Below are positions 1 to 53,493 of a stretch of 53,493 nucleotides of DNA, piece by piece. The translations under genes were made by a program, and so were the position numbers. Positions within the stretch are counted from its first letter, which is position 1; every line of letters starts with the position of its first letter. The notes beneath the pieces were generated by a model. The model saw nothing but the letters and a program-made list of their open reading frames with translations. It ran no database searches and was not told where the DNA came from. The stretch is from Gemmatimonadota bacterium (GTDB lineage Bacteria > Orphanbacterota > Orphanbacteria > Orphanbacterales > Orphanbacteraceae): positions 1 through 53,493 of the forward strand of contig JAGUYC010000066.1 of the NCBI GenBank assembly GCA_020061515.1, read 5' to 3'.

Positions 1-108
1 GGCCGAGACGTCGCGCACCTCGCGGTCGATGGAGCCGCGCACCTCGCGCACGGAGAGAGCGGGAAGAAGCGTCGCGAGCGAGAGGCCGGGACGGTCCTTC
101 ACCATCAT
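1..108 (-). CDS. murE: 5' fragment of probable MurE ligase (runs off window start)
   Basis: ATG at 108 overlaps the ftsI stop (ATGA); reads MMVKDRPGLSLATLLPALSVREVRGSIDREVRDVSA; canonical dcw position after ftsI. Confidence 0.65.
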   Translation of the reverse strand, partial: MMVKDRPGLSLATLLPALSVREVRGSIDREVRDVSA

Positions 109-2090
109 GGCTCGCTCCCCACGAGCGTGCACGCGATCCCCGATCGAAGAAGCGTTCCCGGCGCGGGATCCTGCGAGGCGACCGTCCCCGACCCGCGGAC
201 GCGGACCGCCGCCTCGGCGCGAAGAAGCACCGCTTTCGCCTCGCGGAGGAAGCGCCCCGTGCAGTCGGGCATCGTCTCCGGAAGGCACGCGGCGAAGGAG
301 GGCTCGGGCTCGGCGCGCGCAGGCTCCCCCGCGTGGGCCCAGGTCGCGACCGCTTCCCGGCGAAGCGTGGGGAGGAACGGCTCGGCAATCTCCGAGCACG
401 CCGCCTTGAGGAAGATCTCCCGGACCACCGGGCCCGCGACGGCTCCCCCGTAATAGACGCGGGAGACATCGACGAGGACCACGGCCAAGACGATCCTCGG
501 GTCGTCGGCCGGCGCGTAGCCGATGAACGAGGGGGTGAACCGCGTGTCCGAGTAGCCGCCCCCCTCGACGATCATCTCGGCGGTCCCCGTCTTCCCCGCG
601 AGACGCCAGAGGGGAACGTCGAGGCCCTTGCCGGTCCCGCGGAGCACGACCCCCCGCATGCAGTCCCGCATGAGCGCCGCGGTCTCCGAGGAGACGACGC
701 GGCGGACCGCCCGCGAGCGGAAGCGTTCGCGAACGGTCCCGTCCGGATTCAGGATCGACTCGACGATGCGGGGCTCCATGAGAACGCCGTCGTTGGCGAT
801 CGCGGCGTACGCGGCGGTGAGCTGGAGAAGGGTGACCGCGATCTCCTGTCCAAACGCGACCGTTCCGAGCGAGCGGCCGCTCCACTCGCGGGGGCGGCGG
901 AGAAGCCCGGGGAGCTCACCGGGAAGCGCGATTCCGGTGCGCGCCCCGAACCCGAACGCGCGCGAATAGGAATAGAGCTTCTCCACCCCGCGCGCGTAGG
1001 ATCCTTCTCCGCGCCCGCCGAGGCGGTAGCCGATCTGCGCGCTCACGATGTTCGACGACTTCTCGAATCCCTGCCGCCCCGTGAGCCGATCGTAGCGGCT
1101 CGTTCTCGCCTCGCGGACCTTGTAGCTGCCGAAGCTCATCTCGCCGTTGCCGGCGTCGAAGATCTCGTAAGGGGAAACCGCTTGTTCCTCGAAGGCGGCG
1201 GAGTAGGTGACGAGCTTGAACGTCGAGCCCGGCTCGTACTGCGCCGCGATGCAGCGGTTCATCAGGATCGATCCGCCCGAGCGTCTCCGCTCCTCCTCGG
1301 AGAACGAGGTCGCCATCGCGAGCACATCGCCGGTGGACGGCTCCATCGCCATCGCCATCCCCCACGCGGCCCCCGACGACTCGACCGCCTCGATCAGCTC
1401 CTGCTCGACGATCGTCTGGAGGGACGCGTCGAGCGTAAGCTTTACGTCGCAACCGTCGACGGGCGGACGGTAGGGAAAGCCGGGAAGGGAGCGTGGGCCG
1501 ACCTTCGGGATCGCCTGGAGGACCTTCCAGCCGTCCTCGCCGCGGAGGATCGGCTCGAACTCCTTCTCGATCCCCTCAATCCCCTTCATGTCCAGGTCGG
1601 TGACGCCGACGACCTGAAGGGCGAGGTTCTCGAACGGGCGCGTCCTCTCCTTCTCCGGAATGCAGTAGACGCCGGGAAGATCGGCCTCGGCGATCCGGTC
1701 GCCGACCTCCGGGTCGACCTTGCGGGCGATGTAGGCGAAGCGGGAACGTTTCCCGAGCTTCTCACGCACGGCGGATGGACGAATCCCGAGGATCCCTCCG
1801 AGAACCGCGCCGGTCTCGTCCAGGGCGCCGAGCTCCTGAATCCGCGCGGGGTCGGCGATAATCGTGTTCGAGGAGAGCGTCCGCGCGAGCACCTCTCCGT
1901 TCCGGTCGTAGATCCGCCCGCGGTTCGCGGGGATCGCCACGCGGTACTCGTGCTGCTTCTCCGCGCGCTCCCGGTAGTGCTCATGCTTGAGGATCTGAAT
2001 GTTCATGAGGCAGGCGACGAGGTAGACCCAGAGGCATGCCCCTCCGACGCAGACCAGAAACAGACGGTACCGGGCCTGATACGGACTCAC
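105..2090 (-). CDS. ftsI: Division transpeptidase PBP3/FtsI with C-terminal PASTA domain
   Basis: RGRIYDRNG, EPGSTFK (SxxK), SSN, KTGTA motifs; PASTA-like end; GTG start at 2090 overlaps the ftsL stop. Confidence 0.93.
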   Translation of the reverse strand: MSPYQARYRLFLVCVGGACLWVYLVACLMNIQILKHEHYRERAEKQHEYRVAIPANRGRIYDRNGEVLARTLSSNTIIADPARIQELGALDETGAVLGGILGIRPSAVREKLGKRSRFAYIARKVDPEVGDRIAEADLPGVYCIPEKERTRPFENLALQVVGVTDLDMKGIEGIEKEFEPILRGEDGWKVLQAIPKVGPRSLPGFPYRPPVDGCDVKLTLDASLQTIVEQELIEAVESSGAAWGMAMAMEPSTGDVLAMATSFSEEERRRSGGSILMNRCIAAQYEPGSTFKLVTYSAAFEEQAVSPYEIFDAGNGEMSFGSYKVREARTSRYDRLTGRQGFEKSSNIVSAQIGYRLGGRGEGSYARGVEKLYSYSRAFGFGARTGIALPGELPGLLRRPREWSGRSLGTVAFGQEIAVTLLQLTAAYAAIANDGVLMEPRIVESILNPDGTVRERFRSRAVRRVVSSETAALMRDCMRGVVLRGTGKGLDVPLWRLAGKTGTAEMIVEGGGYSDTRFTPSFIGYAPADDPRIVLAVVLVDVSRVYYGGAVAGPVVREIFLKAACSEIAEPFLPTLRREAVATWAHAGEPARAEPEPSFAACLPETMPDCTGRFLREAKAVLLRAEAAVRVRGSGTVASQDPAPGTLLRSGIACTLVGSEP

Positions 2091-2533
2091 CGATCCCGCT
2101 CCCCTCCCCTCGTCTCCTTTCCGAGTCTGCCGACGCGCTCCCAGAAACGATCGAATCTCCGGCCGGCCGAGCCGAGGATGCCGGCGGCGAGCGATCCGCC
2201 GGCCGGCTGCACGGGCGGAGTCTCCCGCCACTCGGGCAGATACGCCTGCCGCTCGGGCTCCGGGAGCTCGAGCGCAAGAGTGGAAAGCGCGATCTCCTCG
2301 ATTCGCTCCCGCTTCGTGAGCGAGGAGATCCGTCCGCGCGCGCGCTCCACATCGTCGCGAAGCCTCTCGAGACGCATCTCAAGATCTCTGTTTTCCTGGT
2401 GGAGGCGGGTCACGGAGAAGCGCTGGTTGACGCAGGCGACAAGCACGATCACCGACACGACGAGAATGGGAGCGAAGCGGCCGGTCCGGATCCCCGCCCG
2501 GAGACCGCTTCGCACGAGGGCTCTCGCGTTCAT
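2087..2533 (-). CDS. ftsL: Cell division protein FtsL-like (TM helix plus coiled coil)
   Basis: Single TM segment then heptad region ending RIEEIA...LELPEP; lies between rsmH and ftsI with overlapping start/stop codons. Confidence 0.8.
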   Translation of the reverse strand: MNARALVRSGLRAGIRTGRFAPILVVSVIVLVACVNQRFSVTRLHQENRDLEMRLERLRDDVERARGRISSLTKRERIEEIALSTLALELPEPERQAYLPEWRETPPVQPAGGSLAAGILGSAGRRFDRFWERVGRLGKETRGGERDR

Positions 2534-3513
2534 CCGTTCCCCCTTCCTTCTCTCCCCTCGGGGGCGATCCGAACCGCCGCGCGGAGTCGGGCGCTCCTCG
2601 CCCGCGGGTTCCTCGCCACCTCCTCCTCGGACGGTCGGATCGCCCGGCGGGAAGATAGATGGAGCGCCGGGGTGCGTCCGCACCGGCAGACTGGCAGGTG
2701 CGGTGGACAGACGCAGCCCCGGGCCCACTCCTGAAAACGTTGCTTGACGACTCGATCTTCGATCGAGTGATACGCGATCACGGCGATGCGCCCGCCCGGC
2801 GCGAGCACGTCCACGGCCTGCGACAGTCCTTCCTCGAGCGAGGCGATCTCCTCGTTCACCTCGATGCGGATCGCTTGGAACACGCGCGCGAGTCCCTTGA
2901 TCCTTCCTTGGGCCGGAAGACGCGAAGAGACAACCTCGGCCAGCCGGCGCGTGCCGGCGATCGGAGCCGTCTCTCGCGCGCGCACGATCGCCCGCGCGAT
3001 CGCCCCGGCGTTCCGTTCTTCCCCCCAGCGGCGGATCATCCTCGCGAGTTCCTCGGCCGAGTAGCCGTTCACCACGTCGTAGGCGCTCCTGGTCCCGCTC
3101 CGGTCCATCCTCATGTCGAGCGCCCCCTCGGTCCGGTAGGAGAACCCGCGCTCGGAACGGTCGATTTGGAAGGAGCCGATCCCGAGGTCGAAGAGGATTC
3201 CCCCCACGCGCCCTTCCGATCCGGGACCGAGGAGCGCGCGAAGATCCCGAAAATTCCCTCGCACCAGATCCACGGGAACCGCGGATCGCACGAAGCGGCG
3301 CCCGGCTTCCTCGAGAATCTCTCCGTCGCGATCGATCCCCACGACACGCTCGATTCCCTCCACGGCATCGAGGACCGCGGCCGTGTGGTTGCCCAGCCCG
3401 AAGGTCGCGTCGACGAAGACTCCGCCCGGGAACGGCCGCAGCGCCTCGGCGACCTCGCGCGCCAAGACCGGTTCGTGGCCCCCTCCGCCGAGGGCCGGGT
3501 CATCGGATCTCAT
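2530..3513 (-). CDS. rsmH: 16S rRNA m4C1402 methyltransferase
   Basis: HEPVL, DATFGLGNH, LDMRMD, FQAIRIEVNEE, YHSIEDR, NPRARSARLR motifs. Confidence 0.97.
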   Translation of the reverse strand: MRSDDPALGGGGHEPVLAREVAEALRPFPGGVFVDATFGLGNHTAAVLDAVEGIERVVGIDRDGEILEEAGRRFVRSAVPVDLVRGNFRDLRALLGPGSEGRVGGILFDLGIGSFQIDRSERGFSYRTEGALDMRMDRSGTRSAYDVVNGYSAEELARMIRRWGEERNAGAIARAIVRARETAPIAGTRRLAEVVSSRLPAQGRIKGLARVFQAIRIEVNEEIASLEEGLSQAVDVLAPGGRIAVIAYHSIEDRVVKQRFQEWARGCVCPPHLPVCRCGRTPALHLSSRRAIRPSEEEVARNPRARSARLRAAVRIAPEGREGRGNG

Positions 3514-3973
3514 CGGGACGCGACTTCTCGTGCAACCGAGCCAGCTCCTCGGCGGCCCGCTCGAACGTCATGTCCGATCCGGAGTGGTACGCCTCATAGA
3601 TTTCTGGGTTAAATATTTCAATATGTTGGAACACACCGAGCACGAGCGCCTCGCGGTCGATCTTCGCGTACTCGCGAAGGTCCTTCGAGAGGACGATCCG
3701 GCCTTGCGCGTCAAGAACGCACGGCTTCGCGTGATACCCCATCATGCGGGCGATCCGCCGGACGTTGGTCGATGTGAACGGAAGACGGTGGATCAGGCTC
3801 TCTTCTTCCTCCCATCGGTCGGGAGGATAGAGAGCGATGCAGTGCTCGTAGCCGAGGGTCAGGGTTCCCGAGCGGCCGGGCTCGGGGAAGAGAATCTTGC
3901 GGAAAGCCGCTGGGATGATCACGCGCCCCTTCGAGTCGACGGCGACGCGATGGGAGCCGAGGAGCCGTTCCAC
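3500..3973 (-). CDS. mraZ: Division/cell-wall cluster transcriptional repressor
   Basis: Two DxxGR motifs (DSKGRVIIP, DAQGRIVL); first gene of the dcw cluster. Confidence 0.93.
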   Translation of the reverse strand: MERLLGSHRVAVDSKGRVIIPAAFRKILFPEPGRSGTLTLGYEHCIALYPPDRWEEEESLIHRLPFTSTNVRRIARMMGYHAKPCVLDAQGRIVLSKDLREYAKIDREALVLGVFQHIEIFNPEIYEAYHSGSDMTFERAAEELARLHEKSRPDEIR

Positions 3974-4168
3974 CGTTTCCCTCCGGGTGCGGCGGAAGGC
4001 GGGTGCACTCGCGATTTCCCTTCGCTCGTTTCGGGCGCCGTGCTATCCTTCGCCCGCACGGCTGTCGAGATCCGGCCCCCCGGATTCCGCTCGACAGCGA
4101 TGCGAGGAACCCATGGCCTCTGCGCTCCTGCTCGGGGGCTCCGAAACAAACAATAGAGGGGACCGCGC

Positions 4169-4221
4169 CCCACTTCCACCCACGGATCCCCACTTTATGC
4201 CCCCGCTTGGGAGCGTGTCAA
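4169..4221 (-). promoter_or_regulatory. Sigma70 mra promoter overlapped by three MraZ boxes
   Basis: TTGACA (4221-4216), 18 nt, TAAAGT (4197-4192); GTGGG at 4193-4189, 4183-4179 and 4173-4169 with exact 10-bp period. Confidence 0.85.
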
Positions 4222-4385
4222 CACTTTTTTCCCTCTCCGGCGCCCTTTTCCCGCACGTCTTCCCCGCGGCGAAGCGGCTCCCCCCCCGGCTCTCGAATCC
4301 GATCGAAGGAAACGTCGCAACCTCTTATCGAAAGGCGAATTGACCCTCGGCCTGCGAAGGTGGGGAGAAGTGGGAGAAAGAAGAG

Positions 4386-4413
4386 AAAGACCGGACGCGC
4401 CTGTCCGGTCTTT
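4386..4413 (-). terminator. Intrinsic terminator after the acyl-CoA dehydrogenase gene
   Basis: AAAGACCGGAC-N6-GTCCGGTCTTT hairpin with T-rich tracts on both strands. Confidence 0.75.
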
Positions 4414-4434
4414 TGATGGTTCAAGAATCGCGGG

Positions 4435-5580
4435 TCAGTCCCCTCGGACGACGTCGCGCCCGATCGTGCTTCTCTGGATCTCGGACGTTCCTTCGAAGAT
4501 CTCCGCCGCCTTCGCGTCGCGGTAGATCTGCTCGATGCGATACTCGCGCATGTAGCCGTAGCCGCCGTGAATCTGGATCGCGCGGCTCGCGGTGCGGGTC
4601 GCCGTCTCGGTGGCGAAGAGCTTCGCCTGGCACGCCTGCCTGGCGTACGGAAGGTCCTTCTCCTTCCGCCAGCCCGCCTCGTACGTGAGCAGGCGCGCGG
4701 CGTCGATCTCGGTTCTCATGTCGGCGAAGAGCCACTGGATCCCCTGAAAGTCGGCGATCCGTTGCCCGAACTGCTCGCGCGCGCGCGCGTAGTCGCGCGC
4801 CGCTTCGAAGGCCTCCTCCGCCATGCCGACCGCGGAGGCGGCCACCGCGATCCGTCCGCCGTGGAGCGTCTCGATCGCGATCCGAAGTCCCTTCCCCGGC
4901 GCGCCGAGGAGCGCGCTCTCCGGAACCTCGACGTCGCGGAAGATCAGCTCGCACGTGGGCGAGCTCTTCAGCCCCATCTTGTTCTCCACCGTGCCGACGG
5001 AGAAGCCCGGCGCGGTCGCATCGACGAGAAACGCCGACATCCCGCGGATCGCGCCGCCCCCCCGATCGATCTTCGAGAAGAGGATCACGAAATCGGCGAC
5101 CGAGCCGTTCGTGATGAAGATCTTCGTTCCGTTGATGACGTAGCGGTCTTTCTTCTTCACCGCGGCCGTCTTGATGTGGGTCGCGTCCGATCCGGCGTCC
5201 GGCTCGCTGAGGGCGTAGCACCCGAGAAGCTCTCCCGTCGCGGAGCCGCGGAGATACTTCCGCTTCTGCTCTTCGGTGCCGAAGACGAGGAGCGGATAGT
5301 TGAGGAGCGAATTATGAAGCCCGAGAGTCATCCCCTGCCCGGCGCTCGCGCGGGAGATCTCTTCGGTGGCGATGAGATAGCTCGTGAAGTCGAGCCCCTG
5401 CCCGCCGTATTCCTCCGGGACGCACATGCCGAGGAAGCCGTTCTCGGCAAGCCTCTTGGTGATCGGGCGAGAGAACTCCCCCTTCTCCTCCGCCTCCGCC
5501 GCCTCCTCGCGGATCTCGTCCGCGAACTGGCGCGCCATGTTCCGAATCATCTCTTGCTCTTCGGTCCAACTGAAGTCCAT
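4435..5580 (-). CDS. Acyl-CoA dehydrogenase (short/branched-chain type)
   Basis: MDFSWTEEQ start, ALSEPDAGSDA, GTKIFITNG, REQFG, QIHGGYGY, IFEGTSEIQR. Confidence 0.95.
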   Translation of the reverse strand: MDFSWTEEQEMIRNMARQFADEIREEAAEAEEKGEFSRPITKRLAENGFLGMCVPEEYGGQGLDFTSYLIATEEISRASAGQGMTLGLHNSLLNYPLLVFGTEEQKRKYLRGSATGELLGCYALSEPDAGSDATHIKTAAVKKKDRYVINGTKIFITNGSVADFVILFSKIDRGGGAIRGMSAFLVDATAPGFSVGTVENKMGLKSSPTCELIFRDVEVPESALLGAPGKGLRIAIETLHGGRIAVAASAVGMAEEAFEAARDYARAREQFGQRIADFQGIQWLFADMRTEIDAARLLTYEAGWRKEKDLPYARQACQAKLFATETATRTASRAIQIHGGYGYMREYRIEQIYRDAKAAEIFEGTSEIQRSTIGRDVVRGD

Positions 5581-5650
5581 CTTCTTCTCCGGCGGCCGGG
5601 CGGGGCGCACGAACCCTTCGCGCCCGGGCAAGGAGCGGATCCGGGGCCGC

Positions 5651-6433
5651 CTACTTCCCGCGGAACTCCGCTTTCCGTTTCTCGAGGAACGCGCGGCACC
5701 CTTCCTTCGCGTCCTCGGTTCCGCACACGAGCCCGAAGAGGGACGCTTCGTAGGCGCTCCCCTCCTCCAGCGTCATGTCGAGACCGTGATGGATTGCGTC
5801 GAGGGCGCAGCGCACCGCGATCGGTCCGACCTTGTAGATCGGCTCCAGGATCTCCCCGCACGCGTCGAGAAGATTCTCTGGCGGAACGACGCGGTTGACG
5901 AGTCCGATTCGAAGCGCCTCGTCGGCGAGGACCTTGCGTCCGGTCGCGACGATCTCCGAGGCGATTCCTTTCCCGACGAGCCGCGCGAGGCGCTGGGTCC
6001 CGCCGTAGCCGGGGATCACCCCGAGACTGACCTCCGGGAGCCCGAAGACCGCCTTCTCCGAGGCGACGCGCATCGTGCACGCGAGCGCGAGCTCGCATCC
6101 TCCGCCGAGAGCGAAGCCGTTCACGGCCGCGATCACCGGCTTTCCGATCTTCTCGATCAGCCCGAACACGTGCTGCCCGGAGAGGGAGAACGCGCGGGCG
6201 CCTTCCGCGTCGAGCGCGGCGATCTCGTTGATGTCGGCCCCCGCCACGAAGGCGCGGTCCCCCTCGCCGGTGACGATCACGCCTCCCACCGAGGAATCCC
6301 TTTTGAGTTCAAGGAAAACCTCGCGGAGCTCGTTCATCGTCTCCTTGTTCAGGGCGTTCAGGACCTTCGGGCGGTTGATGCGGACGACCGCCGTCTTTCC
6401 GGTCCGATCGACGACGAGATGCTTCGCCTCCAT
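5651..6433 (-). CDS. Enoyl-CoA hydratase (crotonase family)
   Basis: NRPKVLNAL, AFVAGADI, GFALGGGCEL, PEVSLGVIPGYGGTQRL. Confidence 0.95.
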   Translation of the reverse strand: MEAKHLVVDRTGKTAVVRINRPKVLNALNKETMNELREVFLELKRDSSVGGVIVTGEGDRAFVAGADINEIAALDAEGARAFSLSGQHVFGLIEKIGKPVIAAVNGFALGGGCELALACTMRVASEKAVFGLPEVSLGVIPGYGGTQRLARLVGKGIASEIVATGRKVLADEALRIGLVNRVVPPENLLDACGEILEPIYKVGPIAVRCALDAIHHGLDMTLEEGSAYEASLFGLVCGTEDAKEGCRAFLEKRKAEFRGK

Positions 6434-6599
6434 GTTCGCCTCCCCTCTCTTCGTTCGAATCGAGAAGCGCCGCGCTCCGTCCGGACGGTCCGCCGCCCGG
6501 CCGGATGCGTGTCCCTTGCCTCGCGCGGAGAGCGTGCCGGTCGGTCCGCCGCCGGAAAGAAGCGCCGTCCCTTCCGGAGCGGAACGGTCACGCTCTCCC

Positions 6600-6716
6600 A
6601 GGCTACCGGCACGGCGCGCGGGGTGTCAACAGCATTCTCCCCGAGGCGCGGCGCGTAACTCGTTCGAAAGCAAAAGGGTTATCCGATTGACGCGGCGCCC
6701 CGCTTCCCGCTAGTCT
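6600..6716. promoter_or_regulatory. Divergent sigma70 promoters for the crotonase gene (-) and the mutase gene (+)
   Basis: Minus: TTGACA 6629-6624, 18 nt, TAGCCT 6605-6600. Plus: TTGACG 6687-6692, 18 nt, TAGTCT 6711-6716, 6 nt before the ATG. Confidence 0.6.
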
Positions 6717-6722
6717 CCTCGC

Positions 6723-8393
<1,671 letters not shown>

Positions 8394-8414
8394 CCTGGCC
8401 GGGGAGGATGCCTC

Positions 8415-8816
8415 TTGAAGATCGTTCGGGTCGATCATGTCGGGATCGCGATGCAGGAGATCGAGTCGATCGGTCCCCTTCTTCGCGCCCTCTTTCCCGA
8501 TCGGGATCCCCACGTGGAGACGGTTCCGGATCAGGGGGTGAAGACGACCTCCCACCGCGCGGGGGAGACGTCCCTCGAGTTCCTCGAGGGGTCCGGCGCG
8601 GATGGCCCGGTCGATCGGTTCCTCGCGAAGCGAGGGAACGGGATCCACCACATCGCGCTCGCGGTCGAGGATCTCGAGGGGGCTCTCGCGGAGCTTCGAG
8701 AAGCCGGCATCCCTCTCATCGACGAGACGCCTCGGCGCGGCGCGGAGGGGAAGCGAATCGCTTTCCTTCATCCGAAGGGGACCGGCGGGATCCTGATCGA
8801 GCTGTGCGAGGCGTGA
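8415..8816 (+). CDS. mce: Methylmalonyl-CoA epimerase
   Basis: VOC fold motifs DHVGIA, GIHHIAL, AFLHPKGTGGILIEL; GGAGG RBS before TTG. Confidence 0.93.
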   Translation: MKIVRVDHVGIAMQEIESIGPLLRALFPDRDPHVETVPDQGVKTTSHRAGETSLEFLEGSGADGPVDRFLAKRGNGIHHIALAVEDLEGALAELREAGIPLIDETPRRGAEGKRIAFLHPKGTGGILIELCEA

Positions 8817-8883
8817 TCCGGGCCGCGCGGCGGCGCGGGTCCTTGTTCTTCATTTCTCAAGGATCGAGAGGCGGCCGAGACCG

Positions 8884-10584
8884 GTGACCACGTTTCTTCT
8901 TCCGATCGGTGCGCTGTTCTTCCTCGCCGCAACCCTCCTCCTCCGGCAGCCTCCGGGGCTCGCGATCACCGCGCTTCTTCTCTCCGCCGTCTCGTTCGTC
9001 CCGATTTCGAGCGAGTTTCCCCGGACCTTCGAGCGGGCGGGCGCGCGGGTCGAGCGACGCTTCGCTCTCCTTCTCGGTCTTCTGACGGCGGCGCTTGTTG
9101 CGTTCTACGCTTGGCTCTGGGGATTCCACGCATACCGGTTCCAGCCGGTCGTTCACGACGAGTTCGCCTATCTCTTTCAGGCGAAAACCTTTCTCGCGGG
9201 CCGACTTCTCTTTCCATCCCCGCCCGAGCCGCTCTTCTTCGACGCGTTTCACATCCTGACCGATCCGGTCTACGCGTCGAAATACCCGCCGGGACACGCG
9301 CTTCTTCTTCTCCCCGGAGTCTCGCTCGGCGTGCCGTGGCTCGTCCCGATCCTCGCGACCGCCCTCTCGCTCGCGCTCCTCGGGATTCTCGCGAGGCCGC
9401 ATCTCGGCGCCGCGGGATCCCTTCTTCTCGTCCTTCTCTTCGGCTTCGCTCCCGCGGGGATCCAAACGGCGACTACCTACCTCTCGCAGACGTCGTATCT
9501 CCTCTCGTTCCTCCTCTTCGTCTTCTTCTTGACGCGCTGGGTGCGGAGCGGCGGGCGCGCGAACCCTCTTCTCGCGGGGCTCTTTCTCGGTCTCGCGTTC
9601 CTCGTCCGGCACTGGAATGCCGTCGTGCTCGCTGCGTTCGCAGCCGCGTGTCTTCTTCTCTTCCGCGAAGCGCGCGCTTCCTTCCGGAGACCGGCGCGGA
9701 CCGCGCTCTTTCTCCTTCCTCTCGCGCTCGCTGCGTTCTCGGTGCTCGCGTACAACCGCGCCGTCACCGGCTCGGCCTTCACGACCCCCTGGGAGCTTTA
9801 TGCCGAAAGGAGCCAGCCCGAGGACCGGTTCGGGTTCTACAGAGGGGAACCGATCGAGGAGCGCTCGGTCGCCGCGGGGAAACGGATCTACAACGAACGA
9901 GTGCTCTATCCGAACCGCACGCGCTACACGCCGGACCTCGCGATCCGATCGCTCCTTATCTTGCGGATCCCGATGTCCGCGTGGGAGGCGCTCCCGCCGG
10001 TCGGCTTCCTCTTTCTCGTGCCGTTCCTCCTCGCGCTTCGGGGCGCGCGGCGCCAGGCCGGTCTTGCGGCACTCTCGTTCTCGTTCCTTCTCCACGCGGC
10101 GTACCTTCTGTATTGGTTCCCGTGGGGACCGTACTACCACGAGATCACGCCCCTTCTTCTCGCGCTCCCCCTTCTCGGCGCGCGGGAGACGATGGAGCGC
10201 GCGTCGCGAGAGAGGCGTCCCGGCGTCTTCCTTTCGGCGATCCTTCTCCTCTCCCTTACCCTGGCGGCGGCCGCGGCCCGTCTCCCCTTCCAGATCGACT
10301 TCCGAAGGGAGAAGGCGGCCGTTCACGCCCGCTTCGAGCGCCTCGCCCTGCGCCGAACGCCGCCCGGATCGATCCTCTTCCTTCGCTACGGACGGGGTCA
10401 CAACCCGGACCTCGACCTCGTGAACAACGAGCCGGACCTCGCGCGCGCGGCGAGGATCTACGTCCACGATCTCGGCGAGGAGAGAAATCGAGCGTTCCGC
10501 GAGGCGCACTTCCCGGACCGCGCGCCGTTTCATTTCGACGAGGATCGCCGCACGGTCGCGCCCGGCTACGCGCCCCCCCAATAG
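8884..10584 (+). CDS. Polytopic membrane protein, GT-C (PMT/ArnT-like) glycosyltransferase candidate
   Basis: Many TM segments; HDEFAYLFQA and KYPPG in the first external loop. Confidence 0.65.
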   Translation: MTTFLLPIGALFFLAATLLLRQPPGLAITALLLSAVSFVPISSEFPRTFERAGARVERRFALLLGLLTAALVAFYAWLWGFHAYRFQPVVHDEFAYLFQAKTFLAGRLLFPSPPEPLFFDAFHILTDPVYASKYPPGHALLLLPGVSLGVPWLVPILATALSLALLGILARPHLGAAGSLLLVLLFGFAPAGIQTATTYLSQTSYLLSFLLFVFFLTRWVRSGGRANPLLAGLFLGLAFLVRHWNAVVLAAFAAACLLLFREARASFRRPARTALFLLPLALAAFSVLAYNRAVTGSAFTTPWELYAERSQPEDRFGFYRGEPIEERSVAAGKRIYNERVLYPNRTRYTPDLAIRSLLILRIPMSAWEALPPVGFLFLVPFLLALRGARRQAGLAALSFSFLLHAAYLLYWFPWGPYYHEITPLLLALPLLGARETMERASRERRPGVFLSAILLLSLTLAAAAARLPFQIDFRREKAAVHARFERLALRRTPPGSILFLRYGRGHNPDLDLVNNEPDLARAARIYVHDLGEERNRAFREAHFPDRAPFHFDEDRRTVAPGYAPPQ

Positions 10585-10589
10585 AAAGA

Positions 10590-10611
10590 GGCCGCGGGCG
10601 GTCCCGCGGCC
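10590..10611 (-). terminator. Intrinsic terminator between convergent genes
   Basis: GGCCGCGGG-cggt-CCCGCGGCC followed by TCTTTCTATT on the minus strand. Confidence 0.7.
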
Positions 10612-10636
10612 CTTCGTCAAGAGCTTGAGATCTCGA

Positions 10637-11311
10637 TTAACGATACAGAGTCTTCACCTGGCCCCAGCTCGACTCCTCGGTCCCCGTGACCTCCGCGCAG
10701 ACCCAGACGTCCCACGAGGTGAGGTTCGTGTCGTCGCCCGCCGCCGCGTCGCCGATCTCGAGCCAGAAGTTCCCGCCCGTCGGCGCGCCGATGAAGGCGG
10801 CGAAGGGGAAGGGGGATTCCGGCGCCGGCAGGTAGCAGCCGGTCGGGATCAGGGACGGGCAGGTCGGGTCGCCGAGGGCCGCGAGCGCCTCGTCCCCGAA
10901 CGTGTAGTAGCCGTTCACGTCGCCGCTGCAGCCGCAGCATCCGTCCGGCCAGGGACAGCCCGCGAGGTTCGGGCGACAGAGGAGCGCCACCGGCCCGATG
11001 TCGTAAACGTTGTCTCCGTCCACATCGTAGTAAAGCCAAGCGACGAGGTCGCCGACCCAGGTCTGGGTGAGCGTCAGGCTGCCGATGATCTTCGTGATCA
11101 CGCCGCCCGGGGCGGTGGGCAGAGGACCGAACGTGTACAGGACGTCCGAGACCAACACCTGGCCGACCGGGAAGACATACTGCGTGCACCCGGTCACGTC
11201 GCACTCGACGCGCTCCGCCGGCTCGCCGCCGTCGTTCGGGATCTTGACGTCGTCGGCGTACGCGCCGATGGCGATCCCGAGGAGGAGAATCACGATCGCC
11301 GTCTTCTTCAT
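10637..11311 (-). CDS. Secreted Cys-rich protein with proprotein-convertase P-domain-like fold and SWG C-terminal tail
   Basis: Signal peptide MKKTAIVILLLGIAIGAYA; TQTWVGDL and GNFWLEIGDAAAGDD..LTSW resemble P-domain motifs; ends TGTEESSWGQVKTLYR. Confidence 0.7.
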   Translation of the reverse strand: MKKTAIVILLLGIAIGAYADDVKIPNDGGEPAERVECDVTGCTQYVFPVGQVLVSDVLYTFGPLPTAPGGVITKIIGSLTLTQTWVGDLVAWLYYDVDGDNVYDIGPVALLCRPNLAGCPWPDGCCGCSGDVNGYYTFGDEALAALGDPTCPSLIPTGCYLPAPESPFPFAAFIGAPTGGNFWLEIGDAAAGDDTNLTSWDVWVCAEVTGTEESSWGQVKTLYR

Positions 11312-11588
11312 TCCACACACCTCTCGGCAAGGACCCTTGTGTCTTCCGCTCGGAAGACCCGCGGTTCGCGCGCGGCCTGCGCCGGGAGCCCGGAGAGGGT
11401 CCGTTCTCCGGACGGGGGGCAACAAGGCCGCCCTTCCACCATAACAAACAGAAACTATCGAAGAGGCCCGCCCCCCACCGTCCGGGGCGATGCTCTCCTC
11501 GTCCACGGGGGTCTCGAAGCGGTGATAGGTTAGCATGAGGACCTCTGCGATGTCAAGGGCGTTCGGGAGCCGGGTTCGGAGGTCCCCA

Positions 11589-11659
11589 CGGCGACGGAAG
11601 GGAGGCCTCTTGAGGCCACGATCCGCGTCCGCAGTAGGAAACGCGTGCATCGTCCAGGC
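11589..11659 (+). repeat. Partial (right-end) copy of the ~180-bp MITE
   Basis: CGGCGACGGAAG...ATCCGC...GCAGTAGGAAACGCGTGCATCGTCCAGGC matches the 3' part of the copies at 16309 and 20036. Confidence 0.8.
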
Positions 11660-11665
11660 GGAAAA

Positions 11666-11698
11666 GAAGGAGCCGCGGCTTTGAACCGCGGCCCCTTC
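11666..11698 (-). terminator. Intrinsic terminator
   Basis: GAAGGAGCCGCGG/CCGCGGCCCCTTC stem followed by TTTTC on the minus strand. Confidence 0.7.
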
Positions 11699-11720
11699 AC
11701 AAAGAGCTTGAAGGATCAGG

Positions 11721-12662
11721 CTAACGATAGAGCGTCTTCACCTGGCCCCAGCTCGTCTCCTCGGTCCCCGTCGGGCAGTCCAGCGTTCCGGTCAGGGTCC
11801 AGGCCCCGCCGCCCGAGAAGTTGTCGAGGATCAGGTAGTACGTGCCGCCCACGGCGAACACATGGTTGATCACCTCGGTCCCGCCCGAGAACGTTGCGTC
11901 CGCGCCGACGACGCAGGTGTTCGCCGGATCGGCGCAGTCGGTCACGATGTAGAACGACGCGTCGGCCGCCGAGTAGTAGGAGAGGCCGATCGTCGCGCCC
12001 GCCGGAACGGTGAACACGTACGTGATGTCCTTGCCCGCCGCGGAGTACCCCGTGCAGGAGGTCGGGTACACGCCCGGCGAGTAGTCGTTAATCGCGTACG
12101 TCATGTTCCCGGAGAGGTTGATCGTCGTGTTGCAGAGGATCTCGATCGCGCCCTCGCAACGGTCGTTCTCCGGCGGAGGAGGCGGCGGCTCGCAGGCCGT
12201 GCAGGTCATCGTGAGCGTGAACGCGCCCTGGGCCGTTCCGTAGCCGTCCACGACGATGTAGTACGTCCCCGGACCGACGCAGCCGGTGAGCGCGGAGGCG
12301 TCGCCGTACGCGATGCAGGCGTTCTCGCTGCACGAGCTGAGGATGAACACGTCGAGGTCGACCGACATGCCGGAGAGCGCCGCGCGGATCGTGTTCCATC
12401 CGGTCGTCGTGAGAACGAACACCTTCTCGGGTCCGCCCTCGTTCCAGGAAACGCAGTTGTAGGTGTTCACGTTGTTCACGCCGCCGACCGTCGTGCTCTG
12501 GATGGCCTGGCCGCACGCGATCACGGTGGCGCCGGTACAGTCGAGCGCGCGGGAGTTCTCAACGGGCACGCCGATCTCCGCCTCGATCTTCTTGTCCCGC
12601 TCATCGGCGAACGCCGGCAGAGCGAACACGAGACACAAAGCGATCACAAACAGGTTTCTCAA
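11721..12662 (-). CDS. Secreted protein with two PPC (pre-peptidase C-terminal)-like domains and SWG C-terminal tail
   Basis: GGAGGGAG RBS then TTG; signal peptide ending ALPAFA; repeats PGTYYIVVDGY and GGTYYLILDNF with a poly-Pro linker; ends TGTEETSWGQVKTLYR. Confidence 0.75.
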   Translation of the reverse strand: MRNLFVIALCLVFALPAFADERDKKIEAEIGVPVENSRALDCTGATVIACGQAIQSTTVGGVNNVNTYNCVSWNEGGPEKVFVLTTTGWNTIRAALSGMSVDLDVFILSSCSENACIAYGDASALTGCVGPGTYYIVVDGYGTAQGAFTLTMTCTACEPPPPPPENDRCEGAIEILCNTTINLSGNMTYAINDYSPGVYPTSCTGYSAAGKDITYVFTVPAGATIGLSYYSAADASFYIVTDCADPANTCVVGADATFSGGTEVINHVFAVGGTYYLILDNFSGGGAWTLTGTLDCPTGTEETSWGQVKTLYR

Positions 12663-13074
12663 GATGCTCCCTCCTTTTGCGGCTCTCGTCTTGTCGGGAC
12701 AAGACCGCCGCGCATCAATCGCCACGAACTCTTGCTATCACGGATTCGTACACCTTGACTTCCGCAATCACCTCCTCGCTTCCAGTCGCTTCGGTCGAAG
12801 ATGCTTCGATCCAGTCTCCTCTTTTTGTCGGTGTTTGCATTGTATCATCCCGGAGACCTCGGGGTCAACTGCAAAAGCGCCTTTCCCTTGAGCCTGCAAG
12901 GTCGGTGCGTCCCTGCGGCGACTTCGGGGGAATCCCCCGGTCCCGTCCGACCATTCGGATCGGCAGGCGCCCGGAAAACCTTGAATGGACAGGCGTTGAT
13001 CGAATGGAGATCGAGTCTTCCGCCCCTCCCATAACTTCTGAGAGGAGCCTCGTATTCAGTTCATTTAACTAATG

Positions 13075-14772
13075 TTACGAACAGCCGGCCGAAGAGGATC
13101 TTCCGGAGGGGGACTGCCGCCTCCTCGTGCGACCGGTTTGCCCGCGACGGCTCTCTCGGCCTCCCTCCTCTCCCCTCGGCAGGTAGAGATCGATCTCTCC
13201 CCGGGACGGATCCGCGCGCGCGATCCCCACGCGGACCCGATCGCCCATCCGAAAGACCGTCCGGGTGCGCCGCCCGATGAGGCGCGCGTTCCTCTCGTCG
13301 AACCGGAACTCGTCCCCTTCGAGGAGCGAGGTCCGCACGAGCCCCTCGGCGCCGAGGCCGTCGATGCGAACGAAGAACCCGAACCGGACGACGCCGGTGA
13401 TCCTCCCTTCGAACTCCTCGCCGAGGCGCTTCGCGAGGTATCTCGCCTGCAGCATGCGCACCGCGAGCCGCTCGGCCGCCTCCGCCGCCCGCTCCGTCTC
13501 GCTGCAGTGCTTTCCCACGGCGTCGATTCGCGGCGCGAGGCGGCGCGCGTACGAGGGGACATATCCGGACCGCCCGCGGAGCGCGCGCAGCATTCGATGG
13601 ACGAAGAGGTCCGGGTAGCGACGGATCGGAGAGGTGAAGTGCGTGTAGTGCCGAAAGGCGAGACCGAAGTGGCCGATGTTCTCCCGCTGATAGACCGCCT
13701 TCTGCATCGAGCGGAGCATGAGCTCGTGGACGAGGTCCGCGTCGGGAGCGAGCTTGATCTTCTCGAGAAAGCGGGCGAAGCGGATCGGGCGCATGTCGTC
13801 CGAGACGGGGAACGAGTATCCGAGGCGATCCATCATGTAGGAGAAGAACGCGAGGCTCTCCCGATCGGGCCGGCCGTGCACGCGGTAGAGAAGCGGCTGT
13901 CCCTTGCGCATCACCTCGACCGCGACCGCTCGGTTCGCGGCGAGCATGAACTCCTCGATCAGACGATGGGACTCGAGGCGGACCCGCCGGCCGATCTCAA
14001 CGACCTCTCCTCGCTCGTCGAGAACGACCTTCGCCTCGGGAAGATCGAAATCGAGCGAGCCCTCCTCGGAGCGCCGCCGGAAAAGGAGGCGCGCGAGCGT
14101 GCGCGCGAGGAGGAGGTTCTCCGCGACGCGAAGGGTTTTCGCGTCCGCTTTCCCCTCGTCGAAGAAGCGCTGCACCTCCTCGTACGAGAGCTTCGCGCGG
14201 GAGCGGATCACGCTCTCCTCGAAGCGCCACTTGATGGGTGATCCATTCGCATCGAAATCGATGACGATCGTATGCGCGAGGCGCCGGCGGTTCGGGCGGA
14301 GCGAACAGACGTCGTTCGAGAGGGGCTCGGGGAGCATCGGGATCACGAAGCCGGGAAGATAGACCGAGTTCCCGCGGCGGAACGCCTCCCGGTCGAGCGC
14401 GCTCCCCTCCCTCACGTAGAAGGAGACGTCCGCGATGTGGACGCCGAGCCGATAGCCGTCTTTCCGGCGCTCGACGGAGATCGCGTCGTCGTGGTCCTTC
14501 GCGTCGGACGGATCGATCGTGTAGACGAGATCCTTCGTCCGATCGACCCGCCGCGATTCCTCCGCCGCCGTCTCCTTCGCCGCCTCGCGGTCCGCCTCTC
14601 GGAGAACGGAAGCCGGGAACGCGGTCGGGAAACCGAATGTCCGAACGACGGATAGAAGATCCGCGCCGGACGCGCGCGGTTCGCCGGGCCTCGCCTCCCT
14701 CGGCCCGCGCGCTTTGGCCGGGCGCCCGGCCGCCTCCCGGCTTCTCCTTCGACTCTTCCACTCCTTCCTCAT
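13075..14772 (-). CDS. rnr: RNase R/II family exoribonuclease (RNB + S1), N-terminally short
   Basis: TIDPSDAKDHDDA, HIADVS, HFGLAF..YTHFTSPIRRYPDL, C-terminal S1 domain. Confidence 0.88.
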   Translation of the reverse strand: MRKEWKSRRRSREAAGRPAKARGPREARPGEPRASGADLLSVVRTFGFPTAFPASVLREADREAAKETAAEESRRVDRTKDLVYTIDPSDAKDHDDAISVERRKDGYRLGVHIADVSFYVREGSALDREAFRRGNSVYLPGFVIPMLPEPLSNDVCSLRPNRRRLAHTIVIDFDANGSPIKWRFEESVIRSRAKLSYEEVQRFFDEGKADAKTLRVAENLLLARTLARLLFRRRSEEGSLDFDLPEAKVVLDERGEVVEIGRRVRLESHRLIEEFMLAANRAVAVEVMRKGQPLLYRVHGRPDRESLAFFSYMMDRLGYSFPVSDDMRPIRFARFLEKIKLAPDADLVHELMLRSMQKAVYQRENIGHFGLAFRHYTHFTSPIRRYPDLFVHRMLRALRGRSGYVPSYARRLAPRIDAVGKHCSETERAAEAAERLAVRMLQARYLAKRLGEEFEGRITGVVRFGFFVRIDGLGAEGLVRTSLLEGDEFRFDERNARLIGRRTRTVFRMGDRVRVGIARADPSRGEIDLYLPRGEEGGRESRRGQTGRTRRRQSPSGRSSSAGCS

Positions 14773-15021
14773 GCGGGGAACGGTAGTGCCCGCACGGGAG
14801 ATCGTCAACGAGGGACGCATCCCGCGGAAAGAACCGCAGGGAAGGAGAGCGACCGAGGCGCCGGCTTTGCTTGCGGCGCGCCGACTCCGCGCTTATACTC
14901 GCTCCGGATATTCGATCAACGGTCGACGCCCGGGACCTCCCCGGGCCCCGGACGGCCATCAACGGCATTCTTCAACCCCATCGATTGGGATCCAACGTCT
15001 GCTGAAAGTGAGAGGAACGAG

Positions 15022-16308
<1,287 letters not shown>

Positions 16309-16311
<3 letters not shown>

Positions 16312-16490
16312 CCTGGATGATGCACGCGTTTTCGTCGCGAGGGTGCGGAGCGCGAGACGAGAGGCCGAACTGGACGAGCCGCTCCCGGAATCGTAGTCTC
16401 GGCACTACGATGAGGAAGCGGCGACGGAAGAGAGGCCTCGTAGGCCGCGATCCGCAGCCGCAGTAGGAAACGCGTGCAGAATGCAGGCTA
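16309..16490 (+). mobile_element. ~180-bp MITE/ERIC-like element, copy 1; its left end coincides with the gdhA stop codon
   Basis: Terminal inverted repeats TAGCCTGGATGATGCACGCGTTTTC / GGAAACGCGTGCAGAATGCAGGCTA; internal TCGTAG-N8-CTACGA hairpin. Confidence 0.85.
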
Positions 16491-16506
16491 ACTCGAGGGG
16501 AGCGGA

Positions 16507-19500
16507 ATGGAGAAACCGCCTCGGCCTCGACACGAGATGCTCGGCGACCTCCAGGAGCGGGCCAAGGAGCTCAACTGCCTGTACGAGGTCGAGAGACATC
16601 TCGGCCGGTCCGGCGCCCCCCGGGACGTCGTTCTCCAAGAGGTCGTCGAGGCGATCCCGGGCGGCTTTCAGCACGTGAAGGCGTGCCGGGCAATTCTCGT
16701 CTGCGGCGGCGAGGAGTACCGCTCCGAGCCGTTCGACCCGACCCCTTGGGTGTTGTCCGCGCCGCTCGAAATCCAAGGAGAGCCGCTCGGCCGGCTCTCC
16801 GTCTTCTACATCGAGGAGATGCCCCCCGAGGACGTGGGCCCCTTCCTCTCCGAGGAGGAGCGGCTGGTCAACATCGTGGCCAACCGTTTAAGCCATTATC
16901 TTTTCTATCAGAAGCTTCGAGACATTCAAAGAGACATTGAAGAGACGCGGAAGGCGAACGTGTACGATCCGAAGGAGGATTGGCGGGCGCCGATCCGCCT
17001 CCTGCGCGAATCGGACCGGAGCGTCTACCTGCGGATCGCCCGGCGCATGCTGAACCACCTAACCCGCATCGGGATCGACGAGGCGCGAACGCTCCTCGCC
17101 GGCGGCGGAGGGCCGTGCGGCGAGGAGGTCTCGGGAGAGACGAACGTCCCGAGCCGCTGCCTGGAGCCGGACGGCGCCGTTCTCATGAGCGACCGGCCGT
17201 TCGAGCTCGCGAGCCGGCATCTCTCCGGCGCGGAGATCCTGAGGCGCGTCGAGCGATGGCTGGTGGAAGACAAGGCCGGGTACTTCATCAAGATCCTGAA
17301 CAGCCCTCGCTCTTCGCTTCCGGAGCTGGCGGACGCCATCCGCCGCTTCCACGTCCTCATCTCCGGCGGCGCGGGGCTTCCCGATTCGACGCTGAAGAGC
17401 CTCCGCGTCTCGCTGACGCAGCGTCTCTTGACCGAGCAGCTCGACTTCGTCCGAACGGCGAAGGACTTCATGGAGATCACGGACTTCGTCGACCTGATCA
17501 AACGACTGATCATGCCCCCCGAGAGCCACGGCAAGCTGGGCGGGAAGGGCGCGGGGCTTCTTCTCGCCCACAAAGTCCTCCAGAGCACGCTCACGAAAGA
17601 GCGGCCCATCGGGGACGTGAAGATCCCCAAGACCTGGTACATCGCCTCCGACGGGCTCTTCGATTTCGTGGGACACAACGACCTCCAGGACGTGATCGAG
17701 CAGAAGTTCAAGGAGATCGATGATGTACGAAATGAATACCCGAGCATCATTCGACTCTTTAAGAGCGCCTCGTTCACGCCCCGCGTAGTGAGCGGCCTTT
17801 CGCTGGCGCTCGACGACCTCGGCGAGGTTCCTGTGATCGTGCGGAGCTCCAGCCTGTTGGAGGACCGTTTGGGCACCGCCTTCTCGGGCAAGTACAAGAG
17901 CCTCTTCCTGGCGAACCAGGGAACGAAAGAGGAGAGATTGGACGCCCTAATGGACGCGATCGCCGAGGTCTATGCATCGATCTTCGGGCCCGACCCGATC
18001 GAGTACCGGCGCGAGCACGGCCTCCTCGAGTTCGACGAGGAGATGGGGATCCTCATTCAGGAGGTGGTCGGCACCCGAGTGGGACGTTACTTCTTTCCCG
18101 CGTTCGCGGGGGTCGCCTTCAGCAACAACGAGTTTCGCTGGTCGCCCCGCATCAAGAGGGAAGACGGGCTCGTTCGAATCGTCGCCGGGCTCGGGACGCG
18201 TGCGGTGGACCGCGTGGCGGACGACTACCCGGTCCTCGCGGTTCCCGGGAAACCCGAACTGAGAGCGAACGTCTCCATCGACGAGATCGTTCGCTACGCC
18301 CCCCGCAAGATCGACCTCATCAATCTGGAAACCCGTACGCTGGAGACGGTGGACATCGACAGCCTGATCAAGGAATGCGGGAGCGCCTATCCCGCAATGG
18401 ATCTCGTCTTCTCCATCGTGCAGGACGACAGGCTTCGCAAGCCGATCGATCTCTTGGTCGATCCGGAGAAGGACGACCTCGTCGCCGCCTTCCAGGGGCT
18501 TTTCGCGGACACTCCGTTTCTGAAGCACATCCGGAACATCATGACCATTCTTCAAGAGCACATGCACACGCCGGTCGACGTGGAGTTCGCCCACGACGGG
18601 CGCGACTTCTATCTCCTCCAGTGTCGCCCGCAGAGCTATGCCGGCGAGACCGCGCCCGCGCCGATTCCCAAGGATATTCCCCCGCAAGACGTCGTCTTCT
18701 CCGCCCATCAGTACGTCTCCAACGGTTTCGTCCCGGATATCACGCACGTGGTCTACGTGGATCCGGAGGGCTACGGCGAGATCGAGACGCGCGAGGAGCT
18801 TCTTGCGGTCGGACGCGCGGTCGGCCGCCTGAACAAAATGCTCCCCAAGAGGCAGTTCATCCTGATGGGGCCGGGACGTTGGGGGAGCCGCGGCGACCCG
18901 AAGCTGGGCGTCAGCGTGACGTACGCCGACATCAACAACTCGTCGATGCTGGTGGAGATCGCGCGCCGAAAGGGGAGCTACGTGCCCGACCTCTCCTTCG
19001 GCACCCACTTCTTCCAGGATCTCGTGGAGTCCCGGATCCGCTTCCTGCCTCTCTACCCGGACAACCCCGGCGTCGTCTTCAACGAGACGTTTCTGAAGAA
19101 GTCCGCGAACTTGCTTCCCGAGATCCTTCCGGAGTTCGACGTTCTTTCCGGAACGGTTCGGGTGATCGATGTTCCCGCCTCGGCCGAAGGCCGCGTGTTG
19201 CGCGTGCTCCAGAACGCGGAAATCGACGAGGCGGTGGCCTTTCTGATCGCGCCCGCAGAAGGACCCCGCGGAAGACCCGACAGCGGAGCGGGCGCGGAAG
19301 CTCTCCGCAAGCCTCTCCAGTATTGGCAATGGCGGATGAAGATGGCCGAGCGGATCGCGGAGGAGATCGACGCCGCGCGGTTCGGAGTTCAAGCGATGTA
19401 CGTCTTCGGAAGCACGAAGAACGCCACCGCCGGCCCAGCGAGCGACATCGATCTTCTGGTGCACTTCCGAGGGGACGAATGCCAGAGGAGGGAGCTCCTC

Positions 19501-19701
19501 AGCTGGTTCGAGGGATGGAGCCTCTGCCTCGCCGAGATGAACTATTTACGTACCGGTTATCGAAGCGACAGGCTTCTCGACGTGTACCTCGTCACCGACG
19601 AGGACATCGCCAACCGAACCAGCTACGCCGTCAAGATCGACGCGGTGACCGACGCCGCCCGCGAGCTGCCGCTCGGAAAACGGGAAGATCGCGAAGATTA
19701 G
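16507..19701 (+). CDS. GAF-like + PEP-synthase/PPDK N-terminal (ATP-grasp) + minimal nucleotidyltransferase fusion
   Basis: ERAKELNCLY...EEERL N-terminus; LGGKGAGL, VRSSSLLED, GLGTRAV, DVEFA, LLQCRP; GTHFFQ; C-terminal FGS-x9-SDIDL. Confidence 0.85.
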   Translation: MEKPPRPRHEMLGDLQERAKELNCLYEVERHLGRSGAPRDVVLQEVVEAIPGGFQHVKACRAILVCGGEEYRSEPFDPTPWVLSAPLEIQGEPLGRLSVFYIEEMPPEDVGPFLSEEERLVNIVANRLSHYLFYQKLRDIQRDIEETRKANVYDPKEDWRAPIRLLRESDRSVYLRIARRMLNHLTRIGIDEARTLLAGGGGPCGEEVSGETNVPSRCLEPDGAVLMSDRPFELASRHLSGAEILRRVERWLVEDKAGYFIKILNSPRSSLPELADAIRRFHVLISGGAGLPDSTLKSLRVSLTQRLLTEQLDFVRTAKDFMEITDFVDLIKRLIMPPESHGKLGGKGAGLLLAHKVLQSTLTKERPIGDVKIPKTWYIASDGLFDFVGHNDLQDVIEQKFKEIDDVRNEYPSIIRLFKSASFTPRVVSGLSLALDDLGEVPVIVRSSSLLEDRLGTAFSGKYKSLFLANQGTKEERLDALMDAIAEVYASIFGPDPIEYRREHGLLEFDEEMGILIQEVVGTRVGRYFFPAFAGVAFSNNEFRWSPRIKREDGLVRIVAGLGTRAVDRVADDYPVLAVPGKPELRANVSIDEIVRYAPRKIDLINLETRTLETVDIDSLIKECGSAYPAMDLVFSIVQDDRLRKPIDLLVDPEKDDLVAAFQGLFADTPFLKHIRNIMTILQEHMHTPVDVEFAHDGRDFYLLQCRPQSYAGETAPAPIPKDIPPQDVVFSAHQYVSNGFVPDITHVVYVDPEGYGEIETREELLAVGRAVGRLNKMLPKRQFILMGPGRWGSRGDPKLGVSVTYADINNSSMLVEIARRKGSYVPDLSFGTHFFQDLVESRIRFLPLYPDNPGVVFNETFLKKSANLLPEILPEFDVLSGTVRVIDVPASAEGRVLRVLQNAEIDEAVAFLIAPAEGPRGRPDSGAGAEALRKPLQYWQWRMKMAERIAEEIDAARFGVQAMYVFGSTKNATAGPASDIDLLVHFRGDECQRRELLSWFEGWSLCLAEMNYLRTGYRSDRLLDVYLVTDEDIANRTSYAVKIDAVTDAARELPLGKREDRED

Positions 19702-19822
19702 GAGCGAAGAGAAGCGGGTCCGACCCCCGTGGAGAGCAGCCACGACGAGGATTCGGGCGGCCCGACCGGAAGCGGGGAAGCTGGTCCGTGGGCGGGGGGA
19801 AAGGGCGGGCCGTCCCGACGGA

Positions 19823-20417
19823 TCAAGGCATGGGAACGTACTTCGCGAGCTCCTCAAGACCCTTGTCGATCCTTCTCGGAGCGAACTCGACTTGTTGATT
19901 GAGCAGGAAAGGCCTGGGAAGTTCCAGCGGACGGATTCCGGAAGTGAACGAGATGAGCCTTGCGCCGGGTTTCCGTCCCATCAAGATATTGGTTGTGAAG
20001 AAACTCCTCCACTCGAACTCGACCCACGGCCGTCTTAGCCTGGATGATGCACGCGTTTTCGTCGCGAGGATGCGGAGCGGGAGCCGAGAGGCCGACCGGT
20101 ACGAGCTGCTCCTGGAAACGTAGTCTCGGCACTACGCTCTAGGAAGCGGCGACGGAAGGGAGACCTCGCAGGCCGCGATCCGCAGCCGCAGTAGAAAACG
20201 CGTGCATAATCCAGGTTAGGTAGTCCGGTCGGGTTGCGACTGCAATCAGCGACGTCGCGGCATCCAACGCATCATCGATGATTGGCGGAAAGAACGGGCA
20301 CCTGATGTCCTGACTGCTGCAGATTGCGGAGATCCGTCGATCTCCGAGAGAGGGGCACACCAAGAGGACCGATTCCAAGGACAAGGAATCGGGCGCGGCA
20401 CATCCCCGCCCCACCAT
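19823..20417 (-). pseudogene. TIR-domain gene remnant interrupted by a MITE
   Basis: Removing the element restores IDDALDAATSLIAVATRPDYL|RRPWVEFEWRSFF...LPRPFL in frame; N-terminus degenerate. Confidence 0.7.
20036..20218 (+). mobile_element. ~180-bp MITE, copy 2, with TA target duplication
   Basis: TAGCCTGGATGATGCACGCGTTTTC...GAAAACGCGTGCATAATCCAGGTTA; colinear with copy 1. Confidence 0.9.
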
Positions 20418-20532
20418 GCTCCGTACCGTTTAACCCGGAGACGAGAAGTCTCGGGGCTTCGCCCGAGTCCACGGACGAGTTCCGGAGGTCCGCACGAGCA
20501 ACGAACGCCCTCCGGAAGAGGCCCCTTCGCCC

Positions 20533-23500
20533 TCACCGCCCGGTCCGGCGCGCAGCCCTTGCGAACTCCGCGAGCTCCCTCTCCACGCGATCCGCGAACG
20601 GATGCCCCGCGCGGCGATAGGCGTCCGCCCTCTCGGCGAGGAACGCGTGCTCCCAGGGAACGTGCGGCTCCCAGAGGACGATGGCGGAGGAATGCGCCTC
20701 CGGACCGAGGGCGCGCCCGATCTGGACGAGCGCGGTGAGGCGCTTCTCGTCGAGGACGTACGCCGCGAAGGGATCGCCGAGCGCGTCGAACAGCGTCCGC
20801 CTCGGCCATCTCGACGGAAAGATCGAGACCCCGCTCGATGAGATGCGGCAGGGCCCAGGGATCTCGCCGGCACGTTTCGAACGCCCGCGCGAGAAGCGCC
20901 GCCGCTTCCTCGCGCCTCTCCCCTCTCCACCTGAGAAGCGCCTCGAGAACGTCCGCGTCGGCGGCGTGCACCTCGCGCACCCGCTCGATCCAGGGCGCCG
21001 CCTCGTCCGACCCCGCCTCCGCGAGGAGATGCGCCCGCACGGTCGTTTCCATCGTCCCGAGAGATCCCGGGTCTTCGTCGAGGAGAGCCCGGGAAGCGCC
21101 CGAGATGTCCCCTTCCGCGTAGAGACCGTACGCTTCCGCCCGGCCGGCCGACGCGCTCCCCGCACCCGCCTCGGGCGGCGGCTGAATCCCTTGAAGGATA
21201 TACATTCCGAACCGCTCCCTCGAGACCCGCTCCCAATCGACCCGGCCGCGCGTTCGCTCCGGTCGGTGCTCGGAATGGGCAAGGGCGCTCCTTCTCAAGT
21301 CCTCGATGTGCTGGAGACCGCTCTGGCCGACCGTGCGAGCAAAGCCGAACTCGACGACCGGGCGGTTGTCCGTGTTCACCGGCGAAGGCCCCCAGAGGGG
21401 CGCGCGCCTCGCGAGGGGATGCCCCGCGACGAACCGGGAGAGAAAGCTCTCGAGACCGCGCGCGCGCCAGGCGTGCGCGAGGGCGGATGCGTACGGCTCC
21501 TTCTCCAGCCGGCCCCGGAGCGCCGGGACGTCGTACTCGATCGGCGTTCGGGAACAGACGAGAAGAAGGTCGTGGACCTTGGTCTGCCACGTCTCGACGT
21601 ACGGAAAGACCGAGGCGAGCGTGGCGTAGATCGTTCGGATCGTTTGCCCGTCGACTTCATACGCCTGAACCCACTGAAGGAAGAGACCGCCGTCGGAGAG
21701 GCGCGAGGAGACGGCGCGGTAGAACTCGGCCGTGAAGAGATCGGCGATGCCGGCCCGGTACGGGTTCGAGGGCTCCGACGTGATCAGGTCGTATCGATCC
21801 CGGGAGACGAGCACGATCTCGCGGGCGTCTCCGACGAAGACCCGGACCTTCGGGTTCTCCATCGCGCGCCGGTTCACCGAAGAGCATGCTCTTGCCACAT
21901 CGAGAATCGCCGGTTCGATCTCCGCGACATCGACTTTTTCCATCGTGGGGATCGACGCGAGCCATCCGGCCGTGCTTCCGGTCCCGAGGCCGATCACGAG
22001 CGCGCGCCTCGGTTCCGGGTGGAGGATCCCTCCCACCATGCCGTACATGACCTGCGTCGGAGCGTCGAGCCGCGCGTTTCCGTCGCTCTTTCCGTTGATG
22101 AGGAACGCGAGGCCCGACGTCGTCTTGAGCGCCACGCTGCTCTCCCTCCCCTCCGCTTCCCAGAGGATGCCGCGGCGGCCGGCGTGCAGCCAGTTGCGCG
22201 CGCCGTTCTCCGTCGCGTCCGGAAGCTTGACCCGGCCGGCGCCGATCGGCGTGTGCCGCCACGCGGCCGTCGGACCGGGCCCGCGAAGAAGAAGGAGCGC
22301 GATCCCCGAGACGATCACGGGGAGGAGGATCGACCGAAAGCGCCTCCTCTCTCGAACGGCGAGGACGAGCGCCGCGGCCGAGAGCGCGAGGAGGAGAAGA
22401 ACCGCGAGCCTCCACGTTCCGGGCGCGGTGAGCGTTTCCATAAGAAGGAACCCGGCCGCGAGCGAGCCGGCGATCGCGCCGATCGTGTTCCACCCGTAGG
22501 CGAGGCCGACCTCGCGCCCCACCTTCTTCCTCCCCTCGCCGAGGAGCGCGACGAGGAGCGGGAACTGATAGCCCGAGACGAGCGCGGCGGGAAGAACGAC
22601 GAGGGATGCGACCGCCGACCAGACGGCGACGCGCGGGAAGAAGTCTTCGGCGCCGAAGGGCTGCAAGCGAAGCGCGAGAAGAGCGACCCGGTCGCCGAGA
22701 GCGAGGGGGAGCGCGATCCACGCCGCTTCCAGCGCGCCGGTGAGCGCGAACGTCTCGAGGGTCGCGGGACTTCGCCGCCCGGCGACGGCATAGAGCGCGC
22801 CGCCCGCCCCGATTCCAAGTAGCACGAGCGCGAGGATGAGACCGAACGTGTACGTCGATCCGCCGAGAAGAGGCCCGAGCATTCGATACCAGACGATCTC
22901 CATCACGAGAAAGACGAAGCCGACGAGGGCGGCGGCGGGGAGGACGAAGAGCGCGGTCGGGCGGCGGGTTGCGGCGGCGACGATCTCCGTTCCTTGCTCG
23001 TCGGCGGACCGATCCGCGGCGGCGGGCGCGGAACGCGCGATGCGAAGAGCGAGAAGCCCGATCGCTCCGTTCAGCGCGCACGCGGACCAGAGGGTTTCGC
23101 GGATTCCGATCGCTTCGAGGAGAAGAAAGGTGGCGAGAAGAACGCCCGCGACGCCGCCGAGCGTGTTCGCGCCGTAGAGGAGGGCGACACCCGTCCGGTT
23201 CCGATCCTCGTCGGTCGCCGCCGCCCGCGCCGCGGCCGGAAGGGTCCCTCCCATGAGAAACGTCGGAACGCCGATCACCATCGCCGAGAGGAGGAGCCGC
23301 GCGACCGTCGCCGTCTCGATCCCGAGCGAGGGGGAACCGCCCGTCAGCACATAGAGCCGGCGAACGAGAAGGAAGAGCCCGGGCGAGAGCGCCGCGCACG
23401 CGGCGATCCCGATCTCGAGACGGCCGTAGAAGCGAAGCGCGTTCCCGATTCGATCGACCCGCCGTCCGAGCGCGAGGCCGCCGAAGCCGAGCCCCGCCAT

Positions 23501-23674
23501 AAAGATCGCGAGCACCGCCGCGGACGCCGGAGTGGAGGCGCCGAAGACCAAGCGAAACTCGCGAAGCCAAACCGCTTGATAGACGAGCGCAGAGAAGCCG
23601 GACCCGAAGAGAAGAAGAGCGACGGTTCGCGTGCGATCGCGCAAAGCAGATACCTCCGATCCGGACCGGGACAT
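20533..23674 (-). pseudogene. Fused MFS-like membrane domain/spermidine synthase-like protein with a frameshift near 20800
   Basis: FGSGFSALVYQ, PTFLMGGTLP, LVIGLGTGST, DVAEIEP, GDARE, SEPSNP; plausible C-terminus (LFDAL...EPHVPWE...ELAEF) lies in another frame ending at 20533. Confidence 0.7.
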
Positions 23675-23939
23675 CGAGAGGACGCTAGCCGGGCGGCTTC
23701 CCGCTGTCAACGGATCGGGGACGCGGGTTCGCGCGTTTCGCGTCTGCGACTCGCCTCCTCTCGGTCCGACCGGCCCAGCATCGCGCGATCGAAGCCGCTC
23801 CCGCGGAGGTGCCGGATTCCTGTGGACACGCGCGTTCGGCTGTGCGAACAATCATCATGCACACAATCGATCGTCTCGCCCCCCGCACTCGGCGACATGG
23901 ACCGCCGCACGGACCGAGGTCGTTTTTCGGAGGACCCAA

Positions 23940-26300
23940 ATGAAGACCGCCCGCTCACAGTCAAAGAACCGTCGGCTGAAGCCGATCGATCGCTACCTCC
24001 GCGCCGTGAACTTCCTCGCGGCGGCGCAGATCTATCTCAAAGACAACACGCTTCTCGAGAAACCGCTCCGTCCATCACACATCAAGGATCGCCTGCTCGG
24101 ACATTGGGGCACGTGTCCCGGCATCAACCTCGTCTACGCGCACCTCAACCGTCTTATTCTCGCGACCGACGCGAGCCTCCTCCTCCTCACCGGTCCCGGG
24201 CACGGAGCGGCGGCCAACCTCGCCAACATGTATCTCGAGGGATCCCTGGAGGAGTTCGATCCGGAATACACGCGCGATCGGGCGGGGCTCGACCGGCTGG
24301 TCAAGCGTTTCTCGTGGCCGGGAGGGTTCGCCAGCCACCTGACCCCCGCGCTGCCGGGAGTGATCCACGAGGGGGGCGAACTCGGGTACGCGCTCGCTAC
24401 CGCCTTCGGCGCCGTGCTCGACAATCCGGATCTCATCGCCGCCTGCATCGTCGGGGACGGCGAGGCGGAGACCGGGCCGACCGCCGGCGCGTGGCACAGC
24501 GCCAAGTTCCTGAACCCCGCGACCGACGGCGCGGTTCTGCCGATCCTTCTGCTCAACGAGTTCAAGATCGCCAACCCGACGATCTTCGCGAGCCTGACCG
24601 ACGAGGAGCTCACCGCGCTCTTCCTCGGGAACGGATACGTCGCCCGCATCGTGGGACACGACGATCTCGGCTCGGCGCTCGATTCGTCCTACGAGGCGAT
24701 CCGATCGCTCCAAGGAGCGGAGCGAAGAGGAAGGGCGCCCGCGCGGCCTCGGTGGCCGATGATCGTGCTCCGCACTCCGAAAGGCTGGACCGGCCCGAAA
24801 ACGATCGACGGCAAGGCGATCGAGGGGACGCATCGCGCGCACCAAGTGCCGGGGAAGGACCTGAAGACGAATCCAGCTCATCTCAAGGCAGTCGAGCATT
24901 GGCTCCGCTCCTACCGACCCGAGGAGCTCTTCGACAAGAAAGGCCGGCCGGCCGAGGACATCCTCGCCTTGTGCCCGAGCGGCGAGCGCCGCATGGCGAT
25001 GAACTCGCATGGCTTCGGCGGCCGGGTCCGCCGGCCTCTCGACCTTCCGCCTCTCGATGATCATTGGGTGGCGCTCAAGGCGCGCGGGGAGCCGCGCGTC
25101 GGAAGCATGGAAGTGCTCGGGCACTACCTGCGCGAGGTCGTCGAGCGGAACGCCGCCGCCCGCAACTTCCGCATCGTTTGTCCCGACGAGCTCGAATCGA
25201 ACCGGCTCGGCGAGGTGCTGAAGGCGACGAAGCGCCAGTACGCTTGGCCGGTGCCAAAGGAATCGGAGAACATCGCGCGGGACGGCCGCGTGCTCGAGAT
25301 CTTGAGCGAGCACAACTGCCAAGGTTGGCTGCAAGGATACCTCCTCACGGGCCGGCACGGGCTCTTTCCGTGCTACGAGGCGTTCATCACCATCGTGGAC
25401 GGTATGATGAACCAGTACGCGAAGTTCCTGAAGTCCGCGATCGAAGTTCCATGGCGGCGGCCCATTTCATCCTTGAACTATTTGCTCACCTCCGCGACGT
25501 GGCGCCAGGATCACAACGGCTATTCGCATCAGGGACCCGGCTTCATCAACAACCTGCTCACCAAGAAGGGGCACACGTACCATATCTACCTGCCGCCCGA
25601 CGCCAACTGCCTGATCTCGACCGTTCACGAGTGTCTCGCCACGACCGGGTTCATCAACCTCATCATCGCCGACAAGCAGCCGATGCCGCAGTGGCTCTCG
25701 ATGGAGGAGGCGCTCGATCACTGCCGGGCCGGCGCGTCGGTTTGGCGATGGGCGAGCACGAACGAGGGAGAGGACGCGGAGGTTCTTCTGGCCGGCTGCG
25801 GCGACACCACGACGATCGAGGTAGTCGCGGCCGCGCAGATCCTGCGCGAGGAGGTCCCCGATTGGCGCGTGCGCGTCGTCAACGTGACGAACCTCATGGT
25901 TCTCGGGATCCCGCAGAAGTACCCGCAAGGAATGGACGAAGCCGCTTTCCAGCGGATCTTCCCCCTGGATGTTCCGGTGATCTTCAACTTCCACGGCTAC
26001 ACCGCCGCCATCAAGCAGCTCTGCTGGGAGCGGCCGCAGCAGGAACGTTTCGATCTCAACGGTTATCGCGAGGAGGGGACGACGACCACCCCCTTCGACA
26101 TGCAGGTGCTCAACCGGACCAGCCGATACGATCTCGTGATCCAGACCGCCTGGAAGATGGCCGCGCGAAACCCGAGGGTTTCCGCGCGAGCCGAGGAGCT
26201 CATGCGCACGTACGCGCGAAAGCTCCGCGAGCACCGGCGGTTCATTTGGAGCGAGGGGTTCGACCCGCCCGAGATCACCGATTGGCGGTGGCGTGGATGA
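23940..26300 (+). CDS. xfp: Phosphoketolase
   Basis: GHWGTCPG, GPGHG, HEGGELGY, GDGEAETG, SEHNCQGWL, QDHNGYSHQ, YREEGTTTTPFD. Confidence 0.96.
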   Translation: MKTARSQSKNRRLKPIDRYLRAVNFLAAAQIYLKDNTLLEKPLRPSHIKDRLLGHWGTCPGINLVYAHLNRLILATDASLLLLTGPGHGAAANLANMYLEGSLEEFDPEYTRDRAGLDRLVKRFSWPGGFASHLTPALPGVIHEGGELGYALATAFGAVLDNPDLIAACIVGDGEAETGPTAGAWHSAKFLNPATDGAVLPILLLNEFKIANPTIFASLTDEELTALFLGNGYVARIVGHDDLGSALDSSYEAIRSLQGAERRGRAPARPRWPMIVLRTPKGWTGPKTIDGKAIEGTHRAHQVPGKDLKTNPAHLKAVEHWLRSYRPEELFDKKGRPAEDILALCPSGERRMAMNSHGFGGRVRRPLDLPPLDDHWVALKARGEPRVGSMEVLGHYLREVVERNAAARNFRIVCPDELESNRLGEVLKATKRQYAWPVPKESENIARDGRVLEILSEHNCQGWLQGYLLTGRHGLFPCYEAFITIVDGMMNQYAKFLKSAIEVPWRRPISSLNYLLTSATWRQDHNGYSHQGPGFINNLLTKKGHTYHIYLPPDANCLISTVHECLATTGFINLIIADKQPMPQWLSMEEALDHCRAGASVWRWASTNEGEDAEVLLAGCGDTTTIEVVAAAQILREEVPDWRVRVVNVTNLMVLGIPQKYPQGMDEAAFQRIFPLDVPVIFNFHGYTAAIKQLCWERPQQERFDLNGYREEGTTTTPFDMQVLNRTSRYDLVIQTAWKMAARNPRVSARAEELMRTYARKLREHRRFIWSEGFDPPEITDWRWRG

Positions 26301-26307
26301 GTTTCGC

Positions 26308-27423
26308 ATGAGCATCCTCGCGATCAACGCCGGCACGAGCACGCTGAAGTACGCCCTCTTCGACGACTCCTGCCGCGACGAGCGGCGGCGAGGCGTCGTG
26401 GAGTGGGACGGCGGGAGGGCGAGCGAGGCGGCGGAGACGGTCTCGCGGCTCTTGTCGCGGGAGCTCCGCGGCGGCGAGATTCGAGCCGTCGGGCACCGCG
26501 TCGTTCACGGCGGCGCGACGTTCACCGAAAGCGTTCGCGTCGATGCGGACGTGAAGCGCGAGCTGGAGCGCCTCGGGCATCTTGCACCGTTGCACAATCC
26601 GCCGGCGCTCGCGGCGATCGAGGCGGCGGAAGCGGCCCTCCCGGGCGCGACGCAGGCGGCCGTCTTCGACACCGCGTTCTTCGCGCGGCTTCCTCTCGCG
26701 CGAACCGTCTACCCGCTGCCGTACGAATGGCACGAGAAGTGGGGCGTGCGGCGGTTCGGATTTCACGGAATCAGCCACGCCTACTGCGCGGGGCGAGCCA
26801 AAGAACTGCTCGGCGGCCGGCCCGCGGAGCGGATCATCACGTGTCATCTCGGGAACGGGTGTTCGGCGGCGGCGGTCCATCGAGGCGCCGCCGTCGCCAC
26901 GACGATGGGCTTCACGCCGCTCGAGGGATTGATGATGGGCACGCGCTCCGGTTCCGTCGACCCCGGCATCCTCCTCCACGTCCAGCGGCGATGCGGTCTC
27001 GGGGCGGCCGAGCTTGAGGAGGCATTGCTTCATCGCTCGGGTCTCGTCGGCGTCTCCGGCGTATCGTCCGACTTTCGGCGCGTGCAGGATGCCGCCGATC
27101 GGGGAAACGAGCGGGCGCGTCTCGCGCTGGAGATCTACGCCGACCGGATTCGGTCTTCGGTCGGAGCGCTGGCGGTCGCGCTCGGAGGAGTCGACGCTCT
27201 CGTCTTCACCGCGGGCGTCGGCGAGAACGCCGCACGCCTTCGCGCCGCCGTCTGCGAGGGCCTGTCCTGCCTCGGGCTTGCGATCGATCCAGAGAAGAAC
27301 GCGGACTGCCGCCCCGACGCCGATGTCGCCGCTTCCTCATCGCCCGCGCGGATCCTGGTGATCCGCACCCGGGAAGAACATGCGATCGCCCGTGAAGCCG
27401 CTCGATGGGTGTCGACGACGTAG
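26308..27423 (+). CDS. ackA: Acetate kinase (alternative GTG start at 26293)
   Basis: INAGTSTLK, GHRVVHGG, APLHNP, FDTAF, GFHGISH, MGFTPLEGL, FTAGVGEN. Confidence 0.96.
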   Translation: MSILAINAGTSTLKYALFDDSCRDERRRGVVEWDGGRASEAAETVSRLLSRELRGGEIRAVGHRVVHGGATFTESVRVDADVKRELERLGHLAPLHNPPALAAIEAAEAALPGATQAAVFDTAFFARLPLARTVYPLPYEWHEKWGVRRFGFHGISHAYCAGRAKELLGGRPAERIITCHLGNGCSAAAVHRGAAVATTMGFTPLEGLMMGTRSGSVDPGILLHVQRRCGLGAAELEEALLHRSGLVGVSGVSSDFRRVQDAADRGNERARLALEIYADRIRSSVGALAVALGGVDALVFTAGVGENAARLRAAVCEGLSCLGLAIDPEKNADCRPDADVAASSSPARILVIRTREEHAIAREAARWVSTT

Positions 27424-27767
27424 TTCCCCGTGCTCCGAGCCCCGCGCCGCTCGCGCCCTAGTCCGCTCTGCCGGCCGGAAAATCTGTGCGTGAGGCCGCT
27501 TCGTAACTCCGACCATCCCCGCGATGCGACTTCGCCGCGCCCGCCTGATGAAGCAAAGTGCCGAAGTCCTCCAAAGTCAACCGGGCGTGAGTTTCTGGAA
27601 AGGGAACGGTCGGAATCGGCGAAATCCGCAGCAGGCCGCCGATGGAGCTTGAAGAGCTCCTTGGTCTCCGGTAGGCTCGTAACGGTCCTAGGCAATCCCC
27701 TGTGCGTCCCCGGTTTGGCTCTCATGCGCCGCGCCGAACATCGCAAAACCCGATGGAGGACTTCGTC

Positions 27768-28271
27768 ATGCGCGCTCTCTTTGACGGCTGGAAGAAGTGC
27801 TTGTTGTTCCCCGCAGCGTTCCTTCTGGCAGTTGGTCTCGGTACCGGCTGCGGCGGCGATGACGACAACGGCACCGGCCCCGACAACGGAGGCGGCGTCA
27901 ATGAACAGATCGCGTTCACCTTCGACGGAACGCAATACACAGGCGATCTATGCATGGCCAATTACATGGTCGGTGACGACGCAACCAGCCTTACCACCGG
28001 AGACGGGGACAGCTGGGCTCTGCTTATTGACTTCCCCGGAAGCAGCACAGGATCCTTCAACGCGGCCGACGGGGTATACGCCATGCTGACCCTCGCGCCG
28101 CACCTGTACCAATCAGAGGAATTCGTGATCGCGGTAACGGCCTATGGCGGGATCGGCGCGGCAGTCACGGGAACCTTCTCCGGGACTCTTGTCCATATCG
28201 CGGACGAGAATGACGTGAAGCAGATCACCAACGGAACCTTCACGGCGGAGAGACTGTCGAACGTCCAGTAG
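27768..28271 (+). CDS. Hypothetical lipoprotein
   Basis: GGAGG RBS; lipobox LGTGC followed by GGDDDNG; beta-rich body ending ITNGTF. Confidence 0.75.
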   Translation: MRALFDGWKKCLLFPAAFLLAVGLGTGCGGDDDNGTGPDNGGGVNEQIAFTFDGTQYTGDLCMANYMVGDDATSLTTGDGDSWALLIDFPGSSTGSFNAADGVYAMLTLAPHLYQSEEFVIAVTAYGGIGAAVTGTFSGTLVHIADENDVKQITNGTFTAERLSNVQ

Positions 28272-28305
28272 TTCCGGTGACAGGCTACCGAACCCGCGGA
28301 ATGCA

Positions 28306-28426
28306 GGGACGCCATACCCATTCTCGCCGGGATCCAACGACGAACCTTTGGGATCCGGCCACGCTTCCTTGGAAGAAGGGTCCGGCGAGCGGGTGATCGA
28401 AAGGGCGGGAATGCCTATGGCGTCCC
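28306..28426. repeat. 121-bp miniature inverted-repeat (REPIN/MITE-like) element with GGGACG...CGTCCC ends
   Basis: GGGACGCCATACCCATTCTCGCC (28306-28328) versus GGCGGGAATGCCTATGGCGTCCC (28404-28426), 20 of 23 positions complementary. Confidence 0.7.
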
Positions 28427-28516
28427 CGAATTTGCGAATGGGCGCGCTCCGGGTTCCCGAGGCTCCGTCCTCTCACGAGGCGGAGCCTGCGGGAAACTCG
28501 GAGCGGTTCACCTCGC

Positions 28517-30721
<2,205 letters not shown>

Positions 30722-30851
30722 CTAACACACGAAACCGACCCCGATCCAGGAACGGGTCGAGCGGCGATCGGCCTCTTCGTCTCGAACCGGGAGACATCAC
30801 CGTTCCACGGTTCCCACTGACCCCTCTTCCGGATCCGGGCGTGCCGACGGA

Positions 30852-31259
30852 TCATGCTTCCCTCTTCTTGAAGCGTCCTCGAATCACGATCATGTAGTCG
30901 GTGATCTCCGCGTCCTTGATCGAATCGAGACCGGAGACCGACAGCTTCTCCCAGGGGACGTCCCGCATCTCCCCTGTCTCCGAGTCGATGAAATGGTGGT
31001 GCCTGGAGACGTTCGAGTCGAAGACCGTCCCGGGTCCGAACGGGTGCTGGCGCAAGAGGCCTTTCTCGTTCATGAGGTTCAGCGTGTTGTACACCGTCGC
31101 TCGGGAGATGACGGGCAGGCGCTCTCGAACGTTCCGCAGGACCGTCTCCGCGCTCGGGTGCGTCTCGTTCCCCAGCACATAGAGGGCGATGGCCACCCGA
31201 TGAGCGGAAGGCCGAATCCCATGCGCGCGAAGAAGATCAACGACTTCGATATCCGTCAT
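30852..31259 (-). CDS. Fur-family (PerR/Irr-like) regulator
   Basis: THPSAE, ISRATVYNTL, HHHFID without CxxC; directly upstream of katG. Confidence 0.88.
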   Translation of the reverse strand: MTDIEVVDLLRAHGIRPSAHRVAIALYVLGNETHPSAETVLRNVRERLPVISRATVYNTLNLMNEKGLLRQHPFGPGTVFDSNVSRHHHFIDSETGEMRDVPWEKLSVSGLDSIKDAEITDYMIVIRGRFKKREA

Positions 31260-31266
31260 GGAAGAT

Positions 31267-31297
31267 AGACTAGTTCCAGATCTTGACTCTGTCAAGA
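31267..31297 (-). promoter_or_regulatory. Sigma70 promoter of the regulator-katG unit inside a perfect palindrome
   Basis: TTGACA 31295-31290, 17 nt, TAGTCT 31272-31267, ATG 7 nt downstream; palindrome TCTTGAC-tct-GTCAAGA at 31281-31297. Confidence 0.65.
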
Positions 31298-31321
31298 GGA
31301 CAATCGAACTAGGTAGAACTA

Positions 31322-32453
31322 GGGACGTAGTTCCGCACGTTCCGTTCAGCGCGACTCGTTCTCGGTCATGACCGACCGGTCGAGCATCGTCGCTCCACGC
31401 TCCACCGCCCGGAGGACGCTGGACTGCGAGACATGAAGTTCGCGGGAGAGGACGGCTACCGAAAGGCCCAGCCGGTGGACGCCCAAGTGGCAGGCGATGC
31501 TCCGCGCTTGCAGGACGCTCCTTCGTCGCCCGCCTCCGGTGATTTCTGAGATGGAGAGTCCGTATTGGGCCGAGATCGTGCCCAGGATCTCCTCGAACTC
31601 TCTCATGCGCTTTTCTACCGAACGGGATCTCTCCCGAGCCTCCCGCTCGGCTTGCCCAAGTACGGACTCCACGAACTGCCCTTCGCCCAGGATCCGATCG
31701 TCGCGGGCCTCATTCGATCCCGACTCTGTCCTTGGAGGACCCCACGGATTCTCCTCGCCGGATGAAGTCCCGCCGCCGGCAAACGTTTGGACATCCGCTC
31801 GCCCCGCATCCGATCGCATGAAATCTTCGAGGCGCTTGCGTGCGGGCCCGACCCTGCTCCCGAACCGGGACAACACCGCCTCCGTATCCTGCCAGGAGCG
31901 CTCGACCTTCCCCATGAGTGCGCCGTGGCCGCTCCATGGGTACGACTCGAGCCCGGCGAGGTCGGGCACGATGCCGGCACGCACGGGGTTCAGATGAATG
32001 TATCGGACCAAAGCAAGCAGGTACGGCTCCTCGTCGACCACCTTCGAGCGGTAGCGGTTCTCGAAGAGATGGCCCACTCTCCGATGCGTCTTGTTGAACC
32101 GGATTGCGTAGCCGGTCAAGAGACGCTGCATGATTCTCGAGAGCGGCTGTGTACCGGTCCTGATCGCGAGGTGGATATGATTCGGCATCAGGCACCACGC
32201 GTAAACGAACGCAGCATCCTTCTCGCAGCTGCTCTGGAGACGATTGAGGAAATCGTCACGGTCGCGGCCGGACCGGAAGATCACGCAACGGTCGATTCCG
32301 CGGGCACGAACGTGATGGAGCAAACCGGGAATATCGATTCGAGGCTGTCTTGGCACCCGTGTCTCCATTTCGGGGGAGCGAACGGCCCGAAGAATGCGAG
32401 AAGTCACCACGCTCGGTCGATGACGACGAACGGAAGCAACGGAACTACGTCCC
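31322..32453 (-). mobile_element. Y1/RAYT-like element bounded by 26-bp imperfect inverted repeats
   Basis: GGGACGTAGTTCCGcacgTTCCGTTC (31322-31347) and GAACGGAAgcaaCGGAACTACGTCCC (32428-32453). Confidence 0.75.
31346..32356 (-). CDS. Y1 (HUH) RAYT-like transposase with C-terminal DnaA-C-like HTH
   Basis: HHVRARG, AWCLMPNHIHL (HUH), GHLFENRY, YIHLNPVRAG, YPWSG; helical C-terminus ARSIACHLG. Confidence 0.88.
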   Translation of the reverse strand: MPRQPRIDIPGLLHHVRARGIDRCVIFRSGRDRDDFLNRLQSSCEKDAAFVYAWCLMPNHIHLAIRTGTQPLSRIMQRLLTGYAIRFNKTHRRVGHLFENRYRSKVVDEEPYLLALVRYIHLNPVRAGIVPDLAGLESYPWSGHGALMGKVERSWQDTEAVLSRFGSRVGPARKRLEDFMRSDAGRADVQTFAGGGTSSGEENPWGPPRTESGSNEARDDRILGEGQFVESVLGQAEREARERSRSVEKRMREFEEILGTISAQYGLSISEITGGGRRRSVLQARSIACHLGVHRLGLSVAVLSRELHVSQSSVLRAVERGATMLDRSVMTENESR

Positions 32454-32471
32454 CGAGAGAGGATTCGCGTC

Positions 32472-34004
32472 TCAGCCTCCCTCCCTCCACCTCGGGCGGT
32501 CGAGGGAGCGGTACTGGATCGCCTCGGCGAGGTGCGGGGCGCGGATGCTTTCGCTCCCAACGAGATCCGCGATGGTTCTTGACACGCGAAGGATCCGGTC
32601 GTGCGCGCGCGCCGAGAGCCCGAGCTTGTCCATCGCGGCGCGAAGGAGCTTCCGCCCTTGTTCATCCGGCGCGGCGAACTTCCGAATCTCCCGCGGCCCC
32701 ATCCGCGCGTTCGTGAAGAGCCCCGGAATCGCCGCGAATCTTGAGTGTTGAACCATGCGCGCGCGCTCCACGCGCTCCCGCACCGCCGCCGACGACTCCC
32801 CCGGAGCGATCTCCGAAAGATCCTTGTACGCCACCGGCGGCACCTCAACGTGGATGTCGATCCGATCGAGCAGCGGCCCGGACACGCGGCTCGCGTACCG
32901 CTGGATCTCCCCCGGCCGGCACGCGCACCGGGGATCTCCGAAGTAGCCGCAGGGGCAGGGGTTCATCGCCGCGGCGAGCATGAAGGCGGACGGAAAGACG
33001 AGAGAGACGGCCGCGCGCGCGATGCGGATGCTCCCCTCCTCGAGAGGCTGGCGAAGAAGCTCGATGACTTTCTTCTTGAACTCGGGGAGCTCGTCGAGGA
33101 AGAGGACGCCGTGGTGGGCGAGCGACGCCTCCCCCGGGCGGGGATACGCGCCCCCGCCGACGAGTCCGGCGTCGGACGTCGAGTGGTGCGGCGCGCGAAA
33201 CGGCCTCCTCCGGACGAGCGAGGAGCCGGCGGGAAGAAGCCCCGCGACCGAATAGATTCTTGTGACATCAAGCGATTCCTCCCGCGTCAGCTCCGGAAGA
33301 ATCGAGGGAATCCTTTGAGCGATCATCGTCTTTCCGGAGCCGGGCGGACCGATGAAGAGGAGGTTGTGTCCGCCGGCCGCGGCGATCTCGACCGCCCGAC
33401 GCGCCTGCTCTTGCCCGCGGACATCCTCGAGGTCGAGAGAGAGGCTCGAACCGTCTTCAGACCCTCCGGTCGGAAGATAGGGAGGGCCTTTCTCCGGCGC
33501 GCGGAGATGCTCGATTGCGTCGCGGAGCGAGCGGACCGGATAGACGCCGATCCCCTCCACGATCGACGCCTCCTCCGCGTTCTCGGGAGGGAGAAGCATC
33601 GCCCCGACGCGCAGTCGGCGGGCGAGCATCGCCATCGAGAGGACGCCGCGCACCGGACGTAGATTCCCGTTCAGCGAAAGCTCGCCGACCGCGAGAACTG
33701 AGTCCGATCCGAACGGGTCGATCTGCTCCGAGGAGACGAGAATCCCGAGCGCGATCGCCAGATCGAAGAGCGCGCCTTCCTTTCGGATGCCGGCCGGGGC
33801 GAGGTTCACGGTGATCCGCCGCGCGGGAAAGTGAAAACCCGAGTTCTTCACCGCCGCGGCGACCCGCTCCCTCGATTCGCGAACCGTCGCGTCCGGAAGC
33901 CCGACGACCGAGAACGCAGGGAGCCCTCCGCCGAGATCCGCCTCCACCGTCACGCGGTACGCGTCGACCCCGATGAGCGCGCTAGAGAGAACGCGGGCGA
34001 GCAT
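32472..34004 (-). CDS. comM: YifB/ComM Mg-chelatase-like AAA+ ATPase
   Basis: VGLPDATVRESRERV, GPPGSGKT, FRAPHH, LFLDELPEF, AMNPCPCG, SGPLLDRID. Confidence 0.95.
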   Translation of the reverse strand: MLARVLSSALIGVDAYRVTVEADLGGGLPAFSVVGLPDATVRESRERVAAAVKNSGFHFPARRITVNLAPAGIRKEGALFDLAIALGILVSSEQIDPFGSDSVLAVGELSLNGNLRPVRGVLSMAMLARRLRVGAMLLPPENAEEASIVEGIGVYPVRSLRDAIEHLRAPEKGPPYLPTGGSEDGSSLSLDLEDVRGQEQARRAVEIAAAGGHNLLFIGPPGSGKTMIAQRIPSILPELTREESLDVTRIYSVAGLLPAGSSLVRRRPFRAPHHSTSDAGLVGGGAYPRPGEASLAHHGVLFLDELPEFKKKVIELLRQPLEEGSIRIARAAVSLVFPSAFMLAAAMNPCPCGYFGDPRCACRPGEIQRYASRVSGPLLDRIDIHVEVPPVAYKDLSEIAPGESSAAVRERVERARMVQHSRFAAIPGLFTNARMGPREIRKFAAPDEQGRKLLRAAMDKLGLSARAHDRILRVSRTIADLVGSESIRAPHLAEAIQYRSLDRPRWREGG

Positions 34005-34201
34005 CGTGTTCGCTGCCCGGACGGCCGCGCGATCCCGAGAAACGTCGAAGCCGAGATTCGGCCCGCGGCCGTCTTACCTCCACCTCGATCCTCTCTGTCT
34101 CCTCCTCCTCCGCACCCCTCGGCCTTCTTGGACGGGGAACCGCCGGAATTGACGCGTGAAGCTCCACTCGCTATGTTCCTCCTGTTCTTCGGGGGAAGTC
34201 G

Positions 34202-35824
34202 ATGCGGAATCGGAAATGGACAACCGCCGCGCTCGCCGTTTTCATCGCCGCGCTCGCGATGCGCCTCCTCTTTCTCGGCGACTTCCGCGCCTCCCCCTAT
34301 TTCGACAACCTCCTGATCGACCCGGCCTCCTACGACCGCTGGGCAGAGAAGATCGCGGCCGGCGATTTCTGGGGGGAGCGCGTCTTCTACCAGGCTCCCC
34401 TTTACGCGTACATGCTCGGAGGACTCTACGCCCTCTTCGGCAGGGATCTCCTTCTCGTTCGGATCGTGCAGTCGATCCTCGGGTCCTTCACGTGCGTTTT
34501 CCTGTTTTTGCTTACGTCCAAAGTTTTCTCGCTGCGGCGCGGCATCGTCGCGGGACTTCTCGCCGCGCTCTACACCCCCCTTCTCTTCATGGACCTCATG
34601 ATCCTGAAGTCGGTGGCCGAGATCTTCTTTCTCGCAGCCGCCCTCCTCGCGCTCGCGATCGCCGCTCGAGGCGCGAGCCTCATCCGCATCGGCCTCGCGG
34701 GGCTTCTCTTCGGCGTCGCCGTCACGGGACGCGGAAACCTCCTCTTCGCGGTCCCCTTTCTCGCGGCGTGGCTCCTCCTCCGCGAGCCGCGCCCCTTCGC
34801 GCGCGCGTCCGCCGCTCGCGCCGGCGTCTTTCTTCTCGGGATCGGCCTCGCGATCCTTCCGGTCACGATCCGAAACCGCGTCGTCGGGGAGGACTGGGTC
34901 CTCGTGGAATCGGACGCGGGGATCAACGTGTACGTCGGGAACAACCCGCGCGCGACCGGGATCCACACGCCCCCCTTCGACATCCGCACCGTTCCGGAGC
35001 ATGAGGAGGAGGACGCCGCACGCTACGCCGAGAGGGAAACGGGGCGCCGGATGAAGCCCTCCGAGATCTCGAGCTTCTGGACCCGGAAGGCGATCGCGTT
35101 CGCGCGCGCGCATCCGGCGGAAGAGGCGCGCCTGATCGCGCGGAAGTTCCAGCTCGCATGGAACGGCTACGAAGTTCCGGACAACTACGACCAGAAGTAC
35201 TTCGCGCGGGTCTCCTGGATCTTCCGCGGCTTTCTTCCCTCGTTCCTATGGATCTCTCCCTTCGCGCTTCTCGGCTTCCTGCTCTCCGCGCGGGATTGGA
35301 GAAGAACCGGGATTCTTCATCTGTTCGTGATCGCGTACCTTCTCTCGCTCCTCGTCCTCTACGTGACCGCGCGCTACCGCCTCCCGATCGTCGTCGGTCT
35401 TCTCCCCCTCGCCGCGCACGGGCTTCTGGGATTTCTCGAGATGCTCCGCGCCCGAGCCCTCCGGCGCGCCGCCCTCGCCGGCCTGCTCCTCGTCTCGGTC
35501 TGGCTCTTCGGGCGCGCGGAGCTCTTTGCGTACCGCGGCTTCGTCAAACAGGAGACCGAGATCGCCACCTTCCTCGCCGACCGTGGGGATCACGCGGGAG
35601 CGGAGAGAGCGTTCGAGCGGGCGATCGAGGAGGGGAAAGGTTCCGGGAGCCTCCATCTCGTCTATTGGAACCAGGGGGCGTTCTTCGCCCGCGCCGGCCG
35701 CCTCGCGGAGGCGGACAATGCCTTTCGGAACGCCCTTCGCGAGAACCCGGCCTTCACCCCCGCGCGCCTCGAGCTCGAAAAACTTCAGGCTCGAAGAAAT
35801 GAGGCGCCCGGCGGGGAACGCTGA
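34202..35824 (+). CDS. GT-C (PMT/ArnT-like) glycosyltransferase with C-terminal TPR
   Basis: DPASYDRWA, FYQAPLY, multiple TM helices, ARYRLP, TPR-like end; promoter TTGACG-17-TATGTT at 34149-34177. Confidence 0.8.
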   Translation: MRNRKWTTAALAVFIAALAMRLLFLGDFRASPYFDNLLIDPASYDRWAEKIAAGDFWGERVFYQAPLYAYMLGGLYALFGRDLLLVRIVQSILGSFTCVFLFLLTSKVFSLRRGIVAGLLAALYTPLLFMDLMILKSVAEIFFLAAALLALAIAARGASLIRIGLAGLLFGVAVTGRGNLLFAVPFLAAWLLLREPRPFARASAARAGVFLLGIGLAILPVTIRNRVVGEDWVLVESDAGINVYVGNNPRATGIHTPPFDIRTVPEHEEEDAARYAERETGRRMKPSEISSFWTRKAIAFARAHPAEEARLIARKFQLAWNGYEVPDNYDQKYFARVSWIFRGFLPSFLWISPFALLGFLLSARDWRRTGILHLFVIAYLLSLLVLYVTARYRLPIVVGLLPLAAHGLLGFLEMLRARALRRAALAGLLLVSVWLFGRAELFAYRGFVKQETEIATFLADRGDHAGAERAFERAIEEGKGSGSLHLVYWNQGAFFARAGRLAEADNAFRNALRENPAFTPARLELEKLQARRNEAPGGER

Positions 35825-35875
35825 CCCGCGACCGACGAGCCGCGCCTTTCGCCGCCCCGAAGAGATCGCCGCCGG

Positions 35876-37756
35876 CTATCCGGGGGGAAGAAGAATCACC
35901 TTCCTCGTCTCCGTGTACGCGGGGCCCACTCGAAAGCGTAGGAAGTAGACGCCGGCGGCCGCCTCCCTTCCGCTCTCGGTCCTCCGGTCCCAAACGACGG
36001 ACGCCCTCCCCGATCGCAATCGGCCCGCCTCGACGTCGCGGACCCTTCTGCCGCCGCAGTCGTACACGCGGAACGCCGCCTCCATCCCCTCGAAGGCGGC
36101 GGGAACCTCGATCGCGAAGCGGACCGGCCCCGCCGTCGGGTTCGGACCATCCGGCTCGATCGAGAGCGCGCCGTAGCGTTCCGGGAGGAGGACGGCAACG
36201 GGCCCGAAATGGAGAGATCCGCCCGGGACCTCGACCGAGAGGGAATACCGAACCCGCTGCCGCTCTCCCACCGCGGGGAGCGTGCGATCCTCGCAGAAGT
36301 AGTAGCCGGGACCGTCGAGAGCACCGAGGGCGACCAGAACTCCGCCGGCGCCCGCCTCGCTATCGTCGCGAAAGAGCGAGTACGGCGCGCGGTCCGCATC
36401 GCCCTCGACGCTCCACTCGAGAAGGACCCGGTCGCGAACGAAACGCGCGCGATGGAACCGAAGCCGAATGGGGGCAGGCGCTTCCAGCCCCGGAAGGCGG
36501 ATCCGAAGCCCGCGAAACCTCCTTTCCTCCCCGCGTTCCTCCAACCAGACGGCAAGGGAATCCTCGAGAGCGAAGGGACCTTGTCGGCCCGGCGCGAGCG
36601 AGATCGGAAACGCCCGGCCGTCCGCGAGCCGCCGCCCGCGAAGGTCCCGCTCCCCGCCTGCCTCCTCGCTCCACACGAGAAACCCGCTCCCGAAGGCCGG
36701 ATCGCGGAGGTCGCTCCCGTCCCCCGCGATCGTGTCGATCGTCCCCTCCGCGAACCGATGAAGAAGCAACACCCACCGGGTTCCCCGGCGCGCCGCGAAG
36801 GCGATCCCCTCGGAGCCGATCGAAGGGGCGAGGAGCGAATCGTCGGACCGATGGACGAGCGCGCGGTTGCGCGTCGCGAGATCCGCCGTCCAGACCGCCC
36901 ACGTCTCCCCGTCGCTCTCGAGCCATGCCGCCCGTCCGGCGCGGACCGAAGGGCTCCCCGAAGAGGGGAACTCGAGAGGAAAGGAGAACGCCTCCCCGCG
37001 AACCGGGAGCAGAAGGATCTCTCCGAACGTCCCGCAGCAGCTTTGGAACCAGGCGGAAAGGGAATCCCCCGCGGCCGGGCGCGCCGCCGGGAAGTTCGGA
37101 TCGGAGACCGGCCTCGACGTTCCGCTCTCGACGTCGAGCCGGTGGATCCGGCCCCGACGTTCGTAGAGGATGCAACCTTTGCCGAGTGAAGCATCATGCC
37201 CGCTCCGCGCAGCGCCCTCGACCTCCGTTCCGCTCCCGAGTTCGAAGAGACGAAAGCCGTCCGCCTCCCGCACGAGAAGAAACGGGAAGCGGAGGTCGAT
37301 CCCCTCCGCCGGTCCGGGATCGATGGGAATCGCGAACAGCTCGCCCGCCGTGGTCGGTCCGACCGGAACGACCGCCCTCGCGAGCAAGGCTCCTCGCGAG
37401 GAATCCATCCGCGCCTCCACCGCGAGCGACTCCTCCTCCCCCTCCGCATAGGGAAGCACGACGGGGATCCGACAGAGGACCGAATCCTCTCCCGGGAGCG
37501 GGGGAAGCGGAAAGCTCCCGACCTCCGCCCCGCGCGCGCTCCACCGGACGGCAAGCATGGCTCCCCTTTCCCACGTGCCCGTCACGCGAACCGGAACGGC
37601 GACCGAGTCCCCCGCGAGGAAGGTTCTCCACCCCCCCGTCGTGTCGACGGCGATCGCGAGCGCCCGCGGCGTGTCGATCGCGTGCGAACCGAGCGCGGCT
37701 CCCGCATTTCCGGCGACCGCAAGAGCGGCGAGGAGCACGAGCGACCGCTTTCCCAC
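35876..37756 (-). CDS. Secreted beta-repeat protein with FlgD-like Ig C-terminal domain
   Basis: Signal peptide; TolB-like repeats; C-terminal PNP...VYD..GRRVR...WD...G...AAGVYF. Confidence 0.7.
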   Translation of the reverse strand: MGKRSLVLLAALAVAGNAGAALGSHAIDTPRALAIAVDTTGGWRTFLAGDSVAVPVRVTGTWERGAMLAVRWSARGAEVGSFPLPPLPGEDSVLCRIPVVLPYAEGEEESLAVEARMDSSRGALLARAVVPVGPTTAGELFAIPIDPGPAEGIDLRFPFLLVREADGFRLFELGSGTEVEGAARSGHDASLGKGCILYERRGRIHRLDVESGTSRPVSDPNFPAARPAAGDSLSAWFQSCCGTFGEILLLPVRGEAFSFPLEFPSSGSPSVRAGRAAWLESDGETWAVWTADLATRNRALVHRSDDSLLAPSIGSEGIAFAARRGTRWVLLLHRFAEGTIDTIAGDGSDLRDPAFGSGFLVWSEEAGGERDLRGRRLADGRAFPISLAPGRQGPFALEDSLAVWLEERGEERRFRGLRIRLPGLEAPAPIRLRFHRARFVRDRVLLEWSVEGDADRAPYSLFRDDSEAGAGGVLVALGALDGPGYYFCEDRTLPAVGERQRVRYSLSVEVPGGSLHFGPVAVLLPERYGALSIEPDGPNPTAGPVRFAIEVPAAFEGMEAAFRVYDCGGRRVRDVEAGRLRSGRASVVWDRRTESGREAAAGVYFLRFRVGPAYTETRKVILLPPG

Positions 37757-38091
37757 GGCGCCCTCCTTTCCCTGTCCGCCCTCCGGTGCAAGGCGCGTGC
37801 CCGACCGAGCAGCAGAGCTCCGCCGGGGATCCGCGTCCGCCTCAACGGTTTCCGCTCGGAGCGCGGCCGCCGTTTTTCGGTCGCCCGCCCACGGGATGGA
37901 CGCTCCCGACCGCGGCGTAGACTTCTCCCGCCCGCGCCGGGCTTTCCAGAATCCCCCGTTCTTTTTTGTTGCGGCGCCGAAGGAGGGGTTACACTTGTCC
38001 CCCGCCGGGAGATCCCCGCCCGGGCGGGGAAGAGAGCGAGCGCCGAAAGCCCGGCGCCGGAAAAGACAGACGCGCCCGAGGGTTTTTATTC

Positions 38092-39195
38092 ATGAATGAA
38101 GAATCGCCGCCGGTCGTGGCGAACGGGATCACCGACCCCGCGCTCGACGGGGCGACCCCGCAGGAGATCCCCCTCTCTCCCGACCTCGCGGTCGCGGCGC
38201 GCATCGCGCGCGACCGGACGCTCCCCCTCGAGGATCGCCTCGAGTCGTTCGAGGACATCATCGACTCGGAAGTCGGGGACACCTCGCTCACGCGCGCCCG
38301 CCACATCGAGCGGGAGTTCGGGATCCGCCAGCTCTATCTCAAGTTCGAGGGGGGAAACCCGACCGGGACGCAGAAGGACCGCATCGCCTTCGCGCAGGCG
38401 ATGGACGCCCTCCGGCGCGGTTACGACGCCGTCACGCTCGCGACCTGCGGGAACTACGGCGCGTCGGTCGCGCTCGCCGCGTCGCTCGCCGGGCTCGAAT
38501 GCTTCATCTATATACCGGAGACCTACCACACCAGGCGCGTGAAGGAGATGACCGATCGCGGCGGGAAGATCCTCCGCGTGCCCGGCGACTACGAAGCGGC
38601 GGTCTTCGCCTCGCGCGAGCGGGCCGACCGGGACGAGATCTACGACGCGAACCCGGGGGGCGCGAACACGAGGCTCCAGCTCCGCTCATACGGCGAGATC
38701 GCCGATGAGATCTACGACGAGCTCCGCGATGCCCCCGCGATCCTCGCGGCGCCCGTCTCGAACGGGACCACGCTCGCCGGGATCTACAAGGGGTTCTTCT
38801 CGTTGAGCCGGAGGGGGAAGACCTCACGCCTTCCGCGCCTCGTCGCCGGCTCCTCCTTCGGCAAGAACCCGATCGTCCGCGCGTTCACGAAGAACATGCC
38901 GCATTGCGAGGACCTCATCCCCCAGCGCGTGCGCGAGACAAGCATCAACGAGCCGCTCGTCAACTGGCACTCGATCGACGGCGATCTCGCCCTCGAGGCG
39001 ATTCGCGAGACGGGCGGATGGGCGGCGAACGCCTCGGACAAGAGCCTTCTCACGTACTCGAAGCTGATCCGCGAGCGTGAGGGGTTGAACACGCTCCCCG
39101 CGTCGACCGCGGGCCTCGTCGCGCTTCTCGAACAGCACAAGAAGGAACCGCTCCCGAACGACCGGTACGTGATCCTTCTTACCGGGAAACGGTGA
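38092..39195 (+). CDS. Fold-type II PLP enzyme (threonine synthase-like)
   Basis: KFEGGNPTGTQKDR PLP lysine motif, TCGNYG, PVSNGTT. Confidence 0.85.
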   Translation: MNEESPPVVANGITDPALDGATPQEIPLSPDLAVAARIARDRTLPLEDRLESFEDIIDSEVGDTSLTRARHIEREFGIRQLYLKFEGGNPTGTQKDRIAFAQAMDALRRGYDAVTLATCGNYGASVALAASLAGLECFIYIPETYHTRRVKEMTDRGGKILRVPGDYEAAVFASRERADRDEIYDANPGGANTRLQLRSYGEIADEIYDELRDAPAILAAPVSNGTTLAGIYKGFFSLSRRGKTSRLPRLVAGSSFGKNPIVRAFTKNMPHCEDLIPQRVRETSINEPLVNWHSIDGDLALEAIRETGGWAANASDKSLLTYSKLIREREGLNTLPASTAGLVALLEQHKKEPLPNDRYVILLTGKR

Positions 39196-40286
39196 TGGAA
39201 GAACGCGAGAGCGCGATCGTCTACTGCCGAGGCGCGTTCGGGACGCCGAACGGTAAGACCGCGCACGGGCTCGTGCGCTTCACGCGGCGCTACCGGGTGG
39301 AAGCGGTGATCGACGATCTCCGCGCGGGCGAGGACGCCGGCGAAGCGCTCGACGGGTGTCCAAGCGGCATCCCGATCGTCGCCTCGGTCGAGGAAGGGAT
39401 CCGGATCGCGGAGGAGGCGAAGCGCCCCGCGAGGCGTTTCGTGGTCGGCCTCGCTCCGGACGGAGGGCGCCTTTCCGCCGAGGCGAGAGAGGACGTCCGC
39501 CGCGCGATCGAACGGGGTCTTTCTGTCGACTCCGGGCTTCACGACTTCCTCTCCGAGGATCCCGTCCTCGCTCCTCTCGCCGCCGCGCGCGGGGTCGAGA
39601 TCCGGGACGTCCGGAAGCCTCCCGCCCGCGACGCGCTCCACTTCTTCACCGGGAAGATCGAGGAGGTCCGCTCTCTCAAGGTCGCGATTCTCGGCACCGA
39701 CTCGGCGGTTGGGAAGCGGACGACCGCGTGGAAGCTCGTCGAGGCGATCGAGCGGGCCGGGCGCCGCGCCGAGATGATCGGAACCGGACAGACCGCCTGG
39801 ATGCAGGGCGCGCGCTATTCGATCCTCATCGATTCGCTCATCAACGATTTCGTCACGGGGGAGATCGAGCACGCGGTCTGGAGCGCGTGGAAGGAAACGA
39901 ACGCGGACGTTCTCGTGATCGAGGGGCAGGGGAGCCTCCTCAACCCCGCGTACCCGGGCGGGTTCGAGATCCTCGCCGCCGCGAGACCCGACTGCATCGT
40001 CCTTCAGGACGCGCCGGCGAGGAGGGCTTACGACGGGTTCCCCGCCTTTCCGATGCACCCGCTCGGGAAGCAGATCCAGGCGATCGAGCTCGTGTCGGGG
40101 AAGTCGGTCGTCGCGATCGCCGTGAATCACGAGAACCTCGCGCGGGAGGAGATCCCGTTCGTCTGCGACGCGATCGCGCGCACGACCGGGCTTCCCGCGT
40201 TCGACGTCCTCCTGGACGGCGCCGGCCCTCTCGCATCTCTCATCCTCGAACGCATTCCCGAGACACACGACCGCCGGCGCGGGTGA
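39192..40286 (+). CDS. DUF1611 family protein (DgcN-like)
   Basis: GKTAHGL, SGLHDFL, GTDSAVGKRTT, GTGQT, IEGQGSL; start overlaps the upstream stop. Confidence 0.88.
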   Translation: MMEERESAIVYCRGAFGTPNGKTAHGLVRFTRRYRVEAVIDDLRAGEDAGEALDGCPSGIPIVASVEEGIRIAEEAKRPARRFVVGLAPDGGRLSAEAREDVRRAIERGLSVDSGLHDFLSEDPVLAPLAAARGVEIRDVRKPPARDALHFFTGKIEEVRSLKVAILGTDSAVGKRTTAWKLVEAIERAGRRAEMIGTGQTAWMQGARYSILIDSLINDFVTGEIEHAVWSAWKETNADVLVIEGQGSLLNPAYPGGFEILAAARPDCIVLQDAPARRAYDGFPAFPMHPLGKQIQAIELVSGKSVVAIAVNHENLAREEIPFVCDAIARTTGLPAFDVLLDGAGPLASLILERIPETHDRRRG

Positions 40287-40361
40287 TGCGGGCGCGCCTC
40301 CGATCCGGTATCATGGCGGAACGGGGAAAGAGACCCGGCCTCGGGTGAGGGGGAAGCTCGG

Positions 40362-42755
40362 ATGCAGCCGAAGAGAAGGACCGAGGTTCTGAGCGGGAAG
40401 CGCCCCGCGGTCACTTCACGTCCAAAAGATCCGCTCGACGCTCTTCACGCCTTCGATCGTCTGGAGGTCGGACCGGTCGAGGTGCGAAGAGACCGCCTCA
40501 CCGCGCCGTACACGGTGGTGAGCGGTCGGGGGAAGGAATCGATCGACCTCGTCTATCGTTTCGAAGAGCCGGTCTTCGATCCGAAGAGCTCCTCCGACCG
40601 CAACCTCGCCTCGATGGCCGCCGCGCAGGTCGCGCTGAACTACGGCCTCTTCTGCCGCACGATCGTTTTTCACGGGGCGTTCGACGAGGCGGACCGGCGT
40701 TTCCTCGGGGAGATGGCCGAGAACACGGCGCGCGAGATCTACGTGAAGAAGTTCCTGGAGCCGAACCCGTTTCTCGTCGGGGCGGGGCTCGGCATTCCGG
40801 CCCTTCCGAGGGAGAACTATCTTCGCGCCACCCTCCTCTTCCCGGACGCGGAACCGGCCGGGAAGATCTCGTGGATGATCGACTCCGCCGATCGGAACCG
40901 GTGCGCGGTCCTCTCGAGCGGCGGGAAGGACAGCCTCCTCACGTACGGGCTTCTGAACGAGCTCGGGTATGAGGTCCACCCGATCTTCGGGAACGAGTCG
41001 GGGAGACACTGGTTCACCGCTCTCAACTCGTTCCGCCATTTCGAGAAGAACGTCCCCCACACCGCGCGCGTTTGGATGAACTCGGACCGGGTGTTCACGT
41101 GGATGCTTCGCCGCCTCCCCTTCATCCGCGCCGACTTCGCGAGCGTCCGCTCGGACGAGTACCCGATCCGCCTCTGGACCGTCGCGGTCTTTCTTTTCGG
41201 AGCGCTCCCCCTCGCGCGCGCGCGCCGCGCGGGCCGCATCCTGATCGGCGACGAGTACGACACGACGCTTCGGGCGAGCCACAAGGGGATCGAGCATTAC
41301 GACGGGCTCTTCGACCAATCCCGCTTCTTCGACAACGCCCTCTCTCGTTACTATGGCCGTAAAGGATGGGCGCTGTCGCAGTTTTCGATTCTCCGCCCGC
41401 TCTCGGAGCTCCTCATCGAGAAGACGCTCTACGAGCGCTATCCGGCGCTCGTCGAGCAGCAGGTCTCCTGCCACGCGACGCACCTCGAGGGAGGCCGGGT
41501 CTTCCCGTGCGGGCGCTGCGAGAAGTGCCGCAGGATCGTCGGGATGGTCCTTGCCTTCGGAGGGGACCCGGGCCTTCTCGGATACAGACCGGAGCAGATC
41601 GAGACTTGCCTCGCGGACCTCCCGGTGAAGGGAGCGCATCAGGAGGAGGCGAGCTTGCACATGACGCTTCGGCTGCTCGAGAAGCGCGGGCTCATCTCTC
41701 TCACTCCCCGGGAGCGGAAACGAATTCGTTCCCATCCTGAGGCGCTCCAGATTCGTTTCGATCCGAATCGTTCGCCCATCGAGGGAATCCCGATCGAGAT
41801 GCGGATCCCGCTCTACCGGATCCTCCTCGAGCACGCGGAAGGGGCGGTGCGGCGGAAGGGGCGCGCGTGGGAGGCGTTCGATCCGATGATCGATGCCGCC
41901 GCGAACCGCGCCTTCCCGTTCGAGAGGAGCGCGGGCGTCTTCTTCGAGCGCGGATCGGCGCGGGGGGAGCGCCAAGCGCGGTTTCTTCTCGGCGAGCTCA
42001 CCTGGCCCGAGGCGCGCGAGCGTCTTCGCGAGGTGGACGTCGCCCTCCTCCCCGTCGGCGCGATCGAGCAGCACGGGCCGCATCTCCCGCTCGACACGGA
42101 TGCGTTCGACGCAGAGCATCTCTGTCGCGAGGTGGCGACGCGCTGCCAGGATCCAAGACCGCTCGTGCTTCCGCTCATTCCGTACGGCGTCTCGTACTAC
42201 CACGCCGATTTTCCCGGAACGGTGAGCATCGGGAACGACACGCTCGCGCGCCTGGTTTACGAGATCGGCATGGCCCTCGCGGCGAACGGCGTGACGAAGC
42301 TCCTCATCATCAACGGACACGGCGGCAACAAGCCGGCGCTCGACTTCGCGGCGCAGATGATCAACCGGGACGCGCGCATCTTCGTCGGCGTCGACACCGG
42401 CGAGACGAGCGACGTGGACATTGACGGCATGACGGAGACGCCGAACGACGTCCACGCGGGAGAAGTCGAGACGAGCACGAGCCTCGCGACGCGACCGCAC
42501 CTCGTGGACAGCGCACGCATCGAGAAGCTCGTGCCGAGCTTCTCGAGCCGCTACCTCAATTTCACATCAAGGCGCGGCGTCTCTTGGCACGCGTTCACGA
42601 AGCGGATCTCGCCGAGCGGCGTGATGGGAGATCCGACGAAGGCGAGCGCCGAAAAGGGCGCGAAGATGTGGGAGGCGATGATCGGACACCTGGTCGAGCT
42701 TGTGGAGGACCTCAAGGCGCTCACGCTCGACGAGATCTACCAGCGGCGGTACTGA
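40362..42755 (+). CDS. PP-loop ATPase (MurL/QueC-like) fused to a creatininase-family amidohydrolase
   Basis: SSGGKDS and SCH...CGRCEKC in the N-terminal part; PVGAIEQHGPHLPLDTD, NGHGGN, HAGEVETS, GVMGDP in the C-terminal part. Confidence 0.85.
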   Translation: MQPKRRTEVLSGKRPAVTSRPKDPLDALHAFDRLEVGPVEVRRDRLTAPYTVVSGRGKESIDLVYRFEEPVFDPKSSSDRNLASMAAAQVALNYGLFCRTIVFHGAFDEADRRFLGEMAENTAREIYVKKFLEPNPFLVGAGLGIPALPRENYLRATLLFPDAEPAGKISWMIDSADRNRCAVLSSGGKDSLLTYGLLNELGYEVHPIFGNESGRHWFTALNSFRHFEKNVPHTARVWMNSDRVFTWMLRRLPFIRADFASVRSDEYPIRLWTVAVFLFGALPLARARRAGRILIGDEYDTTLRASHKGIEHYDGLFDQSRFFDNALSRYYGRKGWALSQFSILRPLSELLIEKTLYERYPALVEQQVSCHATHLEGGRVFPCGRCEKCRRIVGMVLAFGGDPGLLGYRPEQIETCLADLPVKGAHQEEASLHMTLRLLEKRGLISLTPRERKRIRSHPEALQIRFDPNRSPIEGIPIEMRIPLYRILLEHAEGAVRRKGRAWEAFDPMIDAAANRAFPFERSAGVFFERGSARGERQARFLLGELTWPEARERLREVDVALLPVGAIEQHGPHLPLDTDAFDAEHLCREVATRCQDPRPLVLPLIPYGVSYYHADFPGTVSIGNDTLARLVYEIGMALAANGVTKLLIINGHGGNKPALDFAAQMINRDARIFVGVDTGETSDVDIDGMTETPNDVHAGEVETSTSLATRPHLVDSARIEKLVPSFSSRYLNFTSRRGVSWHAFTKRISPSGVMGDPTKASAEKGAKMWEAMIGHLVELVEDLKALTLDEIYQRRY

Positions 42756-42784
42756 AGAGCACGCACGAAAGGAAAGGTGAAAGC

Positions 42785-43306
42785 ATGAACCATCGATGGC
42801 TTCGCACCGTGTTCGCATCGGTCGTGTTTCTCCTCGCGGTCTTTTTCACCGCCGGGTGCGGCGGAAAGGACTCGGGAGAAAAAGCCGCTGAGAAGATGGC
42901 CGAGAAGATGCTCGAGCGGTCGAGCGGCGGAAAGGCCGACGTCGACTACGACCGGGGAAAGCTCACGGTGAAAACGAAAGACTACGAAACCGAGTCGGTC
43001 GAGGCGGCCGATTGGCCGAGCGATCTCCCGGGCGTTCCCCGCTTCGCGTACGGCAAGGTCGAACGCGTCTCCCGCTCGGAAAGCAAAGCCGACGGCGCGC
43101 GGAGTCACAGCGTCTGGCTCCGCGATGTCGATACCGACGCGGCGGCGAAGTACGAGGCGGATCTCGAGAAGGCGGGTTGGGAGACGATGCTCGTTGAGAT
43201 GGGAGATCAGGGCGCGATGGTGACCGGTCAACGAGAGGGCCTCATCATCCACCTCATGCACTCGAAGGAGGAGAAGCGCGGAAACCTGACGGTGACCGCG
43301 GAGTAG
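42785..43306 (+). CDS. Hypothetical lipoprotein
   Basis: GGAAAGGTG RBS; lipobox TAGC; EKAAEKMAEK; WPSDLP motif. Confidence 0.75.
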   Translation: MNHRWLRTVFASVVFLLAVFFTAGCGGKDSGEKAAEKMAEKMLERSSGGKADVDYDRGKLTVKTKDYETESVEAADWPSDLPGVPRFAYGKVERVSRSESKADGARSHSVWLRDVDTDAAAKYEADLEKAGWETMLVEMGDQGAMVTGQREGLIIHLMHSKEEKRGNLTVTAE

Positions 43307-43428
43307 AAACCGTTCCGGCGGCGGAGCGGGGAGCGCGCATCCGGCGCGCGCGCCCCCCTCGATCCGGACCGATCCGCGCGAACTCGCCTCGGGGCGAGAG
43401 GACGGCCGTTCGCTCTCTCGCGCGGCGG

Positions 43429-45156
43429 TCAGCGCACGAGCGAGATCCGCTTCGACTCGGACGCGGTGCCCGAGACCATTCGAACGAAGTAGACGCCGGG
43501 CGCCGCGTCGCGTCCGGCGTCGTCCCGCCCGTCCCACGCGACCGACGAGCCGGCGAGCTTCCCTCGCGCGACCAGATTCCGCACGTGGCGGCCTGCGACG
43601 TCGTACACGTCGATCGATACGGGGCGGCCGGCGGGCGCCGCGAAGCGGATGTTCGCTTCGCCCGGCTCAAACGGGTTCGGCGAGACGGAAAGGAGCGGCT
43701 CGGAGGTCGGAGGCGACCCGTTCGGCGCCGGGCTTGCCACGCCGGTCAAGCTCGGGAACGCGACCACGACGAAATAGCCCTCCAGCACGAGACGGCCGCC
43801 GGGAGCTCCTCTCTCGCGCGCATCGATCTCGTCCCCGACGAGCCCGCGCGCTTCGGAACGAAGCGCGCGCGTCGGCTCGCTCGGCTCGGAGGGCGTTCCG
43901 GCGATCGCGGTCGGCGGGGAGTCGAAATCCGCCGTGAAGTAGACGCGAACGCTCCCGTCCACCGGATCGCGATCGCTGAGCGTGAGCGCGCTGATCCCGG
44001 TGAAGTCGGTCAGGGCCGTTCCGGCATCCGCGAGGCCATCGCCGTTCACGTCGACCGGGTCTCCCTCGCGCACGAGCAGCTGCTCGTCGAGGTAGAGCGC
44101 CTCGATCGCGCCTCCTTGGATGTCCCAGATGAACGCGACATCGCCTTCCGCGTTCATGTACGCCCCTTCGATCGCCCCCGCGAGGACCTCGCCGTCCAAG
44201 ACGTCCCCTTCGCGATAGACGATCCGGCCGTCGATCACGACGATCTCGTCGAGCGCGACGTCTGCGTTCGTGTCGCCGGTGAACATCCATCGCCCGGCGT
44301 CCGTGATCCCCATGAAGTCGAAATTGTCCCAGAGCTCGTTCGGCAATCCCCCCGCCGACGCCGGAACCGGTCCGTTCTCGCTGACCGGAAGGCCGTCGAC
44401 CACGACCACCGCTCCGTCAATCACCACATGGTCGTCGTTCAGCGTCGATCCGGTCACCGTTTGGACGTTGGCGATGAAGTGGTTTCCGCTCGCGGAGAAG
44501 CGGTAGTCGAAGGTGGGCGAATTGTGCCCGAGCGTGTCGGGGAGTCCGACGATGGACCCGCCTCCGAGAAGGAGCGGCGTCGCTCCGAAACCGTAGAAGA
44601 GCCCTCGGTTCTGCGTGCTCCCGCCGGGCGTGCTCGTGATCCCGCCAACGAAGTGCGGAACACCCGCCGCCGTCGCGCCGGGCCGGCTCCCAAAGCTCCA
44701 GTACTTTCCCGCGAGGTGCGGGTAGGGTTCGCGCTCGATCATCACCTTCGTATCGTCGAGATAGACCGCGTCGAGAGACGTAAACCCGTTCACCGTGTCG
44801 TCGCAGATCGGGCTGTAGGCGACCTCGAGCGCGTTCGAGATCCCGAAGAACGTCTCGAACGAATTCTGCCTGTACTGCTCGATCGATGTCTCGGTCCGAA
44901 GCACCGTTCCGGCGCCCGGGAAGTTCCCTCCCCACGCATGGCTCCGCGTGACGAGACCGTCCGTCGAGTTCACCGTGACGGCATACCCCGTGCCGTGGCT
45001 CACCGCCGTGTTGTTCAGCGATTGGATCGTGTGGCCGGGCGGGGCCCCGGGAAGCGTTCCTCCCTCCAGAAGAAGAGCGGTGGGGACCTCGGCGCGCGCC
45101 GGATGGATGGAAGGGAGCAAGAGAAAGAGAGCGGCGATTGGAAGGCGAGACCTCAC
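43429..45156 (-). CDS. Secreted protein with FlgD-like Ig C-terminal domain
   Basis: GGAGG RBS then GTG; signal peptide ending ARA; C-terminal TGV...PNPF...VYDVAGRHVR...WDGRDDAG...PGVYF. Confidence 0.8.
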   Translation of the reverse strand: MRSRLPIAALFLLLPSIHPARAEVPTALLLEGGTLPGAPPGHTIQSLNNTAVSHGTGYAVTVNSTDGLVTRSHAWGGNFPGAGTVLRTETSIEQYRQNSFETFFGISNALEVAYSPICDDTVNGFTSLDAVYLDDTKVMIEREPYPHLAGKYWSFGSRPGATAAGVPHFVGGITSTPGGSTQNRGLFYGFGATPLLLGGGSIVGLPDTLGHNSPTFDYRFSASGNHFIANVQTVTGSTLNDDHVVIDGAVVVVDGLPVSENGPVPASAGGLPNELWDNFDFMGITDAGRWMFTGDTNADVALDEIVVIDGRIVYREGDVLDGEVLAGAIEGAYMNAEGDVAFIWDIQGGAIEALYLDEQLLVREGDPVDVNGDGLADAGTALTDFTGISALTLSDRDPVDGSVRVYFTADFDSPPTAIAGTPSEPSEPTRALRSEARGLVGDEIDARERGAPGGRLVLEGYFVVVAFPSLTGVASPAPNGSPPTSEPLLSVSPNPFEPGEANIRFAAPAGRPVSIDVYDVAGRHVRNLVARGKLAGSSVAWDGRDDAGRDAAPGVYFVRMVSGTASESKRISLVR

Positions 45157-45375
45157 AGCGGCACCTCCTGGGGCAAACGGCGTAGGCTTTCGGCCAAAGA
45201 AGCGTATCGGCATATCGATCGTACTCGCGCGAGGGTTCTCGAGTCAAAGGAAACGTTTCGAAGCAGAAGGATCGCGCGGAGCGGCCCGCGGGCTCTCCTT
45301 CCAATCGGCAAATGGCATCCGTTCCCATCCGCGCGCGGATGGCCGGGCCGGTCGCCGCGTGCTAGACTTCCTTTC

Positions 45376-46437
45376 ATGCGCATTACCCGCATCGAGGCGT
45401 GGCCGGTCGCGATGAAGCTCGCCGTGCCGTACGCGATCGCGTACGAGACGGTCGAGACGGCGACCAACGTTTTCTTGAGGATTGAAACGAACGTGGGGGT
45501 GACCGGGTTCGGCTGCGCGGCGCCCGATCTCCCCGTGACCGGAGAGACGCCGGAGGACGTGCTCGAGGCGATCCGCACGATCGGCGAGGAGACGCTCAAG
45601 GGGACCGATCCGCTCCGGACGATCAAGTTGATCGAGATGCTCCGGCCGCACCTCGCTGCGAAGCGCTCGACGCTCGCTTGCATCGACATGGCGCTCCACG
45701 ACATCCTCGGGAAGAGCGCGGGGATGCCCCTTTGGAAGCTTCTCGGCGGCTTCCGAAGGAGCTTCCCCACGAGCATCACGATCGGGATTCTCCCGCTCGA
45801 GGAGACGGTGGCGAGGGCGTGCGAGTACGTGGGCCGCGGGTTTCGCTCGCTGAAGATCAAGGGCGGAGTGTCCGTCGATGAGGACGCGGAGCGGGTGCTC
45901 AAAGTGCGAGAGGCGGTCGGCCCGAAGATCGAGCTCCGCTTCGACGCGAACCAGGGGTACACGGTGGAGGGCTCGCTCCGCTTCGTCGAGAGCGCGCGAA
46001 AGGCGAAGCTCGAGCTGATCGAGCAGCCGACGCCGAAGGGCGAACCGGATCTTCTTGGGCATGTGACGAGCCGCGTGGCGCTCCCGATCATGGCGGACGA
46101 ATCGCTCCGCACGCTCCGCGATGCGTTCCGCCTCGCCCGGCGGGATCTCGTCGACATGGTGAACGTGAAGCTGATGAAGGTGGGCGGGATCGGCGAGGCG
46201 CTCCTCATCAACGCGGTCGCGCGCGCCGCGCGGCTCGAGGTGATGGTCGGATGCCTCGACGAGTCGGCGCTCGGAATCGCCGCGGGCCTCCACTTCGCGC
46301 TCGCGCGGCCGAACGTCGCCTACTGCGACCTCGACGGCCACCTCGACCTCGTCGACGACCCCGCCGACGGCGCGGTGATCCTCAAGGACGGGGTCCTCTA
46401 CCCGACCGACAAGCCCGGCCTCGGCTTCGATCTTTGA
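45376..46437 (+). CDS. Enolase-superfamily dipeptide epimerase / N-acyl amino acid racemase (DgcA-like)
   Basis: KIK, DANQG, EQP, ADES, NVKLMKVGG, DLDG motifs. Confidence 0.9.
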   Translation: MRITRIEAWPVAMKLAVPYAIAYETVETATNVFLRIETNVGVTGFGCAAPDLPVTGETPEDVLEAIRTIGEETLKGTDPLRTIKLIEMLRPHLAAKRSTLACIDMALHDILGKSAGMPLWKLLGGFRRSFPTSITIGILPLEETVARACEYVGRGFRSLKIKGGVSVDEDAERVLKVREAVGPKIELRFDANQGYTVEGSLRFVESARKAKLELIEQPTPKGEPDLLGHVTSRVALPIMADESLRTLRDAFRLARRDLVDMVNVKLMKVGGIGEALLINAVARAARLEVMVGCLDESALGIAAGLHFALARPNVAYCDLDGHLDLVDDPADGAVILKDGVLYPTDKPGLGFDL

Positions 46438-46447
46438 GATGTACTTG

Positions 46448-46600
46448 AGATGTACCAGGTACGTTCGGATCTACCAGGTACACGAATCCGGTACACGAAC
46501 CCGACCACACCCTGGGCACTCGCGCAGCCCGAAAACCCGCAACCCTCGAGCGCACCGTCCGTGAATCAGGGCATGATACTTGCGGGTTGTACCGGGTACA
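46448..46600. repeat. Left cluster of TGTACCWGGTACA-type palindromic REP-like repeats
   Basis: Copies at 46451-46462, 46472-46482 and 46588-46600. Confidence 0.75.
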
Positions 46601-46615
46601 GGAGGGTGGGGCGCG

Positions 46616-47167
46616 ATGGCGCGAACGCCTCGAATCGTGATCCCCGGAGTCCCGCACCACGTCTCGCAGCGAGGGAGTCAGGGACAGCATGTGTTCGACA
46701 CCGACGAAGACCGGGTTCTTTACCTCGACCTCCTTCACAGATACGCCAACATGCACGGTCTCGGGATATGGGCATACTGCTTGATGGCGAACCACGTCCA
46801 CTTGGTCGCCGTCCCTCAGGACGCCCAATCGATCGCTCTCTGTCTTCACGGCGCGCATCGTCTCCACGCCCTCCGGCGAAACCGGCGGGCCGGCGTGACC
46901 GGACATGTCTGGCAGGGTCACTACTATTCGTGCGGACTCGACGATCGGCATCTGTGGGCGGCCGTGCGGTATGTCGAACGGAATCCAGTCCGCGCCGGGA
47001 TCGTCGCCCGCGCCGAAGACTACCCGTGGTCCAGCGCGGCCGCGCACTGCGGGTCACGCGCGAACTTGCTTCTTGCGAACGATTTTCCGCCTTCGCACGA
47101 CGTCCGGGACTGGGCCGCGTGGCTCGCCGAGCCGGACGACGAAGCCCCGGTCGCCGCGATCCGGTGA
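46616..47167 (+). CDS. RAYT (REP-associated tyrosine transposase), probably C-terminally truncated
   Basis: MARTPRIVIPGVPHHVSQRG, AYCLMANHVHL, GHVWQGHY, YVERNPVRAG, YPWSS. Confidence 0.88.
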   Translation: MARTPRIVIPGVPHHVSQRGSQGQHVFDTDEDRVLYLDLLHRYANMHGLGIWAYCLMANHVHLVAVPQDAQSIALCLHGAHRLHALRRNRRAGVTGHVWQGHYYSCGLDDRHLWAAVRYVERNPVRAGIVARAEDYPWSSAAAHCGSRANLLLANDFPPSHDVRDWAAWLAEPDDEAPVAAIR

Positions 47168-47191
47168 GCCCGTGCAACCCTCGTCCGACCC

Positions 47192-47253
47192 TGTACCAGG
47201 CACAGACGATCCGTAGATGTACCAGGTACAGCCCGTGAAGTGTACCTGGTACA
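47192..47253. repeat. Right cluster of TGTACCWGGTACA palindromic REP-like repeats
   Basis: Copies at 47192-47204, 47218-47230 and 47241-47253. Confidence 0.8.
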
Positions 47254-47263
47254 GATTACTCGA

Positions 47264-47977
47264 TCACGGCTGTCCGTCGGCGTCGCTCCGATTCCCCAAT
47301 CGGCTCTCGAGCTCCTGAACCCGGTCGAGAAGGATCTCGAGCACGCGGACGTCGTGATCGCCACGGCTCTCGGTGAGATCCACCTTCACCGCCTCCTCGC
47401 CGTCCGGCCTTCCGCGCCCGAGGATGCGCGCGGCGATTCCGATCACGGTCGCCCCGGGCGGAACGTCCTTCACGACGACCGCGCCGGCGCCGATCCGCGC
47501 GTTCTCCCCGACGCGGAGCGCGCCGAGCACCTTCGCGCCCGCGCCGACGATGACTCCTCGCTCGAGCGTGGGATGGCGCTTCTTCTTCTCGAGGCTCGTG
47601 CCGCCGAGGGTCACCCCTTGATAGAGAACGACGTCATCGCCGATCTCGGCCGTCTCTCCGATCACGACGCCCATTCCGTGATCGATGAAGAAACGCCTCC
47701 CGACGACCGCACCCGGATGGATCTCGATCCCGGTAAGCGCGCGGCTCGCGTGGCTGAGGAGCCGTGCCGCGAAGCGCAGCCTCCACGTCCAGAGCCGGTG
47801 CGCGAGGCGATGCATCCAGATCGCGTGAAGACCCGGGTAGCAGAAGAGCACCTCGAGAGCGCTCCGCGCCGCGGGATCCTTTTCGAAGACCGTTCGAATA
47901 TCCTCGAGAGGACGGTCGAACGGTTTCGGCCATTCTTTCGCGCGCACCGCCGGCGCCGCTTCCACATGCTCCGCCAT
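47264..47977 (-). CDS. cysE: Serine O-acetyltransferase
   Basis: [42 protein letters not shown]. Confidence 0.96.
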
Positions 47978-47981
47978 CTCC

Positions 47982-48941
47982 CTACTCCTTTCGCGCCGCG
48001 GGCGCTGCCTTCGCGACATCGAGAAGCGCCGTCGAAAGATACCGCTCCCCCGTGTCCGGAAAGATCGCGACGAGGAGCTTCCCCGCGTTTTCCCGACGCC
48101 TCGCGACCTCGAGCGCCGCGACGAGCGCCGCTCCGCACGAGATCCCGGCGAGGATCCCCTCCTCGCGCGCGATCCGGCGAGCCGCCGCGAACGCCTCGTC
48201 GCTTGATACCTGAATGATCTCGTCGATCACGCTTGGGTTCAGGATCTTCGGGACGAACCCGGCCCCGATCCCCTGGATCTTGTGCGGAGCCGGCTTTCCG
48301 CCCGACAACACCGGGGACTCCCTCGGCTCGACCGCCACGAGGCGGAGCGAAGGACGCCGCGGCTTCAGAACCTCTCCGCATCCGGTGATCGTCCCGCCCG
48401 TTCCGATCCCGGAGACGAGGATGTCGACCCTGCCGTCGGTGTCGGCCCAGATCTCCTCAGCGGTCGTCTCGCAATGGATCGCGGGGTTCGCCGAGTTCTC
48501 GAACTGTTGAGGGATATACGATTGAGGTGTTTCCGCGGCGACCTCCCGTGCCCGTTCGACCGCGCCGGTCATCCCCTTCTCGCCGGGGGTGAGGATCACC
48601 TCCGCGCCGAAAAGCCGGAGTAGGTTTCGCCGCTCAAGGCTCACGGTCTCGGGCATCGTCACGATGAGGCGATACCCCCTCGCCGCCGCCACGAACGCGA
48701 GGGCGATCCCGGTGTTTCCGCTCGTCGGCTCGACGAGCACCGTCACCCCGGGGCGGATCAGTCCCTCGCGCTCCGCCGCGTCGATCATGCTCACGCCGAT
48801 CCGGTCCTTCACGCTCGAGAGCGGGTTGAACGACTCGAGCTTCGCGACGATCCGCGCGCCTCCCTTCGGCGACAGACGCCGAAGCTCGACGAGGGGCGTA
48901 CGCCCGATGGTTTTCGTGATGTCCGAATAGATGGTTCCCAT
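47982..48941 (-). CDS. cysK: Cysteine synthase A
   Basis: [49 protein letters not shown]. Confidence 0.97.
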
Positions 48942-49014
48942 GCCAAGAGTTCCTTCCGATGGCTCCCCGCGGCGACGCTTCGCGCGGCCGCCGCCGGAAA
49001 CCGGTGCCGGGGAC

Positions 49015-49045
49015 GAGAAAACCCGCCGGCGCGCTGCCGACGGGT
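49015..49045 (-). terminator. Attenuator terminator hairpin in the cysK leader
   Basis: ACCCGUCGGC-AGCGC-GCCGGCGGGU then UUUCUC, lying between the leader peptide stop and the cysK start. Confidence 0.78.
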
Positions 49046-49083
49046 GGAAGTCTCGATCCGGTTCGGCGATCGGAAACGATGGA

Positions 49084-49164
49084 CTAGATCGAGGCCCTCC
49101 CTCCCGCGGCGCGCGCGCGACAACAACAACAGCAGCAGCCAATCCCGCGGGCGAAGGTTCTCAT
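49084..49164 (-). CDS. Cysteine-rich leader peptide [26 protein letters not shown]
   Basis: GAGG SD 6 nt before ATG; TGC TGC TGT TGT TGT TGT; TAG at 49086-49084; directly upstream of cysK-cysE. Confidence 0.88.
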
Positions 49165-49210
49165 TCCGTTCCTCGAATCCGGCCGAACGACCGACCGTGT
49201 TTGTTGGTGA

Positions 49211-49239
49211 AGTATAGCGTGAAAGCCCGCGCGCGTCAA
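49211..49239 (-). promoter_or_regulatory. Sigma70 promoter of the leader-cysK-cysE operon
   Basis: TTGACG (49239-49234), 17 nt, TATACT (49216-49211). Confidence 0.8.
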
Positions 49240-49267
49240 ACGACTCCTCGATGCGCCGGCCGGATCC

Positions 49268-50575
49268 TCACGTTCTCGCGAGGAAGGTCACCGTCTCGAC
49301 GTGCGGCGTTTGCGGGAACATGTCGACGAGAAGCACGCGCTCGATCCCGTATCCCTCCGCCTCGAGCAGGCGCGCGTCGCGCGCGAGGGTCGCCGGATCG
49401 CAGCTCACGAGGTCGATCCGCCGCGGGCGGAGACGCCCGAGGTCGCGGACCACGGAAGCCCCGAGCCCCGTCCGCGGCGGATCGGCGACGACCTCCGCTC
49501 CCTCGGAGTCTCCGAACGGAAGCCCGCTCTCCGCCCATCCGGAGAGGACCTTCTCGACGAGACCCGGGACGACGGTTCCTCTCTTCGCGACGTCCGGATC
49601 CCGCGCGAGGTTCGCGCGCGCGTCCCGAACCGCGCCGCGATCGCTCTCGACCGTCACCACCCTCTCGAAGCGATCCCCGAGCGCCGCGGCGAAAAGGCCG
49701 ACCCCGCCGTAGAGATCGAGGAGAAGAGGCCCGCTCCGGTCCGCGGATCGGCCGCGCTCTTCCATCCGCGCGCCGAGCCGGCGGACGAGCGCCTCGGTCT
49801 CCGCAAGGTTCACCTGAAAGAAGCTGTGCGCGTGCGCGCGGAACATGCGCCCGGCGAGCGGGATCTCCAGATTCTCCTCTCCCCACACCACCCTCCCGCT
49901 CACGAGAAGGCCGAGGCAGGAGGGCGGAACGCGGATCCCTCCGATCCTCGCGAGAACGCGTTCGGCGAACGAGGCGGGCTTTTCCTTCACTCCGGAGAGA
50001 TCGGCGAGGAAGCCGCCCCTCCCGTCGAGCCGGACGAGCGCCTGCGGAGCGCGCGGGAGATCGAGAAGGAACGGGAGCGCTTCGCGGTTGAACACTTCGG
50101 GCATCAGAAGGCTTCGGTCGAGCGGAATGACCTCGTGCGTCCCGCGGCGGTGCATTCCGTATCGCCCGCCGGACCCGAGATGCAGAAGAATCTTGTTCCG
50201 GTATCCCCAGGCGGGACCGGCCGGCTCCGGACCCGTCAGCCGCTCCCCGAGATCGATGCGCGCGATCCGCGCGAAGCAGTCGCGCACGATCTCCCGCTTC
50301 GCCGCCCGCTGCGCGGAGAGCTTCATGTAGAAAAGATCGGCCCCCGCGAGCGCGCCGGGCGACGCATCCGGAGGATCTTCCCGATCCGGCGAGGCATCGA
50401 GGATCTCGACGAGCGCAGCCTCGATGAACCCCTTCGCGCGCCGGACGACCCTCACCCGCACGCGCTCCCCCGGCAGCGCCCCGCGGACGAACACCACCTC
50501 CCCGTCCATCCGCCCCATCCCGGCGCCGCCGGTCACGAGCTTCTCAATCGTCGTTTCGAGGACTTCGCCGTGCAT
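49268..50575 (-). CDS. TRAM-domain RNA m5U methyltransferase (RlmD/TrmA family)
   Basis: FVRGALPGE, YRNK, SFFQVN, DLYGGVG, DPPRTG, VSCDPATLARD, DMFPQTPHVE. Confidence 0.9.
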   Translation of the reverse strand: MHGEVLETTIEKLVTGGAGMGRMDGEVVFVRGALPGERVRVRVVRRAKGFIEAALVEILDASPDREDPPDASPGALAGADLFYMKLSAQRAAKREIVRDCFARIARIDLGERLTGPEPAGPAWGYRNKILLHLGSGGRYGMHRRGTHEVIPLDRSLLMPEVFNREALPFLLDLPRAPQALVRLDGRGGFLADLSGVKEKPASFAERVLARIGGIRVPPSCLGLLVSGRVVWGEENLEIPLAGRMFRAHAHSFFQVNLAETEALVRRLGARMEERGRSADRSGPLLLDLYGGVGLFAAALGDRFERVVTVESDRGAVRDARANLARDPDVAKRGTVVPGLVEKVLSGWAESGLPFGDSEGAEVVADPPRTGLGASVVRDLGRLRPRRIDLVSCDPATLARDARLLEAEGYGIERVLLVDMFPQTPHVETVTFLART

Positions 50576-50635
50576 AAGCAGAAACGCCCGGTGCCGAATC
50601 GCGAATCGGGCCGGGCGCGAAGGGAGTGCGGGCTC

Positions 50636-50869
50636 CTACCAATCGAGGATCAAGTTCGTGGTGGTCCCCTGGATCCCCTCGATCGCCCGAATCTTGCTCA
50701 CCACCAGGTCGAGAATCGAATCGACCGAACCGCTTTCGACGAGACAAATGATATCCTGCTCGCCGGCCGTGATGTCGGCGCTCAGGACCTCGGGAACCTG
50801 ACGAAGGCGGTTGCGGACGTCCACCTCGCGCCCGACGTCGGTGTTGATGCGAAGATACGCCTTGGCCAT
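50636..50869 (-). CDS. Stand-alone Lrp/AsnC ligand-binding domain protein
   Basis: KAYLRINT...TAGEQDII...IRAIEGIQGTTT; AGGAG RBS. Confidence 0.8.
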   Translation of the reverse strand: MAKAYLRINTDVGREVDVRNRLRQVPEVLSADITAGEQDIICLVESGSVDSILDLVVSKIRAIEGIQGTTTNLILDW

Positions 50870-50920
50870 TGCCGCTCCTTCTCGGTTCGCCCCCGCGCGC
50901 CGGCGCGAAGAGCCCTCCGT

Positions 50921-51493
50921 CTAGTAGAACACGATCTTCCGCAGCGTCTGCAGCTCGTCTCCAGTCACCAGGAAGGAACCGCCCTCCTGCAGCTCGCCGC
51001 CGATCTGGTTGATGCGAACGATGAACTCGATCGTCTCGCCGTCGGTCTTCCGGATCTCCGTGCGGAAGGTGTAGTCGAGATCCTTGTCCTCGATCATGTC
51101 GTACTTGTGCGAAGCCGAAAGCGCCTCGGAAGCTCCGATCCTTCCGAGAACGCGAAGCTGCTTGATGAAGCGCTTCTTGATCTCGTAGCGGGTGTTGAGG
51201 AAGTACCCGACCAGGGCCTCGCTCGATCCGAAGCCGTGCCCGGTGTTGAAACGGATATTTCTTACATAATACGTATCGATATCGGTTGTAACGATTCCGT
51301 TCTTATTGACTTGAAGCGTTTCGAGGAAGGGAGAGTCGGATTCCGTTTCCTGGGCCGCCTCCCGATCGCGCTCCCGGCCTTCCGAGCGCGCCTTCGCGTC
51401 GGCGTCCCCGAGCCGAGGCGCTCCGGCGCAGGCCGCGAGAAGAAGGAAAAGGAACAGAAGGGGAAATGGGCTTCGCCTGATCGCCGTGGACAC
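50921..51493 (-). CDS. Hypothetical lipoprotein
   Basis: Lipobox LAAC; GGAGG RBS before GTG. Confidence 0.7.
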   Translation of the reverse strand: MSTAIRRSPFPLLFLFLLLAACAGAPRLGDADAKARSEGRERDREAAQETESDSPFLETLQVNKNGIVTTDIDTYYVRNIRFNTGHGFGSSEALVGYFLNTRYEIKKRFIKQLRVLGRIGASEALSASHKYDMIEDKDLDYTFRTEIRKTDGETIEFIVRINQIGGELQEGGSFLVTGDELQTLRKIVFY

Positions 51494-51733
51494 GTGGCAC
51501 CTCCTCGAAGGCGGACCTCGGAGCGACCGACCGCCTTCATGCTACCGGGCCGGCGCGGCGCGCGTCAAGAAGCATCGGGTCAACGATCCGGCCCCCGCAT
51601 CCCCTCGACGCAGGGCCGGAAGAGGTCGAAGATCCCGGCGATGCTCCCTCCCGACCTCCGCTCTTTTCGAGTGGCCGCGCGATGGGCCTCAGGCTAAGTT
51701 AATGCATGAGCCCCGCATGGTAGGGAGAGCCGC

Positions 51734-52762
51734 ATGAAGATCGAAGCGGAAGGCGCCCCGCATCCGGCGCTCTGGTGGCGGGAAGAGAACGGGCGCGTCG
51801 TCTGCACCCTCTGCCCCCGCTTCTGCAGCCTGCGCGAAGGACAGGCGGGCTTCTGCTTCATCCGCAAGAACGTCGGCGGCGCGCTCGTTTCGCTCGGCTA
51901 CGGGCGGCCGACCGGTTTCGGCATCGACCCGGTCGAGAAGAAACCCCTGAACCACTTCCTCCCCGGAACGTCGATCCTCTCGTTCGGAACCGCGGGATGC
52001 AACCTCGGCTGCAAGTTCTGCCAGAACTGGACGACGACGAAGGCCAAGGCGGACGCGGTGCGCACCGTCCGCGCCTCTCCGGAGGACGTCGTGCGGATCG
52101 CAATCGCCGAAGATTGCGTCTCGATCGCCTACACATACAACGACCCGGTCATCTTCGGCGAGTTCGTGATCGACGTCTCCCGCCTCGCGCGCGGGGCGGG
52201 CCTCAAGAACGTGATGGTGACCGCCGGATACATCACCGATGAGGCGCGCGCCGACGTCTTCCGTTTCATCGACGCGGCCAACGTCGATCTCAAGGCTTTC
52301 GACGATGCTTTCTATCAGAAGTACTCCCTCGCCCGCATCGAGCCGGTCAAGGAAACGCTCCTTTGGCTCCGGAATGAGACGGAGATCTGGATCGAAATCA
52401 CAACCCTTCTCATCCCCGGCCTCAACGACTCGCCGGAGGAGATTCGCGCCGAGTGCGCGTGGATTCGGGAGACGCTCGGGGCCGGAACGCCGCTCCACTT
52501 CACCGCCTTTCATCCGGACTACCGGATGAAGGACCTTCCCCGAACGCCCCACGCGACCCTCCGGCACGCCCGCTCGATCGCGAAAGAGGAGGGTCTCGAT
52601 TTCGTTTATATCGGAAACGTCTCGGACGCCGAGGGACAGACGACCTTCTGTCCCGGATGCGGCGCGGTTCTCATCGAAAGAGATTGGCACTCGGTCCGCC
52701 GGAATCGGTTGCGGGGTGGGGCGTGTCCGGATTGCGGCGCGCGGATCCCCGGGGTCTGGTAA
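51734..52762 (+). CDS. amrS: AmmeMemoRadiSam-system radical SAM enzyme
   Basis: CTLCPRFC, DPVEKKPLNHFLPG, GCNLGCKFCQNW, AYTYNDP, FHPDY, C-terminal CxxC pairs. Confidence 0.92.
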   Translation: MKIEAEGAPHPALWWREENGRVVCTLCPRFCSLREGQAGFCFIRKNVGGALVSLGYGRPTGFGIDPVEKKPLNHFLPGTSILSFGTAGCNLGCKFCQNWTTTKAKADAVRTVRASPEDVVRIAIAEDCVSIAYTYNDPVIFGEFVIDVSRLARGAGLKNVMVTAGYITDEARADVFRFIDAANVDLKAFDDAFYQKYSLARIEPVKETLLWLRNETEIWIEITTLLIPGLNDSPEEIRAECAWIRETLGAGTPLHFTAFHPDYRMKDLPRTPHATLRHARSIAKEEGLDFVYIGNVSDAEGQTTFCPGCGAVLIERDWHSVRRNRLRGGACPDCGARIPGVW

Positions 52763-52850
52763 GTCGCCTCTCCCCAACCGCCCTTGCCGCTTTCGCCGTT
52801 CGTGCGGTAAGTGCCCGCATGTCCATTCCCCCCATTGGGAAGTCGGGCAT

Positions 52851-53063
52851 GTATCGAACGCGTGCCCGGATTTCGGAACCGTTCTCGAAACCGATCCGCT
52901 CTTCTGCTCCGCCGAGACGGGGGACTTCGCCCTCTGCTCGAACTCGCCCGCGGCCGGCGGGCCGTGCGGCCTCCTCGGCGCGTTCGACGTCGGATGCGGT
53001 TCGTGCGGTCCGATCCGGACGCAGCCGACGAGCTGGGGAGTGATGAAGAGACTCTTTCGATCG
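52851..53063 (+). pseudogene. Orphan C-terminal fragment of a secreted protein with an SWG tail
   Basis: Reads DPLFCSAETGDFALCSNSP...CGLLGAFDVGCG...TQPTSWGVMKRLFR, then TCG where a TAG stop would be expected. Confidence 0.6.
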
Positions 53064-53242
53064 CGCGGCTCACTGTCGGCCTTCTCACTCGCTCCGTGCG
53101 ATCCCCCGCGCCCCGGTCCGGATGTGTGCGAACAACCGCTGATTCTTCGCTTTCGCCACGTCCCTCTCCACTTTCCAAGAGGATTTCGTTAGAGTAGGAA
53201 CACTCCGCCGGCACGCGGCGGGCCGGGAGGTGATCCTTGCGT

Positions 53243-53493
53243 GTGACGCGAAGCGAAAGGCGTTCAATCCTCTTGCTCGGTCTCGTTCTGACCGTCGCGC
53301 TCGCGGTACGGCTTCTCTTTCTCACTCGGAACGGCCTCTGGTTCGACGAGGCGATCGTCATTCACCGAAGCAGTCTATCGTTCGGGGAGATGCTCCGCTT
53401 CGTCCGCTCGGGCGACAATACTCCTCCTCTTCACTACATCCTCATGTGGGGTTATTTCCGGCTGATCGGGGGGGGGGGGGGGGGGCAGCCCCC
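53243..53493 (+). CDS. 5' part of a GT-C (GT39-like) glycosyltransferase, truncated at the window end
   Basis: GTG start; TM helix then GLWFDEA...DNTPPLHY. Confidence 0.7.
   Translation, partial: MTRSERRSILLLGLVLTVALAVRLLFLTRNGLWFDEAIVIHRSSLSFGEMLRFVRSGDNTPPLHYILMWGYFRLIGGGGGGQP

Follow-up and report, generated by a model that had tools for sequence, protein, structure and literature searches.

Through C-terminal sorting signals such as LPXTG, PEP-CTERM and the T9SS domain, a machine for secretion or attachment was found in each case, and these signals serve as routine predictors of surface proteins. Targeting to membranes by short amphipathic helices at a terminus is well established (MinD, FtsA, PBP5), and in Braun's lipoprotein (Lpp), which has a Y-R-K end, the Lys is linked to peptidoglycan by an L,D-transpeptidase. 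For the T9SS CTD, a passage of PMC11285876 describes a conserved Lys on the C-terminal strand, gives the last 22 residues as the signal of HBP35 and states that T9SS signals tolerate C-terminal extensions; for T9SS type B, an excerpt of PMC12618676 gives about 100 residues and a nearby PorP/SprF gene as requirements. 'Choice-of-anchor' domains, in the wording of the A family passage (10.1101/2023.03.06.531300), belong to surface proteins that bear one of several alternative anchors. Here we describe a C-terminal tail that is probably an undescribed address or anchoring tag.

The tail was found in the window, the whole stretch of 53,493 nucleotides that was analysed. An earlier note, made from the letters of this DNA, had claimed that two signal-peptide proteins with unrelated bodies share a near-identical tail, TGTEE[ST]SWGQVKTLYR, and this is borne out for both genes by the translations and by Pfam (Table 1). 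The reading frame of gene A spans 10637..11650 on the (-) strand, with MKKTAIV as the likely start, and its translation ends in VTGTEESSWGQVKTLYR before the stop codon. Gene A is P0003 in our protein collection and has 32 homologues. No Pfam family matched its body, which is P-domain-like only via three distant homologues with a precomputed P-domain (PF01483). The N-terminus is signal-peptide-like, with a predicted cleavage site (MKKTAIVILLLGIAIGAYA/DD). Gene B (P0036) lies in a reading frame at 11721..12725 on the (-) strand, in which a TTG at 12662 is the likely start, and its translation ends in PTGTEETSWGQVKTLYR before the stop codon. Its PPC match in Pfam is sub-threshold (E 0.0054), and PPC is precomputed on many homologues of B. 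The N-terminus of B is also signal-peptide-like, (M)RNLFVIALCLVFALPAFA/DE, and those of the orthologues read MKKLL...A.PVLAD. Downstream of gene A lies a convergent glycosyltransferase gene.

Table 1. Positions of the tail-bearing genes and of related features in the window.
Feature	Position	Strand	Description	Basis
Gene A	10637..11311	(-)	exported, 224 aa, Cys-rich body, tail at C-terminus	ORF and translation
Signal peptide of A, MKKTAIVILLLGIAIGAYA	11255..11311	(-)	best 10-residue hydrophobic window mean 3.50; net charge before it +2	
Tail of A, TGTEESSWGQVKTLYR	10640..10687	(-)	stop codon 10637-10639	
Gene B	11721..12662	(-)	exported, 313 aa, two PPC-like repeats, tail at C-terminus	ORF and translation
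Signal peptide of B, (M)RNLFVIALCLVFALPAFA	12606..12662	(-)	H 3.42	
Tail of B, TGTEETSWGQVKTLYR	11724..11771	(-)	stop codon 11721-11723	
Terminator-like hairpin	10589..10612	(-)	directly 3' of gene A, between convergent genes; 10 pairs, 9 G-C, then T-rich stretch	consensus match only
Promoter-like site	12839..12868	(-)	5' of gene B; 10/12 hexamer positions fit	consensus match only
Exported protein with FlgD_ig-like C-terminal domain	35876..38089	(-)	matches CTD part of PorU model, E 1e-4	FlgD_ig 24.1 bits, under cutoff 27
Exported protein ending in T9SS type A sorting domain	43429..45243	(-)	domain at residues 520-600	TIGR04183 26.1 bits (cutoff 23); FlgD_ig 28.8 bits
Relic, 3' end of beta-helix tail gene	52884..53060	(+)	DPLFC...CGLLGAFDVGCG...TSWGVMKRLFR; without body, signal peptide or stop after motif	

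At the DNA level the two tails are copies in a direct repeat of 50 nt, 94% identical. Their codons are identical at 13 of the 15 comparable positions, the rare TAT and CGT included (simulated P=0.0034). The two tails thus have a common DNA ancestry and, as they have rare codons in common, the tail has moved as a cassette, by exchange between the two genes.

The tail extends well beyond these paralogs, with at least 128 loci and 2,396 protein clusters now on record. The loci come from a degenerate DNA scan of species genomes that demanded Y-R-stop with CGN Arg codons, and which therefore yields a biased taxonomic sample; 127 of the matches listed have a real stop codon. Nearly all the loci, among the matches listed, belong to Eisenbacteria, Krumholzibacteriota, Latescibacterota and similar MAGs, uncultured bacteria related to the Bacteroidetes group; 57 of the 59 loci with a named taxon bear an FCB-type or Effluviviacota label, and 69 of 128 name no phylum. 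The clusters are representatives found by a search with a profile of the tail at E<=1e-3 among 1.84e9 proteins. A word-index search, in which a 42-aa alignment of the tail was compared with longer proteins, gave only 43 matches at E<=10 from 8,000 candidates and told us little. The tail was not already assigned to a characterised domain: no Pfam or NCBIfam model covers it in the proteins of the window or in the tail carriers scanned. A sequence search of the PDB gave a single match at chance level with the tail profile (E 1.7), none with the profile of A and, with that of B, only matches at E>0.2. A search of open-access papers and preprints found no literature on the tail, and we know of no cultured carrier.

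The common DNA ancestry of the tails of A and B speaks for a reading in which the tail would have no common function and would reflect chance, the descent of a few paralogs or a translated DNA element. We give this reading practically no credence, since both the spread and the codon data refute it. A degenerate DNA pattern for the tail plus stop codon matched twice in the window and in none of 100 shuffles of it, and the motif occurs on thousands of clusters with unrelated bodies. In the 128 tails, among the matches listed, the codons for Gly, Lys, Tyr and Arg vary synonymously, which indicates selection on the peptide and not on the DNA. Nor did any Rfam family match in the entire window. Scans of the window for tRNAs and tandem repeats found nothing.

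The consensus of the tail is P-[VT]-P-[VT]-E-x-x-[ST]-W-G-x-[IV]-K-[AS]-[LM]-Y-R, a conserved unit of about 17 residues. Positions -17 to -13 of the 127 tails among the matches listed (P42, V59/T37, P67, V50/T41 and E54/R22) were not demanded by the search pattern, and their conservation shows that the motif extends beyond it. The TG linker that the earlier note saw before the tail is not general, since the same 127 tails mostly have V/T (59/37) and P (67) where the window has T-G, with 8 cases of G. We also rejected a TG linker common to the tail and the FlgD-like gene at 43429..45243, as the linkers before CTDs have no common motif. The W, G and K vary little or not at all, also in families gathered independently of the pattern, and this points to a specific partner. 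In an alignment of 31 members of the gene A family, W216 is conserved in at least 90%. The motif lies at most four residues from the C-terminus in 146 of the best 150 of the 2,396 profile matches, and additional relaxed motifs in the loci are followed by a stop within three codons in 13 of 19 cases. Arg is the usual final residue, but family A varies at this position.

Most carriers of the tail have signal peptides. By a crude rule, 62 of the 73 full tail ORFs among the matches listed have a signal-peptide-like N-terminus, as against 3 of 20 cytoplasmic controls, and so do 78 of 91 long representatives; the tail therefore co-occurs with signal peptides and is not a feature of cytoplasmic proteins. 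Median length is 231 aa, 82% of the 62 proteins called as signal-peptide-bearing have at least two Cys in the mature part, and some carriers also have a lipobox. The bodies are diverse, and the tail is modular: beta-helix, LTD, PD40, CBM96, CBM_4_9, CHRD, ThuA, DUF7901 and DUF7450 were found with Pfam, 51 of 68 scanned carriers have no Pfam family, and choice-of-anchor J, W and E domains and a DNRLRE domain were found above the NCBIfam cutoffs.

The same bodies also occur with a T9SS ending. Homologues of the B body (P0039-41) have a TIGR04183 domain (32-34 bits) exactly at the place that the tail takes in B, an LTD protein with a CTD adjoins an LTD protein with the tail at one locus (L075), and both beta-helix and InhA-MAM bodies are found with either ending. 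Thus the T9SS type A domain is an alternative C-terminal ending in this lineage, and the tail, which fills its slot on homologous bodies, is a second and much shorter 'choice of anchor'. Proteins with T9SS-type CTDs are also the sole recurrent neighbours of tail genes (clustering found 16 such ORFs, Pfam 13). Clustering of 187 neighbouring ORFs by BLAST produced one cluster, united by the T9SS-like CTD. The Pfam scan, which took 144 of 185 unique neighbouring ORFs and left out short ones, found no recurrent candidate for a partner among the 144; an S41 peptidase, a rhomboid and a YkuD protein were single cases. A link with glycosyltransferases was considered because three PMT_2-like GT-C genes adjoin tail or CTD genes in the window, but elsewhere PMT_2 occurs in one of the 144 ORFs, and the link was dropped.

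Conceivably, the T9SS or one of its shuttles reads the tail as a minimal export signal, one that mimics the last strand of the CTD ('motif C-t.'), which export requires, and that is enough for passage through the outer-membrane translocon, with or without later cleavage. The lineages and contigs that have the tail also encode T9SS type A domains, as judged from CTD proteins, and the tail, as a C-terminus of Sec-exported proteins, substitutes for the type A domain on homologous bodies. Its invariant Lys stands four residues before the last, and the hydrophobic-hydrophobic-basic ending is that of the lineage's CTDs; both endings read x-aliphatic-hydrophobic-basic and have a conserved basic residue, Lys or Arg, shortly before. 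In addition, the near-absolute C-terminal position, with 0-3 extra residues tolerated, would suit a threaded export signal as well as it would suit a tag. However, the T9SS signals described in the source passages are all folded domains. TIGR04183, PF18962 and PF13860 gave no match to A or B at E<=1 and none in the 68, 90 and 73 tail proteins scanned, although the same models do match P0001 and P0039-41. Furthermore, no PorP/SprF or PorV gene was found among the 144 neighbouring ORFs, and gene A has the convergent glycosyltransferase downstream instead. Copies of the motif in tandem or after a signal peptide could not serve as a C-terminal export signal. P0159 has four tandem motifs, P0161, P0198 and P0290 have two each, and P0173, P0190 and P0304 have one copy directly after the signal peptide and one at the C-terminus. 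Such proteins are rare (7 of the best 150 matches) and seemingly belong to one body family, yet they suggest docking rather than a one-shot terminal signal. On balance, we consider export by the T9SS through the tail unlikely.

The earlier note had also proposed that the tail forms a short amphipathic helix. The hydrophobic conserved residues fall at -9, -6, -3 and -2, and the spacing of W, I/V, L/M and Y (i, i+3, i+6, i+7) suggests a helical shape, with which it is compatible. The hydrophobic moment, in contrast, is no higher than in shuffled controls: values of 0.48 at 100 degrees and 0.54 at 120 degrees are reached by 25% and 14% of shuffles, and the peak is 0.57 at 115 degrees. These data bear on the idea that the tail binds lipid or LPS directly and would tether the protein to a membrane face with no receptor. 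It would then be an aromatic-basic helix at the interface, comparable to the membrane-targeting sequences of MinD and FtsA or to the PBP5 anchor. The net charge of the final ten residues, which include W and Y, is +2.2, that of the preceding ten is -0.9, hydrophobic conserved residues recur every three positions, and both the terminal position and the multi-copy forms suit binding based on avidity. Nevertheless, in addition to the unremarkable moment, the mean hydrophobicity of the tail is about -0.07, and the invariance of W-G and K exceeds the usual need of a generic lipid-binding helix. Some carriers, moreover, are already lipoproteins, for which a second anchor in the same membrane would be redundant. 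Direct lipid binding therefore seems to us rather improbable.

The tail could also be a covalent processing site: its invariant Lys would be joined to peptidoglycan or some other polymer by an enzyme of the L,D-transpeptidase type, or a C-terminal processing protease would recognise the tail. This Lys (K220 in gene A) is found in 31 of 31 members of family A, the tail-like endings listed for the matches of the search with B all have it except for one Arg, and the Y-R ending of the tail resembles the Y-R-K end of Lpp. One tail gene is adjoined by a YkuD gene (L066) and another by the gene for an S41 peptidase with TPR repeats (L038). Against this, the Lys is not terminal, the K-to-R variant (P0090) exists, and each candidate enzyme occurs once among the 144 neighbouring ORFs. 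Covalent processing is in our view very unlikely.

A third instance of the tail, TQPTSWGVMKRLFR, had been claimed at 53019-53060 on the (+) strand. This instance did not stand, as it is not C-terminal: the reading frame runs on for 44 codons. A profile HMM of the tail built here matches its motif (E 1.4e-6, with the sequence outside the training set; for comparison, the tail of A, which belonged to the training set, gives E 9.8e-9). The interval 52884-53060 is the sole part with any resemblance, and what it resembles is the final 60 or so residues of tail-bearing beta-helix proteins (E 7e-13 and 2e-9). Neither a body nor a signal peptide lies 5' of it, because the preceding radical-SAM gene ends at 52762. 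At a related locus (L035) the gene for an intact 337-aa tail-bearing beta-helix protein follows the orthologue of this radical-SAM gene (47% identity, E 1e-99). The copy in the window is therefore a 3' gene relic, the last 60 or so codons of a deleted beta-helix gene.

The tail thus occurs far beyond a set of paralogs, on exported and not cytoplasmic proteins, and outside known domains. The earlier note was also right that it is too short and too polar for signals with a membrane-spanning helix, as it contains no hydrophobic segment and goes on for 0-4 residues beyond the motif. For these reasons a lineage-restricted sorting or attachment tag is the best reading, and to this extent the lineage-specific export or attachment signal first proposed survives, with a putative function. 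Tentatively, and with a confidence just short of even, we take the tail to be a modular terminal tag by which Eisenbacteria and allied FCB candidate phyla sort or anchor their Sec-exported proteins. The protein would be exported by its N-terminal signal peptide, and the Pro/Val/Thr/Glu spacer (P-[VT]-P-[VT]-E) would keep the 10-residue unit [ST]-W-G-x-[IV]-K-[AS]-[LM]-Y-R clear of the folded body. The conserved W, I/V, L/M and Y may then form a helix of two to three turns with one hydrophobic stripe flanked by K and R. Possibly, this unit docks non-covalently in a putative receptor of the cell envelope, which would retain the protein or place it there.

It also seems possible, if more speculative, that Eisenbacteria, Krumholzibacteriota, Latescibacterota and their relatives have an unrecognised system for sorting or anchoring in the envelope, parallel to the T9SS or plugged into it. 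A dedicated receptor would read the tag of about 10 residues, [ST]WGx[IV]K[AS][LM]YR, on its Pro/Val/Glu spacer, and the cargo would be thousands of small secreted proteins. At least 2,396 protein clusters carry the tail, in phyla for which metagenomes are the only source, and most of the scanned carriers have no Pfam domain; with a model of the tail, a share of the secretome could be annotated immediately in these organisms. Such a model would also be a handle for phylogenetic profiling toward the partner, and would test whether the T9SS, or something beside it, reads a signal far shorter than any described. If self-sufficient, a tag of 10 residues would be a compact tool for surface display.

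Several known C-terminal elements were compared with the tail. The beta-signal of outer-membrane proteins, the last barrel strand with its aromatic end, does not agree with the soluble-type bodies or with the final residue of the tail. In peptidoglycan attachment of the Lpp type the Lys is C-terminal, while that of the tail is internal and the terminal residue is Arg or variable. Choline-binding and cell-wall-binding repeats (PF01473 and similar, of about 20 residues) had no Pfam match in the proteins scanned. The membrane-targeting sequences of MinD and FtsA and the C-terminal anchor of PBP5 resemble the tail in their terminal place, their size of about 10-18 residues and their many aromatic, aliphatic and basic residues; they act without being cleaved, as the tail may do too. 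These helices, however, belong to single families, are mostly cytoplasmic and are conserved in pattern only, whereas the tail has an invariant W, G and K, occurs on unrelated exported proteins by the thousand and gives weak statistics for amphipathicity. LPXTG, PEP-CTERM, GlyGly-CTERM and MYXO-CTERM are also short C-terminal signature motifs, restricted to lineages and found on many unrelated exported proteins, 'choice-of-anchor' domains among them. They are tripartite signals for sortase-like enzymes (sortases, exosortases, rhombosortases), with a membrane-spanning helix and basic residues after the motif, in contrast to the tail, which lacks a hydrophobic segment, and the NCBIfam models of sorting signals matched neither A nor B nor the scanned tail proteins. 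The T9SS type B CTD, which takes up the last 100 or so residues with motifs A-E (TIGR04131) and usually has PorP/SprF directly downstream, differs from the tail, for which there is no NCBIfam match. The T9SS type A CTD is an Ig-like beta-sandwich, and proteins that bear it leave the cell by way of SprA/Sov with PorV and are then cut by PorU. Compared with this CTD, the tail has 16-20 residues as against models (NCBIfam, Pfam) of 72-79 positions, cannot form the seven-strand sandwich, is not matched by the CTD models and can occur in tandem or near the N-terminus. Yet both are modular C-terminal endings on signal-peptide proteins of FCB-group bacteria with many unrelated bodies. Both occur in the same genomes, in adjoining genes and on homologous bodies, and both have an aliphatic-hydrophobic-basic end with a conserved basic residue shortly before it.

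The bodies of proteins A and B, encoded by adjacent genes on the minus strand, are unrelated, and their last 16 residues are nearly identical. The translations thus bear out what the earlier note had described, two tandem signal-peptide proteins with different bodies and near-identical tails. Both are present in the protein collection (A as P0003, B as P0036), with lengths that match exactly the 224 and 313 residues of the most likely reading frames. The names proposed for the bodies, P-domain-like for A and PPC for B, are supported in part: B shows a sub-threshold Pfam match to PPC, and PF04151 is found on many of its homologues, but the body of A matched no Pfam or NCBIfam model, and a P-domain is precomputed on three of its distant homologues. 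Neither the A-family profile nor B gave a convincing match among PDB sequences. A back-translated pattern of the tail followed by a stop codon occurred twice in the window and in none of 100 shuffles.

At the nucleotide level, the tails of A (10638-10687) and B (11722-11771) form a 50-nt direct repeat with 94% identity. Thirteen of the 15 comparable codons are identical, the rare TAT (0.21) and CGT (0.06) included, against 7.9 expected from the codon usage of the window (simulated probability 0.0034). Sharing of these two codons is not a general rule, because among 128 tails TAT is used only 45 times and CGT 13 times. Judged from the sequence, the tail was probably copied from one of the two genes to the other, and the direct repeat with its rare codons suggests gene conversion or cassette exchange between otherwise unrelated neighbours. 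Between the stop of B and the start of A lies an unusually long spacer of 409 nt (11312-11720), which matches no Rfam family and in which a weak terminator-like hairpin (11459-11477) is the sole feature noted.

Features of the window, and of loci (L038, L066, L013) found in a scan of other genomes
Feature	Position	Strand	Remarks
Gene A	10637-11311 (most likely)	-	224 aa; N-terminus MKKTAIVILLLGIAIGAYA, C-terminus TGTEESSWGQVKTLYR
Gene B	11721-12662 (most likely)	-	313 aa; N-terminus (M)RNLFVIALCLVFALPAFA, C-terminus TGTEETSWGQVKTLYR
PMT_2/ArnT-like GT-C membrane glycosyltransferase	8884-10584	+	
PMT_2/ArnT-like GT-C membrane glycosyltransferase	34160-35824	+	
PMT_2/ArnT-like GT-C membrane glycosyltransferase	53237-53493	+	runs off window end; N-terminus judged by eye
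IS200-like Y1 transposase ORF	31346-32962	-	longer frame; also DnaA C-terminal helix-turn-helix domain
IS200-like Y1 transposase ORF	46577-47167	+	
1,201-codon open frame	20246-23851	-	MFS-like membrane segments, spermidine-synthase domain
S41 C-terminal processing peptidase with TPR	L038:189-1973		adjoins tail gene, once
YkuD L,D-transpeptidase	L066:160-1878		adjoins tail gene, once
Rhomboid protease	L013:2918-3844		adjoins tail gene, once

The homologues of A and B were collected with a search that picks candidates by shared 5-residue words, so that the following counts are somewhat enriched in tails by construction: 31 of 33 A homologues end in W-[GSATE]-x-[IV]-K-x-x-[YF] plus 0-2 residues, and of 81 B matches 55 end in the motif, 11 in a close variant (such as F for W) and 15 in neither. 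One of the two remaining A homologues has F for W; the other, of 365 aa, carries other domains and lacks the tail. In the A-family alignment (n=31) the Lys is invariant and the Trp is conserved in at least 90%, with variation at the final one or two positions. FlgD_ig or Por_Secre_tail domains take the place of the tail in 6 of the 15 motif-less B matches.

Scanning one genome per species at the DNA level with the pattern WSNTGGGGNNNNRTNAARNNNNTNTAYCGNTRR, which is biased to G+C-rich codons, gave at least 128 loci. The 128 listed are labelled Eisenbacteria (30), 'Fibrobacteraceae' or 'Fibrobacter sp.' (9 MAG loci, named as labelled, with 55-70% G+C), Latescibacteria/-ota (7), Krumholzibacteriota/-ia (6), Gemmatimonadota (3), and Zixibacteriota, Effluviviaceae, Limnocylindria and Nocardia (1 each); 69 are labelled only 'bacterium' or 'uncultured bacterium'. 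The Nocardia locus ends in TGG, not a stop, and was rejected as a chance match. The tail of the Limnocylindria locus (L113) does end in a true stop codon; its 2.7-kb contig, assigned to a Chloroflexota MAG, may have been mis-binned or may represent a rare case of a carrier from beyond the FCB group. Among 127 distinct tails, positions -17 to -13, which the pattern leaves unconstrained, are also conserved (P 42, V/T 59/37, P 67, V/T 50/41, E/R 54/22), and Cys is frequent at -19 or -18, for a full consensus of P-[VT]-P-[VT]-E-x-x-[ST]-W-G-x-[IV]-K-[AS]-[LM]-Y-R. The Gly, Lys, Tyr and Arg codons vary synonymously, and therefore selection acts on the peptide; that the tail has no shared function is hardly conceivable. 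When 124 tails of 30 residues each were made into a profile and 1.84 billion representative proteins were searched with it, 2,396 matched at E<=1e-3, many of them short fragments from contig ends. Sought beyond the window, as the earlier note had called for, the tail is found on unrelated proteins. Neither Pfam nor NCBIfam has a model that extends over it in A, B or the carriers scanned, no PDB sequence resembles it, and no account of it was found in the open-access papers and preprints searched. We conclude that it is a real, apparently undescribed C-terminal tag.

In 146 of the best 150 of the 2,396 profile matches the motif lies at most 4 residues from the C-terminus, with 1 residue after Y/F in 117, 2 in 23, 3 in 5 and 4 in 1, counts that are biased by the Y-R endings from which the profile derives. 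Independently of the pattern, 19 further relaxed motifs were found in the locus flanks; a stop follows within 3 codons in 13 and at 5 codons in 1, and the remaining five entries comprise the Nocardia match, the relic in the window, L001 with an apparent loss of its stop and, entered twice (L070/L071), a single fusion between two tandem paralogs. The relic is the third divergent tail of the earlier note, TQPTSWGVMKRLFR (53019-53060, plus strand), which did not survive: it is not C-terminal, as its frame runs 44 codons further. Only 52884-53060 has any resemblance, to the last ~60 residues of tail-bearing right-handed beta-helix proteins (L043, E 7e-13; L068, E 2e-9), and a tail HMM, from which the relic sequence was absent, scored it at E 1.4e-6 when run on the window translated in six frames. 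There is no room for a body upstream, because a radical-SAM gene ends at 52762. The related locus L035 has the orthologous radical-SAM gene (47% identity, E 1e-99) and, after it, a beta-helix protein of 337 aa that is intact, with signal peptide and tail. Given the intact gene there and the missing body here, the window copy is the 3' remnant of a deleted beta-helix tail gene.

Extra motif copies occur in a family of mostly lipobox-bearing proteins (GCGDDD and similar), in 7 of the best 150 profile matches: four tandem motifs in P0159, two each in P0161, P0198 and P0290, and, in P0173, P0190 and P0304, one copy 10-15 residues past the signal peptide plus a C-terminal one. In this family two tail-bearing modules can also be fused head to tail (L070:72-1334). 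Non-terminal copies cannot depend on a free C-terminus, and multiple copies suggest additive binding; though few, these cases are evidence that the unit acts independently. The conserved hydrophobics at -9 (W), -6 (I/V), -3 (L/M) and -2 (Y), with variable or small positions between, would fit a short helix better than a strand. This spacing is compatible with the proposed amphipathic helix, but the hydrophobic moment is modest (peak 0.57 at 115 degrees), and 25% of shuffles at 100 degrees and 14% at 120 degrees reach the observed mean. That the tail binds lipid or LPS directly seems improbable to us.

A crude rule, which takes the best start codon and asks for a hydrophobic stretch of 10 residues at >=2.2, called signal peptides in 62 of 73 complete tail ORFs versus 3 of 20 cytoplasmic enzymes encoded in the window, and 78 of 91 representative matches of at least 170 aa passed the hydrophobicity criterion. 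Inspection by eye adds signal peptides for four of the eleven ORFs that the rule rejected (L013, L036, L039 and the second L049 gene). Tail proteins are small (median 231 aa, interquartile range 213-260), and 82% of the 62 with a called signal peptide carry two or more Cys in the mature part. Pfam families were found in 17 of 68 carriers: 7 beta-helix/NosD/pectate-lyase, 3 LTD, and one each of PD40, CBM96, CBM_4_9, DUF7901, DUF7450, ThuA and CHRD. The 90 top profile matches gave 26 of beta-helix type, 1 PKD and 63 with none, the profile favouring beta-helix matches through its CGLxGAxGxGC stretch from that family. Above NCBIfam cutoffs, carriers included choice-of-anchor J (twice), W and E, and one DNRLRE domain. 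In a preprint passage on the choice-of-anchor A family, the term denotes surface proteins that carry one anchor out of several kinds, LPXTG, PEP-CTERM or T9SS (10.1101/2023.03.06.531300); from their names, the J, W and E domains would share this meaning. The tail is not on every exported protein of this organism: two lipoproteins of the window, at 27675-28271 and 50921-51541, have neither it nor a type IX secretion (T9SS) type A C-terminal sorting domain (CTD).

Each PMT_2/ArnT-like gene of the window, one of which has TPR repeats, has as its direct neighbour either the relic or a gene for a tail or CTD protein. This adjacency is probably a local coincidence, because PMT_2 is found in only 1 of 144 ORFs neighbouring tail genes elsewhere. 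Besides the spermidine-synthase domain in the 1,201-codon frame of the window, there is a Spermine_synth ORF adjoining the tail gene of L035. The S41 peptidase, YkuD and rhomboid envelope enzymes are candidates for partner searches; that the tail is a covalent processing site is very improbable.

CTD proteins are the sole recurrent neighbours of tail genes (16 of 187 ORFs by clustering, 13 of 144 scanned with Pfam). In the window, two proteins have FlgD_ig-like C-terminal domains, and that of 43429-45243 passes TIGR04183 (26.1 bits, cutoff 23). Exactly at the place of the B tail, three B-body homologues of ~560 aa (P0039-41) have TIGR04183 (32-34 bits). Tail and CTD also alternate on LTD bodies (adjacent genes of L075), beta-helix bodies (L031 neighbour) and InhA-like MAM bodies (L009 neighbour versus P0058 and P0059). 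The tail and the CTDs of this lineage both finish x-aliphatic-hydrophobic-basic, a likeness that keeps a T9SS-linked reading alive without demonstrating it. One paper reports that the last CTD strand has a conserved Lys required for export, that mapping placed the HBP35 signal in the last 22 residues, that the signal tolerates C-terminal extensions and that other FCB phyla may have T9SS (PMC11285876). However, PorV reads the type A signal, an Ig-like sandwich of seven strands, and type B takes ~100 residues plus a PorP/SprF shuttle whose gene usually lies downstream (PMC12618676); both are much larger than the tail, and a minimal T9SS-type export signal is a possible but rather unlikely reading. 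We tentatively favour a docking or sorting tag that would be read by an envelope partner and that sits in the slot of the T9SS domain.

Follow-up and report, generated by a model that had tools for sequence, protein, structure and literature searches.

A predicted ribosome-mediated cysteine attenuator upstream of cysK-cysE in Candidatus Eisenbacteria

The window analysed here, a stretch of DNA of 53,493 nucleotides, probably carries a real ribosome-mediated attenuator of the trp/his type, which, according to our folding models, would read charged tRNA-Cys and control the transcription of cysK-cysE in response to cysteine. The element is compact, occupying about 190 nt. The lineage label of the source genome, which has a G+C content of 66%, is Candidatus Eisenbacteria, an uncultured phylum. 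We know of no cultured member of this candidate phylum and of no known regulators in it, and the attenuator in the window would offer a first entry point to how Eisenbacteria regulate their genes.

The element begins with a promoter on the minus strand. The -35 hexamer read from the sequence is TTGACG (49234..49239, minus strand), which is kept in the related locus L002. The -10 hexamer, TATACT (49211..49216, minus strand), follows after a 17-nt spacer, and L002 has TAAACT at the same place. A count on the alignment with L002 showed that the hexamers are conserved while the spacer is identical at only 6 of its 17 positions. No other sigma-70-like site was found between positions 46000 and 51000, for which shuffled sequences give an expectation of 0.3 ± 0.6. 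Transcription would start near position 49204, giving a putative 5′ UTR of ~40 nt. The Shine-Dalgarno sequence GAGGA (49170..49174, minus strand) lies 5 nt ahead of the leader ATG (49164) and is identical in L002. The leader ORF (49084..49164, minus strand) comprises 26 codons plus the stop codon TAG, with six consecutive Cys codons in the middle. The promoter, the Shine-Dalgarno sequence and the poly-Cys leader ORF are thus all present as the initial annotation had described them. The leader ATG is located 46 nt past the end of the -10 hexamer and is accompanied by a Shine-Dalgarno sequence, indicating that the leader is not leaderless, given the predicted promoter. As expected of an attenuator, the promoter is directly followed by a short ORF that carries start signals of its own.

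The six tandem Cys codons, TGC TGC TGT TGT TGT TGT (49120..49137, minus strand), are the putative regulatory codons and are unique in the genome. When both strands and all frames of the 3,319,844-base genome were searched, 62 runs of three TGY codons, two of four and one of six were found, the last being the leader run and the only run of at least five TGY codons in the 3.3 Mb. We estimate, by our own arithmetic from the base composition, that about 0.003 runs of six TGY codons would be expected by chance genome-wide. TGT accounts for 13.4% of the Cys codons in 699 long ORFs, compared with four of the six in the leader run, and this rare wobble codon is read by the single tRNA-Cys of the genome, whose anticodon is GCA. 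The tandem codons specify cysteine, the amino acid that the products of cysK and cysE downstream synthesise, which is also the arrangement expected of an attenuator.

An intrinsic terminator (49014..49045, minus strand) follows the leader ORF. Its stem (49045-49021), formed by the arms ACCCGTCGGC/GCCGGCGGGT, has 10 pairs, eight of which are G-C, and a loop of 5, and is followed by UUUUCUC (49020-49014); the predicted energy of the hairpin alone is -19.6 kcal/mol. The G+C-rich stem and U tract proposed in the initial annotation were accordingly found at these positions. The terminator is placed 38 nt beyond the leader stop codon, with roughly 75 nt left to cysK, again as in an attenuator. The U tract is imperfect and interrupted. 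The terminator is conserved in L002, with a stem of 12 bp and seven U. The genome as a whole contains few strict terminator-like sites (42, compared to 18 in the reversed sequence), which makes a hairpin by chance less likely and also counts against an attenuator.

The first gene regulated in our proposal is cysK, encoding cysteine synthase A (47982..48941, minus strand; ATG at 48941), which matches Pfam PALP and NCBIfam TIGR01139 (452 bits, cut-off 351). The second, cysE, encoding serine O-acetyltransferase (47264..48019, minus strand), matches Pfam Hexapep and NCBIfam TIGR01172 (251 bits, cut-off 211). The two NCBIfam matches above the cut-offs support the earlier assignment of the downstream genes as cysK-cysE. 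The coordinates of cysE are those of the longest ORF, which overlaps the end of cysK; the TIGR01172 match begins at residue 39, and the true start of cysE may lie further downstream. Four plus-strand ORFs over the locus (48931-50091, 49301-51697, 47240-48217, and 46450-47238) showed no Pfam match and are taken as probable antisense artefacts of the high G+C content.

The leader transcript is predicted to adopt alternative folds. In minimum free energy (MFE) folds without a ribosome, segment 1, made up of the 5′ UTR and codons 1 to 9 (49145..49188, minus strand), pairs with the arm behind the Cys run (49109-49061), and the terminator is consequently free to form. The pairing of CCCGCGG with CCGCGGG across the Cys run, attributed to segment 1 in the initial annotation, was seen in the unconstrained MFE fold. 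In constrained folds, the 5′ arm of the antiterminator (49086..49121, minus strand), extending from the last Cys codon to the stop codon, pairs with a 3′ arm (49024..49060, minus strand) composed of GGAUCGAGACUUCC and, from the terminator, the 5′ arm, the loop and the first part of the 3′ arm, with a predicted helix energy of -54 to -59 kcal/mol. This helix is longer than the one first described: it also takes in CGCGCGCGCC, directly behind the Cys run, whose partners are the terminator loop and the beginning of the terminator 3′ arm. With the ribosome at the stop codon, the antiterminator 5′ arm is masked in the constrained fold.

The main switch model, in which all sequence 5′ of the ribosome was masked, uses constrained equilibrium folds and not kinetic ones. 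The predicted probability of the terminator, P(terminator), was 0.99 without a ribosome, 0.000 for stalls at Cys1-4, 0.58 at Cys5, and 0.99 at Cys6, the later codons and the stop codon. For stalls at Cys1-3, the value stayed at 0.00 whether the footprint edge was placed at +9, at +17 or in between, and whether the folding temperature was 37, 50 or 60 °C. When only a 28-nt footprint was masked and the 5′ part was left free, antitermination was predicted for stalls at Cys1-2 only (P(terminator) of 0.02 and 0.11), with values of 0.72 at Cys3 and 0.99 at Cys4-6. The modelling thereby reproduced the proposed logic, in which stalling at the Cys codons sets the antiterminator arm free and a ribosome that has reached the stop codon covers this arm, and it suggests that the position of the ribosome would decide the fold, a Cys stall leading to read-through and arrival at the stop codon to termination.

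Compared with shuffled sequences, the antiterminator segment had a total folding energy that was unremarkable for its G+C content (z of -2.0, -0.2, and -1.1). Total folding energy is uninformative at 66% G+C, and we therefore replaced it with the energy of sequestering the terminator arm. The predicted gain was -15.5 kcal/mol; one dinucleotide shuffle in 400 reached this value. In truncated transcripts, the states could not be told apart by the mean pairing probability of the terminator 5′ arm. In these models, the antiterminator is specific and mutually exclusive with the terminator, and its arm can be sequestered by the upstream segment.

We propose the following mechanism. Transcription would begin ~40 nt before the 26-codon leader ORF, and a ribosome would load as RNA polymerase moves on. 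When Cys-tRNA is scarce, the ribosome would stall in the first four of the six Cys codons and leave the G+C-rich stretch behind the Cys run free to pair. The freed stretch would then pair with the segment holding the terminator 5′ arm and loop, so that no terminator forms and the polymerase reads into cysK-cysE. When Cys-tRNA is plentiful, the ribosome would reach the TAG codon and cover the antiterminator 5′ arm; the 10-bp terminator and its U tract would form, and transcription would end near 49014-49020. In the absence of translation, the antiterminator 5′ arm would be paired with the 5′ UTR and the first codons, and here too the terminator would form. With this scheme we infer that transcription and translation are coupled in the phylum, that transcription actually terminates at the hairpin, and that the element responds to cysteine.

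The poly-Cys sORF might also sense Cys-tRNA and act post-transcriptionally, on the translation initiation of cysK or on mRNA stability, as in mycobacteria, the hairpin being a stabiliser or a leaky, unregulated terminator. We regard this as unlikely. It is the only mechanism of a poly-Cys leader known to have been shown experimentally (bioRxiv 10.1101/834739), and no antiterminator was predicted in the simple switch model for the distant look-alikes L011, L095, L111, and L247. A G+C-rich stretch of 80 nt between the terminator and the cysK Shine-Dalgarno sequence, with ~5 differences from L002, can in addition fold and pair part of the Shine-Dalgarno and start region of cysK, but this fold was not better than those of shuffled sequences (z of -0.84; 37 of 200 at least as good). 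The full terminator past the leader stop codon, the specific antiterminator overlapping it, and the Shine-Dalgarno site that cysK possesses of its own, 75 nt beyond the terminator, argue against a post-transcriptional device and for the attenuator.

The initial annotation had called for a search of related genomes for Cys-run sORFs and covarying stems upstream of cysK. The Cys run, the terminator and their position ahead of cysK are kept in the same genus, in another genus, and in a metagenome contig, but covarying stems were absent from the few sequences available. The same-genus genome G002 encodes a 26-residue poly-Cys leader peptide, followed by a terminator, ahead of cysK. In G003, which belongs to another genus of the family and whose CysK is 67% identical, an unrelated peptide, MDRRTCCCCRDKSRKGAGPRRIRIRV, is accompanied by a terminator, as is a ..CCCCC.. 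leader in the metagenome contig L134 (CysK 72% identical). Across genera, the Cys run, the architecture, and the in-frame start and stop are thus kept, but the peptide and the RNA sequence are not. A comparison of the window with L002 revealed no pair with changes on both sides, neither among the 61 of the no-ribosome fold nor among the 41 of the antiterminator, and five of these 41 are broken in L002. Two close and two distant sequences were available, and their four-way alignment is only 61% identical. Four DNA sequencing runs yielded one 933-nt contig ~90% identical over 48946-49400, from hot-spring metagenomes, and otherwise only fragments of cysK from other organisms, none of which added a usable leader sequence. 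A look for RNA runs covering 47900-49400 found none.

The predicted switching was weaker in the relatives than in the window. In L002, P(terminator) was 0.16 at the first and 0.26 at the second Cys codon (0.98 at the stop codon); the corresponding values were 0.22-0.41 (0.76) in L134 and 0.44-0.79 (0.99) in L004. The energy of terminator-arm sequestration was -15.6 kcal/mol in L004, reached by 10 of 400 shuffles. In L002, the energy calculated with the transcript cut at the terminator loop was not better than that of shuffles (186 of 400).

The conservation pattern also bears on the idea that the leader acts as a structured RNA, similar to a riboswitch or a T-box, to which a protein, a tRNA or a small molecule binds, the sORF being incidental. 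Sequence conservation with L002 extends over the 5′ UTR and the leader (~89% over the leader) but not over the promoter spacer, and the unconstrained leader fold is more stable than those of shuffles (z of -2.37; 4 of 200), which fits this idea. The three substitutions from L002 ahead of the last Cys codon (ATT/ATC, GGC/GGT, and TGC/TGT) are, however, all synonymous, and what is kept across genera is the Cys run with its in-frame start and stop, a run for which an RNA-only model cannot account. No Rfam family was matched either. A cmscan of 48000-50000 with E values up to 10 gave four hits, all far below the gathering scores and none a leader family, the best having an E value of 0.39 and 19.9 bits compared with a gathering score of 50. 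We take the leader and cis-regulatory families of Rfam that are relevant here to be His_leader, Trp_leader, Thr_leader, Leu_leader, T-box and others. A structured element of this kind is very unlikely.

Within the phylum, a cysK orthologue was found in 3 of 10 species genomes, each time behind a poly-Cys leader and a terminator, and a siroheme-synthase operon in 2 of the 10, again both times behind such a leader and terminator. The siroheme genes were absent from the window's own genome in a tblastn search. Runs of at least four TGY codons are concentrated upstream of cysK: six occur in the 56,111 nt lying within 300 nt upstream of cysK (190 loci), compared with nine in 1,716,033 nt outside those regions, giving an expectation of 0.29 and a Poisson probability of 7e-7, in a count that includes the window's own locus and the kin loci L001 and L002.

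The sORF could finally encode a functional Cys-rich micropeptide, since short Cys-rich peptides exist, or have arisen by chance, with the hairpin as an ordinary terminator or insulator of the upstream RlmD-like gene, which ends at 49268 and for which no terminator of its own was found, and with no sensing of cysteine; this is the least credible explanation, because the promoter sits between that gene and the hairpin, six-TGY runs are hardly expected by chance, the peptide is not conserved outside the Cys run, and the same design stands ahead of all five cysK or siroheme loci of the phylum (5/5).

Poly-Cys leaders of a like kind also precede cys genes in a few unrelated lineages. Pattern searches for four consecutive TGY codons gave 67 and 64 matches, of which we examined 30 each, together with 20 more chosen as TGT-rich; nearly all matches outside the examined set are pure or mostly TGC runs. 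Among 27 candidate sORF rows of the survey, eight were kept by eye as having a leader, a hairpin and a U run before a cys-related gene. Other poly-Cys runs in the window's own genome were rejected as leaders: the one at C68:810 has no terminator and appears to be antisense to a coding region, and the one on C63 lies within a 596-codon frame. From the scattered look-alikes one would expect many further cases to emerge from a simple search for poly-Cys sORFs with a terminator ahead of cys genes. In a crude scan of the window's own genome for sORFs with runs of W, H, F, C, M, T, I, Y, K, N or Q plus a terminator, the element in the window and a Lys-rich sORF on C114 were the only returns; no second leader of this type came to light, which counts against an attenuator.

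The analysis suggests that Cys-tRNA charging, and not a sulfur-sensing transcription factor, governs cysteine synthesis in Eisenbacteria. A broader reading, for which we see about an even chance, is that Eisenbacteria control all their cysteine-pathway operons (cysK-cysE and siroheme synthase) by terminator-type poly-Cys attenuators, not by a CysB- or CymR-like protein, as a phylum-wide ‘cysteine ribulon’, and that the same device has arisen independently in Terriglobia, Dormiibacterota, Syntrophales, and the G044 lineage. If this is true, a widespread class of amino-acid attenuators is listed in no database.

Leader-peptide attenuation is textbook knowledge for Trp, His, Leu, Thr, Phe and Ile/Val. 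In the trp, his, leu, thr and pheA attenuators of E. coli, segments 1:2, 2:3 and 3:4 form the anti-antiterminator, the antiterminator and the intrinsic terminator, respectively. The element in the window shares with these attenuators a promoter-proximal sORF, tandem codons for the amino acid of its own pathway, the predicted 1:2, 2:3 and 3:4 segments, a stop codon that would let the terminating ribosome mask segment 2, and biosynthetic genes downstream. It differs from them in the use of cysteine, in having no sequence or Rfam relationship, in its much longer and more G+C-rich helices, in a host from an uncultured phylum with 66% G+C, and in the position of the regulatory run, which lies in the 1:2 loop and consists mostly of rare TGT codons. 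Comparative work on leader-peptide attenuators of the E. coli type is cited in PMC1262725 and PMC2965389.

A cysteine attenuator of the window's type was found neither in Rfam nor in the literature searched. The statement in the initial annotation that poly-Cys leaders are known mainly from Actinobacteria agrees with PMC1262725 and bioRxiv 10.1101/834739. In the latter, Canestrari et al. 2020 describe mycobacterial poly-Cys leaderless sORFs that act by translational attenuation and form a ‘ribulon’. As in the window, the Cys run lies in a short ORF heading cysteine-metabolism operons, and several loci share the device. The mycobacterial sORFs, as that text presents them, are leaderless, unmask the Shine-Dalgarno sequence of the next gene, and have no intrinsic terminator, whereas the window has a terminator/antiterminator pair and its sORF possesses a probable 5′ UTR and its own Shine-Dalgarno sequence. 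With its canonical terminator, the element in the window does not belong to the mycobacterial type of Shine-Dalgarno sequestration without a terminator. The sister element L194 in G007 may be nearly leaderless, yet it also has a terminator.

Seliverstov et al. 2005 (PMC1262725) predicted by comparative genomics Cys leaders ahead of cys and cbs operons in Mycobacterium, Propionibacterium acnes and Bifidobacterium longum; no terminator hairpins were found there, and Rho was suggested. Those leaders and the window have in common a short ORF with a Cys run upstream of cysteine-synthesis genes. In the leaders as described there, the run adjoins the stop codon, whereas the run in the window occupies the centre of the ORF, behind which comes a canonical terminator. 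Two surveyed loci, L071 and L096, resemble the type of Seliverstov et al. as far as it is described in that text. Brewer et al. 2021 (PMC8632094) describe uORFC-8-2, a predicted Cys attenuator with a terminator stem and a U run upstream of cysS in Rhodobacterales. Like the element in the window, it is a predicted ribosome-mediated attenuator with Cys codons, a terminator stem and a U run. As outlined there, uORFC-8-2 has two Cys codons, precedes a cysteinyl-tRNA synthetase gene and is confined to one alphaproteobacterial order, whereas elements of the window's kind have four to six Cys codons and precede cysteine-biosynthesis genes. The Rfam scan revealed no similarity to uORFC-8-2, which may lack an Rfam model. 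Judging from these sources, the only tested Cys case, that of mycobacteria, is translational and the early Actinobacterial predictions are without terminators, and a complete terminator-type Cys attenuator such as that predicted here would fill this gap.

On the minus strand of the window, the parts of the leader described in the initial annotation were all read in the sequence: a -35 hexamer TTGACG (49239-49234), separated by a 17-nt spacer from a -10 hexamer TATACT (49216-49211), a Shine-Dalgarno sequence GAGGA (49174-49170), a leader ORF running from the ATG at 49164 to the TAG stop at 49086-49084 and containing the six Cys codons TGC TGC TGT TGT TGT TGT (49137-49120), and a terminator stem ACCCGUCGGC/GCCGGCGGGU (49045-49021) followed by UUUUCUC. 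The observation is confirmed. The ATG of a PALP-family gene (cysK) lies at 48941, approximately 75 nt past the terminator, and the assignment of the downstream genes as cysK-cysE also holds, both exceeding the curated cut-offs (TIGR01139, 452 bits vs 351; TIGR01172, 251 bits vs 211). The upstream neighbor of the leader is an RlmD-like gene. Consensus scans showed that the promoter is the sole sigma-70-like site in 46000-51000 (expected, 0.3 +/- 0.6), and that the hairpin is by far the longest among six terminator-like sites (expected, 2.7 +/- 1.5). A Pfam search of the plus-strand ORFs at this locus gave no match. Compared with the same-genus genome, the G+C-rich stretch that separates the terminator from the cysK Shine-Dalgarno sequence (48945-49013, minus strand) has changes at about 5 of 82 positions; a long hairpin can form in it, yet its fold is no better than those of shuffled sequences (z -0.84).

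The RNA from 49204 to 49010 (195 nt) was folded with equilibrium, not kinetic, models. In the unconstrained fold, the sequence that follows the Cys run is base-paired to the 5' UTR and codons 1 to 9, and the CCCGCGG/CCGCGGG pairing, predicted earlier as segment 1, is present and spans the Cys run. The terminator is present in the same fold, with a mean pair probability of 0.99. The minimum free energy was -93.2 kcal/mol (z -2.37; 4 of 200 shuffles at least as stable). In the main stall model, where everything 5' of the stalled ribosome is masked, the modelled probability of the terminator stem, P(terminator), was 0.000 with the ribosome at Cys1-4, 0.58 at Cys5, and 0.99 at Cys6, later codons, or the stop codon. 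With the ribosome at Cys1-4, a helix of -54 to -59 kcal/mol joins 49121-49086 to 49060-49024, taking in the 5' arm, the loop, and the start of the 3' arm of the terminator. The outcome at Cys1-3 did not change when the footprint edge was set between +9 and +17 or the temperature to 37, 50, or 60 C. When the 28-nt footprint alone was masked, leaving the 5' part free, the effect was restricted to Cys1-2 (0.02 and 0.11), with P(terminator) of 0.72 at Cys3 and 0.99 at Cys4-6. The pairing of the terminator arm with the post-Cys region gains -15.5 kcal/mol, a value that 1 of 400 dinucleotide-shuffled versions of this region also reached; the total folding energy of the antiterminator segment is uninformative at this G+C content. 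The ribosome-masked folds reproduce the proposed switch, in which stalling frees the antiterminator and a ribosome at the stop codon restores the terminator. Within the reach of computation, the interpretation given in the initial annotation is supported, and ribosome-mediated Cys attenuation is quite likely the mechanism of the element.

The possibility that the Cys run and the terminator came together by chance was weighed against the whole genome, a 3.32-Mb assembly (341 contigs, 91% complete, 65.8% G+C) in which the window is contig C62. Counting both strands and all frames, there are 62 three-codon TGY runs, two four-codon runs, and a single six-codon run, which is the Cys run of the leader; about 0.003 six-codon runs are estimated by chance from the composition. 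The genome contains 42 strict terminator-like sites vs 18 in the reversed sequence, and the terminator sits 38 nt behind the unique Cys sORF; coincidence is an unlikely explanation for so strong a terminator so near this sORF. The share of TGT is 13.4% among 3,964 Cys codons (699 long, high-GC3 ORFs) vs four of the six leader codons. As the only tRNA-Cys found by aragorn among 45 tRNAs (one copy) has the anticodon GCA, TGT must be read by wobble. On contig C114 of the same genome (plus strand, near 3042), a terminator-like hairpin stands close to the end of a 34-codon, Lys-rich sORF (MADKEQRKRTEKTNKPKLSPKEKKEKKAKKKACK); this sORF may not be a leader, encoding instead a small basic protein.

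Ten species genomes of the phylum, a lineage labelled Candidatus Eisenbacteria, were sampled. A cysK orthologue (E <= 1e-90) is present in three, namely, our genome, G002 (same genus), and G003 (another genus of the family), and none was found with this query in the other seven, two of which are only 82% complete. A poly-Cys leader and a terminator precede all three orthologues. The G002 leader has five Cys codons, the sixth codon being CGT, and the G003 leader peptide is MDRRTCCCCRDKSRKGAGPRRIRIRV. Among the 80 metagenome loci kept, the closest CysK (72% identical) is that of L134, whose contig starts inside an ORF (..HTCCCCCPLRG..) with a similar terminator 3' of it. The leaders of the relatives share the Cys run, the in-frame stop, and the hairpins alone, and the peptides differ. 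In the models, none of these relatives switches as strongly as the window does. P(terminator) was 0.16 and 0.26 at the first two Cys codons of the G002 locus (L002), at least 0.81 later, and 0.98 at the stop; the values were 0.44-0.79 vs 0.99 for the G003 locus (L004) and 0.22-0.41 vs 0.76 for L134. The sequestration energy was matched by 10 of 400 shuffles for L004 and, in a truncated transcript, equaled that of shuffles for L002 (186 of 400).

L002 shares about 89% identity with the window over the leader from ACGGTCGG onward, and the three ORF substitutions ahead of the last Cys codon are all synonymous. The no-ribosome fold has 61 pairs (52 unchanged, 6 G-C to G-U, 2 broken, 1 gap) and the antiterminator fold 41 (33 unchanged, 3 G-C to G-U, 5 broken, 0 gap), with no double, compensatory change in either. 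The Cys-run sORFs to be sought upstream of cysK in relatives were found, with terminators, in G002, G003, and L134; covarying stems were not seen in the comparison with L002. In the promoter region (window 49211-49239, L002 1204-1232), both hexamers are kept, and the spacer (6 of 17 matches, counted on the alignment) and all sequence upstream are unrelated. The upstream neighbors differ between the two genomes, and synteny therefore breaks exactly at the promoter. In hot-spring metagenome runs X2-X4, a 933-nt contig is about 90% identical to 48946-49400, the leader and promoter region; it joins 48708 straight to 48946, lacking 237 nt of the cysK 5' end, and this junction could have arisen in assembly or reflect a variant.

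A TGYx4 search in the other genomes of the phylum, followed by screening, gave two more leaders among the matches examined. In G007 (same family; L194 1437-1625, G007:C2), the promoter is TTGACA-17-TATACT, every Cys codon of the peptide MNLSHTICCCCLCLRPGEKG is TGT, and the terminator behind it has seven U. With the ATG just 9 nt past the -10 hexamer, the mRNA may have little or no 5' UTR. In G009 (the other family of the class; L247 1481-1625, G009:C28), the peptide is MRYVACACCCCLLHPGGGVQAAPIVTA, accompanied by a nested terminator hairpin. Both leaders precede a siroheme-synthase-like gene (NAD_binding_7 and Sirohm_synth_M) and a TP_methylase gene. For L194 the modelling gave a weak switch (0.62 vs 0.89), and for L247 the equilibrium model gave no switch or antiterminator. 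The siroheme-synthase-like gene occurs in exactly these 2 of the 10 genomes; tblastn did not find it in our genome. Sulfide taken from outside may supply CysK in this organism, or the siroheme locus may be missing from the assembly (91% completeness). Leaders stand at 3 of 3 cysK and 2 of 2 siroheme loci, so that all five such loci of the phylum carry the device. The Cys attenuator is apparently the main cysteine-pathway regulator across the candidate phylum.

The survey was extended to 190 cysK loci including that of the window (30 from 61 genomes, 80 named genome contigs, and 80 metagenome contigs). The cysK-strand sequence up to 300 nt upstream of the gene (56,111 nt in all) holds 6 TGY runs of at least four codons, and the other 1,716,033 nt hold 9 (6 vs 0.29 expected; Poisson 7e-7, counting the window's own locus and its kin L002). 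Three of the nine runs elsewhere are leaders before the first gene of an operon. A poly-Cys sORF and a hairpin with a U run before a cys-related gene were judged by eye to be present in 9 of the 190 loci, and the downstream genes were checked against Pfam. Four are the leaders described above (the window, L002, L004, and L134). Three others precede a hexapeptide cysE-like gene and cysK (L011, lineage of G044), directly precede cysK (L095, a Terriglobia MAG), or have a weak U run (L111, a metagenome contig). In a Syntrophales MAG (L031 1463-1640), a Cys- and Met-rich leader (..IMVMCGPMCCCNCRMEGSFM) and a terminator precede a Cys_Met_Meta_PP gene, O-acetylhomoserine sulfhydrylase-like, and then cysK; this leader could be a dual Cys/Met sensor. 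In a Dormiibacterota MAG (L092 1300-1440), the end of a Cys-rich sORF (..VLCCCMCSPPCG) and a terminator precede an AhpC/TSA peroxiredoxin gene and, some 1.6 kb beyond that, cysK; this arrangement may link Cys supply to thiol-peroxidase expression. The equilibrium model gave a partial antiterminator for L092 and none for L011, L095, L111, or L031.

In the literature searched, we came across no account of cysK/cysE control by a poly-Cys leader of the terminator type, although an earlier listing is possible, and nothing on regulation in Eisenbacteria. For Mycobacterium, P. acnes, and B. longum, Seliverstov et al. (2005, PMC1262725) describe predicted Cys leader peptides "without obvious terminators", and a two-Cys-codon uORF with a terminator is predicted for Rhodobacterales cysS (Brewer et al. 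2021, PMC8632094). A term search of Naville and Gautheret (2010, PMC2965389) gave no mention of cysK or cysE and a single occurrence of "cysteine", in a cited title. For leaderless poly-Cys sORFs, Canestrari et al. (2020, bioRxiv 10.1101/834739) show translational attenuation and set it against terminator-based models, and the M. tuberculosis cys leaders are again taken as translational in a 2026 paper (PMC13236596).

The element is not a member of this mycobacterial leaderless translational class. At two further survey loci (L071, an Actinomycetota MAG, and L096, Mycobacterium asiaticum), the Cys run stands next to the stop codon, which is the Actinobacterial form. Nor does the element belong to an Rfam family, the scan of the locus giving four matches (best E 0.39), all far under the gathering scores. 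At the sequence level, it has every feature of the trp/his attenuator class and would probably work in the same way, as a clean, testable cysteine attenuator.
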